Shown: positions 1 to 64,000 of the stretch, piece after piece
How positions within the stretch are numbered: position 1 is the stretch's first letter
How the letters are laid out: each line of letters begins with the position of its first letter
Source of the DNA: Nitrospinaceae bacterium
Lineage (GTDB): Bacteria; Nitrospinota; Nitrospinia; Nitrospinales; Nitrospinaceae
Direction of reading: 5' to 3'
Assembly (NCBI GenBank): GCA_965223665.1
Contig: OZ245011.1
Coordinates: 3,872,001 to 3,936,000 of the forward strand
DNA: 64,000 nucleotides
Notes under the pieces: generated by a model
The model's input: only the letters and a program-made list of their open reading frames with translations
The model's database searches: none
Told to the model about the DNA's origin: nothing
Position numbers and translations under genes: made by a program

Positions 1-1
1 A

Positions 2-340
2 AGAATGCAATTGGAAGAAAGAGGATTTAGAGTCATTGAAGCAACAAATGGAGAAGAAGCAATCGAATTGCTGCATAGTGAAAATAATTTAGTTAATGTA
101 GGCCTGATGCTTTGTGATATCCGGATGCCAAAAGTTAACGGAGTGGAAGCAATTGACTATTTGAAACAACATGCTCCGGGGATTCCTATTGTGGTTATAA
201 CAGGATATCCTGATACGCAATTGGCCACAGAGCTTATGAAAAAGGGTGTTAAAGACTACCTTGTCAAACCAGTCGAAAAGGACAAGCTTATTCAGGTCGT
301 GGACAATATAATTGCTGTTGGTAAGGATTTTGAGTATTAG
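2..340 (+). CDS. CheY-like response regulator receiver protein (5'-truncated by window edge)
   Basis: Receiver motifs LCDIRMP (phospho-Asp), VITG, YLVKP; the frame is open to the window start. Confidence 0.88.
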   Translation, partial: RMQLEERGFRVIEATNGEEAIELLHSENNLVNVGLMLCDIRMPKVNGVEAIDYLKQHAPGIPIVVITGYPDTQLATELMKKGVKDYLVKPVEKDKLIQVVDNIIAVGKDFEY

Positions 341-363
341 AATGGTGTAACCTTAAAATTAAT

Positions 364-403
364 AAAGGCTTTGTAACCTTTGGGTTGCAAAGCCTTTTTT
401 TTT
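364..403 (+). terminator. Intrinsic terminator after the receiver gene
   Basis: AAAGGCTTTGTAACC / GGTTGCAAAGCCTTT inverted repeat (one G-U pair) followed by a T-run. Confidence 0.8.
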
Positions 404-425
404 CGTCTAAATTATCATCAATCTT

Positions 426-773
426 ATGAAAATGATCAAATGCTACATTCGATATGAAAAATTGGATGAAGTGAGAGAAAAACTTTTTGCACTTGGTGTT
501 CCCGGTTTGTCAGTTAGTGAAGTTAAGGGGATTGGGAAACCACTTAGCCAAATGCGTTCTGACTCTAATTCTACACTGGATAAGGTTCCGCATTTCCGGC
601 CCCGAATGGAAGTTACCATTGTTTTAGAAAATGAAGGTGTTGAGGAAGTTATCCAAGCTTTAGAAGATACATTGCGAACAGGTAGTTTAGGGGACGGTAA
701 AATTTTTGTGCTTCCTGTTGAAGATGCAATTCGCGTTCGTACAGGCGAAAGAGGCAGACAAGCGCTTTATTAA
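426..773 (+). CDS. P-II family signal transduction protein (divergent T-loop)
   Basis: KLDEV..L...G..G.SVSEVKG N-terminus and TG..GDGKIFV.PVE.AIRVRTGERG PII C-terminal signature. Confidence 0.9.
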   Translation: MKMIKCYIRYEKLDEVREKLFALGVPGLSVSEVKGIGKPLSQMRSDSNSTLDKVPHFRPRMEVTIVLENEGVEEVIQALEDTLRTGSLGDGKIFVLPVEDAIRVRTGERGRQALY

Positions 774-813
774 GAATTAACTCTCCTGATTCACCAATAC
801 CTGCTTCATAAAA

Positions 814-1527
814 GTGGAGCAGTTAACCGCTAGAATGAACTTAATCCAGCAGAATCTTTCCGCTGTTAAAAACAAGATTGATCAAGCAATAAAAAGATCT
901 GGAAGGGACCCTCAACAGGTCCGCCTGGTTGCTGTTTCTAAACAAGTGGCGGTATCAAATATTTTAATAGCTTATCAAGCAGGTCAGTTAATTTTTGGGG
1001 AAAATAAAATACAAGAAGCACATCAAAAAATTGAAGAATGTAAGAACTATAATATAGGCTGGCATTTTATTGGTCATTTGCAAAAAAATAAAGCTAAATG
1101 GATTCCCGGATTTTTTGAATTAGTCCACTCAGTTGATGACTTTGAATTGGCAGAGCGAATTCATAAGTTTAGTTTAAAGCAAGATTTGGTTACAAAAATA
1201 CTGGTTCAGGTAAATATTGCTGGAGAGTCCTCCAAGTTTGGAGTCTCTTCAACCCATTTGATGAAATTGCTCAAAGATATTTCTCCTTTGGAAGGAATTT
1301 CGGTAAGAGGTTTAATGTGTATTCCACCCTATGATTTAGACCCAGAGAAATCTAGAAAATACTTTGTGCAGTTGAGGGAATTGCGTGACAAAATGGTTAA
1401 AGAAAATATATCAAACATTTTTTTAGATGAATTATCGATGGGAATGTCAAACGATTTTGAAATTGCAATTGAAGAAGGTGCCACCTTAGTTCGGGTGGGT
1501 ACGTCGATTTTTGGATCCAGGGATTAG
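814..1527 (+). CDS. yggS: PLP homeostasis protein, YggS/PLPBP family (ATG at 835 is an alternative start)
   Basis: LVAVSK, FGENKIQE, WHFIGHLQKNK, LSMGMS.D...AIEEGAT.VRVGT.IFG motifs; adjacent to proC. Confidence 0.95.
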   Translation: MEQLTARMNLIQQNLSAVKNKIDQAIKRSGRDPQQVRLVAVSKQVAVSNILIAYQAGQLIFGENKIQEAHQKIEECKNYNIGWHFIGHLQKNKAKWIPGFFELVHSVDDFELAERIHKFSLKQDLVTKILVQVNIAGESSKFGVSSTHLMKLLKDISPLEGISVRGLMCIPPYDLDPEKSRKYFVQLRELRDKMVKENISNIFLDELSMGMSNDFEIAIEEGATLVRVGTSIFGSRD

Positions 1528-1578
1528 CTGGAAACCCAATTCAATAAAATTTTGCAAGAAAATAAGGAGAAACCCTAA

Positions 1579-2418
1579 GTGTTACGAGGAAAAAAAATAG
1601 GTTTTTTAGGTGGTGGAAATATGGCGGAGGCCATGATCAAAGGTTTATTGTCAGCTTCTTTTATCGAATCAAAAAATATTATTTCTTCAGATCTATCTGA
1701 TGAACGATTGCAAATTTTAAAAGATAAATACAGCATTCATGTCTCCCAGGACAATAGAGACATGGCGAAAAACTCAGACATAATAATTATTGCTGTAAAA
1801 CCACAAGCCATAAAAAATGTTTTGTCTGAGATCTACGATTTGATTAATGAAAATAAGCTAATAATATCTGTCGCTGCAGGTGTTTCTATTAAGTCATTAG
1901 AATCATATTTAAATTTGGATGGGCATAGTAAAGTGAATGTAATTCGATCAATGCCAAATACTCCTGCCCTAGTTCAAGCAGGGGTAACTGCATTGGCTTC
2001 TGGTCATAATGTTTCAAAATCAAATTTAAAAATTGGTCACCGAATATTTGAAGCCATTGGGAAAACTGTTGATGTTGATGAAACCCATTTAGATGCCGTC
2101 ACCGGTCTTAGTGGAAGTGGCCCAGCATATATTTTTACTATCATTGAGGCTTTATCCGATGCGGGAGTTAAAATGGGTTTATCTCGGGAAGTTGCAAACA
2201 TCCTAACTATTCAAACCGTTTTGGGGTCTGCAAAGCTGGCGTTAGAAACTGGGAAACATCCGGGTGAATTAAAAGATATGGTGACTTCCCCTGGAGGAAC
2301 TACTATTTCTGGATTGCATACTATAGAAAAGGGTGGTTTAAGAACTACTCTGATCAATGCTGTAGAGGAAGCTACGAAACGTTCCATAATGCTTGGTAAA
2401 GGAACTATTGGATCTTAA
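1579..2418 (+). CDS. proC: Pyrroline-5-carboxylate reductase
   Basis: GFLGGGNMA, AVKPQ, R.MPNTP, TGLSGSGPAY, VTSPGGTT. Confidence 0.97.
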   Translation: MLRGKKIGFLGGGNMAEAMIKGLLSASFIESKNIISSDLSDERLQILKDKYSIHVSQDNRDMAKNSDIIIIAVKPQAIKNVLSEIYDLINENKLIISVAAGVSIKSLESYLNLDGHSKVNVIRSMPNTPALVQAGVTALASGHNVSKSNLKIGHRIFEAIGKTVDVDETHLDAVTGLSGSGPAYIFTIIEALSDAGVKMGLSREVANILTIQTVLGSAKLALETGKHPGELKDMVTSPGGTTISGLHTIEKGGLRTTLINAVEEATKRSIMLGKGTIGS

Positions 2419-2635
2419 AGGAATTTAGTTGACGACTTATACCTAGGGGATCATATTAATTGAAAAGAGTAGGTAAGTAATTTGGAATGATTTGGGAGGG
2501 GCCTACTTTTTAAATTGTGTTGTATGGATTATAGGGTTGTTCAGAAAAAAAATTATATGAGAAAATAATTGTAAATGGGTAATAAATGCGGCAACCCTTT
2601 TAAAGATTAATTGAGATTCTTTTTGTCAATTCATT

Positions 2636-2869
2636 TTATTTCGCTCTATACTTTTGCCATTCCCCCCATCCACAAAGACCCAATCCAACAAATAATAACC
2701 AAGTAGGATGCAAAACTTGTTCAGGTTTTTGAAAATATAGAATTAGCATTAATGCTACACCGGCCATCGTAATCACCAATCCCCAATGAAGCTTATCCAT
2801 TCCCTTGCAAAAAAGATCTGGATTTTTTAATTCTTTGCGAATTTCCGGTTTAAGTTCAAAGTGAAACAT
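2636..2869 (-). CDS. Small hypothetical membrane protein (2 TM), overlapping the larE stop
   Basis: 77 aa with two hydrophobic segments; its start lies within the last codons of larE. Confidence 0.65.
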   Translation of the reverse strand: MFHFELKPEIRKELKNPDLFCKGMDKLHWGLVITMAGVALMLILYFQKPEQVLHPTWLLFVGLGLCGWGEWQKYRAK

Positions 2870-3698
2870 TGTTATTTTCCATTTTTTCTGTTTTAGAGAT
2901 AGTTTCGTTTAAACTTCCCGTTCGGTATCCTTCTAGGTCAACAGTTACATAGTTGAATCCGAACCTTTTTAATTGGGCAACGATTGAGGAATAGTTTTCC
3001 TCTTGAAAAAACTTTTTCAGATCTGTTTTAGAGAACTCAATGCGAGCCAAATATTCATGATTGCGAACTCGGACTTGACGGTAACCTAAATTTTTAAGAA
3101 AATCCTCAGCTAACTCTATCATTCTTAATTTTTTTTCAGTAATTTTTGACCCATAAGGAATTCGGGAAGATAAGCACGCCATGGCTGGCTTATCCCAAGT
3201 GGGTAAATTGAGTTCCTTGGAAAATTCTCTTACATCTTTTTTTGTAAAAGACGCTTCACAGAGAGGACTTCGAATTTTGTTTTCTTCAGCAGATTTCAAA
3301 CCCGGACGGTGATCACCTAAATCATCTAAGTTCGTTCCGTTTGCTATGAAAGGTATCTTATATTGATCAGCAATTTTTTTAAGTTGGGAATAGAGTTCTG
3401 TTTTGCAATGGTAACAGCGGTTAGTAGGATTTTCGATATATTCTTTCGAGTCCATTTCATGGGTAGATACAACAATATGTTTGGCATCAACGAGTTTGGC
3501 AAACTGTTTGGCTTTATCCAATTCGCTAAAAGGTAAACTTGGAGATTGAGCCGTTACCGCAATGGCACTTTCGCCTAGTACCTGTTTGCTGACGGCTAAA
3601 AGTAACGCACTATCTACACCTCCAGAAAAGGCAACTAAGATACTTCCCATTTCTTTCAATATATTTTCTAATTTAATCTTCTTTTGGGTTAGGGACAT
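2856..3698 (-). CDS. larE: ATP-dependent sulfur transferase LarE (PP-loop)
   Basis: AFSGGVDS PP-loop, RCYHCK, GTN.DD..D.RPG, KPAMACLSSRIPYG, GYRTGSLN; ATG at 3698 preferred over TTG at 3719. Confidence 0.92.
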   Translation of the reverse strand: MSLTQKKIKLENILKEMGSILVAFSGGVDSALLLAVSKQVLGESAIAVTAQSPSLPFSELDKAKQFAKLVDAKHIVVSTHEMDSKEYIENPTNRCYHCKTELYSQLKKIADQYKIPFIANGTNLDDLGDHRPGLKSAEENKIRSPLCEASFTKKDVREFSKELNLPTWDKPAMACLSSRIPYGSKITEKKLRMIELAEDFLKNLGYRQVRVRNHEYLARIEFSKTDLKKFFQEENYSSIVAQLKRFGFNYVTVDLEGYRTGSLNETISKTEKMENNNVSL

Positions 3699-3750
3699 TG
3701 GGATAAATTGGAAAAGCAATAAAGAGATAAAATATCACAAAATGGAAGAC

Positions 3751-3789
3751 AAAAAAATATCCGGGAGCGGGGGGAGCCGCTCCCGGATA
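3751..3789 (-). terminator. Strong intrinsic terminator (minus strand), possibly the 3' end of an sRNA
   Basis: Perfect 13-bp stem TATCCGGGAGCGG/CCGCTCCCGGATA, 6-nt loop, 7 T on the minus strand. Confidence 0.8.
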
Positions 3790-4062
3790 AGGAGGAGGTA
3801 TAAAAGGTTTTAAGTTTTACTATCCTTATTAGCTATATTATAAACAATTTATTTGAAGACCGATGGTTTAGACTTATCCAGTTTTTAAGATCAGAAATGA
3901 TATTTTTTTTATTCTATTTTTTGAATTACACTTTCCATCAATAAAATAATATAAAACAAGGGGTTGAATAATTTAGGATAAGTTAAGAGGTGAGTTTATT
4001 AAGGCAAAAAAGGCATAAACAAGGACATCTTGGTGTCAGCTTGAGAAGTCAGCCAAGAAAAC

Positions 4063-5076
4063 CTAACCGCCAATGGCATGCATGGCCCGGGTGGGACGTT
4101 CGAAATCATCTAAATTAATTTTATGTCCTGGTTCTTTAATGACAAGAGCCTCCCGAATTCTTTGCTCAATTTGATGGTCAGTAGCACCACTTCGGATTAA
4201 CTCTTTTAAATTGTGTTCATTGGTTGAGAAAAGACAAGTTCGCAGTTTACCGTCTGCAGTCATTCTAATGCGGTTACAATAGTCACAAAAGGGATTGCTC
4301 ACGGCAGTAATAATTCCTATTTTCCCTTTGCCATCTGCAAAACGATATTCACTTGCTGGTCCAATTTCTAATGAATCCTGAATCGGGACTAAATCATATT
4401 TTTTGCCTATAATTTCTAAAATCTCATGGCCAAAGAGGACTTTATCTCTCTCCCAGATTTGGTCCGCATCTAAAGGCATAAACTCAATAAACCTTATCTC
4501 GAAACCCTCGGATCGCCCCATGTCAACCAATTTTACCAATTCGGGTTCAGAGAAATTTCGGATCGCTACAGCATTGACTTTTATAGATTGAAAACCTAAT
4601 TCTCTAGCCTCTGACATACCCTCCAGAACCTGATCTAAGCAATCTCTTCGATTTACATGGGTAAACTTTTCTTTGTCTAATGCATCTAAGCTTATATTCA
4701 ATCTTTGTAATCCAGCCTCTTTTAAAGCCTTTGCATGTTGCTTTAGAAAAAATGCATTAGTAGTCATTGCTATGTCTTCAATGCCATCTACGCTCTTAAG
4801 CATCCGAATCAGTAGGGGTAGATCTTTCCTTAAGAGGGGTTCTCCGCCTGTTAATCGAAGGCGAAAAATTCCCATACGAGAGACTACTTCAACGACGCGT
4901 TGGATTTCTTCAAAGGATAGTAAATTTGAACGATCCATAAACTCAACATTGTCTGCAGGCATACAATAAGTACAGCGAAAATTACAACGATCTGTCACTG
5001 AGATCCGCAAATTAACAATTTTACGTCCCATTCCATCAATGAGTTCAGGCCGTTTAACTTTATTAGTTTCTTCCAT
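4063..5076 (-). CDS. moaA: GTP 3',8-cyclase (molybdenum cofactor biosynthesis)
   Basis: LRISVTDRCNFRCTYC, LTGGEP, FCDYCNRIR....GKLRTCL, C-terminal IGG. Confidence 0.97.
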   Translation of the reverse strand: MEETNKVKRPELIDGMGRKIVNLRISVTDRCNFRCTYCMPADNVEFMDRSNLLSFEEIQRVVEVVSRMGIFRLRLTGGEPLLRKDLPLLIRMLKSVDGIEDIAMTTNAFFLKQHAKALKEAGLQRLNISLDALDKEKFTHVNRRDCLDQVLEGMSEARELGFQSIKVNAVAIRNFSEPELVKLVDMGRSEGFEIRFIEFMPLDADQIWERDKVLFGHEILEIIGKKYDLVPIQDSLEIGPASEYRFADGKGKIGIITAVSNPFCDYCNRIRMTADGKLRTCLFSTNEHNLKELIRSGATDHQIEQRIREALVIKEPGHKINLDDFERPTRAMHAIGG

Positions 5077-5568
5077 TGGGGTATCTTTTGGCTGTATTAT
5101 TTATAAACAAAACTCTTTTAGAGATTTTCTCTGAAAAAAAATTAATTCTTTTTATCTGAATTATATTTTGCAAATTATACTCTTTTTGATAATTAGATGC
5201 ACTGGAATTGTCATATTGGAGGATTAAACAAAGTAAACCAGATCAAGTTTTATTTAATTTTTAATTCATAGGATTGTCATTTCTTTAAAAAGAGCTCCAA
5301 TTAGGATGTTTTTGTGAAAATTCTCTTTATAACTATTTGAATTTATTGAACCTGCTGATGGTTTGTAGATTTTTATCTGATGAAATTTGCCTGATATTGA
5401 TGAAAACTAAGAACTTTAACAGGCCTTTCGCATCTAAATTACGGTAAATGGCAATAATTAAAGGATTTATTATTCGGCTTTCAAGGAACTTTGATATAGA
5501 ATAAATCCTTCAATTTTTAAATAACTAATACAAAAATTTAACCAACAAAAGGTTGAAATAAAAGCCCT

Positions 5569-6321
5569 ATGTCTGTTGTTGAAGAAAAGTTTTCATCAAA
5601 GTTTGATGAGGCTGCAAGTAAACCCAAAAATCGTGGAGCATATTATCAGGAAGATGCTGCCGATAAAGGATTAGCACTAGTAGAGGCAAAATTTAAGGAT
5701 ATGAAATTATATTGGTTGGTTGATACTCAGGAAGATCGAGTATACAGTGCCAAATTCTTTGCATATGGTGGAAAAGTTTCTATAGCGATTTGTGAAACCC
5801 TTTGTTCTATGGTGAAAGGCTTAACCATTGAGGAAGCCTGTTCGCTATTAGGGGCTGATGTTGAAAATGCGCTGAGGGATTCTCCGGAGGAACCTGCTGT
5901 ACCGGAATCAAAAAAATTAGCTTTTGGAAATATTCCTGAGCTATTGAAACTTATAAAAGAAAAATATCCAGAAGCCAAAGCAATCGCATTAGCAAGTCAA
6001 TCCATTAAAGATACCGGGGTCAAACCTGCGAGTGCTAAAGAGCTTACTCTTCAAGAACAAGCATGGTTAGGTTTAAGTGAGGAAGAACAAATCCAGCAAA
6101 TAAATATAGTTTTAGATGAAAAAATTCGACCTGCACTTATGAATGATGGAGGAAATGTGCAGGTTATGGAAGTGGTTGATGGAGAAAAAATAATCATTCA
6201 ATACCAAGGTGCGTGTGGGAGTTGCGGATCTTCTTTGGGAGCTACCCTTTCTTTTATTGAGCAAACCTTGAGAAAAAGCATTTACAATGATTTGCAAGTA
6301 GTTCCTAACTCAGTTCTTTAA
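5569..6321 (+). CDS. NifU-family protein: degenerate IscU-like N-domain plus C-terminal Nfu domain
   Basis: IRPAL..DGG.V and YQGACGSC Nfu motif; N-domain P.NRG, KLYW.VD, AKF.A.G resembles IscU/NifU_N; first gene of the suf cluster. Confidence 0.85.
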   Translation: MSVVEEKFSSKFDEAASKPKNRGAYYQEDAADKGLALVEAKFKDMKLYWLVDTQEDRVYSAKFFAYGGKVSIAICETLCSMVKGLTIEEACSLLGADVENALRDSPEEPAVPESKKLAFGNIPELLKLIKEKYPEAKAIALASQSIKDTGVKPASAKELTLQEQAWLGLSEEEQIQQINIVLDEKIRPALMNDGGNVQVMEVVDGEKIIIQYQGACGSCGSSLGATLSFIEQTLRKSIYNDLQVVPNSVL

Positions 6322-6416
6322 TGATTTCTTGTTCCTCTATTGGACCTTTTTAAATAGTTTTTATTAATAGGTGCTTTCCAAAATTTCTTTCTTTATTTGA
6401 AAGAAGGAGTCTTAAA

Positions 6417-7880
6417 ATGACAGATGAATTAAATCCAAAATTGACTGATATGGATGAAGTATTGGCCAACACGGATTATAAATATGGATTTCAAACAGAA
6501 GTAGATGCAGAAGTTTTACCAAAAGGACTTAATGAAGAGGTTATTCGGACGATCTCAAAAAAGAAAAATGAACCTGAGTTCATGTTGGAATTCCGTTTGA
6601 AGGCCTATCGAAAATGGTTGACGATGGAAGAACCCAAATGGCCGAATGTTCAATATCCTCCTATTGATTACCAGGACATTTCATACTACTCAGCACCCAA
6701 GCCGAAAAAGAAACTCAAAAGCTTGGATGAAGTCGACCCTGAAATATTGCGCACGTTTGACAAATTAGGAATCCCTCTTGACGAACAGAAAAAGTTGTCA
6801 AATGTTGCCGTAGACGCTGTCTTTGACAGTGTTAGTGTCGCCACAACCCATAAGAAAAAACTGATGGAAGTGGGTATTATTTTTTGTTCAATATCTGAGG
6901 CATTGCAAGAATACCCCGAACTTGTGGAAGAGTATCTAGGTACGGTGGTACCCATTGGTGACAATTTCTACTCGGCTCTAAATAGTGCGGTCTTTACTGA
7001 TGGATCATTCGTATATATTCCACCGGATACCATCTCCCCTATGGAACTTTCCACTTATTTTCGAATTAACACTGAAGAAACCGGACAATTTGAAAGAACA
7101 TTGATAATTTGTGCTGAGAATAGTTATGTCTCTTATTTGGAGGGTTGTACTGCTCCCCAATTCGATACGAATCAACTTCATGCCGCCGTAGTTGAACTGG
7201 TTACATTGGATAATGCTGAAATAAAATACAGCACGGTTCAAAATTGGTATGCAGGCGATCCAGAAACAGGAAAAGGTGGAATTTATAATTTTGTAACTAA
7301 ACGTGGAAAATGTTTGGGAGAAAAATCTAAAATTTCTTGGACCCAAGTCGAGACAGGATCTGCGATTACCTGGAAATACCCTAGCTGTATTTTGCAGGGT
7401 GATAATAGTCAGGGAGAGTTTTTTTCTGTGGCGCTTACTAATGGATTAATGCAGGCAGATACGGGGACGAAAATGATCCATATTGGAAAAAATACGCGAT
7501 CCAGTATTATTTCGAAAGGAATCTCTGCAGATAAATCCAGTAATAGTTATCGGGGATTGGTTAAAGTTAATAAGAATGCTGAAAATGCCCGCAATTATAC
7601 GCAATGTGACAGTATGTTGGTGGGGGATCAAAGTAGTGCTCACACTTTCCCTTATATCGAAACAGCTAATAGCTCGGTTCAGCTTGAACATGAAGCCTCC
7701 ACTTCAAAAATTAGTGAAGAGCAATTGTTTTACTTTGAACAGCGAGGAATTTCTAGAGAGAATGCAATAACAGCACTAATTAATGGGTTTTGCAAGGAAG
7801 TGTTTAAACAGCTTCCAATGGAGTTTGCCGTTGAAGCAGAAAAGTTGTTGACTTTGAAGCTAGAAAATAGTGTTGGATAA
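6417..7880 (+). CDS. sufB: Fe-S cluster assembly protein SufB
   Basis: [54 protein letters not shown]. Confidence 0.97.
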
Positions 7881-8106
7881 AAATTATTGGGGTTGCAGTC
7901 GCATTTAGAAATAAAAAGATTTTCGAAGCTTCAAAGCTTTTATTTAAAAAATTCGCTTAATTTTGATTTTAGGTGTGCTTTAAGTTGTTAAATTGAAGGC
8001 CAGGTAGGGAATTTCCCGAAAAAATATGCCTGGCTTCATTCATTTTATATTTGTCGATAGTGGAATAGGTGAATTCCATTGTTTGAAACATATTTGAGGA
8101 TCGAAA

Positions 8107-8856
8107 ATGCTTGAAATAAAAGATTTACATGCAGGTTTTGATGGTACAGAAATAGTTAAGGGAGTAAACCTTTCAGTGAATAGAGGTGAAATTCATGCGG
8201 TAATGGGGCCCAATGGTTCCGGTAAAAGCACCTTATCTAAAGTTTTAGCAGGCCACCCCGCTTATCAGGTGAGTAAGGGCACTGTGACTTTAGATGGGAA
8301 AGATCTTTTGGATATGGATCCAGAAGTAAGGGCTCTAGAAGGAGTGTTTATGGGTTTTCAATATCCTGTAGAAATTCCTGGTGTAAATAATGCTGAGTTT
8401 TTACGCATGGCTTTTAATGCGAAAAAAGTCCACTTGGGGGAAGAGGAGATTGATCCACTCGATTTTGATGAAATTCTTGATGAAAAAATGAAATTAGTGG
8501 GAATGGATAAGAAATATAAAAATCGATTTTTAAATGAAGGTTTCTCTGGGGGAGAAAAAAAGAAAAATGAAATCTTACAGATGGCTATTTTAGAACCTAA
8601 ATTAGCAATTTTAGATGAGACAGACTCTGGATTAGACATTGATGCTTTAAAGGTAGTGGCTGAAGGAGTGAATAAACTAGTAAACCAAAACAACGCGTTA
8701 ATTTTGATCACCCATTATCAGCGCCTCTTAAACTATATTCAACCGGACTTCGTCCATGTTTTTAGCCAGGGCCAAATTATAAAGTCCGGTGATAAAGGTT
8801 TGGCTAAAGAATTAGAAGCCGAAGGTTACGATAAATTAACTGCTGCTGCTAAGTAG
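8107..8856 (+). CDS. sufC: Fe-S cluster assembly ATPase SufC
   Basis: GPNGSGKST, FQYPVEIPGV, NEGFSGGEKK, LDETDSGLD, ITHYQRLL. Confidence 0.97.
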   Translation: MLEIKDLHAGFDGTEIVKGVNLSVNRGEIHAVMGPNGSGKSTLSKVLAGHPAYQVSKGTVTLDGKDLLDMDPEVRALEGVFMGFQYPVEIPGVNNAEFLRMAFNAKKVHLGEEEIDPLDFDEILDEKMKLVGMDKKYKNRFLNEGFSGGEKKKNEILQMAILEPKLAILDETDSGLDIDALKVVAEGVNKLVNQNNALILITHYQRLLNYIQPDFVHVFSQGQIIKSGDKGLAKELEAEGYDKLTAAAK

Positions 8857-8866
8857 GAGAAATAGA

Positions 8867-10180
8867 ATGACGGGCTCAATGGCAGATTTAAAGCAAACAC
8901 AAGAAGCAGAAATCATTGATTTATTTAAAAAAATTAAACCCTCCGATAGTTTGCAGGAACTACGAGAAGCAGCTATTCATCGATTTGAGGCTTTAAAGTT
9001 TCCACACAAAAAACATGAAATGTATACGTTTGCCAATGTGAAGGAGTTGGCTACCACCTCTTTCGTTTTGGCAAAAGAAGGGCCAATAGATTCAAAATTA
9101 ATTTTAGATAATGTGTACCCGTCTTGTAAAAATAGCTTTATTGTTTTTGTGAATGGATTTTTCCATGAGGGGCTGTCAAATATTTCTTCAATGGGAACTT
9201 CAATAAAGTTAATTGATTTAAATTCGGCGACTTTAGATAAAACTTTGCATTCCTATTTATTAGAAACAAATTCTAATGAAAATGATGTGTTTGCTACTTT
9301 AAATGGGGCTTTTTCTAATGGTGGATTACTTGTTGATGTTGCCGAAAACGCTACCTTTGAACAACCGTTACAAATTGTTTATGTTTCCCATTCCTCATCA
9401 CCCCAACCAATGACTTCACATCCACGTTTATTGATTCGACTTGGGAAATCAGCAGAGTTGAAGTTGATTGTTAAATTCTTAGGATGTGGAGAGAAGTATT
9501 TTGTGAACTGTGTTCAAGACTTTTTAGTTGAGGAAAATGCAGGTCTTACTTATTCGCAAATTCAACAGGATAATGCAAATGCTTGGCATTGCTCTAAAAC
9601 GCGTGCCAACATAAAAAGAAATGGTCGGTTTATTTCTTCTAATGCATCCTCCGGAAACCGTTTGACCCGGCACCATTATGAAGTCCATTTAAAAGATGAG
9701 GGAGCTGAAGCCCAACTGAATGGAGCTTCTGTTTTGATAAATGAAGAACAGGTTCATAACTTTGTTCGCATTCATCATGAAGCGCCTCATTGTACGAGCC
9801 AGCAATTATTTAGAAATGTTATTAATCATAAAGGGCGTTCAAGCTTTGATGGAACGGTGATCGTCAATAAAGGGGCGCAACTAACATATTCTGATCAATT
9901 AATAAATAACTTAATGCTTTCAGATGAAGCTCATGCAGATAATAAACCTAATTTAATGATTTTTGCAGATGATGTGAAATGTACTCACGGAGCAACCGTT
10001 GGGCAAATTGATGAGGATCAATTATTTTATTTGAAAACTCGAGGACTTTCCGAGGAGTTAGCGCAATCTTTGCTTACTAAAAGCTTTGTGGAAACGGTTA
10101 TACAAACAATACCTTTTCCCGAAGTTCGGGAGGACCTGGATGATATTTTATTGAAAAAATTGGAGGCCAATCATGGCTGA
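8867..10180 (+). CDS. sufD: Fe-S cluster assembly protein SufD
   Basis: P.L.IFADDVKCTHGATVGQ, FYL.TRG; position between sufC and sufS. Confidence 0.95.
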   Translation: MTGSMADLKQTQEAEIIDLFKKIKPSDSLQELREAAIHRFEALKFPHKKHEMYTFANVKELATTSFVLAKEGPIDSKLILDNVYPSCKNSFIVFVNGFFHEGLSNISSMGTSIKLIDLNSATLDKTLHSYLLETNSNENDVFATLNGAFSNGGLLVDVAENATFEQPLQIVYVSHSSSPQPMTSHPRLLIRLGKSAELKLIVKFLGCGEKYFVNCVQDFLVEENAGLTYSQIQQDNANAWHCSKTRANIKRNGRFISSNASSGNRLTRHHYEVHLKDEGAEAQLNGASVLINEEQVHNFVRIHHEAPHCTSQQLFRNVINHKGRSSFDGTVIVNKGAQLTYSDQLINNLMLSDEAHADNKPNLMIFADDVKCTHGATVGQIDEDQLFYLKTRGLSEELAQSLLTKSFVETVIQTIPFPEVREDLDDILLKKLEANHG

Positions 10181-11426
10181 TGCAGATACAACCACTCTGG
10201 TTTCGGGGTTTGAGGTAGATAAAATTCGTAGTGAATTCCCTGTGCTTTCACAAAAGGTTAATGATAAACCCCTAGTTTATTTAGATAATGCGGCTACTAC
10301 TCAAAAACCCTGGCGGGTAATCAACCGAGTCCATAAGTTTGATTCTGAAGAGTATGGAACTGTGCGTCGCGGAGCTTATAGGGTAAGTGAAAGATCGACC
10401 CAGTTATATGAAGATGCACGACAAAAATTGGCAGACTTTCTAGGGACACCGGATCGCAAAGAAATTATTTTTACTAGTGGTACGACACAGTCGATAAATT
10501 TAGTGGCTCATAGTTATGGTAAAAAATTTGTAGAGTCTGGGGATGAAGTTATTATTTCTACTATCGAACACCACGCAAATACGGTTCCCTGGCAAGTTTT
10601 ATGTGAAGAAAAGGGTGCGAAATTAAAAGCAATCCCAGTAAACGACCGTGGCGAATTGATAATGGAAGAGTATGATAAGTTATTGACGAATCGTACTAAG
10701 GTAGTTTCCGTTAACCATGTTTCAAATGCATTGGGAACTATTAACCCTATTAAAGAAATCACTGATAAGGCCCAAGCTGTAGGCGCCAAGGTATTAATTG
10801 ATGGAGCGCAAAGTGCTCCTCACATGAAAGTGAATGTGAAAGAATTGGGTTGTGATTTTTATACATTTTCCGGACATAAAATGTATGGTCCCAGTGGCAT
10901 CGGAGGCCTTTATGGAAAAATGGAAGTGTTGGAGTCTATGATTCCTTATGTAACTGGCGGTGATATGATTCGCCAAGTTACCCTGGAAAAAGCAACTTAT
11001 GCGGATCCTCCTGCGCGATTTGAAGCTGGAACGCCACCAATTTCACAAGTTATTGGCCTTGGAGAAGCAGTTGATTATTTACAGGAAATTGGATTAGATA
11101 AAATAGCTGAATATGAGAATAGTTTATTAGAATATGGAACCCGACTGTTTGAAGACATTGGGGGATTAAATATTATTGGAACGGCAGAAGAAAAGGCGAG
11201 CATAATTTCTTTCCATTCAGATGTAATACATCCTCATGATATGGTTACATTATTGGATCAAGATGGAATTGCTGTAAGAGGGGGGCATCATTGTGCTCAA
11301 CCGACCATGCAAAGATTTCAGGTTCCGGCCACCTCTCGGGCGTCGGTATCTTTTTATAATAAATTTGAAGAGCTTGATGCTTTAGCTGAGAGCGTTCAAA
11401 AAGCGATTAAACTTTTTTCAGGATAA
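10173..11426 (+). CDS. sufS: Cysteine desulfurase SufS
   Basis: YLDNAATTQKP, EHHAN, DGAQ, FSGHKMYGP, RGGHHCAQP. Confidence 0.96.
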   Translation: MADADTTTLVSGFEVDKIRSEFPVLSQKVNDKPLVYLDNAATTQKPWRVINRVHKFDSEEYGTVRRGAYRVSERSTQLYEDARQKLADFLGTPDRKEIIFTSGTTQSINLVAHSYGKKFVESGDEVIISTIEHHANTVPWQVLCEEKGAKLKAIPVNDRGELIMEEYDKLLTNRTKVVSVNHVSNALGTINPIKEITDKAQAVGAKVLIDGAQSAPHMKVNVKELGCDFYTFSGHKMYGPSGIGGLYGKMEVLESMIPYVTGGDMIRQVTLEKATYADPPARFEAGTPPISQVIGLGEAVDYLQEIGLDKIAEYENSLLEYGTRLFEDIGGLNIIGTAEEKASIISFHSDVIHPHDMVTLLDQDGIAVRGGHHCAQPTMQRFQVPATSRASVSFYNKFEELDALAESVQKAIKLFSG

Positions 11427-11500
11427 TAACGACTATTTTTTAGATATTGAAATAGTGGTAAAACAAGTTTTTTTGGAGTTGATTGAAAAGGAATTAAATT

Positions 11501-11953
11501 ATGTCCTATGATAATGAGCTTTACCAACAGGTGATTCTGGATCATAACAAAAAGCCGAAAAATTTCCGTGATATGGAAGATGCTACTCATTCCTGTCATG
11601 GATTCAATCCGCTTTGTGGAGATGATTATACTGTTTACCTTAAGGTCGATGGCCAAAACATTATTCAGGATATTAGTTTTATGGGATCAGGATGCGCTAT
11701 ATCTAAGGCAAGTTCTTCATTAATGACCAGTTTTTTAAAAGGAAAACCTATTGAGGATGCTAAAGTTGTCTATGAAGAGTTTCACAAGATGGTATTAGGT
11801 GAATTTGATCCTGAAAAAGAAGAGAATCATTTGGGAAAACTAAAATTGTTTATGGGGATACGAGAATTCCCCTCACGAATTAAGTGCGCTAGTTTGTCAT
11901 GGCATTCTATGGTTGGCGCTTTAAATAAAGACGATAAGGTTACAACGGAATAA
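11501..11953 (+). CDS. sufU: SUF-system sulfur-transfer/scaffold protein SufU
   Basis: LYQQVILDH..P.N, NPLCGD, GCAISKAS, RIKCA; follows sufS. Confidence 0.93.
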   Translation: MSYDNELYQQVILDHNKKPKNFRDMEDATHSCHGFNPLCGDDYTVYLKVDGQNIIQDISFMGSGCAISKASSSLMTSFLKGKPIEDAKVVYEEFHKMVLGEFDPEKEENHLGKLKLFMGIREFPSRIKCASLSWHSMVGALNKDDKVTTE

Positions 11954-11998
11954 TTTGAAGATTTAACTTCTAAATATCACCCCATCAAAAGGAGGTGG

Positions 11999-13069
11999 GT
12001 GATTAACACACCGAACGCACAATCCTTGTTAGATCAATCCACCCGGTCGGGTGATTTGTCCATCCCTTTAAAAAATAAATCACTCATTTGCACAGCTTGT
12101 GGGCATCGTTGTGAATTAAAGCCTGGAAAGCGAGGGGTTTGTAAAGTCCGGTTTAATGAAGAGGGTGTTTTAAGAGTTCCTTTTCAATATACAGCAGGAT
12201 TGCAGAATGATCCAATCGAGAAGAAACCCTTTTTTCATGTTTTACCAGGAAGTGATTCGCTAAGTTTTGGAATGTTGGGTTGTGACTTTAAATGTGGGTA
12301 TTGTCAAAACTGGTTTACCTCGCAAACTTTAAGCGATGAAGCTTCAACAGTAAGCTTCAACGCAATTACCTCCAATGAAATTTGTGACGTAGCGGAAAAG
12401 CATAAAGTAAAGACAATAATTTCTACTTATAATGAACCATTAATTACAAGTGAATGGGCTGTAGAGGTATTTAGAGAAGCGCGAACACGCAATTTTCTAA
12501 CCGGCTACGTTTCTAACGGTCACGGAACGCCCGAAGTGCTTGAATATATAAAACCTTGGTTAGATATAATTAAAATCGATTTAAAATGTTTTGATAAAAA
12601 TAAATATAGGAAATTGGGTGGGGGGTTGGATCAAGTATTGGAAACTATTCATTCGGTAAAAAGTATGGGATTTTGGTTGGAAATTGTTACCTTAGTGATT
12701 CCTGAATATAATGACTCAAACTCAGAATTAACCAAAATAGCGAAATTTATTGCTTCAATTTCTCCTGACATCCCTTGGCATGTAACCGGTTTTAATCCTC
12801 AATATAAAATGTTGGATAAAAGAAGTACCGAAATTAACCATTTAGTGAGGGCAAGGGATATCGGTATGAGTTTCGGGCTTCATTATGTTTATGCCGGAAA
12901 TAGGCCGGGCATGATTAAGAATGCAGAGGATACATTTTGTCCTAGTTGTAAGAGAACTTTAATTAAGCGTTTCGGATTTCGCGTTTTGAAAAACTATTTA
13001 ATCAATGGAAGATGTCCGCATTGTTTTTACTCCATTCCGGGGGTTTGGAGTAAAAATTTTCTAAAATAA
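11999..13069 (+). CDS. amrS: AmmeMemoRadiSam-type radical SAM enzyme
   Basis: C..C.H.C.L..G..G.C.VR, DPIEKKPFFH, GCDFKCGYCQNW, TYNEP, C-terminal T.CP.C...C..C. Confidence 0.88.
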   Translation: MINTPNAQSLLDQSTRSGDLSIPLKNKSLICTACGHRCELKPGKRGVCKVRFNEEGVLRVPFQYTAGLQNDPIEKKPFFHVLPGSDSLSFGMLGCDFKCGYCQNWFTSQTLSDEASTVSFNAITSNEICDVAEKHKVKTIISTYNEPLITSEWAVEVFREARTRNFLTGYVSNGHGTPEVLEYIKPWLDIIKIDLKCFDKNKYRKLGGGLDQVLETIHSVKSMGFWLEIVTLVIPEYNDSNSELTKIAKFIASISPDIPWHVTGFNPQYKMLDKRSTEINHLVRARDIGMSFGLHYVYAGNRPGMIKNAEDTFCPSCKRTLIKRFGFRVLKNYLINGRCPHCFYSIPGVWSKNFLK

Positions 13070-13396
13070 GAGAGAAATGAAAAGTGGTTCTAATTCTTAA
13101 CCTTCAAAAAATGTTTTGTAATAATAAGATTCCTGTTTCGCCTCTTCAAGATACTCGCTTTGTAAAACCAAATTTTATAATCAATTAGAAAATTTTGGTT
13201 TCCTCGGTTTGATTTTCTGTTTAGTTGTGTCGCTAAAAATGTTAAGGTTGTTTCCCCGCCTTTTGCAGGCCTTATAAGGCTATTCAAAATTTTGGGAACT
13301 TATTCGAGGTTTTCTGTTTTGAGGCTGTATAAAAAATGGATGGGCGGGTTTCTTCATTTTATTGATTGAGTCCGATAGAAAATTTCTGATAAAAAA

Positions 13397-15145
13397 ATGA
13401 TTTTGATTGAAAATAAAATAAGGAGAATGGGAAGTTTTAAAAGTTTGATTTTTGCTTGTGTTTTAATTTGGGTTTCATCAAATGCATTTGGACAAACTAA
13501 TGTTCCGCCAGCTGGGGAATCGGGCGTAATTGAAAAATCCCTGCGGTCTTCTCGTCCACAGTTTCAATCACCTGAGAAAGATATATCAAATATAATAAAA
13601 AATGATAGCCGAAAGGTTGAGGATCCTGGAGCCGGACCGCGTTTTTTTGTTGAAAAAATTCAGGTTCAAGGAAATACTCTGTTTTCCGATCAAGAATTAG
13701 CTCCTTTTGTAAACTTAGGTGGCACGGTAGAAGTTACTTTAGGAGTTCTGACCTTAATTGCCAATGAAATTACCGCCTTTTATGTTTCCAAAGGCTATAT
13801 TTTATCTTTTGCCTATATTCCTCCTCAGGAAATTGCTAATGGGGTGGTCCTTGTCCAAATTGTAGAATCAAGGATTGGCAAAATAGAGGTGCAAGGGAAT
13901 GAAAGATATACTGACGGCGAGATTTTGTCTTGGATGGAACAAGTACAAAAAGAGCGGGTTTTAAGTGAGCAAACTCTAGAACGAGCTTTACTTGATTTGA
14001 ATGATATATATGGGCTAAAAGTGCAATCCATTTTAAAACCCGGTGATAAAACTGGAACTTCCGATTTAGTTTTAAAAATTCAAGAATCAAAATCCTTTAA
14101 ATTTGAATTTGATGTAGATAACTTTGGTTCTCGATTTACAGGTCGACATCGATTTGGTTTAACTGCTTCTATTGACAATTTAGGATTGTTTGGAGACTCA
14201 TTCTCTATTCGGGGTTTAAAGTCCGAAAACAATCAAAATTATATTAATGCTAATTATTCTGTTCCAGTTTCCAATTATGGAACGCGGGCCAACTTTTCCT
14301 TTATATATTCTGACTTTGTATTAGGAGATTCGTTGAGCATTTTAAATGCTGAAGGGACATCAAATCTCATTTTGTTTGATATTACCCAAAAGATACATCG
14401 TTCTCGAAGATCCGAATTGTACATTTCAATCGGAGGTGAAATTAGAAACTTTAAAAATAGCCAAGCTAATAATCAAACCAGCAACGATAAGTTAAGAGAT
14501 ATATTTTTGGGATTAGGAGGAAATTGGTCTGATGGATTGTTTGGAAGGACTTTTTATGATATTCGACTTCAATGGGGTTTTACTGAAGGAAATATTGCGG
14601 ACCCACTTAACTCTCGATTTCATGGCAGAGGAGATGTTTTGATTTCCAGCTTTTCTTTTCAAAGATTTCAATCCATAAAAATTTTTAATTCATACTTTGT
14701 GATTAGGGGGAAGGGACAAATTGTTGCCAATCGGGTATTATCACCGGATCAGTTTGCTATTGGTGGTTTTGGAACAGTGCGTGGTTTTCCCCTGGCTGAA
14801 AATGCTGGTGACAATGGATTTACTTTTTCCTGGGAGTATGTATTGCCTTTTCCTGTAAAAATTCCTTTAACTTCTAAACCAGGTTTAAAAAGTTTGAATG
14901 AAATACTTTCGTTGTTTGGCTTTATTGATCACGGTCAGATTTTTGTCAGAAATAAACAGCCTGGAGAAATTAATAGTGAATTAACCGGCGCGGGCGGAGG
15001 CATTCGCGTCAATATTCCGAAAATAGATTGGCTTTTTCCTCAGATTAGTATAACCGCCTCCTATGGCTTTCCTGTTTTTACAAATAATGACCCCTCCGAT
15101 GGTTCTTCATCTACATTTTATTTTGCTGGTTTGATTTCCTTTTAA
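13397..15145 (+). CDS. ShlB/FhaC/HecB-family two-partner secretion transporter (TpsB)
   Basis: Signal peptide, POTRA-like GNT.F...Y...GY...AY.PPQEI..G.V...I.E..IG, DNFGS..TG, IGG.GTVRGF loop-6 motif, F.D.G, terminal Phe. Confidence 0.92.
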   Translation: MILIENKIRRMGSFKSLIFACVLIWVSSNAFGQTNVPPAGESGVIEKSLRSSRPQFQSPEKDISNIIKNDSRKVEDPGAGPRFFVEKIQVQGNTLFSDQELAPFVNLGGTVEVTLGVLTLIANEITAFYVSKGYILSFAYIPPQEIANGVVLVQIVESRIGKIEVQGNERYTDGEILSWMEQVQKERVLSEQTLERALLDLNDIYGLKVQSILKPGDKTGTSDLVLKIQESKSFKFEFDVDNFGSRFTGRHRFGLTASIDNLGLFGDSFSIRGLKSENNQNYINANYSVPVSNYGTRANFSFIYSDFVLGDSLSILNAEGTSNLILFDITQKIHRSRRSELYISIGGEIRNFKNSQANNQTSNDKLRDIFLGLGGNWSDGLFGRTFYDIRLQWGFTEGNIADPLNSRFHGRGDVLISSFSFQRFQSIKIFNSYFVIRGKGQIVANRVLSPDQFAIGGFGTVRGFPLAENAGDNGFTFSWEYVLPFPVKIPLTSKPGLKSLNEILSLFGFIDHGQIFVRNKQPGEINSELTGAGGGIRVNIPKIDWLFPQISITASYGFPVFTNNDPSDGSSSTFYFAGLISF

Positions 15146-15342
15146 TTTCCCTGAATTCAATATTTTTTACGCCTTGGATAAAATATCGGTGATTATGAGA
15201 ATTTTTCATAATTTGATCTTAAATCCCAAAAAACAAACCCTAATGGGGTATTTATTCTGATAAATGGTAAAATTGCTTTACTTTTGTTGGGTAAGTTCAT
15301 AATATCTACAAGGTAAATCTAATTTATGGATAAAGGCTATCC

Positions 15343-16167
15343 ATGCAAAATCTTTCCATTATAAGAAAATACCTAATCTTTTTAGCCTCAATCTCAGTTT
15401 ATATTTTTTTTGGGGGTTTGAGCCTAGCCCATTCTGAAGAAAAATCCATCGGCAAAATAATAGCTATTATTGGCCAAGCAGAGTTTATTAATGAAACAGC
15501 AGAAGTAACTTCTGAACTTAAAGGTGGTTCGATAAAAAAGGTTTCCTCTCCGATTTGGCAGAAAGTGATTCCCCATCAAAAGGTTTTTCCTCAAGATGTA
15601 TTTAGAACCTCAAAGAAAAGTCGGCTGAGAATTCTTTTTAACGATAGTAGTTTAATGGCATTGGGACCTAGTACAAAGATGAAAGTCTCTTCATATATTG
15701 TTAATTCAGAAAAAAAGTTTCGAAAAGGTGTAATGGATTTAGCGCATGGGCTTTCAATGTATATTGTTAATAAACAGCATAAAAGTGAGGGCTCCTCTTT
15801 CAAAATGGTATCACCCACTGCAAATATTACTGCAAGAGGAACTCAAGGGTATTTAAGTGTGTCTAAACAAAAGACTCTAGTGGCAAATTTAGCGGGAGCT
15901 GTTTCTGCAGAAAATTCTGATCCAGCTGTTACTGGGGAAGTTTTAGTCGGAATCAAGGAAAGCTCTATAGTTGAGAAAGGCAAACCTCCTACAGAACCAC
16001 AGCCTATTCGTAATGTAGAATTACAGTTTCTACAGCAAACGGTTATGGGTTGGCCTAATCCAAAAATAGATGAAGAATCAAATGGGGATTCAACTTTAGA
16101 GGAAGCTTTTGAGGAAGATTTTGAGCCGTTTGATGATATTGATAGCAATTCTTGTAAATCAGGATGA
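15343..16167 (+). CDS. Exported FecR-domain protein with acidic C-terminal tail
   Basis: Signal peptide; D..RT...SR..I.F.D.S...LGP.T and SPTA....RGT FecR-domain motifs. Confidence 0.85.
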   Translation: MQNLSIIRKYLIFLASISVYIFFGGLSLAHSEEKSIGKIIAIIGQAEFINETAEVTSELKGGSIKKVSSPIWQKVIPHQKVFPQDVFRTSKKSRLRILFNDSSLMALGPSTKMKVSSYIVNSEKKFRKGVMDLAHGLSMYIVNKQHKSEGSSFKMVSPTANITARGTQGYLSVSKQKTLVANLAGAVSAENSDPAVTGEVLVGIKESSIVEKGKPPTEPQPIRNVELQFLQQTVMGWPNPKIDEESNGDSTLEEAFEEDFEPFDDIDSNSCKSG

Positions 16168-16171
16168 ACAT

Positions 16172-18439
16172 ATGCGTAAGGGGAGAAAAGTGAAACTTAT
16201 TCCATTCAAAATATCTAACTTTATTCTTTTGGGATGGTTATACTGCGTTTTTTCAATTTTCCCTTCTAAAATTTATGCGCTTCCTTCGGGGGGAAATATT
16301 ATCCAGGGAGAAGGTTCTATTCGACTACCCTCCGCCCAAGAATTAAATGTTCAACAAAATTCGCAAAAGTTAATTGCCGAATGGAACTCTTTTGGAATTG
16401 GGGCTACAGAATCAGTACGGTTTATTCAGCCCAATGCAAATTCAGTTGCCTTAAATAGAGTGATAGGTAGTGACCCGAGCCAAATTTTAGGAAAGTTATC
16501 AGCAAATGGACAAGTATTTTTGGTCAATCCTTCAGGAGTCTATTTTGGGCCAAACTCTATTGTGGATGCCCACGGATTTATTGGATCTACTTTAGATCTT
16601 AGCAATCAGGATTTTTTCGATGGTAATTATACCTTTATCAAAAATCCCTCAAAACCTCTGGCTTCTATTATTAACCAAGGGGAAATTAAAGCAGGGGCAT
16701 ATGCCGGCCTTGTAGCTCCTGCAATTTCAAATGGGGGAAAAATTATTGTAGCTGATCTGGGAACAGTGGCTTTAGGGGCGGGAGAAGCAGCTGTTTTAGA
16801 TTTCAATGGAGATGGCTTAATAAACTTTACCATCACCCAACCAGTATTAGGAGAAGTTCCAGATAATAATGGAATTTTATTACCAAATAGGATCTTAAAC
16901 TCCGGTCAAATTCAGGCAAATGGAGGACAAGTTCTTTTAATGGCTAAGGAAGCTGGAAATATAGTACGTGATGTTGTTAATCATTCAGGAATAATTGAGG
17001 TCAACTCAGTTGTTAAAAAAAATGGACGGATTGTTCTATCAGGTGGAGAAAAGGGTATTGTTAATGTTTCTGGAACCCTCAACGCTATAGGAAATAATAT
17101 TGATGAAAATGGTGGCCATATTACCATTGAAGGTGAAGAAATAGGATTGTTTCAGTCAGCAATATTGAATGTTGCTGGAATGGCTAGTGGTGGAATGATT
17201 AATGTGGGTAAAGGTTCAAATGGAACTATCAATGCTCCCACAGCTAAAAATGTTTATATAGGTGAAAATGTTCAAATGTTAGCCAATTCATTATCATTTG
17301 GGGAAGGTGGAATAGTCGGCCTTTATGCCGCGGATACGTTACGCCACTATGGGCAAATTAATGCTGCGGGAGGTCCTTTGAATGGGAATGGTGGAACCGT
17401 AATTAATTCTGGAAAGCGTTCTATCGAGATCAAAAATGCTCCCGATATTAGTACAAATAATGGTTCGGGCGGGGATTGGTTAGTAATTGATGCAGATGTA
17501 ATTGAAATTTTACCAGGAAAAGGAGTATTTGATTCTGGTGGCGACCCCTTTGGGAATATTGAAGATGGATTGAAATTTGGGGCTGATTTAATTCTAGATG
17601 CTTTTGATGAAGGTTCAACTGTATTTATTGCAACAGGTTTTTTGGGAAAGAAAGAAAATGGTAGTCTCTTTTTGAATGCTCCAATTGATTTCACAGGCAA
17701 AGGGCCAAATTCTTTAATTTTAGGTGCCAGGAAGCATATTTTCTTAAACGAAAGTATATTTACACCTGGTAAAAACTTTAATGACCGATTAAATGTAACT
17801 TTATTAGCCAATACTGATGAGGGAATAATAGGTTCCTTCTATTTGAAGGAAGGTAAAGTTGTTGATTCGAATAATAGAGATATCTGGATAAGAGGGGCAG
17901 ATTTTCATTCGAGGGGATTATTAAAAAGTGGAACGGCACGGGTAGTTATTCGAACTCGCGGAATTAATAGAATGTCTATAGGAAATGGAACTAATAATCC
18001 TGGATTTACCATAGATAATGACGAACTGAGCAGAATTATGGCTGATAGGGTAATCTTTGATAGTTTGGGTAATATTTATATTGATGGGGTCCAACAAAAT
18101 TCAACCAATTCTATTAATCAATTATTATTCTTTTCTGGCGAAAAAATTGTAACTCAAGGTGAAAAATCTTCTTTTACCCCTGGGGTGGAATTAAATGCTC
18201 GTGATAAGATTGAAGTTAATGCTGATTTAGAAGTCCAGGGGGACTTGGTTGCCAATGTGCAAGTAGGAGGAGTTGAAGTAAGTGAAGACGTTTCTGTGGA
18301 GGCTGTCAATTCACAATTTAACGAAAATGGTTCCGGGAATTCTTTGAGCTTTGAAGAAAGAGAATTGGTGGAGCAAGGTAACTTAAGTACTTTTATAAAA
18401 GAATTTCTGGAAAATGGAAAAACTTTTAACGATTGTTAA
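16172..18439 (+). CDS. Filamentous haemagglutinin N-terminal (TPS) domain exoprotein, TpsA-like, ~755 aa
   Basis: ALPSGG, WNSF.IG, F.QP...S.ALNRV, S.I.G.L.ANGQVFLVNPSG TPS domain, Gly/Asn-rich beta-helix repeats; ATG 16172 just after the FecR stop preferred over TTG 16109. Confidence 0.9.
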   Translation: MRKGRKVKLIPFKISNFILLGWLYCVFSIFPSKIYALPSGGNIIQGEGSIRLPSAQELNVQQNSQKLIAEWNSFGIGATESVRFIQPNANSVALNRVIGSDPSQILGKLSANGQVFLVNPSGVYFGPNSIVDAHGFIGSTLDLSNQDFFDGNYTFIKNPSKPLASIINQGEIKAGAYAGLVAPAISNGGKIIVADLGTVALGAGEAAVLDFNGDGLINFTITQPVLGEVPDNNGILLPNRILNSGQIQANGGQVLLMAKEAGNIVRDVVNHSGIIEVNSVVKKNGRIVLSGGEKGIVNVSGTLNAIGNNIDENGGHITIEGEEIGLFQSAILNVAGMASGGMINVGKGSNGTINAPTAKNVYIGENVQMLANSLSFGEGGIVGLYAADTLRHYGQINAAGGPLNGNGGTVINSGKRSIEIKNAPDISTNNGSGGDWLVIDADVIEILPGKGVFDSGGDPFGNIEDGLKFGADLILDAFDEGSTVFIATGFLGKKENGSLFLNAPIDFTGKGPNSLILGARKHIFLNESIFTPGKNFNDRLNVTLLANTDEGIIGSFYLKEGKVVDSNNRDIWIRGADFHSRGLLKSGTARVVIRTRGINRMSIGNGTNNPGFTIDNDELSRIMADRVIFDSLGNIYIDGVQQNSTNSINQLLFFSGEKIVTQGEKSSFTPGVELNARDKIEVNADLEVQGDLVANVQVGGVEVSEDVSVEAVNSQFNENGSGNSLSFEERELVEQGNLSTFIKEFLENGKTFNDC

Positions 18440-18506
18440 AATATCTTTTATAAAATTTTAATGGTAAATGATTGAATCCTTCCTATTTTTAAAGTATTAA
18501 TTCTAA

Positions 18507-20735
18507 ATGAAAAAGTGGTGGTTGAATCCCTTAACAATTTCTGTATTCATCACTTTAATTTCCTTATCCATTTATAGATTAGACTTTTTCTTTTTTCGCT
18601 TACTTGAGTTAAAAGCTTATGACTTTCTTATGTCCACACGCGGAGTCCAACCCGTTTCGGATAAAGTAGTCATAATTTCGATTGATGAAAAAAGTTTAAA
18701 GCAAGAAGGACGATGGCCATGGCCAAGAACGCGATTAGCAAAGCTGGTTGATCGTTTGGTAGAAAACAATGTTTCTGTAATTGGGATCGATCTTCTATTT
18801 CCTGAAAAGGATGATCATGTTTCCTATAATGAATTTCTATCCAATTTAAAAAGTCAAAAGTTTAAACGGAAGGATGCGGATGAAATAATTGATTGGGTTG
18901 TTAATTTAGAACATGCGGATCAACAGTTTGAAACATCATTAGAACAATCAAATCGTGCCGTGTTAAGTTATTTCGTATATTCTTCTAAAGAACAGGCCGG
19001 GAACCACGTATTGCCCCTAAGTACAAAAGATTTTAACTTGTTGGATTTTTCCCAGTACCCTTTGGTGAAAAAAGAAAAAAATAGTGATCCTTCAGCTTAT
19101 CTAAGATCCATTTATGCTGTTGGAATGTCTTTACCAATTCTGATGAAAGCAGCGAATAGCGCAGGTTTTGTTTCTTTCATCCCGGAGCATGATGGGGTAA
19201 TCCGAAGAATTCCACTAATTCAGATCTATAAAGATTATCTGTTTCCTCCATTTAGCCTTCAAGTAATAAAAGAAGCTACCAGTTTGAATTTATTTGCTCA
19301 TCTTCTCCCGCAAAGGGTAGGAGAAATTTCATTAGGGGGAAGGTTAATTCCCGTATCCGAGGAAGGAGATTTTTTAATAAATTTCTTTGGTCCCAATAAA
19401 ACATTTTCTCATTATTCAGCTACTGACGTTTTACAAAAAAAAATCAATCCCAATAATTTAAAAAATAAAATTGTATTAATTGGTGCGACAGCCACCGCAA
19501 TTCATGATTTGCATACCACTCCTTTTGGCCCCTTAATGCCAGGAGTCGAGGTCCATGCTAATGTTATTGAGAATATTTTATTTGATAAATTTATTCGAAG
19601 ACCTGCTTGGGTTCCTTTGTTTGATGCCGCGATGATTTTAGCACCAGGGTTATTAATTGGCGCTTTTGCCTTATCCCTAAAAGCATTTGGAACAGCCGTT
19701 CTCTTAATTTTTGGTTTAATTGGTTTTTGCACCCTGGATTTTTATCTGTTTTGGATGGAAGGACTATGGGTTAATACTGTATACCCTATTTTTTCACAGT
19801 TATTTGTTTATTTTGGGATCACTTTGTATCGCTTCGCTTTTGAAGAAAAAGAAAAGCGATTTATAAAGGAAGCTTTTAGTCAATACCTTGCGCCTACGGT
19901 AGTTGATCGTCTTGTAAAAGACCCTTCCTTATTAAAGCTAGGTGGAGAGCGGCGGATCATCTCTGCATTTTTTTCGGATATTGCTGGGTTTTCGAGTATT
20001 TCTGAAAGGATGTCCCCTGAAGATTTGGTGGATTTATTAAATTTATATTTAACTGAAATGACACAAGTATTAATGAAGCAGGAAGGTACAGTTGATAAGT
20101 TTGAGGGAGACGCCATTATTGCCTTTTTTGGAGCTCCGATTTCTTATAAGGATCATGCCAAACGGGCCTGTTGGGCCGCATTGGAAATGCAAGGTCGTTT
20201 GAATGAACTTCGAAAACGTTGGAAGGAGGAAGGTAAACCTGAGCTTTTTATGCGAATTGGAATCAATACTGGCACTGTTGTTGTAGGGAATTTAGGATCT
20301 AAAAGTCGCATGGATTATACAATGATGGGGGATTCAGTTAATCTTGCTTCTCGACTTGAAGGAGTAAACAAACAATACCATACAGAAATTATTATTAGTC
20401 AATTTACATATGAAGAAGCCAAAAACCATATACAGGTTCGGCAGTTGGACTTAATTCGTGTGATCGGTAAACAGCAGCCCATAAAAATTTATGAGTTATT
20501 AGGGAAAAAAGATGAAATGAAAGAAAGTATAAGAAAAATTCTTCCATTTTATAATGAAGGATTGCGTCATTATCAAAACCAAAATTGGGAGGAAGGAATT
20601 GAATGTTTTGAGAAAGCGCTTAATATCGATGAAGACGATGGTCCTGCATTAACCTACTTCGAAAGATGTTTAACATTTCAAATGCATCCACCACCAAAAA
20701 ATTGGGATGGTGTGTTTACTATGCGAAATAAATAG
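18507..20735 (+). CDS. CHASE2-domain class III adenylate cyclase with C-terminal TPR-like module
   Basis: IDEKSL...GRWPWPR, DGVIRR, KIVLIG, TPFG.MPGVEVHA (CHASE2); 3 TM; FSDIAGF, DKFEGD, RIGINTG, DYT.MGDSVNLASRLE (ATP-specifying Lys/Asp). Confidence 0.93.
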   Translation: MKKWWLNPLTISVFITLISLSIYRLDFFFFRLLELKAYDFLMSTRGVQPVSDKVVIISIDEKSLKQEGRWPWPRTRLAKLVDRLVENNVSVIGIDLLFPEKDDHVSYNEFLSNLKSQKFKRKDADEIIDWVVNLEHADQQFETSLEQSNRAVLSYFVYSSKEQAGNHVLPLSTKDFNLLDFSQYPLVKKEKNSDPSAYLRSIYAVGMSLPILMKAANSAGFVSFIPEHDGVIRRIPLIQIYKDYLFPPFSLQVIKEATSLNLFAHLLPQRVGEISLGGRLIPVSEEGDFLINFFGPNKTFSHYSATDVLQKKINPNNLKNKIVLIGATATAIHDLHTTPFGPLMPGVEVHANVIENILFDKFIRRPAWVPLFDAAMILAPGLLIGAFALSLKAFGTAVLLIFGLIGFCTLDFYLFWMEGLWVNTVYPIFSQLFVYFGITLYRFAFEEKEKRFIKEAFSQYLAPTVVDRLVKDPSLLKLGGERRIISAFFSDIAGFSSISERMSPEDLVDLLNLYLTEMTQVLMKQEGTVDKFEGDAIIAFFGAPISYKDHAKRACWAALEMQGRLNELRKRWKEEGKPELFMRIGINTGTVVVGNLGSKSRMDYTMMGDSVNLASRLEGVNKQYHTEIIISQFTYEEAKNHIQVRQLDLIRVIGKQQPIKIYELLGKKDEMKESIRKILPFYNEGLRHYQNQNWEEGIECFEKALNIDEDDGPALTYFERCLTFQMHPPPKNWDGVFTMRNK

Positions 20736-20746
20736 GGAGAGATTAT

Positions 20747-21118
20747 TTGTTTTTTGGTGAATATTTGGTGCAGCAAAAAATTATAAGCGAGAAGGATTTA
20801 GCTTTTGTATTAGATACTTTAGGGCAAAATAATAAGGTTCCTTTAGGACAATTAGCCGTTCAAAACGGTTGGCTAAGCCGAAAGGAGTTATTTAAAATTC
20901 TATCTGGGCAAAGAAAAGATAAAGATGTTAAGAAGAATTTTGGGACGCTTGCAATTGAATTAGGTTTTATGAATCAAACCCAAATTGATAACTTATTAAA
21001 AATGCAAGCTCAATCTCATCAGATGCTTGGGGAATATTTGCTTTCCAAAGAACTAATTAATAGAAAGAAATTAATTCAGTCTTTGCGTGCCTATAGATTA
21101 TTTTTGAATAACTTATGA
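20747..21118 (+). CDS. Small protein with four MshEN-like helical repeats
   Basis: FGEYLVQQKII, LGQLAVQNGWL, FGTLAIELGFM, LGEYLLSKELI repeats; GGGAG SD before the TTG start. Confidence 0.7.
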   Translation: MFFGEYLVQQKIISEKDLAFVLDTLGQNNKVPLGQLAVQNGWLSRKELFKILSGQRKDKDVKKNFGTLAIELGFMNQTQIDNLLKMQAQSHQMLGEYLLSKELINRKKLIQSLRAYRLFLNNL

Positions 21119-21220
21119 TCTTCTTTTGTGGAAGTTTATTAGACATGTATAATAAGTCTCTAATTATTTTATAGCTCGGTTATTTGGCAATAACTTCATT
21201 CAATTGGAAATATATAGATT

Positions 21221-21697
21221 ATGAAAAATAAAAAACAAGTTGGGAAAGCTCTAGGGAAGGTGCCTAGTGGATTATTTATTGTAACTACTGCGTATAAAGA
21301 TCAAGAAGATGCCGTATTGGCAAGTTGGGTTAATCAAACCTCATTTAATCCTCCAGCTGTAACCATTGCTTTAGCCATTACGCGTTCAGCACGATTGCAA
21401 ATTGAAGCATCCAATGCTTTTATCATAAACATTTTGGGTAAAGAATCTAGTGCCCTTATGAAACATTTTTTCCAACCCCCCAAACCTGGAACTTCAATTT
21501 TTAAGGGGCTGAAAGTAAAGAAGGGTTTTCAGGAAATAAAGGTTTTGAATGAATGTATTGGGTATTTGGAATGTAAAGTAATCAATCAAACTATTGCAGG
21601 AGACCATGTGGTATATGTGGGAGAAATTGTTGGAGGAAATATCTTAAAAGGGGGGGATCCTTATGTGCACATTAGGGATAATGGATTTAACTATTAA
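21221..21697 (+). CDS. Flavin reductase-like protein
   Basis: ALG..PSGL.IVT, ASWV.Q.SF.PP, LEC, AGDH....GE. Confidence 0.88.
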   Translation: MKNKKQVGKALGKVPSGLFIVTTAYKDQEDAVLASWVNQTSFNPPAVTIALAITRSARLQIEASNAFIINILGKESSALMKHFFQPPKPGTSIFKGLKVKKGFQEIKVLNECIGYLECKVINQTIAGDHVVYVGEIVGGNILKGGDPYVHIRDNGFNY

Positions 21698-21705
21698 ATA
21701 ATGAA

Positions 21706-21972
21706 TTAATTCAAGCCAAGCATTTTGGGGAGGTCTGTACGGGTAAAAACCCAATATAGCAGCAAGCTAATAAAGGCTACTCCCCCAATAGTGCTCGCTA
21801 CCATTATTGCCATTCGTTTGGGATTTGCTTGTGCAAAATCCTTCATATCCCCCGCTAAGCTTCCAATGACGTTTTCATCCGGGCGTTTACGGAAGGTTTT
21901 ATCTATAGCATCTTTACCATAGATGATTCCAAAAATTATGAGAACGATTAATATTTCAATTGCGCCTATCAT
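21706..21972 (-). CDS. Hypothetical membrane protein (2 TM)
   Basis: Hydrophobic N- and C-terminal helices; overlaps the stop of the upstream gene. Confidence 0.65.
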   Translation of the reverse strand: MIGAIEILIVLIIFGIIYGKDAIDKTFRKRPDENVIGSLAGDMKDFAQANPKRMAIMVASTIGGVAFISLLLYWVFTRTDLPKMLGLN

Positions 21973-24469
21973 ATCTTAAAACATTTGCCATAGAAATTTT
22001 AGATGGAACTATATAAACTCCGGGTTCGTTGGAGGTCATTTTTTTTGGAGTATCCATTTTTGATCCACTGAGGGCGCAACGAAATCCATAATCATCCATT
22101 TGTGTTTCAGGATAACTGTTGTTTCGAAAGGAGGCGTATATGAGAGAACGCAAATCTCTCCATGACCCTCCCTTGAGTACCTTAAATTCACCCCCAATTT
22201 GTCCCTTTGGATTTATATATTGAGTTTCATCCTTATAATACTCTCGATCATACCAATCGTCTACCCATTCTTTTACATTCCCTAGTAAATGGAAAACTCC
22301 GTAAAGACTTTGACCCTTGGGCATTGTATCCACAGGTACCATGACCCGATGTTTTAAATCATCAGTCCAAGTTTGAAGATATCTAGCAAGCTGAGGGCTG
22401 ATAGGGTCCGATCCCCAAGGAAATAAGCGACCATCAGTACTTCGGGCGGCTTTTTCCCACTCTGCTTCGGTAGGTAGTCTTTTACCTTTCCAACGACAAT
22501 AAGCATCTGCTCCATACCAACTCACATTATTTATGGGATATTTATCAAAACCCTTTCTAGGTTTAAAAACCGAATTATAAATTAATATCCCATATTGGCT
22601 GTCTTTATAAAATTTTTTATGATCTTTAGTTTGATTTAAAAAATCAGAATAATCTTTTGCTGTCACTTCATATTTATCAATGTAATAGGAGTCCAAGAAA
22701 ACCTTATGTTCGGGAAATTCGTCATCCCCATGATGCTGGGCTCCCATAATAAAAAACCCTTTGGGAACAAGAACCATGTCTTTAAAAGTTAATTTTTTTT
22801 CCTCAGACTTAAGCAATGATTTAGCCCTATCAATAAATGGTCCATTAGAATCCTTATTTATATATTTTTCTAAATAAGGTTGAGCTTTGTGAAAGTTATT
22901 ACTGCGTATTAAAATCCAACCTAAATAAAAAAGAAGGTCTTTTCGTTGTGGATATTTCCCCATTGCCTCTTGTAGGTCAAATACTATAGAGTCAATGGTT
23001 TTGGAATCTTTTGAATCCAAAGACTGTTGATACCATTTTTCTGCAGTGGAATAATCTTTTTTTATCACATTGTAAAAACCAAGGTTCATATAAGCTAATG
23101 ATAAGAAGCCTTTTGATTTTGATTTTTCAAGTCCTTTTTTTGTCCAATCTATTGCGGTATCTATACTGCCCATTTGATAATGTGTCCAACCCAACTGGAT
23201 ATACATTTGTAGCATGTGGGGAAGTTTTTCAATCAAAAACTCATATTGAATAATGGCATTATCATAATCTTTCAATCGATAATGGGCCTCCGCAATTCTT
23301 TCATTTACTTCAATTCTCTGAGGAAACATTTTTTGAACCTTTTGAAATTGATTTAAGGCCAGGTCATATTGTTTCATTTCTAAATAAAGGGTACCTACAT
23401 TTAAATGAGGAACAAAGTCCTGTGGTTGTAACTCTGTCATTACTGTTGTATGTAGAAGCGCGCTAATATATTTTTTCTGATCCATAAAAAGTCGAGCAAG
23501 CATCTCGTGAACTCTAGGAAAACCGGGATTGATTTGAGCTACTTGTAAAAATGATTGAATTGCCTTTTCTTTTTTGCCGGAATCTGAATAAGCTACTCCC
23601 AGGTTGTATAAAGTAGAAAAATTATTTGGGTCTACTTTTAAAGCTTTTTCATATTGTTCAATAGACTTAACAAAATTTTTTGTGTCTGAATACATGTTCC
23701 CAAGGTTATTAAGGGTGTCTATTGAAAGGGGATTGATTTTAGCGGCAAGTTCCATGTAGAAAAATGCTTTTTCCATTTTTCTGATTTTGTAATATGTGAT
23801 TCCTACATTTGAAAAATAAGCACCCAAAGTTTGTTTTTTATTAAGGTTTTTTAAATAATATAGAGAGTTGGGAGAAGGAGAAAATCGGTTCTTGTAAAAA
23901 ATATCCTGATAGATTGTTCCTTTAGCCGTCGTTTCAATATTTATTTTTTTACCACCGGATTCGTAGCGGACGAAAAAATGATTGGGCAAAGGGACACCAT
24001 ATATAGGCAAGTTTAATTTTTCTGCGATGATTAAATATAGTAAAGATAAATTCATACAATATCCGCGTTTGTTTTGTAAGAGCCCATGAAGAAAAAGCTC
24101 TTCTGGGTTTAGGGGAAACCCTTGCGGATCTGTAAAAGGTGTGTAATCAAACCCCCATTTAAGATGGATTACTTTTTTCAGGGCATCAATAATCTCTTCC
24201 GGAGAATTTTTTTCAGTTATAGCAACTTGAGCATCTTTAACAATCTCATCAATTAATTTTTTTAAACTTTCTAAATCTATATTGGGTTGCCAATCTTGTG
24301 ATATTAAAAATAAAATCTCTGTTAGCTCGATTTTATCGTTTGAAAGTTGCAACAGGCTTTCAATGTTTTCTTTGGAAGAGTTGTTGGGGAAATTTTGTCC
24401 TGAGGAATAGGAAAACAAGGACAACCATAAGACAAACAATAACAATAAAGTTTTATTATGAAATTTCAA
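21956..24469 (-). CDS. Exported multidomain protein: transglutaminase-like (SirB1-type) + TPR array + FGE/SUMF1-like domain
   Basis: Signal peptide; KRGYC..LS.LY..IA..L.LP.YGV..P.HFFVR; about 8-9 TPRs; IDKYEVT, VSW..A.AYC.W.GKRLPTEAEWEKAAR, GNV.EW..DW, KGGSW, GFRC. Confidence 0.87.
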   Translation of the reverse strand: MKFHNKTLLLLFVLWLSLFSYSSGQNFPNNSSKENIESLLQLSNDKIELTEILFLISQDWQPNIDLESLKKLIDEIVKDAQVAITEKNSPEEIIDALKKVIHLKWGFDYTPFTDPQGFPLNPEELFLHGLLQNKRGYCMNLSLLYLIIAEKLNLPIYGVPLPNHFFVRYESGGKKINIETTAKGTIYQDIFYKNRFSPSPNSLYYLKNLNKKQTLGAYFSNVGITYYKIRKMEKAFFYMELAAKINPLSIDTLNNLGNMYSDTKNFVKSIEQYEKALKVDPNNFSTLYNLGVAYSDSGKKEKAIQSFLQVAQINPGFPRVHEMLARLFMDQKKYISALLHTTVMTELQPQDFVPHLNVGTLYLEMKQYDLALNQFQKVQKMFPQRIEVNERIAEAHYRLKDYDNAIIQYEFLIEKLPHMLQMYIQLGWTHYQMGSIDTAIDWTKKGLEKSKSKGFLSLAYMNLGFYNVIKKDYSTAEKWYQQSLDSKDSKTIDSIVFDLQEAMGKYPQRKDLLFYLGWILIRSNNFHKAQPYLEKYINKDSNGPFIDRAKSLLKSEEKKLTFKDMVLVPKGFFIMGAQHHGDDEFPEHKVFLDSYYIDKYEVTAKDYSDFLNQTKDHKKFYKDSQYGILIYNSVFKPRKGFDKYPINNVSWYGADAYCRWKGKRLPTEAEWEKAARSTDGRLFPWGSDPISPQLARYLQTWTDDLKHRVMVPVDTMPKGQSLYGVFHLLGNVKEWVDDWYDREYYKDETQYINPKGQIGGEFKVLKGGSWRDLRSLIYASFRNNSYPETQMDDYGFRCALSGSKMDTPKKMTSNEPGVYIVPSKISMANVLRYDRRN

Positions 24470-24544
24470 ACTGGAACCTCTGAAAAGGTAGTCGTTAGTG
24501 TTAGTTTGAAAGTATTATATCAAAAACCTAATTGTAGAGGGGGG

Positions 24545-26689
24545 TCAATCCTTGCGTAAAATCCAGCCTTCAAAAAACAGCATAGATGCCAAAATTATAA
24601 AAAATGAAGTAGTAAGTGGAGTGCCCTCAGAAGTGTTTGGAGAACCAATGTCAGTATCTTTCTGAAAATCTATTCGAGTGCCAGGAAGCAATTCTTTGAT
24701 TCTTTTAGGGGATATCTTGCCGGGAATGGATTCTTGGATATCTACATTAACCACGAAATTACCAACGCTTTCTGCATTTTTCGGTAACGACTTTAAAATA
24801 GTTGGAGTTCCATTCGTCCGGGCATCTGATTGGGAATTTTCGGGAGTTTGGAAAATCTGATAGTTTCCCGGGTACCAAGTTTCTTTAAATACGGGTGTTG
24901 TGTTTTTTTCAATTTGAAATATTTTTTTATTTGGAGAAAGGATTAATATAGTTTTTTGGTTTTCTTCAATTGTTACGGTATCTCCAATTTTTAGAGATGG
25001 TCGAGAAATGGTGTCCAGACTTTTCGAAGCATATTTTACCCACCGCTGAATCCATGGAAGAAATGTGGGCTGTATGGGGAAGTTATTCCAGTCTCGGTCC
25101 AGGGTTGAAACGAAAAGAAATACCTTACCTTCACCAAAATTGGATTCGATTAATGCCGGAAATTTGTTAGAGAAACGCATTGGCGTTATATATTTTCTTC
25201 CTTCACGTTTCTGAATACTGTAAATAGTTTGAAAATTTATTTGACTCATTTCTTCCAAAGTTTTTTTATTAAAAACTTTTAGAACATTATGTTTGTAAGG
25301 TTTTTGCTCTAGGCGAAAAGGCTTATTGTTTGGGCTCACTTGATTAACGGATTGCAAGGTTACAGGTAAAAGAATTCCCAATTTTTCATTATAAAAACGA
25401 GCATTGATCTGGTCACCTAATGAAATAAATAATGCGCCCCCTCTATGCACAAACTCTTCTAATTTTTGTTCATATCCAAAGGGTAAATTTCGAACATTAC
25501 ATAAGACCACCATTGAAAATCGTTTGAGATTAAAATTAGATAATTCTGCCAAGGTCGAAATAATGGGTTCAATATCGGAAACAGCCGTAGTAAATGGATT
25601 TAGAGCTTTTTCAATATAAAATGTTTCATTCTGATGGGATACGCCTCGTGGATCTCCATCCACGACTAAGACGCGAATTTTGTGCTGAGGTCTGTAAAAA
25701 AAATTACGGCGATTGTCAACGTTTAGTGCATCGTTTTGGATTTCAACATGTCCAGAAATGGGCTGGGTACCTAAATAGGGAAAAGTAAACTCTTTTTCTA
25801 CGGAAGCTCCTGCGGGAATGTCAGTGAATATTTCCTTTTCAAGTTTTCCCTGGAGAATTAAAGCAATACGGATTTGTTGGAGGGATTGATCCGTTAGTAA
25901 ATTTTTAACTTTAGGTTTGACGCGAATGATTCGGCTGTTAGTTAAATATTCCTGGCTTATAGATACACTTTGAACAAGAGCTTTGTTCAAGTTGGTTTGA
26001 TGCTCTGAAACGTCAATAATTTTTATGTGTATGTCTAAAGCACCCTCCATGGTAGAAAAATTTTTGGATTTCCAGCCATTGTTGTCTCTATCTGTAAAAA
26101 TGATAATTTCTTTATTTTCCTGCTCTGCTAAGTCTAATAAATCTTTGGCTTTAGTAAACGCAGATCCTATGTCTGTAGTCTGATAACTCGGTTGGACGGT
26201 TTCAAGAAATTTTAAGATTGACTTGGTCCCTTGAGACCAACCGACTGCAACTTTTGTGGGATGAGAAGCCAGGACTAGGCTTAATTGGGTATCAGATGAA
26301 ATTTTTTCTAAAAACCGAGATAAAGCTGATTTGGAATAATGAAAGAGACTTTGGTCTCCTGCTTGTGTTCTCAAGCTATAAGAGTCATCAAGTATCAGGA
26401 CGAGGGCAGAAGGGCGATTAGGCAATAATTTGCTGGTTTCTGTAAGAGAAAAAATAGGATTTGCCAATGCAAAGCACAAAGCCGTAATTCCTAAACACCT
26501 TATTATTAAAAGTAGCAATCTATTGGGACGAGACCTTTTTACAGAACGTTTTTGAGCTTGTTGTAATAGATGTACAGCAGAAAATTTTATATGAGTTTGA
26601 TGTCTTCTGGTCAGTAAATGTATGAGAATGGGAATGGAAATTCCAAAGAGTCCCATTAAAAACAAGGGAGAAAGAAAATTTAAACTCAT
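24545..26689 (-). CDS. BatA-domain / vWA-like membrane-anchored protein
   Basis: FLSP.FL.GL....PILIHL BatA N-terminus, LDDSYS MIDAS-like motif, FTD, DNRR, C-terminal TM. Confidence 0.83.
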   Translation of the reverse strand: MSLNFLSPLFLMGLFGISIPILIHLLTRRHQTHIKFSAVHLLQQAQKRSVKRSRPNRLLLLIIRCLGITALCFALANPIFSLTETSKLLPNRPSALVLILDDSYSLRTQAGDQSLFHYSKSALSRFLEKISSDTQLSLVLASHPTKVAVGWSQGTKSILKFLETVQPSYQTTDIGSAFTKAKDLLDLAEQENKEIIIFTDRDNNGWKSKNFSTMEGALDIHIKIIDVSEHQTNLNKALVQSVSISQEYLTNSRIIRVKPKVKNLLTDQSLQQIRIALILQGKLEKEIFTDIPAGASVEKEFTFPYLGTQPISGHVEIQNDALNVDNRRNFFYRPQHKIRVLVVDGDPRGVSHQNETFYIEKALNPFTTAVSDIEPIISTLAELSNFNLKRFSMVVLCNVRNLPFGYEQKLEEFVHRGGALFISLGDQINARFYNEKLGILLPVTLQSVNQVSPNNKPFRLEQKPYKHNVLKVFNKKTLEEMSQINFQTIYSIQKREGRKYITPMRFSNKFPALIESNFGEGKVFLFVSTLDRDWNNFPIQPTFLPWIQRWVKYASKSLDTISRPSLKIGDTVTIEENQKTILILSPNKKIFQIEKNTTPVFKETWYPGNYQIFQTPENSQSDARTNGTPTILKSLPKNAESVGNFVVNVDIQESIPGKISPKRIKELLPGTRIDFQKDTDIGSPNTSEGTPLTTSFFIILASMLFFEGWILRKD

Positions 26690-27600
26690 AATTTTTGTAA
26701 ACTCTTTCGGCGCAGTAAGTAATATTTCAGTGCTTGCTCAAGAGAACTTGAAGTATCTAAAAATAAATAATCAATTCCTAAAGAGGGGCAATTTTTTTTA
26801 AAACTGGAAATTTGCTCCCGGATGACTTCTTTATAAGCTTTCCTTACATCCGCTGGGTCTAGTCCTATAGTCGGATCATTCTCCAGAGATTCAAAAACAA
26901 TGTCTCCTTCAAAAGGTAAATTGACTTCGTCAGGGTGTAAAATATGAAATAAAATTACCTCTAATCCTCGAGAACAAATAAGTTTTAAAGTTTTTAATAT
27001 ACTCTTATCTTTTGTTAATAAATCAGAAATCAAAATAAACAGACCACGTCCATGTAAACCTTCTAAAAGATCACTAATTACAGGGCTCAATTGGGTAATG
27101 CCCTGAAATTTTATTTCTTGTAAACCATGTAAAATATGCTGGAAATGTGAAGGTTTTGATCGGGGAGGTATATGGCTTGTTACTTTTTCATTAAATGTGG
27201 TTAAACCTACAGCGTCAAATTGTTTTAATAATAAATAAGACATTGCTGCAGCTAAAGTACAAGCATATTCCCTTTTGTCCAGAGCGGTGGACCTTTGGTT
27301 AGGAGATCTATAGTTCATCGAACCGCTGGTATCTAATAAAATTGTGCACTTTAAATTTGTTGATTGTTCAAATTGTTTTACATGGTATTTATCCGTTTTC
27401 CCAAAGGCTTTCCAATCGATGTGACGGATATCGTCCCCTGGGGAATAATCTTTATATTCTGCAAACTCAACACTTGATCCTTTATGTGGGCTTCGATGGT
27501 GGCCAGATAATAACCCTTCCACCAAATTAATTGCCCTAAGGCTTAGTGAGGAAATTTCGGATAAAGTGTCTGATTGATGAGTAGTTTTGGGTTCTGCCAT
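26686..27600 (-). CDS. DUF58 family vWA-like protein
   Basis: G.HRS..KG.SVEFAEY..Y.PGDDIRHIDWK, LDTSGSM, ISD. Confidence 0.92.
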   Translation of the reverse strand: MAEPKTTHQSDTLSEISSLSLRAINLVEGLLSGHHRSPHKGSSVEFAEYKDYSPGDDIRHIDWKAFGKTDKYHVKQFEQSTNLKCTILLDTSGSMNYRSPNQRSTALDKREYACTLAAAMSYLLLKQFDAVGLTTFNEKVTSHIPPRSKPSHFQHILHGLQEIKFQGITQLSPVISDLLEGLHGRGLFILISDLLTKDKSILKTLKLICSRGLEVILFHILHPDEVNLPFEGDIVFESLENDPTIGLDPADVRKAYKEVIREQISSFKKNCPSLGIDYLFLDTSSSLEQALKYYLLRRKSLQKL

Positions 27601-27716
27601 GATTCTTAGGATAAAGGGATCATTAGAATTTGTACCTACATTTTATTATTATTTGATGGCCAATCAACCTAACTTTGAAAGAAAATGGTCAATATAATAA
27701 TTTATTTTTCTGCGAG

Positions 27717-27744
27717 TTGACTTTGTTTGGAAGCTAGATACAAT
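27717..27744 (+). promoter_or_regulatory. Candidate sigma-70 promoter for the LRR gene
   Basis: TTGACT-N16-TACAAT. Confidence 0.5.
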
Positions 27745-27884
27745 GCATTGGATGTAAATCAATCATGGTTTTTGGGTTTTTTTTTAAGATTTAAATTTTT
27801 TTTAAGTATTTTGGAAATAATAGCAAAAAGACATTTTAATAACTAAATTATGGAAAAACAAAGTTTAAGGATACCAGGTGATTT

Positions 27885-28457
27885 ATGAAGAGGCCATTTA
27901 ATGACGAGCCAATTGAAACTTTGATTAAAAAAGTTTTATCAAAAGATGGCGCAAGGCTCGACCTCCGGTTAAAATATATAGGTGATAAAGGTTTGGAATA
28001 TTTAGCTAATTTGGAAGAATTGAAAAATTTAAAAGAATTAAATTTGGAGCGAAATGATATTACGGATGTTGGAATTCGTTCCTTATCGGAATCTCCCTTT
28101 ATTAGACATTTAAGTATTCTTCATCTAGAAAGAAATGAGATTGGTGATGAGGGAATGAGGATGATTGCAAATTCTAATAACTTCTCTCATTTAAATTATC
28201 TAAATTTGTGGAAAAATAATGTGGGATCTGAAGGAGCGAAAGCATTGGCAGATTCATTGATTTTGTCAAGTTTAGAAATTTTAGATTTGGCGCAAAATCA
28301 TATTGGGGACGAAGGCGCAAAATTTCTTTCTGAAACATTGACTCTTTCTGGATTAAATTATTTGGACGTTTTTGGAAATGGTATCACAGAAGAGGGGCAA
28401 AAAGTTTTAAAGGAATCAGAGGCGTTTAAAAACACTCAGGATATTATTTTGACATAA
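27885..28457 (+). CDS. Leucine-rich repeat protein (ribonuclease-inhibitor-like ~28-aa repeats)
   Basis: Repeated L..L.L..N.IGDEG...LA motif, about 6 copies. Confidence 0.88.
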   Translation: MKRPFNDEPIETLIKKVLSKDGARLDLRLKYIGDKGLEYLANLEELKNLKELNLERNDITDVGIRSLSESPFIRHLSILHLERNEIGDEGMRMIANSNNFSHLNYLNLWKNNVGSEGAKALADSLILSSLEILDLAQNHIGDEGAKFLSETLTLSGLNYLDVFGNGITEEGQKVLKESEAFKNTQDIILT

Positions 28458-28481
28458 CGGGTAGGTTAGGAGGATGGTTCA

Positions 28482-28943
28482 TTGAAATACAAACATTTTT
28501 TAATACTTGGTTGGATTTTTTTACTGGCTTTTAATTTTACATTTACCTTTAATGTTTTTATTGGGTCGGATAGCTTGGTATGGGCTCAAAGTACTGGAGA
28601 TAGTTTAGACCGTGATTACGAGAACGAGACCGCTCAAGCTTCTAAAGAAGCGAAAGAAAATATTTCAGGTTTTTGGGGTTCTATATCTAATTTTTTTAAT
28701 AATGTCGCAGCTCTCATAGGCGGAATTATTAATAGCATGACTAGTTTTGTAGACAACCTTTTTGGATTCGCAAATGGAGATGGGGCCAAAGCAGCTTTTG
28801 CTGGACCCATTTATTTTTTAATGTTTGTGGTTTTAATATTTGCTTTAAAGTTCTTTTACAATATTTTAAAAGACATGGTCAAAAAAGTGAGTTCGCCTAC
28901 TCCAGAGCGTTATAGAAAACCAGTTAGAAAGTCCGGAAGATAA
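28482..28943 (+). CDS. Hypothetical membrane protein
   Basis: AGGAGG SD before TTG; signal/TM segment, amphipathic helix, C-terminal TM and basic tail. Confidence 0.7.
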   Translation: MKYKHFLILGWIFLLAFNFTFTFNVFIGSDSLVWAQSTGDSLDRDYENETAQASKEAKENISGFWGSISNFFNNVAALIGGIINSMTSFVDNLFGFANGDGAKAAFAGPIYFLMFVVLIFALKFFYNILKDMVKKVSSPTPERYRKPVRKSGR

Positions 28944-28964
28944 TGGAATTATCAATTTAATTTT

Positions 28965-31694
28965 TTATTCAATTTTTTCTGACCATTGCCATCCGGTTGA
29001 ATTTAATTTTAAGTATTTATTTTTCTGTGATTTAAGAAACGTTTGTATTTCTTTTAATCCTTCCAAATAACTTTTTTGTTCGAATTTAGAATTTCCAGGG
29101 CCTAAATACCTTTGTGAAAAAATAGATAACCTTTGTGCTGTTCTTGTTTGATAAATCCCCGAAAAGTAATTTTTTTCTTTAAGTGTCCAGCCTTTTACAG
29201 GTGGATGTCGATTAACCCTGAATCTCAAAAAATTTATAAAAGTCTCATCAGTCTGTTTTTTTAAAGGTGGGACCAAAGTGACAGGCGAATGCTCTAATAG
29301 AGGGAAGTCATCCGTTATTGTTTTAGCGTTTTCTGTAATTTGGAAAAGGCTCTTTCCATCAGTAAGATAGAAATCCATAAAGTCCTCAAAACCATACACC
29401 CCAATTTCATGAGCCATCGTTTTTATTGGACCTTGTTTCATAAGATTATTGAAATGAGTGATATCTAACTGTAGAGGTTTTTCTGATCCCACTAACAAAA
29501 CAATTCGTGTTAAAAAACTATTCCATATGGTTGTGTGAGGAAATACGGACTGAAAAGTTTTTAAAATAGACCATGTATCCTTAGGACCCACTAAATGTAA
29601 GGGAAGCCATTGCATCATAATTCCCCCAGAGTTTAAATGAGCTTTTGAGTGCTGGTAAAAATCTTGGGAATACAAGCTATTCACCCCCGCTTGAACCGGA
29701 GACATGGGTTCAAGGGTAATGACATCATATTTGTCTTGGGTCCACTGAATAAAGTTTCTGGCATCTTGAACATGGATTTGTACATGGGGTTGTTCCAGGA
29801 CATTCCGATTCCATTTTGAAAACCAGGGGGCAACCGATAGAACATTTCGATCAATTTCAACTGCATCCACCGAAACATTAGGAAATTGGGACACTGTGCT
29901 TAGAGTATTACCGGTTCCAAAACACATTACTAAAGCCTTTTTGGGATTAAAGTGCAGCATCATTGGGATCCATCCCATAGCTTGCATGTAGGCGCTTCCT
30001 CCGACAGAATTAGAGGCAGTTGCTGTACTGAATCCGTCAATATAAAGCGTTCTAGCTCCAGTTTGTTTTTCTTCAACCACAGCGAGTGTTGAGAAACTTC
30101 CTTCCTTATAATCCAGAAGCAAAGTGTTATCTAAGGAAGAGTTGATCTCAACCCGGGTGAAATTTTTATTTCCGATTTGGCTTGTATCAACCTGTAAAGT
30201 ACCCCAATCAAATGTAATTCCTAAAATTATCAGGGTAACAAAGCTGATTGCTAAAGTAAGTTTTCTGGGTCTGATATGAATTAAAAGACAAACTAAAGAT
30301 AGAAGAATTAAAATTCCATACAAAGTAAATAATGATAATTTAATTCCCAGCCACGGAATTAAGAAGAAGGGAGTGATTATAGTTCCCAAAATTGCGCCAA
30401 TAGTGTTGACGGCATAGCTATTGCCCAAAGTTTTGGTCACATTATTAAAAATGGAAAAATGTATATGATTTGCTAAAGGAAATGCCATTCCAAATCCCAG
30501 GGTAGGTATCAACATGAGCCCAAAGGCAAAAAGGGTCCGTATCCAAAGAGTTTTTTCTGGAGAGCTTTGTTGACTATAGAATATTTGATCGATTTGTGAT
30601 ATTAGCTCAGTAAATTGATTAAAAATCGGGAATATCATTAAACAAAATACTCCAATTGCAAGTTCTACCAGAATAAACTTCAGAATCCATTTTGAATTTC
30701 CCAGCAAGGGTTTAGAAATAATGCTTCCCAAACCAATTCCGAATAAAAAGGCGGAAAGGATAATTGCAAAAGAATATAAAGAACTACCCAATGGGAATAC
30801 CAATATTCGTGTCCACAGAATTTCGCTGGACAAGGCTACTAATCCGGAATATCCAAATAAAACTAATAATAGAAAGCTTAAAATCGGTTGAGTAGCAGAA
30901 CTGTTTCGAATATTTGAGCTTTCGGATTTAGAAGTAGTTATATTGGGGTTAGCTTTTAACTGAATACCCCAAAAACAAAGACCAAATACCAAAATGTTAA
31001 TTATCACTGCGGAAAAATTGGTCCCAGAAATCCCCAAATGAGAGACTGCTATAAATTGGGTCCAAACACAACCAGCCACCGCTCCGAAAGTATTTAATCC
31101 ATATAATACTGATAAGCCCGGAAATATTTGATATTGGTCTGAAATGGCCCATCTGCCTAAAACTGGCAAAGTGGCTCCCATCAGCATAGTGGCGGGTAGC
31201 ATAACAAGTGTGCCTATGAAAAATTGTAATATATGAAGTGTTCCATCTGAGTTTTGCGACAAAGATATTAAATGGGGATAGATGGGAGATAAAGATTTCA
31301 ATATTAAAGGAAGAATCAAGGCATATATGCCGATGATAAGTTCTAGTATTCCGTAAAATCGAATGGGATGGAATTTTTTGATGTTTGGTGCATCCAGAAA
31401 TTTCGTAATCAACCATGCTCCTAAAGCCAAACCAAGCATAAAGGCACATAGGACAGCGCTGATGGCATATAAGGTGGCCCCAAAAAGTAATTTAAATTGT
31501 TTGATCCAAAGAAGCTCGTAAGTTAAGCTGGTGAATCCCGAAAGAAAAATACCAACGTATGGGATAAATTTAGTCGAATTCTGATGCAAGATATTTTGTG
31601 TTGGAAAATTGAAAGAAATTGTTTTCGGATTGTCACATAAGGTGATTGGGGAGTCAACAGGCATACAGAAATGTTGTGGCGAAGTTATTTTCAA
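28965..31694 (-). CDS. Fused multi-TM (MFS-like) / spermidine-synthase-like SAM-binding protein (start uncertain, ATG 31664 possible)
   Basis: SGF.SL.YE..W and LY..NT.GA..G duplicated TM halves; FGTG.T, VEID, DAR.F, YDVI..EP, QWLP. Confidence 0.85.
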   Translation of the reverse strand: MKITSPQHFCMPVDSPITLCDNPKTISFNFPTQNILHQNSTKFIPYVGIFLSGFTSLTYELLWIKQFKLLFGATLYAISAVLCAFMLGLALGAWLITKFLDAPNIKKFHPIRFYGILELIIGIYALILPLILKSLSPIYPHLISLSQNSDGTLHILQFFIGTLVMLPATMLMGATLPVLGRWAISDQYQIFPGLSVLYGLNTFGAVAGCVWTQFIAVSHLGISGTNFSAVIINILVFGLCFWGIQLKANPNITTSKSESSNIRNSSATQPILSFLLLVLFGYSGLVALSSEILWTRILVFPLGSSLYSFAIILSAFLFGIGLGSIISKPLLGNSKWILKFILVELAIGVFCLMIFPIFNQFTELISQIDQIFYSQQSSPEKTLWIRTLFAFGLMLIPTLGFGMAFPLANHIHFSIFNNVTKTLGNSYAVNTIGAILGTIITPFFLIPWLGIKLSLFTLYGILILLSLVCLLIHIRPRKLTLAISFVTLIILGITFDWGTLQVDTSQIGNKNFTRVEINSSLDNTLLLDYKEGSFSTLAVVEEKQTGARTLYIDGFSTATASNSVGGSAYMQAMGWIPMMLHFNPKKALVMCFGTGNTLSTVSQFPNVSVDAVEIDRNVLSVAPWFSKWNRNVLEQPHVQIHVQDARNFIQWTQDKYDVITLEPMSPVQAGVNSLYSQDFYQHSKAHLNSGGIMMQWLPLHLVGPKDTWSILKTFQSVFPHTTIWNSFLTRIVLLVGSEKPLQLDITHFNNLMKQGPIKTMAHEIGVYGFEDFMDFYLTDGKSLFQITENAKTITDDFPLLEHSPVTLVPPLKKQTDETFINFLRFRVNRHPPVKGWTLKEKNYFSGIYQTRTAQRLSIFSQRYLGPGNSKFEQKSYLEGLKEIQTFLKSQKNKYLKLNSTGWQWSEKIE

Positions 31695-31750
31695 ACATTT
31701 ATGTTGTTAGCGTTTAGCCCACAATACATGGGAAAACGGAAAGACGTTAA

Positions 31751-32152
31751 ATGCGAAAAGTGATTTGGATTTTAGTCTTATTTACATTATTATGCTTTAC
31801 AACCCAAGCCTTTGCGGATTCAAAGCGTGGCAAAAAATTGTTTAAAGAAAAACGCTGTGTATTGTGCCATGATATTACCTTGCCGGGGACAGTCTTTAAG
31901 CCCATTTGTCCCGGGTTAAAAGGAGTTAAAGCACGCCATAATAAATTATGGATTAAAAAGTGGCTACAAAATCCGGCTAAAGTTTGGGCTGGTAAAGACA
32001 AAGATGTTCAGGATATCTTAAAACGATATTTTGAATACCGTGGTTCAAAACCAAAACCGAGAGAAAGTTTTATGGCAACAGTTATTGGGAAGCAGGTTCA
32101 TTTGACGGATGAAGAAATTGATGACTTAATTGAATTTCTTTGGACGTTATGA
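31751..32152 (+). CDS. Periplasmic monoheme c-type cytochrome
   Basis: Signal peptide, GKKLF...CVLCH, WL.NP, distal Met, LTDEEI..L..FL. Confidence 0.88.
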   Translation: MRKVIWILVLFTLLCFTTQAFADSKRGKKLFKEKRCVLCHDITLPGTVFKPICPGLKGVKARHNKLWIKKWLQNPAKVWAGKDKDVQDILKRYFEYRGSKPKPRESFMATVIGKQVHLTDEEIDDLIEFLWTL

Positions 32153-32180
32153 TTTTCATGATTTCGTGGGAGAGAATTTG

Positions 32181-33221
32181 ATGGTTAATAAAAGAGTGAA
32201 AAAGATGATTAAAATCGTGTGTTGTGTTTTTAGTTTTTTTGTAATTAATTTGAGTTCCGGTTTTGCTCAAGAATTGAAAGACACAACGCAAGAAATGAAA
32301 ATCCCGGATATTGTTGCTAAAGTCAATGACACAAAAATCACTTCAAAATTTGTTAAATTTCGTCTCAATCTTGATGCTCAACGGTTTGGAAATGATATAC
32401 CAGAGACCGAAAAAGTTAAAATTGCGAAAGAAATCATTCAGAAAGAAATTGTTCGAGAATTGATATTTCAGGAAGGTTCAAAACAAAATGAAAAAATTCC
32501 TGATGAGGAAATTGGAAAAGAATTTGAAAAACTCAAAAAGGCTTATAAAAACGAAACTGAATTTCAGGTTGCTCTTCGCCAACGGGATCTTTCTGAAAAT
32601 GATTTGATAAAAACTATTCGTGTCGATTTAACCGCTCAAAAACTTTTGGATAAACAAATCAAAGGAAAAATTAATATTGAAGATTCAGCCGTTCAAAGTT
32701 TTTACGATGCTAATAAAGATAGATTTCACAGACCTGAATCTTATCATTCCCAGCATATATTCATACCTTTCGTTCCTTTAGAGGATGTTCAAAAGATGGG
32801 TAAGGAAGAATTGCAAAAACAACTACCTCAATATAATGAAAAAGCGAAAAAGAAAATTGACAGTGTTTTGAAAGAGCTTAAGTCGGGTGGTTCATTTGAA
32901 GAATTAGCGAAAAAATATTCAGAAGATAAAGCGACTTCAGAAAACGGTGGTGATCTTGGTTTTATTTATAAAGGAGTATTTGATCCGGCTTTTGATGAAG
33001 CGGTGAGTAAATTGAAAAAAGGTGAAACCAGCGATATCGTTAAAACAGATTTTGGGTATCATATTATCAAACTAAAAGAAACTCGCCCTGAAGAAGATGT
33101 CCCTTTTAAAGATGTTAAAGGGGAAATTCAAAAGCATTTATTTATGCAAGAAGCTCAAAAGAAGGTTGGCGAATATATTGAGGGTTTACGTAAGAAGGCC
33201 AAAATTGAGGTTTTTTACTGA
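32181..33221 (+). CDS. SurA/PrsA-like parvulin peptidyl-prolyl isomerase
   Basis: Signal peptide, VAKVN, HI, FEELAKKYSED, GGDLG, FGYHIIK. Confidence 0.9.
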   Translation: MVNKRVKKMIKIVCCVFSFFVINLSSGFAQELKDTTQEMKIPDIVAKVNDTKITSKFVKFRLNLDAQRFGNDIPETEKVKIAKEIIQKEIVRELIFQEGSKQNEKIPDEEIGKEFEKLKKAYKNETEFQVALRQRDLSENDLIKTIRVDLTAQKLLDKQIKGKINIEDSAVQSFYDANKDRFHRPESYHSQHIFIPFVPLEDVQKMGKEELQKQLPQYNEKAKKKIDSVLKELKSGGSFEELAKKYSEDKATSENGGDLGFIYKGVFDPAFDEAVSKLKKGETSDIVKTDFGYHIIKLKETRPEEDVPFKDVKGEIQKHLFMQEAQKKVGEYIEGLRKKAKIEVFY

Positions 33222-33260
33222 GGCCTGACCTAATTTCAAATTATCATCTTGCTTGTGTTA

Positions 33261-33300
33261 AAATACCCCTTTCGTAAAAAGCGCGAAGGGGCTTATTTTT
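33261..33300 (+). terminator. Probable intrinsic terminator after the PPIase
   Basis: CCCCTT..CG / CG.AAGGGG hairpin followed by a T-rich tail. Confidence 0.5.
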
Positions 33301-33350
33301 GATAAGCATTGGGTTTTGCGTTTCATTGATTGAAAGCGAGGAATTTAATT

Positions 33351-34028
33351 ATGGCAACATATACAAAAGAAAAAGATGTGGAAACCACTTTGGAAGATGA
33401 CCCCAAAGCCAGAGAGGCTTTGGAGGCAGTTTTTCAAAATACCGCTCGGTGGGATTCCAATTTTAATGGGTTTTCGGCAGATATTACTGTCAATATTAAT
33501 GGGAAAGAAGAAAAGGGTACCGTGACTGTAAAGGGACCAAAGGAGATTGAAACTAACCTTTCTGATGCTTCTATGAAAGAGTTTGCTATGGAGAATTTAG
33601 CATCCATAGCAATGCATCGTGGACCTCGTTCCTTTTCAGAATCTGATGGGAAGTATAAGCTTATTTTTGGTGACGAAGGGACTCATCCACTAGGAAGAAA
33701 AGTTGTAATGGGTGGCGATGGTATGAGTTCTTTTTACAGAATCAAAGATGGACGGATTCAACAAATTAACCGCAAAACTCCCAGAATGTCATTTTCCATT
33801 AACATTGAAGAGAGTATAAAAAATCAGGAAGGAAAGTTTTTAACGAAAAAGTATTCGGTATATTACTATAACCCCGAAAACGGCTCGTTAAAAAATGTTG
33901 AGAGCTACACGGATCAATATGCTCGGGTAGGTAATTATGATTTACCTGAAATGCGACGTATAATCGATTCTCAGGAAGGCGAGGTAGCTGTCAATACCAT
34001 GACTTTAGAAAATCATAAGGCACTATAA
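33351..34028 (+). CDS. DUF3386-like protein
   Basis: ARW...F.GF.A, AMHR.PRSF...DGK, S.YRIKD.RI.QINR pattern recalled for the family; GAGGA SD before ATG 33351. Confidence 0.75.
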   Translation: MATYTKEKDVETTLEDDPKAREALEAVFQNTARWDSNFNGFSADITVNINGKEEKGTVTVKGPKEIETNLSDASMKEFAMENLASIAMHRGPRSFSESDGKYKLIFGDEGTHPLGRKVVMGGDGMSSFYRIKDGRIQQINRKTPRMSFSINIEESIKNQEGKFLTKKYSVYYYNPENGSLKNVESYTDQYARVGNYDLPEMRRIIDSQEGEVAVNTMTLENHKAL

Positions 34029-34047
34029 AGTCTGAGGTGTTCAAAAT

Positions 34048-34083
34048 ATAAAAGCCCACCAATTTTTTTTGGTGGGCTTTTAT
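34048..34083. terminator. Bidirectional intrinsic terminator between convergent genes
   Basis: AAAAGCCCACCAA / TTGGTGGGCTTTT perfect inverted repeat with A/T flanks. Confidence 0.85.
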
Positions 34084-35081
34084 TTTGCAAGAAGTGCTTG
34101 AGAAAGAACCCTCTCTTTTACACCTACGATAGCATCTTGAGCAATTACGGAGTTACTGACTTCACTTCCTTGACTTAAGACAGCGTTATCCCAACAAATA
34201 GAGTTTTCAATTTTTGCTTCATCATCAACAATACAATTATTACCTAAAATAGCATAAGGTCCAATTTTTGCAGATTCCGAAATTTGGCAGTTTTTCCCAA
34301 TAAAAACAGGAGGTCGGATTTTACATTGAGTTGGAGTTTGTGATTTTGGAAGATCATTTATTCCTGTGATTTCATCCAAAAGATCATGGTGGACTTGTAG
34401 GTAACTCTCAATTCTTCCAATGTCTGCCCAATATCCTTCATGAGGATAGGCTAAAACTTTTTCACCATCTTCAATCATTTCTGGGAATACGTCAGAAGTT
34501 GTTCCATAAAATTTTCCGGTAGGGACCCGAGAAAAGATTTTAGGTTCTAAAATTTGAATTCCTGTGAAGGTAAATCGATTAGTATATTCTGGAGTATTTA
34601 AGGATGACATATTAGCCATATGAACAATCCTGTTCTGATCATCGACCTCGATGGGGTCACAAAGTTCTGGTGAATCACCTGGTTTTAAGACCAGGGTTGC
34701 TGCGGAGTCATTTTCTTGATGATATCTAATCAATTGATGGAAATCTAAGTTGACCACGACATCACTATTGATGACTATAAACGAATCATCTTCTAAAAAC
34801 CTTTGGGCTTTTTTTATTCCACCAGCAGTTCCCAAAATTGCATTCTCAGGGGACCAATGAATGTGCACACCCAACTTCTTGCCCGTGCCAAAGTAGTTAG
34901 TGATTAACTCGGGTAGGTGATGCAGGTTTATGACGATTTCATCAATACCGAAGGATTTAAGAAGTCTTATCGTATGTTCTAAAAGCGGTCGATTCAGAAT
35001 AGGGAACAAGGGTTTGGGCAGAGTGTGCGTCAAGGGTCGAAGCCGAGAGCCAAACCCGGCTGCTAAAATCATTGCTTTCAT
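34080..35081 (-). CDS. NDP-sugar synthase / mannose-1-phosphate guanylyltransferase-like nucleotidyltransferase
   Basis: [18 protein letters not shown]...PKPL, LGTAGG, W.DIG, C-terminal hexapeptide repeats. Confidence 0.88.
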
Positions 35082-36118
35082 TTTTTTTCCGCAAGCTCTT
35101 TTAATGATTTCACGAAAGGGGGATGGGCAATTCCTTTTTCAGTAATAATGGCGGTTACAAACTCATGAGGAGTGACATCAAACGCGGGGTGAGCCACCTC
35201 AATTCCTTCGGGAGCTATACGCTTGTTGTTCAAGGTGACCACTTCCTCCACGCTTCGCTCTTCTATAGGAATATCTTCACCAGATTTTAAACTGAGGTCT
35301 AGAGTTGAAATAGGAGCTGCAACATAGAAAGGAATTCCATGGGTTTTGGCTAAGACTGCCATCATGTAAGTTCCGATCTTATTTGCGACGTCTCCGTTGG
35401 CCGCGATTCTATCTGCACCAACAACGACAACATCAATTTCTTTTTTCTTCATAAAAAAACCGGCCATGTTATCAGTAATTAGTTTTACTGGAATTTTGTC
35501 TTCCTTGAGTTCCCAGGCAGTGAGGCGGGCTCCTTGAAGAAAGGGACGTGTTTCGTTAGCCAGCACATTGACATTTTTCCCGGAATTAACAGCAGCGCGA
35601 ATGACTCCAAGAGCCGTTCCAAAGCCAGCAGTTGCTAAAGCGCCTGCATTGCAATGAGTAAGAATCGATTGACCATTTTCAATTAAAACTTGCCCAAACT
35701 GACCCATCGATTTATTGGCCGCAATATCCTCTTCAAGTATATCCAGTGCTTCTTGGTGAAGTTTTTCCTTTAATTTTTCAATTGTAAGATTTTGGTTTTG
35801 TAAAGCTATGCGCTTCATGCGTTCAATACTCCAGGCCAAATTTACGGCTGTAGGTCTGGATTTCCCAAGAACTTCACATTGCTTCTCCATTTCAGAAAAA
35901 AAGGTATCAAAATCATTTGTTTTAATTTTTTGAATTCCTAAGCTGATTCCTAATGCTGCTGCCACTCCAATGGCTGGGGCGCCACGGATAATCATATTTT
36001 TTATTGCTTGCCCCACTTCCTCAATAGTTTGGCAATCCACATAGACTTCTTCATTTGGCAGCCGGGTTTGGTCAATCATTCGGACGGAACCATTTATATA
36101 CTCAATCGTTTTAACCAT
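35078..36118 (-). CDS. mtnA: Methylthioribose-1-phosphate isomerase
   Basis: [58 protein letters not shown]. Confidence 0.96.
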
Positions 36119-36135
36119 TTTTTCTTTATTTCGTT

Positions 36136-36435
36136 TTAAGTTAGTAAGGTATTGATTTTATCTTGAAATACTTGTTCATTAATTGAAGATATTTGAATTA
36201 TCTTTTTTCTATTGTTTGTTCCGCTGAGAATAGAAACTTGGGACTGGCTCACGCCAAATTGTTTTGCCAAATATTTTTGAACAGCTTTATTAGCTGCCCC
36301 ATCAACAGGAGCTGAAGTTATTTTAACTTTTAAGGTGTTATCGTAAATTCCGGATAATTCGTTTCTGGATGATTTGGGTTGGACGGTTATAGGAAACTGG
36401 ATACCTGTTTCAGAAGCTTTAATTGGAAGTGGCAT
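36136..36435 (-). CDS. yggU: DUF167 / YggU family protein
   Basis: VQPKSS, LKVKI..AP.DG.AN, G...R.K. Confidence 0.88.
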
Positions 36436-36886
36436 CTTTTACGCCCGATTTATCTTGAGACTTGTCTCGGGATGAAAAGAATACTCGTGCGCTGGATTTT
36501 ATACTTTCAATTAATTCCTGCCGTTCTTCTTTTAATTTCTGCACATCTTTTTGAAGATTGCCCAATTCTTTTTCCACTTTCTTTTTGTGGAGGTTTGCTT
36601 GTTCTTTGGCAACATTAACAATTTTCCGTGCTTTATCTTTGATTATTATTGGCGCTTGTTTAGGATCTACGGAAATTTGCTTCAGCACATCTTTTAATTG
36701 GGTTTCCAATCCGGAAATCTTGTGATCTTTATCTTCAAGGCGTGATTTCAAGTCTGTCAATTGTTCATGAAGCTCCTTAAAATCCTCTGCCACCAACTTT
36801 AAAAAAGTATGGACTTCTTCAGGATCGTATCCACGAAACTTTTCCTTGAACCTCTGCTCTAAAATATCGTGCTCGTTTAATTTCAT
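36419..36886 (-). CDS. divIVA: DivIVA-domain coiled-coil protein
   Basis: L...DI..Q.F...FRGYD..EV..FL..V motif followed by coiled coil; between yggT and yggU. Confidence 0.88.
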   Translation of the reverse strand: MKLNEHDILEQRFKEKFRGYDPEEVHTFLKLVAEDFKELHEQLTDLKSRLEDKDHKISGLETQLKDVLKQISVDPKQAPIIIKDKARKIVNVAKEQANLHKKKVEKELGNLQKDVQKLKEERQELIESIKSSARVFFSSRDKSQDKSGVKDATSN

Positions 36887-37186
36887 TTATTGTAAGCTCA
36901 TCGCCATGACATGCAAGGATTTCACTAAGAATTCTTGCAAAAAAACAATCAATAAAATAACAATAATGGGTGAAAAGTCGATTCCCATCCCGGACATTGG
37001 GAGCATTTGACGTATTCGATAGAGTACAGGGTCCGTTACGCTATGTAAAAATTGTACGATTGGGTTGTATGGGTCCGGGTTTACCCATGAGAGCAATGCC
37101 CGAATAATTACAATCCACATATACAAATTTAAGGCAATTCCAAGGACCTTTGCCAATGCTGAAAGAAAGAAACCTATTATTTCCAC
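36887..37186 (-). CDS. yggT: YggT family membrane protein
   Basis: IRALLSWVNPDPYNPIV..L...T.P.L..IR, IDFSP. Confidence 0.93.
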   Translation of the reverse strand: MEIIGFFLSALAKVLGIALNLYMWIVIIRALLSWVNPDPYNPIVQFLHSVTDPVLYRIRQMLPMSGMGIDFSPIIVILLIVFLQEFLVKSLHVMAMSLQ

Positions 37187-37270
37187 TAATTAAAAAAACC
37201 TTATTGGTAATATATGAAAAAATGTAATTGGGGGCAAGATGTTCATTGCCGGATGACAGCTTTTAAGGAT

Positions 37271-37299
37271 AAAATATCGAAAAAGCCCTGTATTGTCAA
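37271..37299 (-). promoter_or_regulatory. Candidate sigma-70 promoter for the yggT operon
   Basis: Minus strand TTGACA-N17-TATTTT. Confidence 0.5.
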
Positions 37300-37437
37300 T
37301 GATATCCGATCCAGGCTTTCCTGCAAATAAAAATATCGTTTCCAAGATGATTTCGAAAAGTTTATTATGAAATTCTAATAGAAAAATAATTATCAAAACA
37401 TAATCTTTCAATCACTCCTTTCCCACAAAATTTATTT

Positions 37438-38838
37438 ATGAGTAAAATTAGAAGAAGCCAAATCAAGGACCTACTAAAGCAATCAGAACCCCTTTCCCAA
37501 GTGTTAGTGCAGGGGTGGGTTCGTACCCGAAGGGATTCCAAAGGGGGATTCTCTTTTTTGGAGGTAAATGATGGCTCTTGTTTGAAAAACATCCAGGCGG
37601 TATTAGACCATTCATTAGATTCCTTTAAACAGAATGAAAAAAAGCTTAGCACTGGTAGTTGCGTGGCTCTAAAAGGAAAATTGGTTCAGTCCCAGGGGAA
37701 AGGCCAAAGTATGGAAATTCAGGCTGAATCAGTACATGTTTATGGAACGGCTGACACAGAAACTTACCCCTTACAGAAGAAATATCATTCCTTAGAATAT
37801 TTAAGAGAAATTGCCCACCTCCGTCCCCGCACTAATACGATAGGAGCAGTCATGCGGATTCGCAATCGTTTAGCCTATTCGATCCATCGTTTTTTTAACG
37901 AGCGTGGATTTGTCTATTTACACACGCCAATCATTACTACAAGTGATTGTGAAGGGGCAGGAGAGATGTTTCAAGTGACCACACTGGATTTGAAAGAACC
38001 TCCTTTGGAAAATGGCAAAGTCGATTATAAAGAAGATTTTTTTGGACAAAAGACCAGCCTTACTGTCAGCGGTCAACTGGAAGGTGAGATTTATGCCATG
38101 GCTCTGTCTCTCATCTATACGTTTGGTCCAACTTTCCGTGCGGAGAACTCAAATACCAGTCGCCATCTGGCAGAATTTTGGATGGTTGAACCGGAAATGG
38201 CATTTTATGACCTGGATGACAATATGGATTTAGCAGAAGAGTTCATCCAATATTTATTAAAAGATGCCTTGGAGCATTGTGCTGATGATTTAGACTTTTT
38301 CAATCAACGCATTGACAAACATTTGATAGAGAATTTACAGCACATCGTTGAGAATCAATTTGAAAGACTCCACTATAAAGACGCGATTCACCTTTTGGAA
38401 AAAGCGTCGGAAAAGTTCGTTTACTCAGTAGAGTGGGGCTGTAATCTGCAAGCCGAGCACGAGAGGTATCTGGCTGAAAAAGTAATTAAAAAGCCACTTA
38501 TCCTTTATAACTATCCAGAAAGTATTAAACCTTTTTACATGAAGGTCAATGAAGATGGCGAAACGGTTCGGGCGATGGATGTGCTCTTGCCAAGATTAGG
38601 AGAAATCATCGGAGGTAGTCAACGGGAGGATGACTACGATGTTTTGTTGAAACAAATCGAAGCCAAGGGTCTAGACAAAGAAGAATACTGGTGGTACCTG
38701 GAGCTTAGAAAATTCGGTTCGGCCCCTCACTCAGGATTTGGCCTTGGATTTGAAAGGTTAGTTCAATTTGTCACTGGGGTTGAAAACATTCGAGATGTCA
38801 TTCCATTCCCTAGGACACCCAAACATGCCACTTTTTAA
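37438..38838 (+). CDS. asnS: Asparagine--tRNA ligase
   Basis: [67 protein letters not shown]. Confidence 0.97.
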
Positions 38839-38920
38839 TTCTTTTTTATTATTAAGAAATATTTAAGATTTTCTCTAATAGATATCGTGGAAATTTTTAG
38901 GGAAAAATCTATATGTAAGT

Positions 38921-40294
38921 TTAAATCCGTTTTAAATTGACAACGGTTTCGATGTGATGAGTTTGGGGAAAGAGGTCGATGACAGCGAGGTTATCAATTT
39001 GGTAAAAGGGTAATAAAGCTAAATCCCTTGCTAAAGTAGAGGGATTGCAGGAAACATAAATCAATCGTTCAGGTCGAAGTTGGCAAATGGAATCGATCAC
39101 TTCTTTAGAGCAACCTTTTCGTGGCGGATCGACTATCAAGGTTTGAAAATCACCTAAGACCGAATTGGGTTGTAAAAACTCTTCAATCTTTCCTTCAAAA
39201 AATTGACAATCGATTAAATCATTGAGTTGAGCATTAACCTTTGCATCTGCAATAGAAGCAGGTGAATCATCCACTCCCATTACCCGAATGCCCTCCTTGG
39301 CAAGCCATAAACTAATGCCGCCGTTACCACAATATGCATCCACTACCGGTCCAGGATATTCACCTACCCATTCCTTAATGAGATCATACATGCGAATGGT
39401 TTGAAAGGGATTTACTTGAAAAAACGAATTCAAAGAAATGCGAAACTTTAAGGGTCCCAGCCTATCGGTCAAATATTTTTGGCCATAAAGAGATCGGTTG
39501 GTTTCTCCTAATATGACATTCGTTTTTCCGGGATTGATATTTTGTACCATTCCAACAATTTGAAGTTTTTCTCGGACTTTAGGGGACCGCAAGTCCTGCA
39601 GAAAAGGTTTTGGGAATTGACCCACAGCCGTGATCAACCCTACTAAAGTTTCTGAATTCGATTGGGATCGGCGAATCATGATTCCACGCAACAATCCATT
39701 ATGTTTTACCTCGTTGTAGATCCATACTTTGTGTTTAACCAAAAGACCACGAAGCCATTCTTTTACTCTATTGATGGGTTCTAGTAAAATATCGCATTCC
39801 GGTGAATCGGCTATTTTGTGGGAACCTTGTTCAAAGAAACCGATTTCAAGATTTCTCTTTGTATACTGGACCGCAAAGCTTCCTTTATTTCTATAATGAT
39901 AAATTGGATCCGCAGGGAGAGTTATAATATCTTCCGGGGGATCAATTTTTCCTATATGTTCCAGTGCATCCAATACCTTTTGTCTCTTAAACTGGATTTG
40001 TTGCTCATATTCAAAATTTTGCAATTGGCAACCCCCACAATGGGAAAATACTTTGCAGGGAGGGTTAATTCGATGGGGACTCGGTTTTAGAGTTTTTTTT
40101 ATTTCTACGATGCCGAATCTAGGGGTAGTCTTGACCACTTTACCTTTGATAAGATCGCCGGGAAGACCTTTTGGTAGGAATAGTGCATAATCTTGGTAAC
40201 GAGTGATACCATCGCCACTAGAGGCCAGAGAATTGACGGAGAGTTCTAATTCTTCTCCTACTTTAACAGGGATATTAAATTTTTTTGGACTCAT
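38921..40294 (-). CDS. rlmD: 23S rRNA (uracil-C5)-methyltransferase, RlmD family
   Basis: TRAM domain, C.....CGGC, YRNK, FFQVN, DAYCG.G, DPPRKG, YVSCNP.TLARD, DLFPQT.H.E; ATG 40294 has an AAGGA SD. Confidence 0.93.
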   Translation of the reverse strand: MSPKKFNIPVKVGEELELSVNSLASSGDGITRYQDYALFLPKGLPGDLIKGKVVKTTPRFGIVEIKKTLKPSPHRINPPCKVFSHCGGCQLQNFEYEQQIQFKRQKVLDALEHIGKIDPPEDIITLPADPIYHYRNKGSFAVQYTKRNLEIGFFEQGSHKIADSPECDILLEPINRVKEWLRGLLVKHKVWIYNEVKHNGLLRGIMIRRSQSNSETLVGLITAVGQFPKPFLQDLRSPKVREKLQIVGMVQNINPGKTNVILGETNRSLYGQKYLTDRLGPLKFRISLNSFFQVNPFQTIRMYDLIKEWVGEYPGPVVDAYCGNGGISLWLAKEGIRVMGVDDSPASIADAKVNAQLNDLIDCQFFEGKIEEFLQPNSVLGDFQTLIVDPPRKGCSKEVIDSICQLRPERLIYVSCNPSTLARDLALLPFYQIDNLAVIDLFPQTHHIETVVNLKRI

Positions 40295-40393
40295 TGTGGA
40301 TCCTTGCGAAAAATGGAGTTTGTGTTCTCCGTCAAAAAGTGTATGAGCATACCATTTCACTGCATCAAATAGGAACTAGATAGGCAAAAAAAT

Positions 40394-41164
40394 ATGAGTC
40401 ATTACATCGCTATTTTGGGAGCTATCAAGGAAGAAATTGCCGGGATCAAAAAAGAAATGGAAATCAAGGAAACTCTCCATTTAAAAAATGCCTCTGCGTA
40501 TGTTGGGCAATGGAAAGGTTATTCTGTGGTCCTGGTACGAACAGGAATGGGACAAACCCGTGCGAGGCAGGCATTAGTAGAGGTTGCCGAACGACTCCGA
40601 CTGGTTTTAGTTTTGTCAATTGGTTATGCAGGTGCGTTAGACCCAGACATGAAGGTAGGGGATGTTTTCCTGGCAGATAAGGTTCGATATTTAGAAGGGA
40701 ACTTGGAAGATTTTAATGAGGGTTCCATTAAAGAATTACCTCTCGTTTCTGCATTAGTAAACCAAGCTATGTTTCTTGCATGTCCAAGGGGGGTATCCGT
40801 GTATCGAGGTAATCTTCTTACCGTGGACAGGGTTGTAGCTGACCCTGAAAATAAAAAGAAATTTGGGCAGCAATTTGCGGCGGATGCAGTTGAAATGGAA
40901 ACTTATGCCTTAGTAGAAGAAACGGAATCTCGTGCGCTTCCTTTTTTATCAATACGTGCCATTTCAGACGAGGCGGGCCACGAGTTATTAGATTGCTCAC
41001 ATTTAATTCAGGAAGATGGAAAAGTATCCAAAGTTAAAGCCGGATGGCACGTCCTTTCCAACCCCGGAGACTTGAAAAGTCTTTTGGCTTTAAAAGAATG
41101 TTCCAAAAAAGCCACCTCCAGCCTTACCCATTTTATTTCACAATATTTGGAAAACTATAAATAA
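40394..41164 (+). CDS. Nucleoside phosphorylase family protein (MTA/SAH nucleosidase or HpnG-like)
   Basis: GA..EE, TGMG...A, G.AGAL....VGD, AVEME, IRAISD. Confidence 0.8.
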   Translation: MSHYIAILGAIKEEIAGIKKEMEIKETLHLKNASAYVGQWKGYSVVLVRTGMGQTRARQALVEVAERLRLVLVLSIGYAGALDPDMKVGDVFLADKVRYLEGNLEDFNEGSIKELPLVSALVNQAMFLACPRGVSVYRGNLLTVDRVVADPENKKKFGQQFAADAVEMETYALVEETESRALPFLSIRAISDEAGHELLDCSHLIQEDGKVSKVKAGWHVLSNPGDLKSLLALKECSKKATSSLTHFISQYLENYK

Positions 41165-41315
41165 AAGTTTTTATGCTTGGGTAGATTTTAACCAGGAAAA
41201 AAATTCCTTAAAGACGGTAAATTTAGCAAAGCGGGAAAAGAAATTTTTTTTATAGATTTTGGTTTTATATGTCAAAAGCCCCCAAATATAGGGAGTTATA
41301 GCTTTTGCAGCTATA

Positions 41316-41331
41316 TGGCATGCTAATTGCT
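41316..41331 (+). promoter_or_regulatory. Sigma-54 (-24/-12) promoter
   Basis: TGGCATGCTAATTGCT, near consensus TGGCAC-N5-TTGCW with exact GG-N10-GC spacing, intergenic. Confidence 0.75.
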
Positions 41332-41341
41332 TTTAACCAGT

Positions 41342-41418
41342 TGGAAGATTCGAACTGGCACGTCCACCTCCTAGGATTGATTTTCATCAATCTGGGCGTG
41401 CCTCCCTCTTTTTTCTTT
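41342..41418 (+). ncRNA. Candidate sigma-54-dependent sRNA or structured leader
   Basis: 10-bp outer stem, CCUCCUAG bulge, 7-bp inner stem, then UCCCUC and a U-tract, directly after the sigma-54 motif. Confidence 0.45.
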
Positions 41419-41497
41419 CCAAACGATATTTTTCAGGAAACCAAACTTAATTTGTTTAATAGGTTTTTCAAGGCATCAAAAATACTGATTTCTAAAA

Positions 41498-42910
41498 ATG
41501 AGTTTTTCTGAAAAAAAAGTCCTGATTGTTGCAGATTCCAAAACCCTGGGTATTATCCTCAAGGACCTTTTAGTTTCAATTGGTTTTTCTAAAGAAAATC
41601 TAGGTCAGGTAGAAGGCAAAGAAGCCGCTTGGAATTATCTGAAGCAATGTGCCACGGACTTAATTATTTCTAATCTTTGGTTTATGGATTCCTTTAATGG
41701 AATTCAACTCTTGGAAGAAATTCGCGGCCACCAAAATGAAAAAATAAAAAATATACCATTTCTAATCGCCACGGGAGACGAAAGGTCTGAATATCTTGAT
41801 GAGGCTCAAGAAAAAGGAGTCAACGGTTACTTAGCAAAACCCTTTACAACGAAAACGCTTAAGGCCGCAGTTGATAAAATTTATTCTGGATCTGATATTA
41901 CTCAATTTAGCGGATTGGCCTCGTTGGGTCCTTCTGATAATTTTTCTGGTATGAAAGTTTTGATAGTGGATGATTCTCAAGCGAATCGTTCCATTTTAAA
42001 ACAAGTCCTGGACGGACAAGGATTTGAATTTGAAGAAGCCGAAAGTGCAGAAGTTATGCTAGATATTGTGCAGGCTTTTAACCCGGATATTATTTTACTG
42101 GATGTGATTTTAGAGGGAATGAATGGCTATGAAGCCTGTCGCAGATTGAATGCCAACGGAAACACTTCCGATTTTCCGGTCATATTTATTACTTCTAAAT
42201 CCGATTTAGAGGGCATAGTCGAAGGTTTTTCTGCAGGTGGTGCGGACTACATCACAAAGCCTTTTAAAAAAGAAGAAGTAATACTGCGAGTAAAGAAACA
42301 TCTTCACTTGCAGAAAATTTTAAAAGATAAAGAAGTTCTGATAAGTGAACTTTTAGAGTTAAAGGCAAATAACCAAAGTTTGATCGAGGAGTTAACAGCG
42401 ACTAAAGATCAATTGGAACAGGTTGCCAAAAGTGACCCGTTAACCGAGCTGCCAAATCGTAGAGGAATATCGGAAAGAATTGAAATTGAAAAATTTCGGT
42501 TTGAAAGAAACCAAAGACCTTTTTCTATTCTTTTAGGCGATGTGGATTTTTTTAAATCTGTTAACGATAATTATGGGCACGATGCAGGGGATTTTTTGTT
42601 AAAAGAAATTGCGGATTTAATGGAAAAGACTGTCCGTAAACAGGATATGGTCGGGCGCTGGGGAGGAGAGGAGTTTTTAATACTTTTTCCTGAAACAACT
42701 TTAGAAGGTGGAAAAGTTGCTGCTGAAAAAATTCGAAAAAATATTGAAGATCAGCAGTGGGTTTTCAAAGATCAAAAGATTTCTGTAACAATGAGTTTTG
42801 GCCTTAGTGTTTATGAGAATCTTAAAAAAAGTGTTGAAGACTGCATCAAGCAAGCTGATGAATTACTTTACAAGGCTAAAAAATCCGGAAGAAACCAAAT
42901 TAGTTTTTGA
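41498..42910 (+). CDS. Response-regulator diguanylate cyclase (REC-REC-GGDEF)
   Basis: Two receiver domains, D.LT.LPNRR, DVD.FK.VND.YGH.AGD, RKQD I-site, GGEEF. Confidence 0.93.
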   Translation: MSFSEKKVLIVADSKTLGIILKDLLVSIGFSKENLGQVEGKEAAWNYLKQCATDLIISNLWFMDSFNGIQLLEEIRGHQNEKIKNIPFLIATGDERSEYLDEAQEKGVNGYLAKPFTTKTLKAAVDKIYSGSDITQFSGLASLGPSDNFSGMKVLIVDDSQANRSILKQVLDGQGFEFEEAESAEVMLDIVQAFNPDIILLDVILEGMNGYEACRRLNANGNTSDFPVIFITSKSDLEGIVEGFSAGGADYITKPFKKEEVILRVKKHLHLQKILKDKEVLISELLELKANNQSLIEELTATKDQLEQVAKSDPLTELPNRRGISERIEIEKFRFERNQRPFSILLGDVDFFKSVNDNYGHDAGDFLLKEIADLMEKTVRKQDMVGRWGGEEFLILFPETTLEGGKVAAEKIRKNIEDQQWVFKDQKISVTMSFGLSVYENLKKSVEDCIKQADELLYKAKKSGRNQISF

Positions 42911-42920
42911 TTTTTTTTAT

Positions 42921-43871
42921 TTATTGAGGGGTAAATACTTGGTGATATTGACTTCCTCCTCCTCCCGGATTAGGTCCTCCTGTTATTAAATGAATGCTTC
43001 CCTTTAACAAAGCCGATCCTAAGCCATGGCATGATTTGGGCATAGGTTCTTGAGTTTCCCACCTATTTTCCATTGGTAGATAAACTTCATTTTGATTGAA
43101 AGTTCCTTCTCCAGATTCTCCACCGAATACGTATATCTTGCTGTGAAGAGTTTGAGAAGTAATTCCACTCCGAGCTGTGGGTAACGGCGCCAGGGTTTTC
43201 CATTGATTTGATTTTGGATCGTAAGATTCGTTTGTATCTAAATTTTCATGATAATTCACATTGACTCTGCCGCCAATAACATAAATAGTATTTTTAAAAA
43301 CTGATAGCGTCAGATGATCACGAGGGGTGGGCAATGGTGCCAGTGATTTCCATTGGTCAGTTGTTGGATTGTATACTTCATTGGCATCGGTATTAACAAG
43401 TTTTAAAAATTTTTTGTGTGCTCCTCCCACCGCATAAATTTTTCCATTAATTACTCCAGTGGCCAAAGCTCCTCGCCTGGTGGGCATGGGAGATTTTTCT
43501 TTCCATTGATCTGAGGAGGGATCATATTCTAGAGTTATATTTTGGGGAAACCATAGACCGCCAGTAAATCCGCCGATAATATAAATTTTCCCGTTAGTAG
43601 ATACGGCAGAGGTATGATGCAATGCTTTAGGCATAGGTGAACCTATTGACCATGTTCCCGAATTAGGATCATAAATTTCTACTTGGTCAGTAATTCCCTT
43701 TGGAGTGAACCCACCGAATACATATATTTTTCCTTGGTGGTTTACAACCGCAACTTCTGTCCTCGGTGTAGGGGTTTTAGGCAATAGGGACCACTGTTCA
43801 CCAGTTTGGGCCCAGAGAATTTGTGAAAAGAGACAAAAAAGGCAAATGATGGCATTAAATAATACTTTCAT
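42921..43871 (-). CDS. Exported Kelch-repeat beta-propeller protein
   Basis: Signal peptide; six repeats of P..R.......GKIY..GG.......E.Y.P....W. Confidence 0.9.
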   Translation of the reverse strand: MKVLFNAIICLFCLFSQILWAQTGEQWSLLPKTPTPRTEVAVVNHQGKIYVFGGFTPKGITDQVEIYDPNSGTWSIGSPMPKALHHTSAVSTNGKIYIIGGFTGGLWFPQNITLEYDPSSDQWKEKSPMPTRRGALATGVINGKIYAVGGAHKKFLKLVNTDANEVYNPTTDQWKSLAPLPTPRDHLTLSVFKNTIYVIGGRVNVNYHENLDTNESYDPKSNQWKTLAPLPTARSGITSQTLHSKIYVFGGESGEGTFNQNEVYLPMENRWETQEPMPKSCHGLGSALLKGSIHLITGGPNPGGGGSQYHQVFTPQ

Positions 43872-43889
43872 CTGAAGGCCTCTATTTAG

Positions 43890-44738
43890 TTAAGCCTGGT
43901 GAGCTACCCGCAGTTGATCTAACTCCTTTATCTGCTGTAGCAATCCTGGAAGTGTTTTAAGATTTAGCATATTGGTTCCGTCTGAAGGCGCGTTTTCCGG
44001 ATCAGGATGGACTTCCATAAACAAAACATCACAACCAACGGCAACGGCTCCTCGTGTGAGTGCCGGGACTAATTCCCGTTGTCCTCCGGAACTTTCACCT
44101 TGGCCCCCAGGGAGCTGCAGGCTGTGGGTACAATCGTAAACCACCGGATATCCCAATTCATTCATAAATATCAATGATCGCATGTCTACAACAAGGTTAT
44201 TGTAACCAAACATAAAACCACGTTCAGTAAGCAAAATGTTTTCATTCCCGCTTTCTTTGATTTTATTGATTACATTTTTCATATCCCAAGGGGCTAGGAA
44301 TTGGCCTTTTTTAACATTAATAGGTTTCCCAGTTTTGGCAGCCGCTACGACCAAATCTGTTTGTCGACAAAGAAAGGCAGGAATTTGAATTATATCTAAA
44401 ACTTTGGAGGCAGGCTCAATCTCAAGTTCAGTATGAATATCAGAAAGAACAGGTAAACCCAATTCCGATTTAATTTTTTTTAATATACGTAATCCCTCTT
44501 CTAGTCCTGGTCCTCTAAAGGATTTGATAGATGAACGATTAGCTTTGTCATATGAAGATTTAAAAATAAAAGGTATCTGAAATTCTTCAAATATATTTTT
44601 TAATTGAAGGCCGGTAGTCATGGCATGGTCTTCTGATTCGATCACGCAGGGACCAGCGATAATAGCTAACGGGTTTTTCCCTCCAATGGTATAGGGACCT
44701 ATTTTGATTTCTTTGGTGGTATTTAAGTGCAGGCTCAT
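43890..44738 (-). CDS. kdsA: KDO 8-phosphate synthase
   Basis: IAGPCVIE, KSSYDKANRSS, QIPAFLCRQTD, KKGQF, ERG..FGY, THS.Q.PG, E.HPDP..A.SDG. Confidence 0.97.
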   Translation of the reverse strand: MSLHLNTTKEIKIGPYTIGGKNPLAIIAGPCVIESEDHAMTTGLQLKNIFEEFQIPFIFKSSYDKANRSSIKSFRGPGLEEGLRILKKIKSELGLPVLSDIHTELEIEPASKVLDIIQIPAFLCRQTDLVVAAAKTGKPINVKKGQFLAPWDMKNVINKIKESGNENILLTERGFMFGYNNLVVDMRSLIFMNELGYPVVYDCTHSLQLPGGQGESSGGQRELVPALTRGAVAVGCDVLFMEVHPDPENAPSDGTNMLNLKTLPGLLQQIKELDQLRVAHQA

Positions 44739-44769
44739 TGGCTTAATTAGTTAATTTTGAATAGAAAAG

Positions 44770-45177
44770 TTATGGAATAGGAACTGGATGAGGTGTTTCC
44801 TTTCGAGGGACTAAACCTTCGGGTGCAAGCAATCCGTATGCGATTTCTCGAACCTTTTCATTGTTACTGGCTTTATGAATGGATGAGAATCCAGATTCTG
44901 ATAAGTCATTTAAATTTACTTCGGGGTTTTCTGCGTTTAATAAAACAATAAAGTGAGTATTTTTATCTTTTTTTGATAGTCGAAAAAGATTTTTTAAGTC
45001 AGTTTTTCCTTTTCTAAGGGTATAAACGATCAAATCATTTTTTAATGATTTTTGTCGGATTGCATTGTTTAAATTAACAAAGCCCATAATCGTAAACTTG
45101 TCATGCTTGATGAACTTTGCTAGTTGAATACGCTCTGATTTAACAGGATCTACAATAAATATGGTTTTATAATCCAT
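44770..45177 (-). CDS. Hypothetical protein, possibly a degenerate receiver domain
   Basis: KTIFIVD start and alternating beta/alpha pattern; phosphoacceptor position (DLIVYT) not conserved. Confidence 0.6.
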   Translation of the reverse strand: MDYKTIFIVDPVKSERIQLAKFIKHDKFTIMGFVNLNNAIRQKSLKNDLIVYTLRKGKTDLKNLFRLSKKDKNTHFIVLLNAENPEVNLNDLSESGFSSIHKASNNEKVREIAYGLLAPEGLVPRKETPHPVPIP

Positions 45178-45351
45178 CTAGAACCCTTTAAAGAAACTGT
45201 TTCTAATGGGCACAGTCTAACATTATTGTTTTTAGGAATGAACCTTAAATAATTAATAATAAAATTAGTCTATAAAGGCAAATTAATTCAAATTGACTTA
45301 TGAGTAAAGGTTTGAAACAATATTAAGATTCAATTATTTATACAAAATGTT

Positions 45352-46659
45352 ATGCAAAGATACCTTCTACTTTCTTTAAGCTTTATTGCAGGGTTGCTTC
45401 TTACCGCACAGGTCCAGGCAAAGGATCAAATTATTGTTGCAAAAATTTCCGGACCCATTAATCCAGTAGTTGCCGATTTTGTAACCAATGAGATTGAAGT
45501 AGCCAATTCCACCGGAGAACTCTTGGTTATATTAGAAATGGATACTCCAGGAGGTTTGGACACCTCCATGCGGCAAATTATTAAAGCCATTCAAAACTCC
45601 TCTATTCCAGTGGCTACCTTCGTTTCACCCAGCGGTTCTCGTGCGGCTTCTGCTGGTACGTTTATAACGATAGCTTCTCATATTGCGGCTATGGCCCCTG
45701 GAACCAATATAGGTGCGGCTCATCCGGTAAATATGATGGGTGGAGGTGGAGGAGATAAAAAGGACAAAGAATCTAACACCATGGAAGAAAAAGTGGTCAA
45801 TGATGCCTCTGCGTATATTCGTTCCCTTGCAGAACAACGAGGACGTAATGCCTATTGGGCGGAAACAGCAGTTCGACAGAGTAAATCAATTTCTGCACAA
45901 GAAGCCAAAAAATTAGGTGTGATTGATTTAATTGCAAATAATGTGGAAGCTTTAGTTTTAGCCATTCAAGGCCGAGAAATCAAAACCTCAAAAAATACGA
46001 CTGTTAAATTGGACTTGGAAGGAAAGCACCTTGTTTATCATGAAATGAGCAAGAGAGAAAAGATACTAGATACGATTTCAAATCCAAACGTGGTTTATAT
46101 TTTAATGATGCTGGGGATGGTTGGGCTCTATTTTGAACTGTCTAATCCGGGTTTGATTTTGCCCGGAGTTATTGGTGGGATTAGTATTATTTTGGCTTTA
46201 TATGGAATGCAAACACTGCCTGTGAATTATGCGGGTTTAATGTTAATTCTATTAGGTGGAATTTTATTTATTGCTGAATTAAATACCCCGAGTTTTGGTC
46301 TGTTATCTGCCGGTGGAACTATTTCTTTACTTCTGGGTTCCTTAATGCTCATTGACAGTGACGATCCTGCTTTGCAAATTTCTAATTCCGTTTTAATTCC
46401 TACTTTATTGGTTTCAGTGGCGGTTTCTTTAGGAACTGTTTATATGGCTTTTAAATCTTCAAAAATTAAAAGCATAAGTGGGGTGGAGGGTCTAAAAGGA
46501 GCAATTGGAGTGGCCAAATCTGAAATCGATCCTGAAGGAAGAGTAATGGTCCATGGTGAATTATGGAATGCGGTGGGTGATGAAATCATTCATTCTGGAG
46601 AAAAAGTTGTGGTGGAAGAAGTCGAAGGCCTTAAGATTAAGGTGAAAAAGTCCGTTTAA
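45352..46659 (+). CDS. nfeD: Long-form NfeD membrane-bound serine protease (ClpP-like + TM + OB fold)
   Basis: DTPGG, RAASAG, AAMAPGTNIGAAHP, EK..ND, TM region, G.V.VHGELW.A. Confidence 0.92.
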   Translation: MQRYLLLSLSFIAGLLLTAQVQAKDQIIVAKISGPINPVVADFVTNEIEVANSTGELLVILEMDTPGGLDTSMRQIIKAIQNSSIPVATFVSPSGSRAASAGTFITIASHIAAMAPGTNIGAAHPVNMMGGGGGDKKDKESNTMEEKVVNDASAYIRSLAEQRGRNAYWAETAVRQSKSISAQEAKKLGVIDLIANNVEALVLAIQGREIKTSKNTTVKLDLEGKHLVYHEMSKREKILDTISNPNVVYILMMLGMVGLYFELSNPGLILPGVIGGISIILALYGMQTLPVNYAGLMLILLGGILFIAELNTPSFGLLSAGGTISLLLGSLMLIDSDDPALQISNSVLIPTLLVSVAVSLGTVYMAFKSSKIKSISGVEGLKGAIGVAKSEIDPEGRVMVHGELWNAVGDEIIHSGEKVVVEEVEGLKIKVKKSV

Positions 46660-47504
46660 TGAAGGAGAAATCTATTTTAGAGTCGGCGGCTATTATTGTG
46701 GTCCTATTTATGGGGTTATCTGTTCTGTTAATGGGCTGCGAAGAGAAGCTTATTTACTATCCGTATAAATATCCAGAGGGCCAATGGAATACAGGTCAAG
46801 TATCAGTTGAAGATATTTGGTTTAATGCTGAAGACGGAGTCAAACTACATGGATGGTTTATTCCGGTTCCAAAACCTAAGGCGACTTTAATATGGTTTCA
46901 TGGAAATGCAGGTAATATTTCATATCGATTAGATAATATCGCCAAACTTCAACCCTTGGGACTAAATATTTTTATCTTTGACTATAGAGGATATGGACGT
47001 AGTGAAGGAACTCCAAAAGAAAAAGGTTTGATGCTTGATTCGCAGGCGGCTTATGACTATGTGATAAAAAAACGCAATATCAAACCAGAACAAGTGATTT
47101 TATTTGGTCGTTCCTTGGGAGGTTTTTTTGCATCAGTGGTAGCTGAAGGAAACCCCGCGGCAGGTTTAATAATAGAATCTACATTCACAAGTGCTGAAGA
47201 TATGGCAAAAGAAATGTTTTCGTTTCCTGTTGGTTTTGTCATTCGTTCGAAATTAGATACGATTAATTATGTATCAAAAATTAAAACACCTAAGCTTTTT
47301 TTACATGGTACATCAGATGAAACGATTCCTTATTCTTTAGGGAAAAAGTTATTTGATGCTTCTGCAAACCCAAAAGAGTTTTATGATATTGAAGGCGCAG
47401 ATCATAACAATACTTATGTTATAGGTGGTCAAGGATACTTTGAAAAGATAGACAGTTTCATTGAAAAAGTTGTAAAGGCAAAGGAAGGTAATCATGTCCA
47501 ATAA
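46659..47504 (+). CDS. Alpha/beta hydrolase (ABHD13/Bem46-like), possible lipoprotein
   Basis: FHGNAGN, DYRGYG.S.G, GRSLGG, HG..DE.IP, GADHN; LMGC lipobox-like. Confidence 0.9.
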   Translation: MKEKSILESAAIIVVLFMGLSVLLMGCEEKLIYYPYKYPEGQWNTGQVSVEDIWFNAEDGVKLHGWFIPVPKPKATLIWFHGNAGNISYRLDNIAKLQPLGLNIFIFDYRGYGRSEGTPKEKGLMLDSQAAYDYVIKKRNIKPEQVILFGRSLGGFFASVVAEGNPAAGLIIESTFTSAEDMAKEMFSFPVGFVIRSKLDTINYVSKIKTPKLFLHGTSDETIPYSLGKKLFDASANPKEFYDIEGADHNNTYVIGGQGYFEKIDSFIEKVVKAKEGNHVQ

Positions 47505-47991
47505 AATTTACGGTTATGGGCATCCCAATAGAAAAAAAAATAAAAAAGCTCAAGAATCCCATTTTTGGTTTCTAGAGTTTTTATCTATTGGGGCGTTTGT
47601 TTTTATTATTGGTTTAAGTCATTGGATGTGGGTAGATGGAATTGCTGGGCAATTTTATGGGTGGGTTTTTGAAGATACAACAGAATATTCCCCAAGCTAT
47701 AGTGATTCAGGATTTAAGAGGATTAAAAATGGGATGACAGTACCTCAAGTAAAACAAGTTTTAGGTGAGCCTTTAGAGCAATATTCTCCAGAATCGTATG
47801 CGGGTATGTGGTGGAGATATACCAAGGGTGCTAATAATGAAAATTATCGAGTTCGCGCTATTCGTATTGAAAACGGAAAAGTTACTGAAGTAAGAGGATA
47901 TTTTTATAACCCCACTCTTTATGAATTAAATAAAAATGATTTGCTTCCAGGTTTAAAAAGCAATCTAACCTACCAAAGAATCAGGCCTTAA
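47494..47991 (+). CDS. Hypothetical membrane-anchored protein with SmpA/OmlA-like motif
   Basis: One TM, then F..IK.GMT..QV..VLG.P and W.Y. Confidence 0.65.
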   Translation: MSNKIYGYGHPNRKKNKKAQESHFWFLEFLSIGAFVFIIGLSHWMWVDGIAGQFYGWVFEDTTEYSPSYSDSGFKRIKNGMTVPQVKQVLGEPLEQYSPESYAGMWWRYTKGANNENYRVRAIRIENGKVTEVRGYFYNPTLYELNKNDLLPGLKSNLTYQRIRP

Positions 47992-49013
47992 TGGAAAAGA
48001 AACTATTAACGATATTTTCGATATTTTGGGTCATAGGGCTTGGGATAATTTTATTTTATTACTTAATTCCTGGTTATTTCTCTCTTTCCCCCCTACAACA
48101 AGCTGCCAAAATAGGGGATTTGCAAACTGTTAAACTGGAGCTCAGTCAAGGGGCTGATCCAAATGAAGTGAATTACTATGGTCACACGGCCTTAGAGATT
48201 GCTGCTTTCGAGGGACAAGCTGAAATTGCCAATGAACTTATTTCTTGGGGAAGCGATCTCAACCGTAAAGACTCGTTTGGACACACTCCTTTATTTTGGT
48301 CTTTTAAAAGAAAAAACCCGAACATTGCTAAAATTCTTATCCAATCTGGAGCAGATTTAAATGGAATTTATGATAAGGGAATGAACCCATTACATTTGGC
48401 AGCTCAGCAGGGATTTCAGGAAATAATACCTTTGCTTTTGCAAAAAGGGATGGATATCAATGACCAGGATAATAGAGGTAGAACTCCTCTCCACCTCGCG
48501 ATACGAAATGAAAATTTTATGGTCGCTAATTGGTTAATCAACCATGGTGCTGGAATTAAATTTTGGGATGCTAATCAACATTCTCCATTAATGTGGTCAG
48601 TATTCAAAGGGAACCTTCCTTTTTCAAAAAAACTGGTTGAAAAAGGTGCGAATGTTAATGATCAGGATAATACGGGTTGGACTCCTCTTCATGAAGCCTG
48701 TGATAAGGATAAAGAGTTTGTGGCTTTTTTAGTGAATGCAGGGGCAGAGGTAAATCAAAAAGACTTCGAGGGATGGACAGCCTTGCATCAAGCGGTTGAT
48801 TATGGAAATAAGGAAGTAGTTTTGTATTTGTTGAAAGTGGGAGGAGATCCAAATTTAAAAACGGTGAATGGTGATACTCCTCTGAATATTGCCCAAAAAA
48901 TTATTTATTCAGATTTTGAAAAATTGGAAATCCATGAAGATATGGATCAAGAGAGTATTGAAAAATACCAAGAAATCATTAAAATTCTTCAAAAGTATAC
49001 TCCTGTAATTTAA
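47991..49013 (+). CDS. Membrane-anchored/exported ankyrin-repeat protein
   Basis: N-terminal TM; about 8 G.TPLH.A...G.....L...GAD.N repeats. Confidence 0.9.
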   Translation: MEKKLLTIFSIFWVIGLGIILFYYLIPGYFSLSPLQQAAKIGDLQTVKLELSQGADPNEVNYYGHTALEIAAFEGQAEIANELISWGSDLNRKDSFGHTPLFWSFKRKNPNIAKILIQSGADLNGIYDKGMNPLHLAAQQGFQEIIPLLLQKGMDINDQDNRGRTPLHLAIRNENFMVANWLINHGAGIKFWDANQHSPLMWSVFKGNLPFSKKLVEKGANVNDQDNTGWTPLHEACDKDKEFVAFLVNAGAEVNQKDFEGWTALHQAVDYGNKEVVLYLLKVGGDPNLKTVNGDTPLNIAQKIIYSDFEKLEIHEDMDQESIEKYQEIIKILQKYTPVI

Positions 49014-49036
49014 AAACCTACCATAAGGTTTTAATC

Positions 49037-49696
49037 TTGATGACTCCCCAGATAAAATTTTTCCTCCTGCTTGCTGGTTTTATTTTCATTTATTCCTGCA
49101 CTCAAGAATCGACTTCATTTTTACATGAAGCAGCCAAAATCGGGAATGTGAGTCAGGTAAAGTCTTTAGTTGAGGCTGGTGTAGACGTAAATTTGAAGGA
49201 TGAGTTTCGCCGAACGCCATTACATTGGGCAGTGAATAGAGGCAGAAAGCAGGTTGCTGTTTATTTATTAGATCATGGTGCAAACGTTAATGCTAAAGAT
49301 CGTGATGCGTTTACTCCTTTGCATTTAGCGACACAGCTCGTATTAAAAGATATTGTTCAGATTCTAATCGAAAAGGGTGCTTCTCTAAATGAGAAAGAAA
49401 ATTCCTGGGGAAAAACTCCACTCCACTTTGTTGCCCAACATGGGCCGAGTTCTATAGCCTTTTTATTAATTGAAAAAGGGGCAAACGTAAATGTGAGGGA
49501 TTCATTGGGTTTGACACCCCTTCATTATGCTTCTTTGGCTAATCAAAAGAATATTGTCAGGAGTTTATTGGATTTCGGTGCCGATGTGAATATTCAAGGC
49601 GAAGATCCTTTTACCCGTGACCCCAATACCACTCCCTTAAAGTTGGCCAAGGATCCTGAAATCATAAAAATTTTAAAGAGCCGGATGGCCAAATAA
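49037..49696 (+). CDS. Ankyrin-repeat lipoprotein
   Basis: Hydrophobic leader ending IYSC; about 5 TPLH ankyrin repeats. Confidence 0.88.
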   Translation: MMTPQIKFFLLLAGFIFIYSCTQESTSFLHEAAKIGNVSQVKSLVEAGVDVNLKDEFRRTPLHWAVNRGRKQVAVYLLDHGANVNAKDRDAFTPLHLATQLVLKDIVQILIEKGASLNEKENSWGKTPLHFVAQHGPSSIAFLLIEKGANVNVRDSLGLTPLHYASLANQKNIVRSLLDFGADVNIQGEDPFTRDPNTTPLKLAKDPEIIKILKSRMAK

Positions 49697-49740
49697 TAGA
49701 ACTATTTAAACTCCGCTTGTTCCCAAAGTAGGGATGGTTT

Positions 49741-50952
49741 ATGATGCCTTCCGCAAAAAAAATTAATTCTTTTGAAAATCAAATGTCATTAAATATGCGT
49801 CAACAGATTTTAACCGGTCTCAAACGGGTTGTTATAAAAATAGGAAGTGGAGTGATATCTGATTCAGAATCCGGGAAGCCTCCGTTAGAAAGAGGACTAT
49901 GTTTAAAACGGATTCGAAGTTATGCCAAACGCATAAAAGCGATATGTGACCATAATATTGAGGTGATTATTGTTTCTTCAGGGGCTGTTATGGCCGGTCG
50001 AGAGCGACTGGGGATAAAAAAGGCCCGATTAGATATTCCTGAAAAGCAAGCTTGTGCAGCTATTGGGCAAAGCTATCTGATACGAACTTATGAGCAACAT
50101 TTTGAAAAGCAGGGATTGAAGGTTGCGCAAATTTTATTGGGGCATGATGATTTAGAAAACCGAAAGCGGTTTTTAAACGCAAAGCATACAATTGATGCTC
50201 TTTTAGAGCATGGTGTTATTCCTGTAGTAAACGAAAATGATTCAGTGACTGTAGATGAAATAAAAATTGGTGATAATGATACATTATCCGCGAATGTGGC
50301 ATGTTTAGCGGGCGCACAGTTGTTAATAATACTTTCTGATGTGGATGGGCTCTACACCTCAGATCCCGCATTAGCCCAGAAAAACTCACAATCGCTGCCC
50401 GAATTGATTTCGCATGTTGACAAGATCAATTCAAAAATTGAGCAGTTAGCGGGTCGTAGCAAGAACCCACTTGCAGTAGGGGGAATGTATACAAAGGTCC
50501 TAGCTGCAAAGAAGACAACAAGTTACGGTATTCCTACGGTAATTATTAATGGGCTAGATGCAAAAAATCTGGATCGCATTTTTTCAGGTAAAAATATTGG
50601 AACTTTATTTTGGTCAGGTAAAGCCACGATTAAAAATCGAAAACATTGGATTGCTCACACTCTTAAACCTGCTGGAAAATTGATCGTGGATTCAGGGGCC
50701 AAAAGGGCTTTGATGGAACGAGGAAAAAGTTTGCTTCCTGCGGGTGTGGTCCATGTAGAAGGAAAATTTGATTTTGGCAGTGCGGTTAGTATTTTGGATG
50801 AAAAGAAAAATGAAATTGCTAGGGGTCTGGTAAATTACAATTCACGTGATCTCGAAAAAATTAAAGGATTAAAAACATCTGCAATACGCAATATAGTAGG
50901 GACAAATTTTTATGAAGAAATTATCCACCGTGATGACTTAGTGTTGGTGTGA
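49741..50952 (+). CDS. proB: Glutamate 5-kinase with PUA domain (start may be a downstream ATG)
   Basis: VVIKIGS, VSSGAV, AAIGQ, NEND, GDND.L, GGM.TK, SLLPAG, IHRDDL. Confidence 0.96.
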   Translation: MMPSAKKINSFENQMSLNMRQQILTGLKRVVIKIGSGVISDSESGKPPLERGLCLKRIRSYAKRIKAICDHNIEVIIVSSGAVMAGRERLGIKKARLDIPEKQACAAIGQSYLIRTYEQHFEKQGLKVAQILLGHDDLENRKRFLNAKHTIDALLEHGVIPVVNENDSVTVDEIKIGDNDTLSANVACLAGAQLLIILSDVDGLYTSDPALAQKNSQSLPELISHVDKINSKIEQLAGRSKNPLAVGGMYTKVLAAKKTTSYGIPTVIINGLDAKNLDRIFSGKNIGTLFWSGKATIKNRKHWIAHTLKPAGKLIVDSGAKRALMERGKSLLPAGVVHVEGKFDFGSAVSILDEKKNEIARGLVNYNSRDLEKIKGLKTSAIRNIVGTNFYEEIIHRDDLVLV

Positions 50953-51365
50953 AAATGGCACGTTGGTGGGAAAAAGAAACCATTAAATTTGAATGTCAGG
51001 AAGGATGTTTAAAATGTTGTGTGAAGCCGGGAGTAATATATTTTGACGAGAAAGATATTCAAGCTGTTACGGAGTTTTTAGGTTGCACCAAAAAGAAGTT
51101 TATAAAAGAGTTTTTGAAAAAACAGGGAAATATTTGGGAATTGGAAGTCGAAGATGAAAAACCCTGCCCATTTTTAAATTTTAACGGATGTGCAATTCAC
51201 CCGGCTAAACCGAAGCAATGTCAAACCTACCCGTTTTGGAAAGAAAACCTGGAAACTCGAAACCATTGGAAGTTAACAGCCGCTTTTTGCCCCGGCATTA
51301 ACGAAGGTCCAAGAATTGAAGCAAAAAATATTGCTAAACAACTCAGGGATTTTACTATTGACTAA
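50949..51365 (+). CDS. YkgJ-family cysteine cluster protein
   Basis: FEC..GC..CC, CPFL...GC.IH..KP.QC.TYPFW, CPGI. Confidence 0.88.
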   Translation: MKMARWWEKETIKFECQEGCLKCCVKPGVIYFDEKDIQAVTEFLGCTKKKFIKEFLKKQGNIWELEVEDEKPCPFLNFNGCAIHPAKPKQCQTYPFWKENLETRNHWKLTAAFCPGINEGPRIEAKNIAKQLRDFTID

Positions 51366-51401
51366 CAAATGGTTATCTTACACTCCTCTAATTTAAACCA
51401 G

Positions 51402-51430
51402 TTGACAACTCATTTTTTGCCAAGGATAAT
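51402..51430 (+). promoter_or_regulatory. Sigma-70 promoter for purA
   Basis: TTGACA-N17-GATAAT, about 90 nt upstream of the purA ATG. Confidence 0.65.
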
Positions 51431-51511
51431 ACGCGGTCGGCCCTTGGAAGATTTTCGGCTACCGTTAATTATCGAACTCAATTAAAACCCAAGAAATTAA
51501 CTATTTATTAA

Positions 51512-53097
<1,586 letters not shown>

Positions 53098-53155
53098 TAA
53101 GAAGACCCAATATTGGTTTAATTTAACAGTGTTGCGTAAGCGCATTCAGATATAA

Positions 53156-54871
53156 ATGGAAACTATTCTAATACTCACATTTTCCTGTCTATTTTTTTAC
53201 TTCATTGGTTATAGATATTATGCAGGTCGGATTGATCGTGAAGTAATTCGCCCTGACCGAAGTAATGAAACTCCCGCTGTAACTCAGAATGATGGAGTAG
53301 ATTATGTGCCCAGCCAACCCGTAGTTTTGTTTGGTCATAACTTTGCTTCAATTGCAGGGGCTGGCCCAGTGATTGGACCAATAATTGCTATGCATCATTT
53401 TGGATGGGCCTTAACCATTTTCTGGATTTTGGTGGGGAATGTGTTTATTGGGGCAGTTCATGATTATTTAACTCTTATGGTTTCAGTTCGAAATAATGGG
53501 AGTTCCATAGCCGAAATTGCCCAAAGCACCATGGGAAACAGAGCAAAAATCGTATTTGCCATTTTTTTAGTGTTAGCTATGCTGCTTGTTATAGCCGTTT
53601 TTGGTGTTGTGGCTGCGAAAACATTAATTGCTCAACCCCAAATGGTATTTCCCACGTTTGCAATCATTCCCGTTTCTATGTTGCTGGGTTGGGGTGTCTA
53701 TAGAAAGGGAGTTAGTATTTCCTTATCTTCTATAGTGGCAATAGGAGCGGTATTGTTAAGTATCTATTATGGTTTTTTAAATCCTATTCCTCTACCTGAA
53801 GAAGGTTTGTTGGGGTTGACTCCTTTAATGTTTTGGTTTGTGGTTCTGATGCTCTATGCGGGAATTGCTTCTGTTATGCCGGTTCAGCTTTTGTTGCAGC
53901 CACGAGATTATCTTTCAACCTACATTTTATTCGGAAGTATGGCATTAGGAATGATTGCTCTGATTTGGGTGCACCCTGGATTAAACACTCCCATGTATTT
54001 AGGAGGATATTCAGAACAACAGGGGCCAGTTTGGCCAATGTTGTTCGTTCTTGTGGCTTGTGGCGCGGTTTCCGGATTTCATTCGTTAGTTGCCGGAGGA
54101 ACAGTTTCCAAGCAATTGGCCAACGAGAAACAAGGCCGATTAATAAGTTTTGGGGGAATGCTGACCGAAGGTGTTGTTGCGGTAAGCACCGTTTTGTTGG
54201 TCGGAGGAGGATTATATTGGGTGGCTCCGGCTGTAGGTAATATAGATATAAATGTTCTGGGTTTCAGAGAAACTTTAAAGGCAGGAGGTTGGATTCATGC
54301 CTTTGGAAACGGATATGGAAATGTGGTCAACCAAATGCTTCCGGTTTTGGGATTTACTTTAGCCTCTATGGTAGCTGTATTGGCTTTAAATACATTTGTA
54401 ATGACAACTCTTGATACAGCAGTTCGAATTACCCGATTTATTGTTCAAGAATCCATTGGAGAAAATAATCCCTTAATTGTAAACAAGTATTTAACTACAA
54501 CAGTTATTGTCTTATTAGCGTATTTGATTGGAGCAACGGATGGCTGGCAAAAAATTTGGCCGGTATTTGGAGCAACAAACCAACTAATTGCTGCAGTGGC
54601 ATTATTTGTAATCTCTGCTTATTTAATTGGGATACGTCGGCCTACTTATTTTACCCTGTATCCAGCTATTTTTATGGTAATCACCACAATTGGGGCTTTG
54701 GCTTGGCAATCCTTTAGGTTCTTTACCTCATCTCAGCCAAATTTATTTCTTGGCTTTACATCCTTGGGGCTAATTTGCCTTGCGTTATTTGTAGGGAACG
54801 AGGGTTTACAGGCCCTGCGGCAAAAGAAATTTATTGCTCATCCAGTATCTGTACCTCCTGAATCCGTTTAA
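53156..54871 (+). CDS. cstA: CstA-family transporter (peptide/pyruvate uptake)
   Basis: TPA....DG.DYVP, FGH.FASIAGAGP..GP, LLQPRDYL, ACGA.SGFHS, TTLDTA.R, WP.FGA.NQL. Confidence 0.94.
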   Translation: METILILTFSCLFFYFIGYRYYAGRIDREVIRPDRSNETPAVTQNDGVDYVPSQPVVLFGHNFASIAGAGPVIGPIIAMHHFGWALTIFWILVGNVFIGAVHDYLTLMVSVRNNGSSIAEIAQSTMGNRAKIVFAIFLVLAMLLVIAVFGVVAAKTLIAQPQMVFPTFAIIPVSMLLGWGVYRKGVSISLSSIVAIGAVLLSIYYGFLNPIPLPEEGLLGLTPLMFWFVVLMLYAGIASVMPVQLLLQPRDYLSTYILFGSMALGMIALIWVHPGLNTPMYLGGYSEQQGPVWPMLFVLVACGAVSGFHSLVAGGTVSKQLANEKQGRLISFGGMLTEGVVAVSTVLLVGGGLYWVAPAVGNIDINVLGFRETLKAGGWIHAFGNGYGNVVNQMLPVLGFTLASMVAVLALNTFVMTTLDTAVRITRFIVQESIGENNPLIVNKYLTTTVIVLLAYLIGATDGWQKIWPVFGATNQLIAAVALFVISAYLIGIRRPTYFTLYPAIFMVITTIGALAWQSFRFFTSSQPNLFLGFTSLGLICLALFVGNEGLQALRQKKFIAHPVSVPPESV

Positions 54872-55006
54872 AAAGTCCATCTTTTGTAACTATTTGTCTT
54901 GCAATAACTAAATGAAATCTGGTGATTTTGCAGTTGAAGCTAGATTCTTTTTATGGAATATATTATGATAATTTTTATCGAGTAGATTCTTTAAAGGACG
55001 AGAATT

Positions 55007-55660
55007 GTGAAGATTAGTGAAGTTTTAGCAAAACAAACGGAAAAAAAGATGGGAGGAAAAGCTCCTGAAGACAGGCCTTTAAAGCCTGTGGACAATAAAA
55101 CCATCAAAGTGATTCGAACCAGAGAAACTCCAAATCCAAATGCGTTGCAGTTTGTTTTAAACACACAAATTCTCGAAAAAGGAAAGCGGTCCTATTCTTC
55201 TACTGATGAAGCTAAGGGAGATGACTTAGCAAATGCATTATTTGAAATGGATGGGGTAAAAAACGTTTATATAATGCAAAATTTTGTGACTGTAACCAAA
55301 GAGGAACGCCAAGGTTGGAATCCTTTGAAAAATAAAATCTGGAAAACCATTGATGAGAATGTTTCGATTTATAAAAGTGATAATGAAGAGAGCATTCAAA
55401 TCGATGTAAGTGATTTTCATGGGTTGCCTCATGATAAAAAATTGCAAGCCATAGAAATGATTTTGAATCGTTCTATTCGTTTTCAACTAGCTCAGGATGG
55501 GGGTGGAGTCGATCTAATGGGACTGGAGGGAAATGAAGTTCAGATCCATTATCAAGGAGCTTGTGGAGATTGCCCATCCTCAACCACGGGAACTCTCCAA
55601 CATATTGAAAAACTGATCAAGCAACAGCTTGACAGTGACCTTACCGTAAAATCTGTTTAA
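55007..55660 (+). CDS. Nfu-type Fe-S carrier (Nfu_N + NifU_C)
   Basis: TPNPNALQF, LF...GV..V....NFVTVTK, IR..LA.DGG.V, YQGACGDCPSS. Confidence 0.9.
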   Translation: MKISEVLAKQTEKKMGGKAPEDRPLKPVDNKTIKVIRTRETPNPNALQFVLNTQILEKGKRSYSSTDEAKGDDLANALFEMDGVKNVYIMQNFVTVTKEERQGWNPLKNKIWKTIDENVSIYKSDNEESIQIDVSDFHGLPHDKKLQAIEMILNRSIRFQLAQDGGGVDLMGLEGNEVQIHYQGACGDCPSSTTGTLQHIEKLIKQQLDSDLTVKSV

Positions 55661-55701
55661 ACTACCTTGCTTTGGAATTTTGGTTTTCAACCTATAGAGA
55701 A

Positions 55702-58008
55702 TTAATTTCCCAATGCTTTTAATTGGCGTAATAATCTTACTGGTTTCTCTATTATAGAACGTCCGGGTTTTATTCTTATTTGAGGGTCTTCCCAAGTCCC
55801 AATTATTCTAAAGTAACTTTCAATGAACCCTTCCTCCTTATTTTTTCCCGCTAAAATGGAACCCAATATAGGTATCGCTCTAATAGTTTTATCCAAGCCT
55901 GGAGTGGGTAATGCTTTTCCATGAACTTCAAGTTTTCCCGTAGGTAAGTCTAGATTTCCATTTAAATACATTTTTAACTGAGGAGTTTCCAAGGAAATCT
56001 TTTTTGTTTTTACTAATCCGTCACGAATTAAAAAATTACCTCCAAAATAGTCAAAATTTAATCCCCGTTTCTTTTGTGTTCCAAGACTTGCGGGATTTAA
56101 AACCGTCAGGAGTGCTCGAGTGCCACTTTTTTTCTTAAAACTCCCTTCTCTTAGTTGGGCAAAAATTTGTCCAGAAAGAGTTCTTGTAATGCTACCTTCC
56201 TTAGGAAGATTCCCTGTTAATTGACCCTTGAGATCAAACTTTCCTTGTATATATTTTTTATCAAAATCCTGATAACGTAAATTTTGACTAATAAATTTTA
56301 TTTTAAAATTCTTTGATTTGGCTTGGAAATAACCCTGCCAGGCAATTCTTCCATGCTTGGGGAAAAGAGATGACCTTAAAAATATAAATTTATCTTGTGT
56401 GTATAAAACTTTTCCTTCATATTTTTTAAACCAATTTCCAGCCAAGAGTAATTGTTGACCCCGAATTTCTGCAAAAGGGATGTTGTTTTCATCTAAATTT
56501 AAATTTATGTTGAATTTTTTTATTTTGTTACGGACTTGTTTGTTTTTCCACTCAACTTTCTTTCCTTCAACTTTTCCTACAACTTGAATGGCTTCTGCAG
56601 GAAATAAGGGGCCGCTGATTTTTAAAGATCCGGATAAAAAGCCTTTTGCTTTTCCTTTATTTTTCGGAAAGTTAATTTTTGAAAAGTTTATATTTTTTAT
56701 AATGAGTTTTGAGTCTGCAGAAGGTATAGCTTCATTTTTTGAATTTGTATTAAATAAAACATTTCCCTTTAATGAAACCAGTCCTCCAAGAGTTTCTATA
56801 TCAACATTATGTTGAAGCTTATTATTGTTCCAAATACCCAGTCCATTAAACGATTTGATGGAAAATGACCACTCATTGGATTCAAGCTTGATTCTTTTTG
56901 CCTTTACAGATGCTCGAGCTTGTAAATTTCTGTGTAAATGATCAATATCCTTTAAAGATTCAATGGGCAGACCGGCAGCCAGGCTAAAGGGATAAAATTG
57001 TCCAGTAAAGTGGTATTCATCGAGTTTCCGGTGGATATCAGTAGGCATGAAAAAAAGAATGTGTTTAAATTGATTTGCGGAAAACCCTCCCGATCTTAAT
57101 TTTAAGTTTACGGTTCCTTTTGGGGACATTAGATTTTTAACCGTCATATTTCCTTTTAAGATTAGTTTGTCTAATTGGAACCTAAGTCTTTGGATAGCAG
57201 CATCTAATTGGTTATTTTTTTTCCTCAAAAGTTTTATTGTTAAATGAGTTCGAATAGATTTTTTAGAGTGTACTTTATTCTTATCCATTTTATAGATATG
57301 TATCCAACCATTTTTTACAATAATATTCTTTATTGTTAATTGATAACGTTTCAATATGGAACGAATCGATTCTAAGATAAGTTCTTCAGAATTAATGGTT
57401 TCATTTGGGGAAAGATTTTGGGTTGAGGATGGTTGAGTTTTGTGGCTTTCAAAAATATTCTGATCATTTAACCAGCTTTCTATGAAAGAAATATCATTGG
57501 ATTCAATTGGATTTGATAATGTTTCAGATGTTGAGATTTTTCCAATTTTTGGTTTTGGGATTGAGGAAGGTTTTTTCTCTAAGAAAGCTGAACTAGCCAG
57601 TTTTTTTTGAATAACGGCATTGTTTTTAGCCTCTGGCCAGTTAAGATAAATTTTTACTTCAGGCTCGATTATTTCTGCATTCTTTATTTTAAATTTTCCA
57701 GTCAAGAGGGGGATTATACGAGCACTTACAATTAAACGTTTAGTTGAAATTAGAACCTGTTGCTGATCTTTGGAAAATATTGTGAATCCATCAACTCTTA
57801 AACCAATGCCTTGTGACAAATCGAAATTAATTGAGTCAATTTGAATTGGCAGTCCTGTTGTTTTTGAAAGTGATCTTACCAGGCTTTTTTTGAGTGAGGA
57901 GTAATCTTGAAAGGGTAGGCTTGCCAGGAATCCAAGGGTGCAAAAAAATAAAACTCCTCCTACAAAAATGAGTATGCGACCCCATAACTTCTTAGGTTTA
58001 TTTTTCAT
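55702..58008 (-). CDS. AsmA-like envelope protein
   Basis: N-terminal TM, beta-rich basic body, C-terminal IPILG.IL.G....G.....F.I.G.W.DP. Confidence 0.8.
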   Translation of the reverse strand: MKNKPKKLWGRILIFVGGVLFFCTLGFLASLPFQDYSSLKKSLVRSLSKTTGLPIQIDSINFDLSQGIGLRVDGFTIFSKDQQQVLISTKRLIVSARIIPLLTGKFKIKNAEIIEPEVKIYLNWPEAKNNAVIQKKLASSAFLEKKPSSIPKPKIGKISTSETLSNPIESNDISFIESWLNDQNIFESHKTQPSSTQNLSPNETINSEELILESIRSILKRYQLTIKNIIVKNGWIHIYKMDKNKVHSKKSIRTHLTIKLLRKKNNQLDAAIQRLRFQLDKLILKGNMTVKNLMSPKGTVNLKLRSGGFSANQFKHILFFMPTDIHRKLDEYHFTGQFYPFSLAAGLPIESLKDIDHLHRNLQARASVKAKRIKLESNEWSFSIKSFNGLGIWNNNKLQHNVDIETLGGLVSLKGNVLFNTNSKNEAIPSADSKLIIKNINFSKINFPKNKGKAKGFLSGSLKISGPLFPAEAIQVVGKVEGKKVEWKNKQVRNKIKKFNINLNLDENNIPFAEIRGQQLLLAGNWFKKYEGKVLYTQDKFIFLRSSLFPKHGRIAWQGYFQAKSKNFKIKFISQNLRYQDFDKKYIQGKFDLKGQLTGNLPKEGSITRTLSGQIFAQLREGSFKKKSGTRALLTVLNPASLGTQKKRGLNFDYFGGNFLIRDGLVKTKKISLETPQLKMYLNGNLDLPTGKLEVHGKALPTPGLDKTIRAIPILGSILAGKNKEEGFIESYFRIIGTWEDPQIRIKPGRSIIEKPVRLLRQLKALGN

Positions 58009-58198
58009 CCTGAAGCCCGCTTTTAAAATTACATAGATTTTCTATCTAATTTTATTGTAAAGGGTAAGTTGACTTTAGGAAGGGGTAAGAATGGGGTATT
58101 TGATAAATTAAGGCTTTTATTTTTAAGCTTTTTGTTTTCAAAAAGGTGTGGGGAATAAGCCTTTATTTTTCAATGCTATCGAAATAAATAAAAAAATA

Positions 58199-58230
58199 AA
58201 AGGCAATGCCCTTTAAAAAGGCATTGCCTT
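58199..58230 (-). terminator. Intrinsic terminator downstream of the PuuD-like gene
   Basis: AAGGCAATGCC / GGCATTGCCTT inverted repeat; A-run on the left gives a U-tail on the minus strand. Confidence 0.75.
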
Positions 58231-58270
58231 GGATTTAACTGCAAAAAGTTTTGTTTTTACAAGAATTAAC

Positions 58271-58735
58271 CTAAAATCCGAATCCCCCATGGTTGGCTGC
58301 AACCATACACGCCAACATTGGAAGTGATAACCATGCATTAGTCCTGCTAGCTAAAAATGCAGTTCGTTTTGCTTTTGCCAATGCATCGCCCTCTAATTCT
58401 CCTGCAATGATCTTTTTTTGATTAGGCCAAATTAAAACCCAAACGTTAAATGCCATAACAATTCCCAGAAACATTCCAATCATAATTTCTGGACTAGGAA
58501 TTCCCTGAACCTTGCCTCGGCCGATCACAAAATAAACGATACCTGTAATCACCGTCCAAAGGGCCGCGTGTCTAAATAGAAAGATCGCTTTGGGTAAGAT
58601 GATTTGGGTATAAGGTTTAGCTGCCCCAGCTTCGGTCATTTTGGGCATGGCTTGGACTTGGACCATATTAAAGAAATACAAAAGTCCTATCCAAAGGATT
58701 CCAAAAAGAACATGAAAAAATTCAGCTACCCACAT
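58271..58735 (-). CDS. PuuD / urate-oxidase-N-like 4-TM membrane protein
   Basis: H...GI.WIG.LY.FN, FR.AA..T, M.FNVW..IWPNQK, SRTN..LS.PM; GGAGG SD. Confidence 0.82.
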   Translation of the reverse strand: MWVAEFFHVLFGILWIGLLYFFNMVQVQAMPKMTEAGAAKPYTQIILPKAIFLFRHAALWTVITGIVYFVIGRGKVQGIPSPEIMIGMFLGIVMAFNVWVLIWPNQKKIIAGELEGDALAKAKRTAFLASRTNAWLSLPMLACMVAANHGGFGF

Positions 58736-58923
58736 AGAAAGACGCCTCCTCTGATTCCAATATTAATATTAAAACCTGCTAAATCCGGTTATTATTTTCA
58801 AATTTACACTTTCCTGGACAACTTAATGTAAGATGGAAAAATCTGCACACGGATTCAATTAATTTACACAATAATAGGTTTTTGTCCTTAATTTTTCCCC
58901 AATTAGGGGAGGATTTTTTGGAA

Positions 58924-59265
58924 TTATTTTGATTGCAGATAGACCAGCAAAATCCCAATGGCAGCTAAATTGAAAATTAGTAAAGAGTAAGCCCATGAAA
59001 CGGGAATATACTTTGAAGTATTTGTTGCAGGGAAGTGCGTTTTTTCGGGTTGGGAGAATTTGGAAAAGTTATCAACAGTCTTTTGCAAATCCGAATTTAT
59101 ATTTTCTAATTGTTCTACACGAATTTGAAGTTGCTCAATTTGATTTCGCAATTTTAATTTTTCTACTTTCATAGCTTTGGATTTGGCGATTTCACGTTCC
59201 AAAGCATCTTCTGGACCTAAGGTAAGTCCATCCTCATCTATTGGAGGGGTAAAATCATCGGACAT
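58924..59265 (-). CDS. Hypothetical coiled-coil protein with C-terminal TM anchor
   Basis: Heptad-like central region and hydrophobic C-terminus. Confidence 0.65.
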   Translation of the reverse strand: MSDDFTPPIDEDGLTLGPEDALEREIAKSKAMKVEKLKLRNQIEQLQIRVEQLENINSDLQKTVDNFSKFSQPEKTHFPATNTSKYIPVSWAYSLLIFNLAAIGILLVYLQSK

Positions 59266-59299
59266 ATTTGCGGCCCATTACTGAAAGGATTGAAAAAAA

Positions 59300-60238
59300 T
59301 TAAATTTGTTTATAAAAATCATCGCTCAACGCATTAAGCTGTTGTAGATGCTCCTTGGACAACTTTAAATCTCCTGCTTGAGAAAACTCCTCTACTTGAG
59401 TGGCTTTTCGAGAGCCTACAGCGGCAGTGACAATATTTTCTTGTTCTAAAACCCAGGCAATAGCAACATTGATGGGTTGTGTCCCTATTTCTTCGGCAAT
59501 GGATTTTAAACTTTTATAAACTTGCTTAGCCTTAGAAAATAAGGGTTCTTGATAGAGATGATAGTTTTTTCGTGTTGGATAATCTAGTCCGTTTTCTTCA
59601 AATCGGCCGCCTAGAAGTCCACGTCCCGTCGGAGAGTATGCCATATATTTTACACCTGAAGTTTTACATTTTGCCAGGGAAGTATCTTCATATTCGCGTT
59701 GTAGTAAATTATAAGGAATTTGATTAACAACAAATTCTGATAAATCTTTGTTTAATCGCTCCAGGTCTTGTGTTTTGAAATTAGATAGACCGATTGTTTT
59801 AGTTTTTCCGCTTCCTCTTAATTGAGTCATAATGTCGATAAGTTTCTTCGACTTTTCCGAGGTGTCAAAAAAATCGCCGGGCCAATGAACAAGATAAACA
59901 TCCACATAATCTCTATCCAAGGCAAGGAGAGTATTTTCGAGTCGTTCTTGATAAGCCTTAAGAGTTAGCTCTGCATCAGGCCAAATTTTTGAAATTATAA
60001 GAACTTCATATTTTTTTGACCCTAAAGCCTTGCCTAGTCTTCTTTCAGATTCTCCATCCCCATAACCTTCAGCAGTATCAAAAGCACGAATTCCTCCATT
60101 TAGAGCCGCTTTTATTGCAGATTCTGCCTCCTGCTCTGTGCATACATCTCCCCAACCCCCACTTGGGGCGATTTGCCAGCAACCAAAAGTGATCACGCTC
60201 CAAGGTTTTTCAAGCCCCTTGCAGTAATTGAATTGCAT
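59300..60238 (-). CDS. Aldo/keto reductase
   Basis: FDTAEGYG.G.SE, SK, D.YLVHWP, IGLSNF, Q.PYNLL.R, AYSP...GLL. Confidence 0.93.
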   Translation of the reverse strand: MQFNYCKGLEKPWSVITFGCWQIAPSGGWGDVCTEQEAESAIKAALNGGIRAFDTAEGYGDGESERRLGKALGSKKYEVLIISKIWPDAELTLKAYQERLENTLLALDRDYVDVYLVHWPGDFFDTSEKSKKLIDIMTQLRGSGKTKTIGLSNFKTQDLERLNKDLSEFVVNQIPYNLLQREYEDTSLAKCKTSGVKYMAYSPTGRGLLGGRFEENGLDYPTRKNYHLYQEPLFSKAKQVYKSLKSIAEEIGTQPINVAIAWVLEQENIVTAAVGSRKATQVEEFSQAGDLKLSKEHLQQLNALSDDFYKQI

Positions 60239-60239
60239 T

Positions 60240-60566
60240 TTACCTCATGACTATAGTGACGCGCCGATGAGAAAAATTGGGGCCATCAGTTTTGATTTTA
60301 GTAATCGTCGGAATATTTTTTACTTCCCACTCTTTCAAATGGTTTTTGAATTGCCAAAATCGGAAACCAAGATACAAGACTGTAACTCCAATGAAAAAGA
60401 TGAGTGTCGCAAAGATGTATCCGATTAAAGCAGGAAACAAAAATAATAAGGTTGCAAATGTAATTAAAGCGAATCCAAATCCCCAAATCCCCAGATTTAC
60501 GGATTGAATTCCTTGAAGAATCGGATTGGCGGAATTATTTTTTTGAAACATTAGGAAATCCTCCAA
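60240..60566 (-). CDS. Hypothetical membrane protein (2 TM)
   Basis: Two hydrophobic helices; directly upstream of the AKR gene; ATG after GGAGG likely the real start. Confidence 0.65.
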   Translation of the reverse strand: MEDFLMFQKNNSANPILQGIQSVNLGIWGFGFALITFATLLFLFPALIGYIFATLIFFIGVTVLYLGFRFWQFKNHLKEWEVKNIPTITKIKTDGPNFSHRRVTIVMR

Positions 60567-60777
60567 TTTTTATTCAGTTAAAATTCAGTAACTGAGGAAA
60601 CTTTCTCCTAAAAAGGATATATGATTTTAAAGGAGCAAAGTCAAGCCAGGACGGAAAGAGAATCAGAAGGTTCTGTTAGTAGTTTGGTTTAATGAATTCA
60701 ATGGCTTACCTATTTGCGGCAGGTGTTGTGAGGGTAGTTTTTGTCTTGCTCACTTAAAGCAAGAAAGGCGAATATTG

Positions 60778-61368
60778 TTACGAAATTTTTAGCAGATCAA
60801 CAATTTTCTTAAAGTCTTTTTTTTGTTGAGGAAGTTTGCGTTTCCAGTTAGTGACTCTGGGACTTGGATGATAAAGAGGGAGCAACCAAAAGTTTTTAAG
60901 TTTTTGTGGCTTGCCCACGTTTTCTTTTAAACTAAATGTGGTTTTTAGTAATCGATTAAGAGCATCCAGCCCTACGCCACCCAAGGTAACTATGATCTTC
61001 GGCTGTAACAAATCAATTACAGATTTTAAAAAATTTGAGCAGTTTTGAATTTCGTTTGAAGTGGGTTTGCTGTTATTCCCCTTATCTAGTGGATTGCATA
61101 AAACAGCATTGGTAATAAAAATATCATTTCGGGTCAACCCAATATGGGCAATCAGCTTTTCAAAATTTTCTCCTGATTTGTCTCCATGAAAAGGAATTCC
61201 CGTGCGGCCGCTTCCCAACCTTCCGGGGGCTTCGGCAATAAATAAAATTTTAGATCTAATTGATCCATTGGATCGGGTAAGAACGGCAGTTTGATCCGCC
61301 ATGCGCTCACAGATGGTGCACTCAGCGGCTTGCTTGAAGAGGGAATGAAACTTTTCAGACCGGGTCAT
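60778..61368 (-). CDS. Uracil-DNA glycosylase, family 4-like
   Basis: C..C, AEAPG, G.PF, ITNAV.C.P, P...EI..C, LG, YHPSP. Confidence 0.9.
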   Translation of the reverse strand: MTRSEKFHSLFKQAAECTICERMADQTAVLTRSNGSIRSKILFIAEAPGRLGSGRTGIPFHGDKSGENFEKLIAHIGLTRNDIFITNAVLCNPLDKGNNSKPTSNEIQNCSNFLKSVIDLLQPKIIVTLGGVGLDALNRLLKTTFSLKENVGKPQKLKNFWLLPLYHPSPRVTNWKRKLPQQKKDFKKIVDLLKIS

Positions 61369-61382
61369 GGAATGGGATTAAA

Positions 61383-61526
61383 TTATGACTTGGATTGTTG
61401 GTCTGGAGACTCGGGATGGTGTTCTGAGGTTTCTTCATCTTCCTCTTCATCATCGCTTGTTCTGCAAATTACTAAAAACCCAACTAACAGCAATACGCTT
61501 GCAATGATAGTGAATAAAATATCCAT
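61383..61526 (-). CDS. 47-aa single-TM protein with acidic tail (not in the ORF track)
   Basis: Manual translation MDILFTIIASVLLLVGFLVICRTSDDEEEDEETSEHHPESPDQQSKS*; fills the gap between co-oriented genes. Confidence 0.65.
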   Translation of the reverse strand: MDILFTIIASVLLLVGFLVICRTSDDEEEDEETSEHHPESPDQQSKS

Positions 61527-61589
61527 ATTACAATAGAGAGCCCAATTTCTAAATTAACTACTTAATGATAACCGTAGAGTATAATCCAT

Positions 61590-61994
61590 TCAATACGGTT
61601 TAACCGTTGCAAGATAAATCATATAAGCGGCAACTAAAAATATCGCAATATGAACCATCATAGCGTACTTTTTCGGGAGCATATCTTTTTTAATTTGTGC
61701 GCCGTTTAAAAATCCAAGCCCAATTAAAATAACGAGTAAGGTCAGTTTTGAAAAAATCCAATGTCGTTGAAATGCTCCTGTTTCAATGGCTAAATAGGTC
61801 CCTGAAAGAATAGTCACAAAAAGAATAGGGTAGTAAATAAACTTGTGGATACGCTTTTGGGTTTTCTGCAATCCAGTCCGTTCCTCTGGTGTTTTTAATC
61901 TCAAACGAAATACCACAGAAAGAGATTGCAAAAATAGTGTGCCAACTACCAAGCACATGGAAACCATATGCAATGTTAAGAAGAAATTTTTCAT
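61590..61994 (-). CDS. 4-TM membrane protein (DUF2269/SirB2-like)
   Basis: LH near the N-terminus, SG..L, W...KL, C-terminal KP[YF]. Confidence 0.7.
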   Translation of the reverse strand: MKNFFLTLHMVSMCLVVGTLFLQSLSVVFRLRLKTPEERTGLQKTQKRIHKFIYYPILFVTILSGTYLAIETGAFQRHWIFSKLTLLVILIGLGFLNGAQIKKDMLPKKYAMMVHIAIFLVAAYMIYLATVKPY

Positions 61995-62005
61995 TTATTT
62001 TTTAA

Positions 62006-62446
62006 TTAAGAACTTTTTTCAATATTTGGATCAGATTTCCAATACACTAAACTGGAAACAATTAAAGCAATTCCAATTCCACAATAAATTGCAGCCACTA
62101 CTAAGTACCCGCCCAGAACTTCGTTCCAGGTTCTTAATAGAACTCCTAAAACCATCATTCCGATAATAAAAATATAAAATGATTTTGCGTAAACGTGATG
62201 AAACTTTAGAGGTTCGTTAAGATTTTGTATTCGATTTTTATTGCGGTGAGCTGTCTTCGACAACACAAACTTTCCTTTAATAGCTCCAATCACAAGGGCT
62301 GCAGCCAAAGAAATCAATATTGCCTGCTGGGTCGCATTTTGTGTTTCCGCAGCAAGTTGATACATCATCCAGCCACGGTATATTAAAAACAACCCAACGA
62401 ACCCCCAAATGGAACCCGCCAACATAAACAAACTATCTTTATTCAT
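62006..62446 (-). CDS. Hypothetical 4-TM membrane protein
   Basis: AG.IW..VG..L, K..FV..K.A..N..RI, IY.GIG.AL..SS. Confidence 0.75.
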   Translation of the reverse strand: MNKDSLFMLAGSIWGFVGLFLIYRGWMMYQLAAETQNATQQAILISLAAALVIGAIKGKFVLSKTAHRNKNRIQNLNEPLKFHHVYAKSFYIFIIGMMVLGVLLRTWNEVLGGYLVVAAIYCGIGIALIVSSLVYWKSDPNIEKSS

Positions 62447-62568
62447 GGAATGACCTCTCCCAGAATTCCAAAATTAATCACGGTTCCTAATTAGATGGTC
62501 GAAAAATAAAAAAGTTTTGGAAAATTAAACAAAGGGGAGTTTGTAAGCTATCAAGGAAATTAATTGTT

Positions 62569-63006
62569 TTAAGAGGAGCTTCGCTCGCTAAACTTCTTTC
62601 CTCGCACGGGACGAACTGCCATCCGTCCACTTTTGCTTTTATAAAGCATTGTGGTCTCCCCGGTTGCCAAATTGAAGATATAGCTATCATTTCCAACGCC
62701 ATCCACAGTCCAAAACGTGGCTTGAGGCCCGGAGGGGAATATGGGATTCAATTTTATCTCTTTTCCGTATTTATCTTGATTAGATTGAGTTGGGTCATAT
62801 AACGTTTCCGCTTCCTCTTTTTCTGGCATCCGCCAGTCATTATAACCAGCAAATTTAGTGTTATTTAAATCTTGTGTGTATTGCCAAGCTTCATCCCAAG
62901 TCACCCATTTTTGTTCTACCTGCCAAGAATCTTCTTTTGTCCAAATCAGTTGATTCGAGTTGTCGGTGATTGTCTTATCATTGTTATCTGTAAATTTTTC
63001 GGACAT
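62569..63006 (-). CDS. DUF1566 (Lcl-C-like) domain protein
   Basis: DN...TITD....L.W, W.EA, LN...FAGY.DWR.P...E, FWT, VRPVR. Confidence 0.85.
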   Translation of the reverse strand: MSEKFTDNNDKTITDNSNQLIWTKEDSWQVEQKWVTWDEAWQYTQDLNNTKFAGYNDWRMPEKEEAETLYDPTQSNQDKYGKEIKLNPIFPSGPQATFWTVDGVGNDSYIFNLATGETTMLYKSKSGRMAVRPVRGKKFSERSSS

Positions 63007-63011
63007 TATAT

Positions 63012-63998
63012 TTAAGTGTATAAGTTGGTTTCAGTATCTAGTTCAATATTGTTAAGTCGTTTTTTCAAAGCATCCAAATCAAAGGTTGGAGTATTGGGTA
63101 ATTGAATTCGCCTGAGTATTTCATTAAAGGACGCTTTCAATAAATTGTTAAAAAAACAGGTAATTCGAGATCTGCGTACTATACGTCGGACCGTTTGACG
63201 TGATATTTTTACCGGATCATCCGAGCTCAATAAGGCTTTATTATTGTGAAGAACAGCAACTGTTTCCATTGCCATCCACAAAGGCCATATGCAAAAAAGT
63301 CGAATTCTAGCTTCTTTTTGGGGTATCGCCAAGGTAAATTTGAGCGCATCTTTCAAATGACCGGTAGTCTTAATTAAGAGTTTCTCTAATATTTTTAAAT
63401 CCTTCTCCACGTATTGACCTGAGTTGAACTCCTCGATTGTTAAGCCGTTTTCGGTGATAAATGATCTGGGGACATAAGACCACCCTCGACCACGATCAAC
63501 CACTATATCTTTTGAAATATTGGTCATCTGTAGGCCTAAGCCAAAAGATACAGCATTACGACGTAGAGTTTCTTGAGCATGGGAATTTAAATATGGTATT
63601 TTTTGCAGAAAAATATTGCAAAGCATTTCTCCTACAACACCAGCAACATAGTAGCAATACTCTTCTAATTCGTCTTCATTTTCAAGAAGAGTCAATTCGT
63701 TGAAGTTGAATTTTTTTTGGAAGTAGGCCATACCGCGTGCCATTTCCACTACGGAAGGTATAATTTGACTTTGGTACTTTTCAGGTAACGATTCGAAAAC
63801 ACAGAATACGCGATCTGAATTAAATACAAGATTTAAATCATTTGGGGTGCCATCAACAATTTTTGAGTCATCGATCCAACGCGAAAGAGCTTCCTTTCGG
63901 TAGTCAGCATCTTGCATGAGGCTGGCAAACTCTAATAAAAGCTTAATTTTTTTTTGGGGATCTAATTTTGCCGCATCTTCGACGGTATCCACAATTCG
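63012..63998 (-). CDS. Squalene synthase (squalene/phytoene synthase family), 5'-truncated by window edge
   Basis: RIVDTVED, YCYYVAGVVG, FGLGLQMTNI.KD...D..RG..Y.P, R.FC..P..MA, VKISR. Confidence 0.88.
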   Translation of the reverse strand, partial: RIVDTVEDAAKLDPQKKIKLLLEFASLMQDADYRKEALSRWIDDSKIVDGTPNDLNLVFNSDRVFCVFESLPEKYQSQIIPSVVEMARGMAYFQKKFNFNELTLLENEDELEEYCYYVAGVVGEMLCNIFLQKIPYLNSHAQETLRRNAVSFGLGLQMTNISKDIVVDRGRGWSYVPRSFITENGLTIEEFNSGQYVEKDLKILEKLLIKTTGHLKDALKFTLAIPQKEARIRLFCIWPLWMAMETVAVLHNNKALLSSDDPVKISRQTVRRIVRRSRITCFFNNLLKASFNEILRRIQLPNTPTFDLDALKKRLNNIELDTETNLYT

Positions 63999-64000
63999 GC

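Follow-up and report, generated by a model that had tools for sequence, protein, structure and literature searches.

A two-partner secretion pair, a FecR-fold protein and a CHASE2 adenylate cyclase as a candidate trans-envelope signalling unit in Nitrospinaceae

Can the machinery that secretes a surface filament also report on that filament to the cell? The question is raised by positions 13,397–21,118 of a 64,000-nt stretch of DNA from a Nitrospinaceae bacterium (GCA_965223665.1, contig OZ245011.1, forward-strand positions 3,872,001–3,936,000; hereafter the window). An earlier note on this DNA proposed that a two-partner secretion (TPS) pair passes its state through a FecR-domain protein to a CHASE2 cyclase and cAMP. 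ORF calls and Pfam annotation bear out the five co-oriented genes it described, all on the forward (+) strand, with the FecR gene (15343–16167) between the transporter gene (TpsB, 13397–15145) and that of its passenger (TpsA, from 16172). The gaps of 4, 67 and 11 nt given for the last four genes hold if TpsA starts at ATG 16172, which yields 755 aa; the longest TpsA ORF starts at TTG 16109 and overlaps FecR. To this layout we add a 197-nt spacer between TpsB and FecR. In keeping with the earlier note, which saw neither nearby, the ORFs annotated from 8867 to 26689 include no ECF sigma factor and no TonB-dependent receptor. The annotated neighbours of the locus include no cAMP-responsive regulator.

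The transporter (582 aa; Pfam POTRA_2 1.3e-18, POTRA 1.5e-08, ShlB 5.6e-26) comprises a signal peptide, two POTRA domains (aa 83–206) and a ShlB-type 16-strand barrel (aa 220–537). Its translation contains 'GTVRGFP', in which we take 'VRGF' to be the L6 motif VRG[Y/F] of Omp85/ShlB barrels; two POTRA domains and such a barrel make it a type Vb TpsB. The spacer that follows contains a small hairpin, ACCCTAATGGGGT, with a T-rich run (15237–15249, +; a terminator-like match), and the hairpin bases are invariant across 7 aligned TpsB–FecR spacers. Downstream lies a -10-like box near 15298–15303, and the two may represent a possible attenuator and internal promoter. Because this conserved hairpin and promoter-like box part TpsB from FecR, the five genes are perhaps not one transcript. 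Consensus promoter and terminator scans returned fewer sites than shuffled sequence and are uninformative on operon structure. An Rfam scan of 12900–21400 brought no family near threshold, so we see no riboswitch in that region.

The passenger is a short filament protein with a conserved end. TpsA (755 aa; 16172–18439, +) begins with a signal peptide and carries a TPS domain at aa ~57–303 (Pfam, 2.5e-33), which together with its beta-helix identifies it as a type Vb TpsA. Its structural model (pLDDT 80.4) shows beta strand from residue 42 to 717, then a disordered linker, a short helix (738–751) and the terminal Cys755. The model is closest to EtpA, HMW1 and HxuA (Foldseek: EtpA 8vbb, 2.2e-25; EtpA secretion domain 8cpk, 1.7e-23; HMW1 2odl, 5.7e-21; HxuA 4rt6/4i84), the same structural subfamily as the passengers of HMW1/HMW1B and HxuA/HxuB. 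The claim that TpsA lacks an effector C-domain stands, as the C-terminal 429 aa are blank in Pfam and are modelled as beta-helix, linker and helix. Among loci, the beta-helix varies in length between roughly 0 and over 7500 aa, and both ends of the protein are invariant. Outside the N-terminus, the sole invariant columns of the TpsA alignment are F741, F745 and the last residue, Cys755 (18383–18436, +), and we propose that this tail motif may be a periplasmic coupling site.

The gene between transporter and passenger encodes a putative periplasmic FecR-fold protein of 274 aa (15343–16167, +; PF04773, 4.1e-10, aa 85–187). Its model (pLDDT 76.2) consists of a signal-like helix (2–25), a beta domain (37–211), a helix (224–235) and a disordered, acidic tail (238–274) with an F..F motif. 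The best Foldseek matches were the PupR C-terminal signalling domain (6ovk, 8.9e-07) and anti-sigma structures (4m0h, 1.9e-06; 4m0n). The locus thus shares with FecA–FecR–FecI and PupB–PupR both the fold of the periplasmic domain and the logic of an outer-membrane event reaching a periplasmic FecR domain. Unlike those regulators, this protein has only the signal-like helix before its beta domain, with no transmembrane segment and no cytoplasmic anti-sigma domain. We also looked for a TpsA–FecR fusion among longer FecR forms and found none, a blank that is weak evidence; one match of 2176 aa was FecR plus CARDB.

Cysteine positions point to a specific link between the FecR protein and TpsA. Cys271 (codon 16153–16155, +), four residues from the end, is the sole cysteine of the FecR protein and an invariant column in the alignment of its homologs. 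In all 31 FecR homologs whose C-terminus is complete, a Cys lies 1–6 residues from the end, and in 30 of the 31 it is the only one outside the signal region. FecR-linked TpsAs, the one in the window included, end in F...F......C in 19 of 20 readable cases (among them two giant TpsAs and one frameshifted one), and their other cysteines are mostly CxxxC-type pairs. Mature TpsB has no Cys, with one exception (locus L022), and the translated periplasmic part of the cyclase has none. Such endings are rare in this genome, where 18 of 2591 ORFs of at least 200 aa end in Cys and a lone Cys within the final 7 residues occurs in only 7. Four other TpsAs in the genome are not FecR-linked; none of them has a lone terminal Cys, and three of the four carry a pair of cysteines within their final ~25 residues. 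From this pattern we infer a disulfide between FecR Cys271 and TpsA Cys755 that would hold the filament threaded through TpsB.

We examined this joint by complex prediction, as the earlier note had suggested for FecR and the TpsA tail. With custom alignments, FecR 32–274 and TpsA 636–755 gave a score of 0.47 (runs 0.39, 0.47 and 0.52), against 0.00 for the best of three controls; the runs shared at least 32% of contacts, and partner pLDDT was at least 56. Of 80 solved complexes, 58 reach the mark set for these predictions, as do 2 of 110 mismatched pairs; those that reach it with a score of 0.60 or less are only 7 of the 80 solved complexes and both passing mismatches. A score of 0.47 therefore lies in a range where predictions are wrong more often than right if the pairing was not already likely, and the prediction lends the joint slight support. 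Both tails were disordered or of low confidence in the single-chain models.

A two-protein joint of this kind would resemble, and differ from, known passenger anchors. HMW1- and HxuA-type passengers are anchored by a C-terminal Cys pair that closes an intramolecular Cys–Cys loop. Here TpsA has one such Cys, C755, and the second is on the FecR protein. In HMW1/HxuA-type systems the TpsA C-terminus is described as retained in the periplasm, where a plug that depends on cysteines holds the protein to its transporter (PMC5422565, citing Buscher 2006). The C-terminal part of Bordetella FhaB, secreted by FhaC, is likewise described as periplasmic with the beta-helix outside, and its authors propose that information crosses the outer membrane along the TpsA chain (PMC4542190). 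FhaB differs from our locus in having a large prodomain, degraded later, and neither a FecR protein nor a cyclase.

The fourth gene encodes a predicted CHASE2 receptor adenylate cyclase of 742 aa (18507–20735, +; Pfam CHASE2 4.7e-66, Guanylate_cyc 4.1e-25, TPR_2 5.5e-06). Consistent with the periplasmic sensor previously assigned to it, the protein has TM1, a CHASE2 domain at aa 17–371 and three hydrophobic segments recognised by eye, then a class III cyclase domain (aa 485–663) and TPR (aa 681–711). In alignment with the nearest solved cyclase, Pseudomonas aeruginosa CyaB (3r5g, 1.3e-41), FFSDI, DKFxGD, DYT and VNLASRLE are conserved. These segments cover the metal-binding Asp residues, the substrate Lys and Thr/Asp positions and the transition-state Asn/Arg expected of the class, which predicts a class III adenylate cyclase. 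The ATP-specifying Lys/Asp residues claimed earlier are half right: the Lys is present ('DKFEGD'), but the Asp position holds Thr ('DYT'), and we take the two to be a class IIIb Lys/Thr pair. A homolog search with the CHASE2 domain provided no cross-phylum sample, because the 120 matches listed were all close relatives (identity at least 44%).

Gene neighbourhoods suggest that the order of these genes is maintained and that its parts are not equally tight. We used 30 Nitrospinota loci found with a FecR profile; a scan with the single TpsA protein had recovered one relative only. The TpsB gene precedes FecR in 24 of the 28 loci that can be assessed for it and comes after a giant TpsA in 2 more, and TpsA adjoins FecR/TpsB in 28 of 29. 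Next comes a CHASE2 cyclase, in 15 of 21 judgeable loci, or 15 of the 17 with downstream DNA visible. The combination of ShlB/POTRA, FecR, Haemagg_act and CHASE2 cyclase that the earlier note asked to be searched for thus recurs in order within Nitrospinaceae and in no fewer than two genomic contexts. Since the Suf/rSAM and flavin-reductase flanks are common to most loci, this conservation is partly vertical; the four genes also occur together outside that context in L021, L033, L035 and L037. The cyclase tree has TPS–FecR neighbours on all deep branches, and G001 and G004, two relatives, each have a single CHASE2 gene in the genome, located beside FecR–TpsA. Incomplete or rearranged loci were L020 (no cyclase), L031 (no TpsA), L015 (TpsB fragments only and a 142-aa mini-TpsA) and L023 (a different gene order, with no cyclase within 9.5 kb). 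None of 14 FecR-subfamily genes shared a contig with a CHASE2 match in four genomes that have FecR, giant TpsA and TpsB. The FecR–TpsA pair therefore appears to work with no cyclase next to it, and the role of FecR may be limited to anchoring. Judged from these neighbourhoods, the tight unit is apparently TpsB/FecR/TpsA, and the cyclase a lineage-specific addition. Upstream radical SAM and NifU genes, considered as cysteine modifiers, were rejected as Suf cluster members absent from L021, L033, L035 and L037.

The last gene (20747–21118, +) encodes a 123-aa protein with tandem MshEN/T2SSE_N-like repeats. Pfam alone was sub-threshold, and the label 'MshEN-like' is upheld by profile matches to Thermus thermophilus PilF (6f8l, 8.9e-11), the MshE N-domain (5htl, 2.8e-05) and PilB (5zfr, 3.3e-05). 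The c-di-GMP-binding motif of MshEN domains, RLGxx(L/V/I)(L/V/I)xxG..., includes an Arg. The four repeats here read FFG, PLG, NFG and MLG, with no conserved Arg at that place. The protein occurs in 12 loci, 11 of them with other Suf-context genes in view (the exception, L020, starts inside FecR), and is absent from L021, L033, L035 and L037. It is a conserved neighbour in Suf-context loci only, outside the mobile four-gene core.

Pairing of FecR-domain proteins with CHASE2 enzymes extends well beyond this family. In line with the earlier note, CHASE2 enzymes are encoded near FecR-domain proteins, and we see this in several phyla. Among 72 loci with distant FecR proteins (Nitrospirota, Omnitrophota, Planctomycetia, Syntrophales), 29 contained a CHASE2 gene; the loci were found with a closer set of 8 proteins after a 32-protein alignment proved too diverse. 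TpsB was detected in only one of the 72 (L098), with a TpsB model built from Nitrospinota sequences only. An NsrA-like FecR–TPR–barrel protein is encoded at G000:C1:917326-920904 in this genome, near the paralogous cyclase, and directly beside a CHASE2 gene in G002 and G003. On Sinorhizobium meliloti pSymB, a 1219-aa FecR+TPR ORF abuts a CHASE2 cyclase, and from its size and position we infer that it is NsrA. S. meliloti NsrA, a FecR-domain outer-membrane protein, is reported to be genetically required for signal-induced cAMP via the CHASE2 cyclase CyaK (PMC7529298, PMC13001267). Because a relay from a FecR-domain outer-membrane protein to a CHASE2 cyclase is thus already in print, the proposed relay is less new than the earlier note implied. 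Our locus, like NsrA–CyaK (also CyaD1/CyaD2), sets a FecR-domain envelope protein beside a CHASE2 adenylate cyclase. NsrA holds FecR, TPR and barrel in one polypeptide, with no TpsA, whereas here the FecR protein is separate and soluble (274 aa), the barrel is TpsB, and a secreted beta-helix is added. FecR-domain proteins beside CHASE2 receptors have also been described as a Burkholderia LysM-FecR protein with a CHASE2 histidine kinase and as a Campylobacterota CHASE2 cyclase cluster (PMC5192318, PMC9239204). As described there, these clusters differ from ours in having no two-partner secretion pair, and their outer-membrane partner is absent, porin-like or fused. Our literature search turned up no work that links CHASE2 to two-partner secretion. 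A Sphingobium plasmid encodes CHAT, a CHASE2 cyclase, a 238-aa protein, TpsB and a 2207-aa protein; we rejected it as a parallel, as the 238-aa protein is not FecR-like (profile probability 0.2%), and the 2207-aa protein had no TPS match in Pfam.

We favor, at a probability of roughly 45%, a reading in which the core is an HMW1/EtpA/HxuA-type secretion pair with a FecR protein, the filament is held threaded by a disulfide, and FecR is read by CHASE2. What the analysis shows directly is gene content, folds, conserved gene order and the cysteine pattern; the disulfide, the topology, the FecR–CHASE2 contact and the direction of signalling are proposed. TpsB would send the TpsA beta-helix to the cell surface, and the C-terminal tail would remain periplasmic, as known for HMW1, HxuA and FhaB. 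There the single terminal Cys of TpsA and the single C-terminal Cys of FecR could form a disulfide, joining them into one molecule across the outer membrane; we propose that the filament would stay threaded through TpsB because the FecR domain, once folded, cannot get through that pore. In the Nitrospinaceae lineage, neighbourhoods and the NsrA–CyaK precedent suggest that the FecR domain would be read by the periplasmic CHASE2 domain of the cyclase encoded beside it, so that a surface filament pulled, clipped or lost might alter cAMP synthesis. The fuller version, in which the type Vb pair is a receptor, with TpsA as a variable-length antenna whose disulfide-bound FecR gates the cyclase by its position or integrity, we consider somewhat unlikely and put forward only tentatively. 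For the relay as first proposed, conserved order, FecR–CHASE2 adjacency, the NsrA precedent and the paired lone cysteines speak in favor, but the low complex score and the giant-TpsA trios lacking an adjacent CHASE2 gene do not, and cAMP coupling is for the latter reason plausible rather than universal.

Those trios argue for a simpler arrangement, in which FecR is a periplasmic stopper or retention partner of a TpsA adhesin, an intermolecular counterpart of the HMW1 anchor, and the cyclase independently receives another input. The cysteine pattern fits this too, as it ties FecR to TpsA and not to the cyclase. Against it stand the frequency with which the cyclase follows where downstream DNA is visible, in several genomic contexts, its status as sole CHASE2 gene in two relatives, and FecR–CHASE2 adjacency across phyla with genetic precedent in NsrA–CyaK; we regard it as unlikely. 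The neighbourhood data also fit feedback on secretion load, in which CHASE2 and FecR would monitor unsecreted or stalled TpsA in the periplasm and cAMP would tune filament expression, surface state not being sensed. The placement of FecR between transporter and cargo, only 4 nt from TpsA, suits such a role, but a lone terminal Cys and an invariant tail suggest a joint that is specific and lasting, not a passing surveillance, and the neighbourhood offers no cAMP-responsive regulator; we judge this improbable. Least probable, and in our estimate very unlikely, is that the five genes share no function and are inherited together, or that they perform classical Fec-type cell-surface signalling. The common Suf/rSAM and flavin-reductase flanks favor simple inheritance, but the four-gene core also occurs elsewhere; the FecR architecture and the lack of a nearby sigma factor or TonB-dependent transducer speak against the Fec type.

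To our knowledge, no input has been defined for CHASE2 domains since the domain was defined, and NsrA–CyaK of S. meliloti is the one genetic lead. The comparison above suggests that a common CHASE2 partner is a periplasmic FecR-fold domain, presented by a fused barrel, a porin-like barrel or a pore-held filament. If the fuller receptor version is true, CHASE2 domains would gain their first defined input, and it would be a protein tether, not a small molecule; the locus would then be an equivalent of NsrA-type receptors that is split and joined again covalently. If our favored reading holds, the principle of the HMW1-type anchor would extend to a joint between two proteins, and secretion hardware would serve sensing in these marine nitrite-oxidiser relatives.

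From window ORFs and Pfam matches we confirmed the row of five co-oriented genes at 13397-21118 that the earlier note had claimed; all are on the plus strand. The row consists of a TpsB (13397-15145; Pfam POTRA_2, POTRA and ShlB), a FecR-domain protein of 274 aa (15343-16167; PF04773, 4.1e-10), a TpsA (16172-18439; Pfam TPS domain, 2.5e-33), a 742-aa CHASE2, class III cyclase and TPR protein (18507-20735; CHASE2 4.7e-66, Guanylate_cyc 4.1e-25), and a 123-aa protein (20747-21118) with only sub-threshold Pfam matches. TpsB and FecR are 197 nt apart, and the gaps of 4, 67, and 11 nt reported for the remaining genes hold when ATG 16172 is taken as the TpsA start, giving a protein of 755 aa. Consensus promoter and terminator scans at the locus were uninformative. 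Since the TpsB-FecR spacer contains an invariant small hairpin and a -10-like box kept in seven aligned loci, the FecR, TpsA, and cyclase genes may have a separate promoter.

The row is flanked on the 5' side by Fe-S assembly genes (SufBD, SufS, NifU-like) and then a radical SAM protein (8867-13069, plus strand), and on the 3' side by a flavin reductase gene. Two minus-strand genes lie further downstream, an 837-aa protein with a transglutaminase-like core, many TPRs, and an FGE-sulfatase domain (21956-24469) and an adjoining BatA/VWA protein (24545-26689); we saw no tie between these two and the five-gene row. No ECF sigma factor or TonB-dependent receptor was found among the annotated neighbours, in agreement with the earlier reading. 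The closest public locus belongs to a Nitrospinaceae MAG, with proteins 80-88% identical.

Structure prediction for the FecR protein (mean pLDDT 76.2) gave a signal-like helix, a beta domain at 37-211, a single helix, and a disordered acidic tail at 238-274. The beta domain matches the C-terminal cell-surface signalling domain of PupR, with which it shares its fold (6ovk, 8.9e-07), and also resembles a Bacteroides anti-sigma factor (4m0h, 4m0n). The model contains neither a transmembrane segment nor a cytoplasmic anti-sigma domain, so despite the FecR fold we rejected an identity as a FecR-type anti-sigma factor. The cyclase domain aligns best with Pseudomonas aeruginosa CyaB (3r5g, 1.3e-41) and retains the motifs FFSDI, DKFEGD, DYT, and VNLASRLE. 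The Lys/Asp specificity pair proposed earlier was not recovered in this alignment; at what we take to be the specificity positions, the protein reads as a Lys/Thr adenylate cyclase. A profile built from ten orthologs of the 123-aa protein matches the N-terminal domains of PilF (8.9e-11), MshE (2.8e-05), and PilB, and the label "MshEN-like" therefore stands. The c-di-GMP motif of MshEN domains includes an Arg, which is not conserved in the 123-aa protein and its orthologs.

The TpsA model (mean pLDDT 80.4) shows beta strand at 42-717, a disordered linker, a short helix at 738-751, and Cys755 as the last residue. The closest solved structures are EtpA (8vbb, 2.2e-25) and its secretion domain (8cpk, 1.7e-23), followed by HMW1 (2odl, 5.7e-21) and HxuA, in whose structural group the window TpsA falls. 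Pfam found no domain in the last 429 residues, consistent with the claim that TpsA has no effector domain at its C-terminus.

FecR and TpsA share a pattern of lone terminal cysteines that appears to be new. C271, four residues before the end, is the single cysteine of the FecR protein. In related loci, every FecR homolog whose C-terminus is complete (31 of 31) carries a Cys 1-6 residues before the end, and in 30 of them it is the only one outside the signal region (the L026 homolog has one additional pair). Beyond its signal peptide, TpsA likewise has a sole cysteine, the last residue. Among 16 aligned FecR-linked TpsAs, F741, F745, and C755 are the only invariant columns past the N-terminal start, and the tail motif F...F......C is present at 19 of 20 TpsA C-termini (the window, 17 ORFs of the loci, and two giant ends); the exception, in L039, enters a stretch of N. 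In L028 (9133-12800) a frameshift interrupts TpsA, owing either to an assembly error or to recent pseudogene formation, and the next-frame continuation still ends in ...F..DF......GC. Extra cysteines in FecR-linked TpsAs are mostly close pairs, mature TpsB is cysteine-free except in L022, and the CHASE2 periplasmic domain has none. In this genome, 18 of 2591 ORFs of at least 200 aa have Cys as the final residue, and seven ORFs of at least 200 aa, the FecR gene included, have a lone Cys within the last seven residues.

Between its invariant ends, the beta-helix varies from forms of 122 aa (L020) and 142 aa (L015) to a TpsA of more than 7500 aa. The two shortest, "mini-TpsA" genes at L015:2374-2802 and L020:651-1019, keep the signal peptide, the first TPS strand, and the tail motif, and nothing else. 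L015 also has only TpsB fragments and L020 lacks the cyclase; the two mini genes may reflect systems in decay or artefacts of assembly.

According to the available text of a TPS review (Guerin et al.), the C-terminus of HMW1 and HxuA is kept in the periplasm. Three of the four other TpsAs in this genome have two cysteines within the last ~25 residues, and none of the four lies beside a FecR gene. In contrast to this HMW1-type pairing, the FecR-linked TpsA has one cysteine and the neighbouring FecR protein has the other. A second short TpsA (726 aa, C-terminal Cys pair) is encoded with a TpsB outside the window, at 2576000-2594000 of contig C1 of the same genome, next to a 1037-aa WD40 protein, a DUF4384 protein, and a caspase-FGE-sulfatase protein; neither FecR nor CHASE2 was found there. 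The simplest reading of the cysteine pattern is an intermolecular FecR-TpsA disulfide, with the folded FecR domain acting as a putative periplasmic stopper of the filament. Complex prediction for FecR 32-274 with TpsA 636-755, using self-built alignments, points weakly in the same direction. The pair scored 0.47 (runs 0.39, 0.47, and 0.52) versus 0.00 for the best of three controls, with at least 32% of contacts agreeing between runs and partner pLDDT of at least 56. However, this is a low-score band: 58 of 80 solved complexes and 2 of 110 mismatched pairs reached the mark in a benchmark, and scores of 0.60 or below included seven of the 80 solved complexes and both passing mismatches.

A genomic association of FecR with CHASE2 extends beyond this locus. 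A whole-library profile search returned 8754 FecR-like representatives, only 43 of which score 1e-30 or better, and matches in that range mostly extend to the C-terminal end of the profile. We sampled distant loci of eight members (Nitrospirota, Omnitrophota, Planctomycetia, Syntrophales, and others), and a CHASE2 gene was present in the flanks of 29 of 72, although many of the 72 contigs are short. TpsB occurred in one of the 72, an Omnitrophota locus (L098) with the order beta-helix ORF, FecR, TpsB, CHASE2. Another Omnitrophota locus (L109:7307-14947) encodes MlaE-MlaF-MlaD, FecR, a porin-like barrel (BBP2), a CHASE2-SpoIIE (PP2C) phosphatase, and GAF-HD. The FecR-barrel-CHASE2 set is constant, and its output domain is variable. 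Rows of the L109 type, in which this set adjoins lipid-transport (Mla) genes, recur in L100, L104, L108, L111, and L115 (Omnitrophota/Planctomycetia).

The genome itself contains a second CHASE2-cyclase-TPR paralog of the same family, also 742 aa, in a region outside the window (C1:911200-920904); in the cyclase tree it nests among the TPS-linked cyclases (support 94/93). An NsrA-like protein of 1192 aa, which combines FecR and TPR with a TonB-receptor-like barrel, lies approximately 4 kb away, beyond genes for a LuxR-type response regulator, PAS-GAF, HATPase, and REC proteins. Orthologs of the 1192-aa protein directly adjoin a CHASE2 gene in two relatives (G002, G003). On Sinorhizobium meliloti pSymB, a CHASE2 cyclase is abutted by a 1219-aa FecR+TPR ORF, a pair taken to be NsrA-CyaK by size and position. 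The accessible parts of two papers describe the outer-membrane protein NsrA as needed for cAMP synthesis by CHASE2 cyclases (PMC7529298, PMC13001267), and excerpts of two others place FecR beside CHASE2 in a Burkholderia histidine-kinase operon and in Campylobacterota cyclase clusters (PMC5192318, PMC9239204). A literature search found no publication linking CHASE2 to two-partner secretion; in the available text of an eLife paper, CHASE2 appears solely as a receptor domain fused within caspase proteins (PMC8195603). A search for fused forms of FecR recovered no TpsA-FecR fusion. A Sphingobium plasmid (AP027319.1; L043:7715-22082) carries a CHAT protease, a CHASE2 cyclase, a 238-aa protein, TpsB, and a 2207-aa protein in a row. 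The 238-aa protein was rejected as a FecR counterpart, being not FecR-like and of no family, and this alphaproteobacterial CHASE2-TpsB neighbourhood has no recognisable FecR domain.

We gathered 30 loci with a profile of FecR homologs, all labelled Nitrospinota bar three odd bin labels, and mapped the window proteins by phmmer onto every ORF. Gene order was conserved: FecR is preceded by TpsB in 24 of 28 assessable loci (TpsB is reduced to fragments in L015), TpsA is beside FecR/TpsB in 28 of 29 (L031 lacks it; the order in L023 is TpsA-TpsB-FecR), and the cyclase comes next in 15 of 17 loci with visible downstream DNA (exceptions L020 and L023). Part of this conservation is plain vertical synteny, because Suf/radical SAM or flavin-reductase flanks are seen at 18 loci. 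A further eight, mostly short contigs, display no such flank and no cyclase. The Suf/radical SAM row is syntenic with the five genes in most relatives and missing from four loci (L021, L033, L035, L037), which keep TpsB-FecR-TpsA-cyclase in other surroundings, without the 123-aa gene. Every deep Nitrospinota branch of the cyclase tree has TPS-FecR neighbours, and the genomes of two relatives (G001, G004) have no CHASE2 gene apart from the one next to FecR-TpsA.

Among the alternatives to the surface-antenna reading, we rank first that FecR serves purely as an anchor, beside a cyclase that works independently. Second is the possibility that what FecR and the cyclase monitor is secretion load and not the surface, and third is mere synteny. 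Four loci (L025, L027, L034, L039) have giant TpsAs that end beyond the locus edge, and we examined their whole genomes instead. None of the 14 FecR-subfamily genes there shares a contig with any CHASE2 match. Two giant TpsAs, read to their end on extended DNA, are followed by TpsB in the order FecR-TpsA-TpsB. TpsB, FecR, and TpsA therefore form the conserved core, to which a cyclase is added in the Nitrospinaceae lineage with short TpsAs that includes the window (15 of 21 loci judgeable in any way). The earlier proposal of a surface antenna relayed through FecR to CHASE2 and cAMP is partly supported, by gene-order conservation and FecR-CHASE2 adjacency, but the giant-TpsA genomes count against it.

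For FhaB, the available text of one study reports a C-terminal prodomain that is periplasmic during secretion, and its authors conclude that the chain carries information in both directions across the outer membrane (PMC4542190). In the surface-antenna reading, the TpsA helix is exported through TpsB, and its tail may be retained in the periplasm, disulfide-bonded to FecR. The FecR domain would in turn contact CHASE2, and cAMP synthesis may then change when the filament is lost, clipped, or pulled.

Follow-up and report, generated by a model that had tools for sequence, protein, structure and literature searches.

A possible cysteine hook split between a TpsA exoprotein and a periplasmic FecR-like protein beside a CHASE2 cyclase in Nitrospinota

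Introduction

In the window, a stretch of 64,000 nucleotides from a Nitrospinaceae bacterium, two adjacent genes encode a FecR-domain protein and a TpsA exoprotein, each of them carrying a solitary cysteine at its extreme C-terminal end. The question raised by this locus is whether both residues could belong to the same disulfide, forming a cysteine hook that is split over two genes, as had been proposed by an initial annotation of the sequence. The composition of the locus, the conservation of the two cysteines, the predicted interaction between their carriers and the explanations competing with the hook are considered below.

Gene order and domain composition of the locus

The locus is a trans-envelope module of four or five genes, found in Nitrospinota and composed of TpsB, the FecR-like protein, TpsA, a CHASE2 cyclase and possibly an MshEN-like protein (Table 1), whose gene order and domains are read directly from the window. 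tpsB and tpsA are in the same operon, with only the FecR gene between them. The scan of genome contigs gave 33 related loci, all from Nitrospinota, and the system appears confined to this phylum, which includes marine nitrite oxidisers. The CHASE2 gene is located in the same cluster as the FecR-domain gene in the 15 loci that have it complete.

Table 1. Features of the module and their positions in the window
Feature	Positions	Strand	Basis or remark
TpsB, outer-membrane transporter, 582 aa, POTRA domains and ShlB/FhaC-type barrel	13397..15145	+	Pfam
Periplasmic FecR-domain protein, 274 aa	15343..16167	+	Pfam, AF2 model
FecR tail motif, residues 252-274 (LEEAFEEDFEPFDDIDSNSCKSG)	16096..16164	+	invariant Cys271, codon 16153-16155
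TpsA exoprotein, 755 aa from ATG 16172 (more likely start)	16172..18439	+	Pfam, AF2 model
TpsA tail motif, residues 735-755 (QGNLSTFIKEFLENGKTFNDC)	18374..18436	+	last residue Cys755, codon 18434-18436
Inner-membrane CHASE2 sensor with class III nucleotidyl cyclase and TPR, 742 aa	18507..20735	+	Pfam
Small MshEN-like protein, 123 aa	20747..21118	+	NF053729

TpsB matches the Pfam families ShlB (PF03865, E 5.6e-26), POTRA_2 (E 1.3e-18) and POTRA (E 1.5e-8). Its sole cysteine, Cys21, is in the signal peptide, and cysteine is confined to the first 32 residues (the signal-peptide region) in 24 of 25 TpsBs, that of the window included, the exception being one sequence with a cysteine at position 554. 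The cyclase has CHASE2 (E 4.7e-66, residues 17-371), Guanylate_cyc (E 4.1e-25, residues 485-663) and TPR_2 domains in Pfam and is hydrophobic around residues 11-30 and 366-417; its periplasmic CHASE2 part is devoid of cysteine, as none is found before reference position 375 in 16 homologues. Both CHASE2 and TpsB were rejected as cysteine partners, because neither possesses a conserved extracytoplasmic cysteine. A lipoprotein reading of the signal-region cysteines of TpsB and TpsA was likewise rejected, because these residues are within the hydrophobic core, vary in position and are missing from many homologues.

The MshEN-like gene starts 11 nt past the cyclase gene, and its product matches NF053729, an MshE-related c-di-GMP-binding domain, scoring 64.8 bits where the cutoff is 38. 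A homologue is found immediately 3' of the CHASE2 gene in 11 of the 15 loci where the latter is complete, and also in the reduced locus L010. This protein is a putative member of the system and possibly a downstream effector. As for other functions encoded in the vicinity, no Dsb gene is present within the window.

The FecR-domain protein (Pfam FecR, PF04773, E 4.1e-10) consists of a signal peptide, which is its only hydrophobic segment, a β-sandwich (residues 37-211), a helix (224-235), a disordered acidic linker and a conserved tail bearing the cysteine. In its AF2 model (pLDDT 78.7), the best PDB fold match by Foldseek is the C-terminal cell-surface signalling domain of PupR (6ovk_R, E 8e-7, probability 1.00), a domain whose binding partner is the periplasmic part of an outer-membrane transducer. 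A PDB sequence search with the FecR profile returned chance-level matches to ribosomal proteins alone (E 0.16).

Regarding TpsA, the longest reading frame starts at TTG 16109 and encodes 776 aa, with cysteines at 46 and 776; the TPS domain (PF05860, E 2.5e-33 in Pfam) covers residues 78-324 of this long form, and TIGR01901 is also matched (E 2.2e-21). The more likely start, as judged from the sequence, is ATG 16172, because it is preceded by AGGA 9 nt upstream and coincides with the start of an 81%-identical homologue, then giving a protein of 755 aa with Cys25 and Cys755. The AF2 model (pLDDT 83.3) has β-helix strands from 42 to 718, with EtpA (8vbb, 8cpk), HMW1 (2odl) and HxuA (4rm6, 4i84) as best fold matches, followed by a C-terminal tail that is disordered when modelled in isolation (pLDDT 34-50). 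Having a TPS-domain TpsA and, nearby, a cognate TpsB that combines POTRA domains with an Omp85-type barrel, the pair is a two-partner (type Vb) secretion system.

Conservation of the terminal cysteines

The cysteine counts given by the initial annotation are correct: the FecR-domain protein has exactly one, Cys271, four residues from the end in a tail reading DSNSCKSG, and mature TpsA has exactly one, Cys755, the last residue of KTFNDC before the stop codon at 18437-18439, the only other being Cys25 inside the hydrophobic signal segment (helix 14-29, ahead of IYA/LP). Both follow acidic segments, as had also been stated, with Asp or Glu at 13 of the last 39 residues of FecR and at 7 of the last 37 of TpsA. 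Taken together, the mature masses of about 26.7 kDa (FecR) and 75.4 kDa (TpsA) come close to the heterodimer of ~105 kDa that had been expected.

Among the homologues of the FecR-domain protein, all 28 (44-100% identity) have a cysteine 2-6 residues ahead of the C-terminal residue, and Cys271 is an invariant column in the alignment of the 23 that were used, 5 near-duplicates having been dropped (A1), even as the linker preceding it ranges from about 20 to 200 residues. In the 33 related loci, every FecR gene with a stop codon (33/33) encodes a cysteine among its last 7 residues, and 31 of the 32 genes having both start and stop within the locus encode exactly one cysteine beyond residue 45. 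A profile search of the whole library indicates that this is a property of the tight family: within the best 150 representatives, the terminal cysteine is present in 31 of the 43 close relatives (E <= 1e-30), the other 12 being mostly fragment-like, and in just 10 of the 107 more distant FecR-domain proteins, or 8 of 105 after removing two entries that correspond to tail fragments from the tight family itself.

For TpsA, a terminal cysteine is found in 70 homologues among the 120 matches listed, including 67 of the best 75. No other mature cysteine is present in 66 of these 70 and an extra pair in the remaining 4, and in longer TpsAs the additional cysteines are paired as CxxxC or Cx5C. The tail was aligned in 64 of the 70 proteins (A2), after removing one with a junk-looking tail (P0015) and 5 near-duplicates; there, Q735, L738, F741, F745 and N748 are at least 92% conserved. 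The invariance of Cys755 in this alignment was rejected as evidence, because it was built solely from Cys-ending sequences. In the related loci, a terminal cysteine is present in 16 of the 16 TpsAs whose end is visible, as the last residue in 15 and as the penultimate in one (L011), counting among the former a gene split by a frameshift (L020), the second reading frame of which ends in cysteine. In 14 of the 33 loci, TpsA, at several of them more than 3000 aa long, extends beyond the locus sequence, so that its C-terminus is outside.

For the giant TpsAs, the N-terminal 700 residues of the L022 protein served as a query. Among the 120 matches listed, only the top one, P0295, with 68% identity, has a terminal cysteine; P0296-P0302, with 48-61% identity and taken without gene context, do not. 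By BLAST against the giant homologues, the tail of P0295 matched P0063, a Cys-ending TpsA, and weakly P0317, and no others.

The co-conservation that was to be checked in orthologues is thus borne out, since both terminal cysteines occur together in every one of the 16 loci that show the two ends, including one in which the gene order is rearranged (L014). As a background, among 243 unrelated open reading frames of at least 200 aa in the related loci, cysteine is the last residue in 5 (2%) and among the last 7 residues in 23 (9.5%); judging from these sequences, the terminal-cysteine pattern is conserved well beyond chance. Moreover, these two residues are the only conserved extracytoplasmic cysteines of the module. 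Both being invariant, there is no gain-or-loss covariation between FecR and TpsA, and the invariance fits roles other than a disulfide hook as well.

Predicted complex of the FecR-domain protein and the TpsA tail

The prediction of a complex between the FecR-domain protein and the TpsA tail gave an ipSAE of 0.71 (runs of 0.69, 0.71 and 0.76), compared to 0.01 for the best control; among solved complexes, 116 out of 157 attain the mark applied to this score, as do 2 of 215 mismatched pairs. The contact agreement between runs was at least 31% and the pLDDT of the partners at least 44, the TpsA tail itself having 44-49, so its fold within the complex is uncertain. The conserved tail (738-755) is predicted to lie on the FecR domain, with an interface on the TpsA side formed by residues 738-739, 741-742, 744-752 and 754-755. 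It includes the conserved L738, F741, F745 and N748, which in the model dock on the β-sandwich as the FecR tail folds back alongside. Both Cys271 and Cys755 are in the interface, where the output lists FecR 271 and TpsA 754-755 each as interface residues, a mutual contact not being part of what it reports.

The predicted interface of FecR has no excess of conservation relative to the rest of the domain (0.66 versus 0.67, Mann-Whitney p = 0.54). It is unlikely that the score of this model derives from the memory of a solved complex, because no PDB entry matches the TpsA tail in sequence. Taken as a model, the prediction is in favour of the TpsA tail binding the FecR-domain protein, with both cysteine-bearing ends in the interface. 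The split hook is then modified relative to its initial form: co-conserved cysteines that are alone outside the cytoplasm, a predicted binding of tail and FecR and a TpsA fold nearest to those of EtpA, HMW1 and HxuA speak for it, but the pairing of two loose acidic tails is replaced by a TpsA motif seated on the FecR β-sandwich.

Proposed mechanism and alternative explanations

The reading considered fairly probable is that of a hook split between the two proteins, in which the TpsA tail is periplasmic, docked on FecR and locked by a disulfide, thereby tethering TpsA in TpsB and coupling it to the CHASE2 cyclase. TpsB would export TpsA, leaving the β-helix (residues ~42-718) at the cell surface, and the final ~35 residues would stay inside the cell. 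About 20 residues (719-737), a segment that is Pro-rich in most relatives, would pass through the TpsB pore, and the conserved amphipathic tail (735-755) would dock on the periplasmic FecR-like β-sandwich, Cys755 then being oxidised to a putative disulfide with Cys271. That the TpsA C-terminus is in the periplasm is itself presumed from the predicted binding of the tail to a protein that bears a signal peptide. The folded FecR protein would act as a stopper, because with its ~27 kDa it would be too big to cross the TpsB pore. The periplasmic CHASE2 domain would in turn probably have this FecR protein as its partner, so that the cyclase output would change when the exposed part of TpsA is bound, pulled or cleaved, or according to whether its tail is there; this contact between FecR and CHASE2, as well as the direction of signalling, is deduced from the arrangement proposed here.

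An alternative that is unlikely, though a serious one, keeps the binding of the TpsA tail to FecR but as a non-covalent association, with the cysteines working as a reversible redox switch or a shared metal site that gates the association, or in TpsA-TpsA and FecR-FecR homodimers. The binding prediction indeed requires no disulfide, as the hydrophobic motif could alone supply the affinity, and the Asp/Glu-rich tails of both proteins could help to form a metal site; the invariance of both cysteines is also compatible with any essential thiol role. However, a lone exposed cysteine in the oxidising periplasm is usually paired, and the FecR and TpsA residues, the only conserved extracytoplasmic ones of the module, are both in the predicted interface. 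In addition, the extra cysteines of longer TpsAs occur as pairs, leaving the terminal one odd.

It is distinctly improbable that the two cysteines have unrelated functions, where TpsA would be released and its cysteine would act outside (for instance by attachment to a surface, a metal or another exoprotein), and the FecR cysteine would have its bonding partner in the product of a gene at another place. Release into the medium is common among TpsAs, and the terminal cysteine is absent from several giant relatives, as seen above. One locus (L023) possesses TpsB, FecR and CHASE2 and retains the FecR cysteine in an altered tail motif, with no TpsA gene in its 17.7 kb and no small TpsA-tail reading frame hidden in the 267 nt that separate FecR from CHASE2, where it was sought. 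Against these cases, both cysteines co-occur in 16 of 16 loci with visible ends, even in rearranged L014, and the complex prediction is pair-specific (0.71 against at most 0.01 for the controls). Furthermore, in L005 and L010 TpsA has shrunk to 142 and 122 aa, respectively, comprising a signal peptide and the tail, and still ends in cysteine, and L005 has a TpsB remnant reduced to a single 125-aa reading frame that resembles the TpsB end, suggesting that the tail may work on the periplasmic side.

Finally, chance or phylogenetic inertia, which would leave the terminal cysteines functionless, has a negligible probability: all loci are from one phylum, so their sequences are related and non-independent, but FecR proteins are down to 38-50% and TpsAs down to 37-55% identity across them, with variable residues flanking both cysteines and a hypervariable FecR linker (A1), whereas cysteine is kept in 33/33 and 16/16 cases against a background of 2% (last residue) or 9.5% (last 7).

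Implications

If the split hook is true, it would be a second mode of anchoring for type Vb exoproteins, in which a specialised periplasmic stopper protein holds the exoprotein by an intermolecular disulfide and no intramolecular loop is used. The input signals of CHASE2 domains are described as unknown in excerpts of PMC5192318, and the split hook would offer a concrete one in the form of a FecR-like adaptor carrying the tail of a surface protein. The FecR/PupR fold would then be found outside sigma/anti-sigma signalling, linking an outer-membrane secretion pore to a cyclase. A broader and more tentative possibility is a form of cell-surface signalling not described before, in which TpsA, as an antenna or adhesin, would be covalently tethered by a disulfide through TpsB to a FecR-like adaptor, with this adaptor as the long-sought input of CHASE2, and binding, pulling or cleavage at the surface would be turned directly into cyclic-nucleotide synthesis; the hook would be made by two genes, and TpsA would be part of a sensor and more than an adhesin. 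The system may also bear on how cells sense surfaces or particles, because it is seemingly confined to a phylum with marine nitrite oxidisers.

Comparison with known systems

Genes for a FecR-domain protein and a CHASE2 transmembrane sensor are neighbours in other bacteria, as in the window. In Burkholderia, the 'BiofilmReg' LysM-FecR protein and a CHASE2 histidine kinase are encoded by neighbouring genes and assumed to share a pathway (excerpts of PMC5192318), and the same assumption is made for a Campylobacterota cluster in which a FecR-domain gene is beside the CHASE2 sensor, an adenylate cyclase (excerpts of PMC9239204). The excerpts describing both clusters include no TPS pair, whereas the window has one, and the FecR protein of the window has no LysM domain, unlike that of Burkholderia. 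A full-text literature search found no published link of CHASE2 or FecR-like proteins to a TPS pair or to a pair of terminal cysteines.

HMW1/HMW1B and HxuA/HxuB from Haemophilus influenzae and CdrA/CdrB from Pseudomonas aeruginosa share with the window a β-helical TpsA with a TPS domain and a TpsB pore. In HMW1 and HxuA, the C-terminus is kept in the periplasm, where a disulfide loop locks it (excerpts of PMC5422565), and CdrA is held by a cysteine hook (excerpts of PMC7616799 and bioRxiv 10.64898/2026.07.13.738186). In these proteins, the hook is intramolecular and made by two cysteines of one TpsA near its C-terminus, whereas the TpsA of the window has Cys755 alone there and a single mature cysteine overall; the second cysteine is proposed to be on a separate periplasmic FecR-domain protein.

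The FecA-FecR-FecI and PupB-PupR systems have in common with the window a FecR-type periplasmic β-sandwich, and the relay proposed here is similar to theirs, as FecR would touch an outer-membrane component at its periplasmic end and pass information inwards. Unlike in those systems, the FecR protein of the window lacks an anti-sigma N-domain and any transmembrane helix besides the signal peptide, and the window contains neither an ECF sigma factor nor a TonB-dependent receptor, with no sigma-70 r2/r4 or TonB-dependent receptor domain detected by Pfam in its gene-sized reading frames. Compared to FecR/PupR signalling, the proposed outer partner would be the TpsA tail, the output would be the CHASE2 cyclase and the link between tail and adaptor would be covalent.

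Gene Row and Neighbourhood

The genes of the module lie on one strand (table below), flanked by housekeeping genes. Those upstream are for SUF Fe-S assembly, NifU and a radical SAM protein, and the downstream one is for a flavin reductase. When the gene-sized ORFs of the window were scanned against Pfam, neither an ECF sigma factor nor a TonB-dependent receptor or Dsb protein turned up. Judged by its relatives, the window belongs to Nitrospinaceae. The nearest related locus, L001, comes from a Nitrospinaceae MAG, with a protein identity of 81-88% over all four genes.

Genes of the TPS-FecR-CHASE2 module in the window
Feature	Coordinates	Strand	Remarks
TpsB	13397-15145	+	ShlB + POTRA
FecR-domain protein, 274 aa	15343-16167	+	197-nt gap after TpsB
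TpsA, 755 aa, from ATG 16172	16172-18439	+	TPS domain; 4 nt after FecR
CHASE2 + class III cyclase + TPR protein	18507-20735	+	67 nt after TpsA
123-aa ORF, MshEN-like	20747-21118	+	11 nt after cyclase; NCBIfam NF053729

The cyclase domain carries what we take to be the motifs of active adenylate cyclases (FSD..., K..GD, and the D and N...R in ...DYT..GD.VN.ASRLE). The small ORF behind it matches NF053729, an MshE-related c-di-GMP-binding domain, in two stretches, scoring 64.8 bits where the cutoff is 38. Of the 15 loci with a complete CHASE2 gene, 11 have a homologue directly 3' of it. What we presume to be the key Arg position is apparently Phe or Asn in both repeats. A di-nucleotide-binding fold behind a mono-nucleotide (cAMP/cGMP-type) cyclase is an odd pairing in the module of the window.

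Convergent to the module, an 837-aa protein (21956-24469, minus strand) contains a transglutaminase-like core together with numerous TPR repeats and a domain of the FGE-sulfatase type (formylglycine-generating enzyme-like). The window also holds an LRR_6 match (27885-28457, E 9e-29), five Kelch motifs (42921-43871, E 6e-60) and two adjoining ankyrin-repeat proteins (47991-49013 and 49037-49696, E 2e-96 and 2e-42); LRR, Kelch and ankyrin repeat proteins are of kinds typical of eukaryotes.

Conservation of the Terminal Cysteines

As the initial annotation had stated, FecR has exactly one cysteine, at residue 271 of 274, and the sole cysteine of mature TpsA is its last residue, Cys755, the other one (Cys25) lying inside the N-terminal hydrophobic signal segment. 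TpsB has Cys21 alone, in the signal peptide, and across 25 TpsBs cysteines are confined to the first 32 residues, with a single exception at position 554. The cyclase protein has cysteines at 408, 555, 700 and 721 and none in its CHASE2 part; because none occurs before reference position 375 in 16 CHASE2 homologues, the periplasmic CHASE2 domain is entirely free of cysteine. Therefore, the terminal cysteines of FecR and TpsA are the only conserved non-cytoplasmic cysteines of the module.

Among FecR homologues from a set of 5.8 billion proteins (44-100% identity), all 28 have a cysteine 2-6 residues ahead of the C-terminal residue. When 23 of these are aligned, the C271 column is invariant, and the segment from domain to tail is acidic or Gly-rich, with a length between about 20 and about 200 residues. 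A genome scan with this alignment, taking one genome per species, gave 33 loci, almost all from Nitrospinota MAGs, and every FecR gene having a stop codon (33/33) has a cysteine in the last 7 residues, with exactly one cysteine beyond residue 45 in 31 of the 32 having both start and stop codon in the locus. Among 243 unrelated ORFs of the same loci, taken as background, Cys is the last residue of 5 and lies within the last 7 residues of 23. When the FecR profile was run with HMMER against all 1.84 billion representatives, there were 8871 matches at E <= 1e-3 and just 43 at E <= 1e-30. The terminal cysteine is present in 31 of these 43, most of the other 12 being short or truncated, and in 10 of the next 107 (best 150 listed), which is about the background rate and includes two tail fragments of the tight family. 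Therefore, it marks a TPS-linked FecR subfamily, not FecR domains generally. One 303-aa representative (P0186) matches FecR profile positions 119-212 with its N-terminal part and ends with a TpsA-type tail (...LLADFLDSGGINKPNC), being either a fusion of FecR with the TpsA tail or a frameshifted gene call.

Regarding TpsA, 16 loci include the stop codon. In 14 of them the last residue is Cys, in L011 the protein closes with ...GCS, and in L020 a frameshift divides the gene into two ORFs, the downstream one closing with ...EAGC. A cysteine is thereby found at the TpsA end in 16/16, including L014, where TpsA lies upstream of TpsB; outside this count stand 14 loci in which TpsA runs off the sequence and three that are uninformative on TpsA (L013, L023 and L024). 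The co-conservation expected from the proposed hook is thus seen in the orthologs for both proteins. In the protein set, 67 of the best 75 and 70 of the best 120 TpsA homologues end in Cys, and generic TpsAs further down the list lack it. The motif F[LIVF]xxF[LIVF]x[ND] occurs in the last 30 residues of 63 of the 70 Cys-ending homologues, 66 of which have no other mature cysteine and four one extra pair. In longer TpsAs (e.g., L011, L025, L027, L029, P0007, P0021 and P0040), the extra cysteines are always close pairs (CxxxC, Cx4C, Cx5C), 40-600 residues ahead of the end, and probably pair locally, as intramolecular disulfides of an inserted C-terminal domain, leaving the terminal cysteine as the odd one.

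Loci with Divergent Organization

Giant homologues of the L022 TpsA depart from this pattern: only the top match among them (P0295, 2120 aa, 68% identity, single Cys) ends in Cys; P0296-P0302 end otherwise, and a non-Cys end identical in three suggests a genuine C-terminus. L023 (region 9932-13557) has the synteny of the window (TpsB, FecR, CHASE2 and MshEN-like, with SUF genes upstream), with no TpsA gene within the 17.7 kb examined and a FecR-CHASE2 gap of only 267 nt. In its FecR, 34 aa are inserted into the domain and the tail motif is changed (...DIFTETAADPTEETDTGCTS), keeping the cysteine; L024 has a FecR of this subgroup too, its gene being cut off by the contig end.

L005 (2374-2802, 142 aa) and L010 (651-1019, 122 aa) encode mini-TpsAs with a signal region and the conserved Cys-ending tail, without TPS domain or beta-helix. 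Of TpsB, L005 retains no more than a 125-aa ORF that corresponds to its C-terminal part, and L010 lacks a CHASE2 gene. The mini-TpsAs may have arisen by genuine decay or by faulty MAG assembly; if real, a tail retained where secretion is lost fits a periplasmic role for it.

The module has paralogues within one genome. In L019, about 8.5 kb separate two FecR-TpsA systems that face opposite ways (2-1347, minus; 9899-20625, plus), as likewise seen in L026 and L032, and each FecR of these paired systems has its own Cys-ending tail.

Predicted Structures and Interaction

In the AF2 model of TpsA (pLDDT 83.3), a beta-helix extends from residue 42 to about 718, and the tail after it is modelled with low confidence and includes two short helices, at 727-734 and 739-748. 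The PDB structures closest to this model in fold are EtpA, the HMW1 secretion domain and HxuA, and a search of the tail against PDB sequences gave no match. In the FecR model (pLDDT 78.7), a signal helix precedes a beta-sandwich (37-211) and a further helix (224-235); residues 238-250 are disordered and lead into the tail, with a pLDDT of about 77 at residues 251-260. Its top fold matches are the C-terminal cell-surface signalling domain of PupR (6ovk_R, E 8e-7) and an anti-sigma factor from Parabacteroides (4m0h, 4m0n).

When mature FecR (31-274) and the TpsA tail (690-755) were modelled together, using the 23-sequence FecR alignment and a tail alignment built only from Cys-ending sequences, ipSAE values were 0.69, 0.71 and 0.76, compared to 0.01 for the best control. 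Of 157 solved complexes, 116 attain the 0.71 mark, as do 2 of 215 mismatched pairs, a calibration that holds only roughly here because own alignments were used. Contact agreement among runs was at least 31%, with a partner pLDDT of only 44-49. The confident interface comprises FecR residues 88, 91, 108-112, 134-137, 170, 172-174, 177, 179, 181, 207, 209, 220, 222, 226, 229-230, 233 and 271, conserved no more highly than the rest of the domain, and TpsA residues 738-739, 741-742, 744-752 and 754-755, corresponding to the conserved tail motif and terminal Cys. These are per-residue lists, in which Cys271 and Cys755 each appear, a 271-755 contact not being among the reported output. As seen by these models, the TpsA tail quite probably binds FecR in some form.

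Proposed Mechanism

The TpsA beta-helix would be exported by TpsB, and about 20 residues past it, Pro-rich in most relatives, could span the TpsB pore. The amphipathic tail would dock on FecR in the periplasm, and a disulfide would then be formed between Cys755 and Cys271, whereby the folded FecR is proposed to block TpsA release. The same FecR protein would be the likely link to the CHASE2 cyclase, since FecR-domain proteins repeatedly occur next to CHASE2 sensors (PMC5192318; PMC9239204). As a variant, FecR captured by the tail could be titrated away from CHASE2, the alternative being force or conformational coupling.

The suggestion of a hook split over two genes is therefore sustained in part, through the co-conserved terminal cysteines and the predicted tail-FecR binding, and for the disulfide itself we infer, with a slight leaning in its favour, that it joins TpsA to FecR.

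Comparison with Known Systems

The literature found covers FecR-CHASE2 neighbourhoods and cysteine hooks separately, and the gene preceding a CHASE2 cyclase has been discussed in magnetotactic bacteria (PMC4439547). Full-text literature outside subscription journals gave no description of a TPS pair tied to CHASE2 or FecR-like proteins or of a terminal-Cys pair, and 'CHASE2' with 'hemagglutinin' returned one paper only, unrelated. There is a real chance that the module is a distinct signalling architecture, resembling both TPS anchoring and FecR-type cell-surface signalling. The hook of HMW1, HxuA and CdrA is a disulfide anchoring TpsA (PMC5422565; for CdrA, PMC7616799 and bioRxiv 10.64898/2026.07.13.738186), intramolecular in those proteins and here proposed in a split version, between TpsA and FecR.
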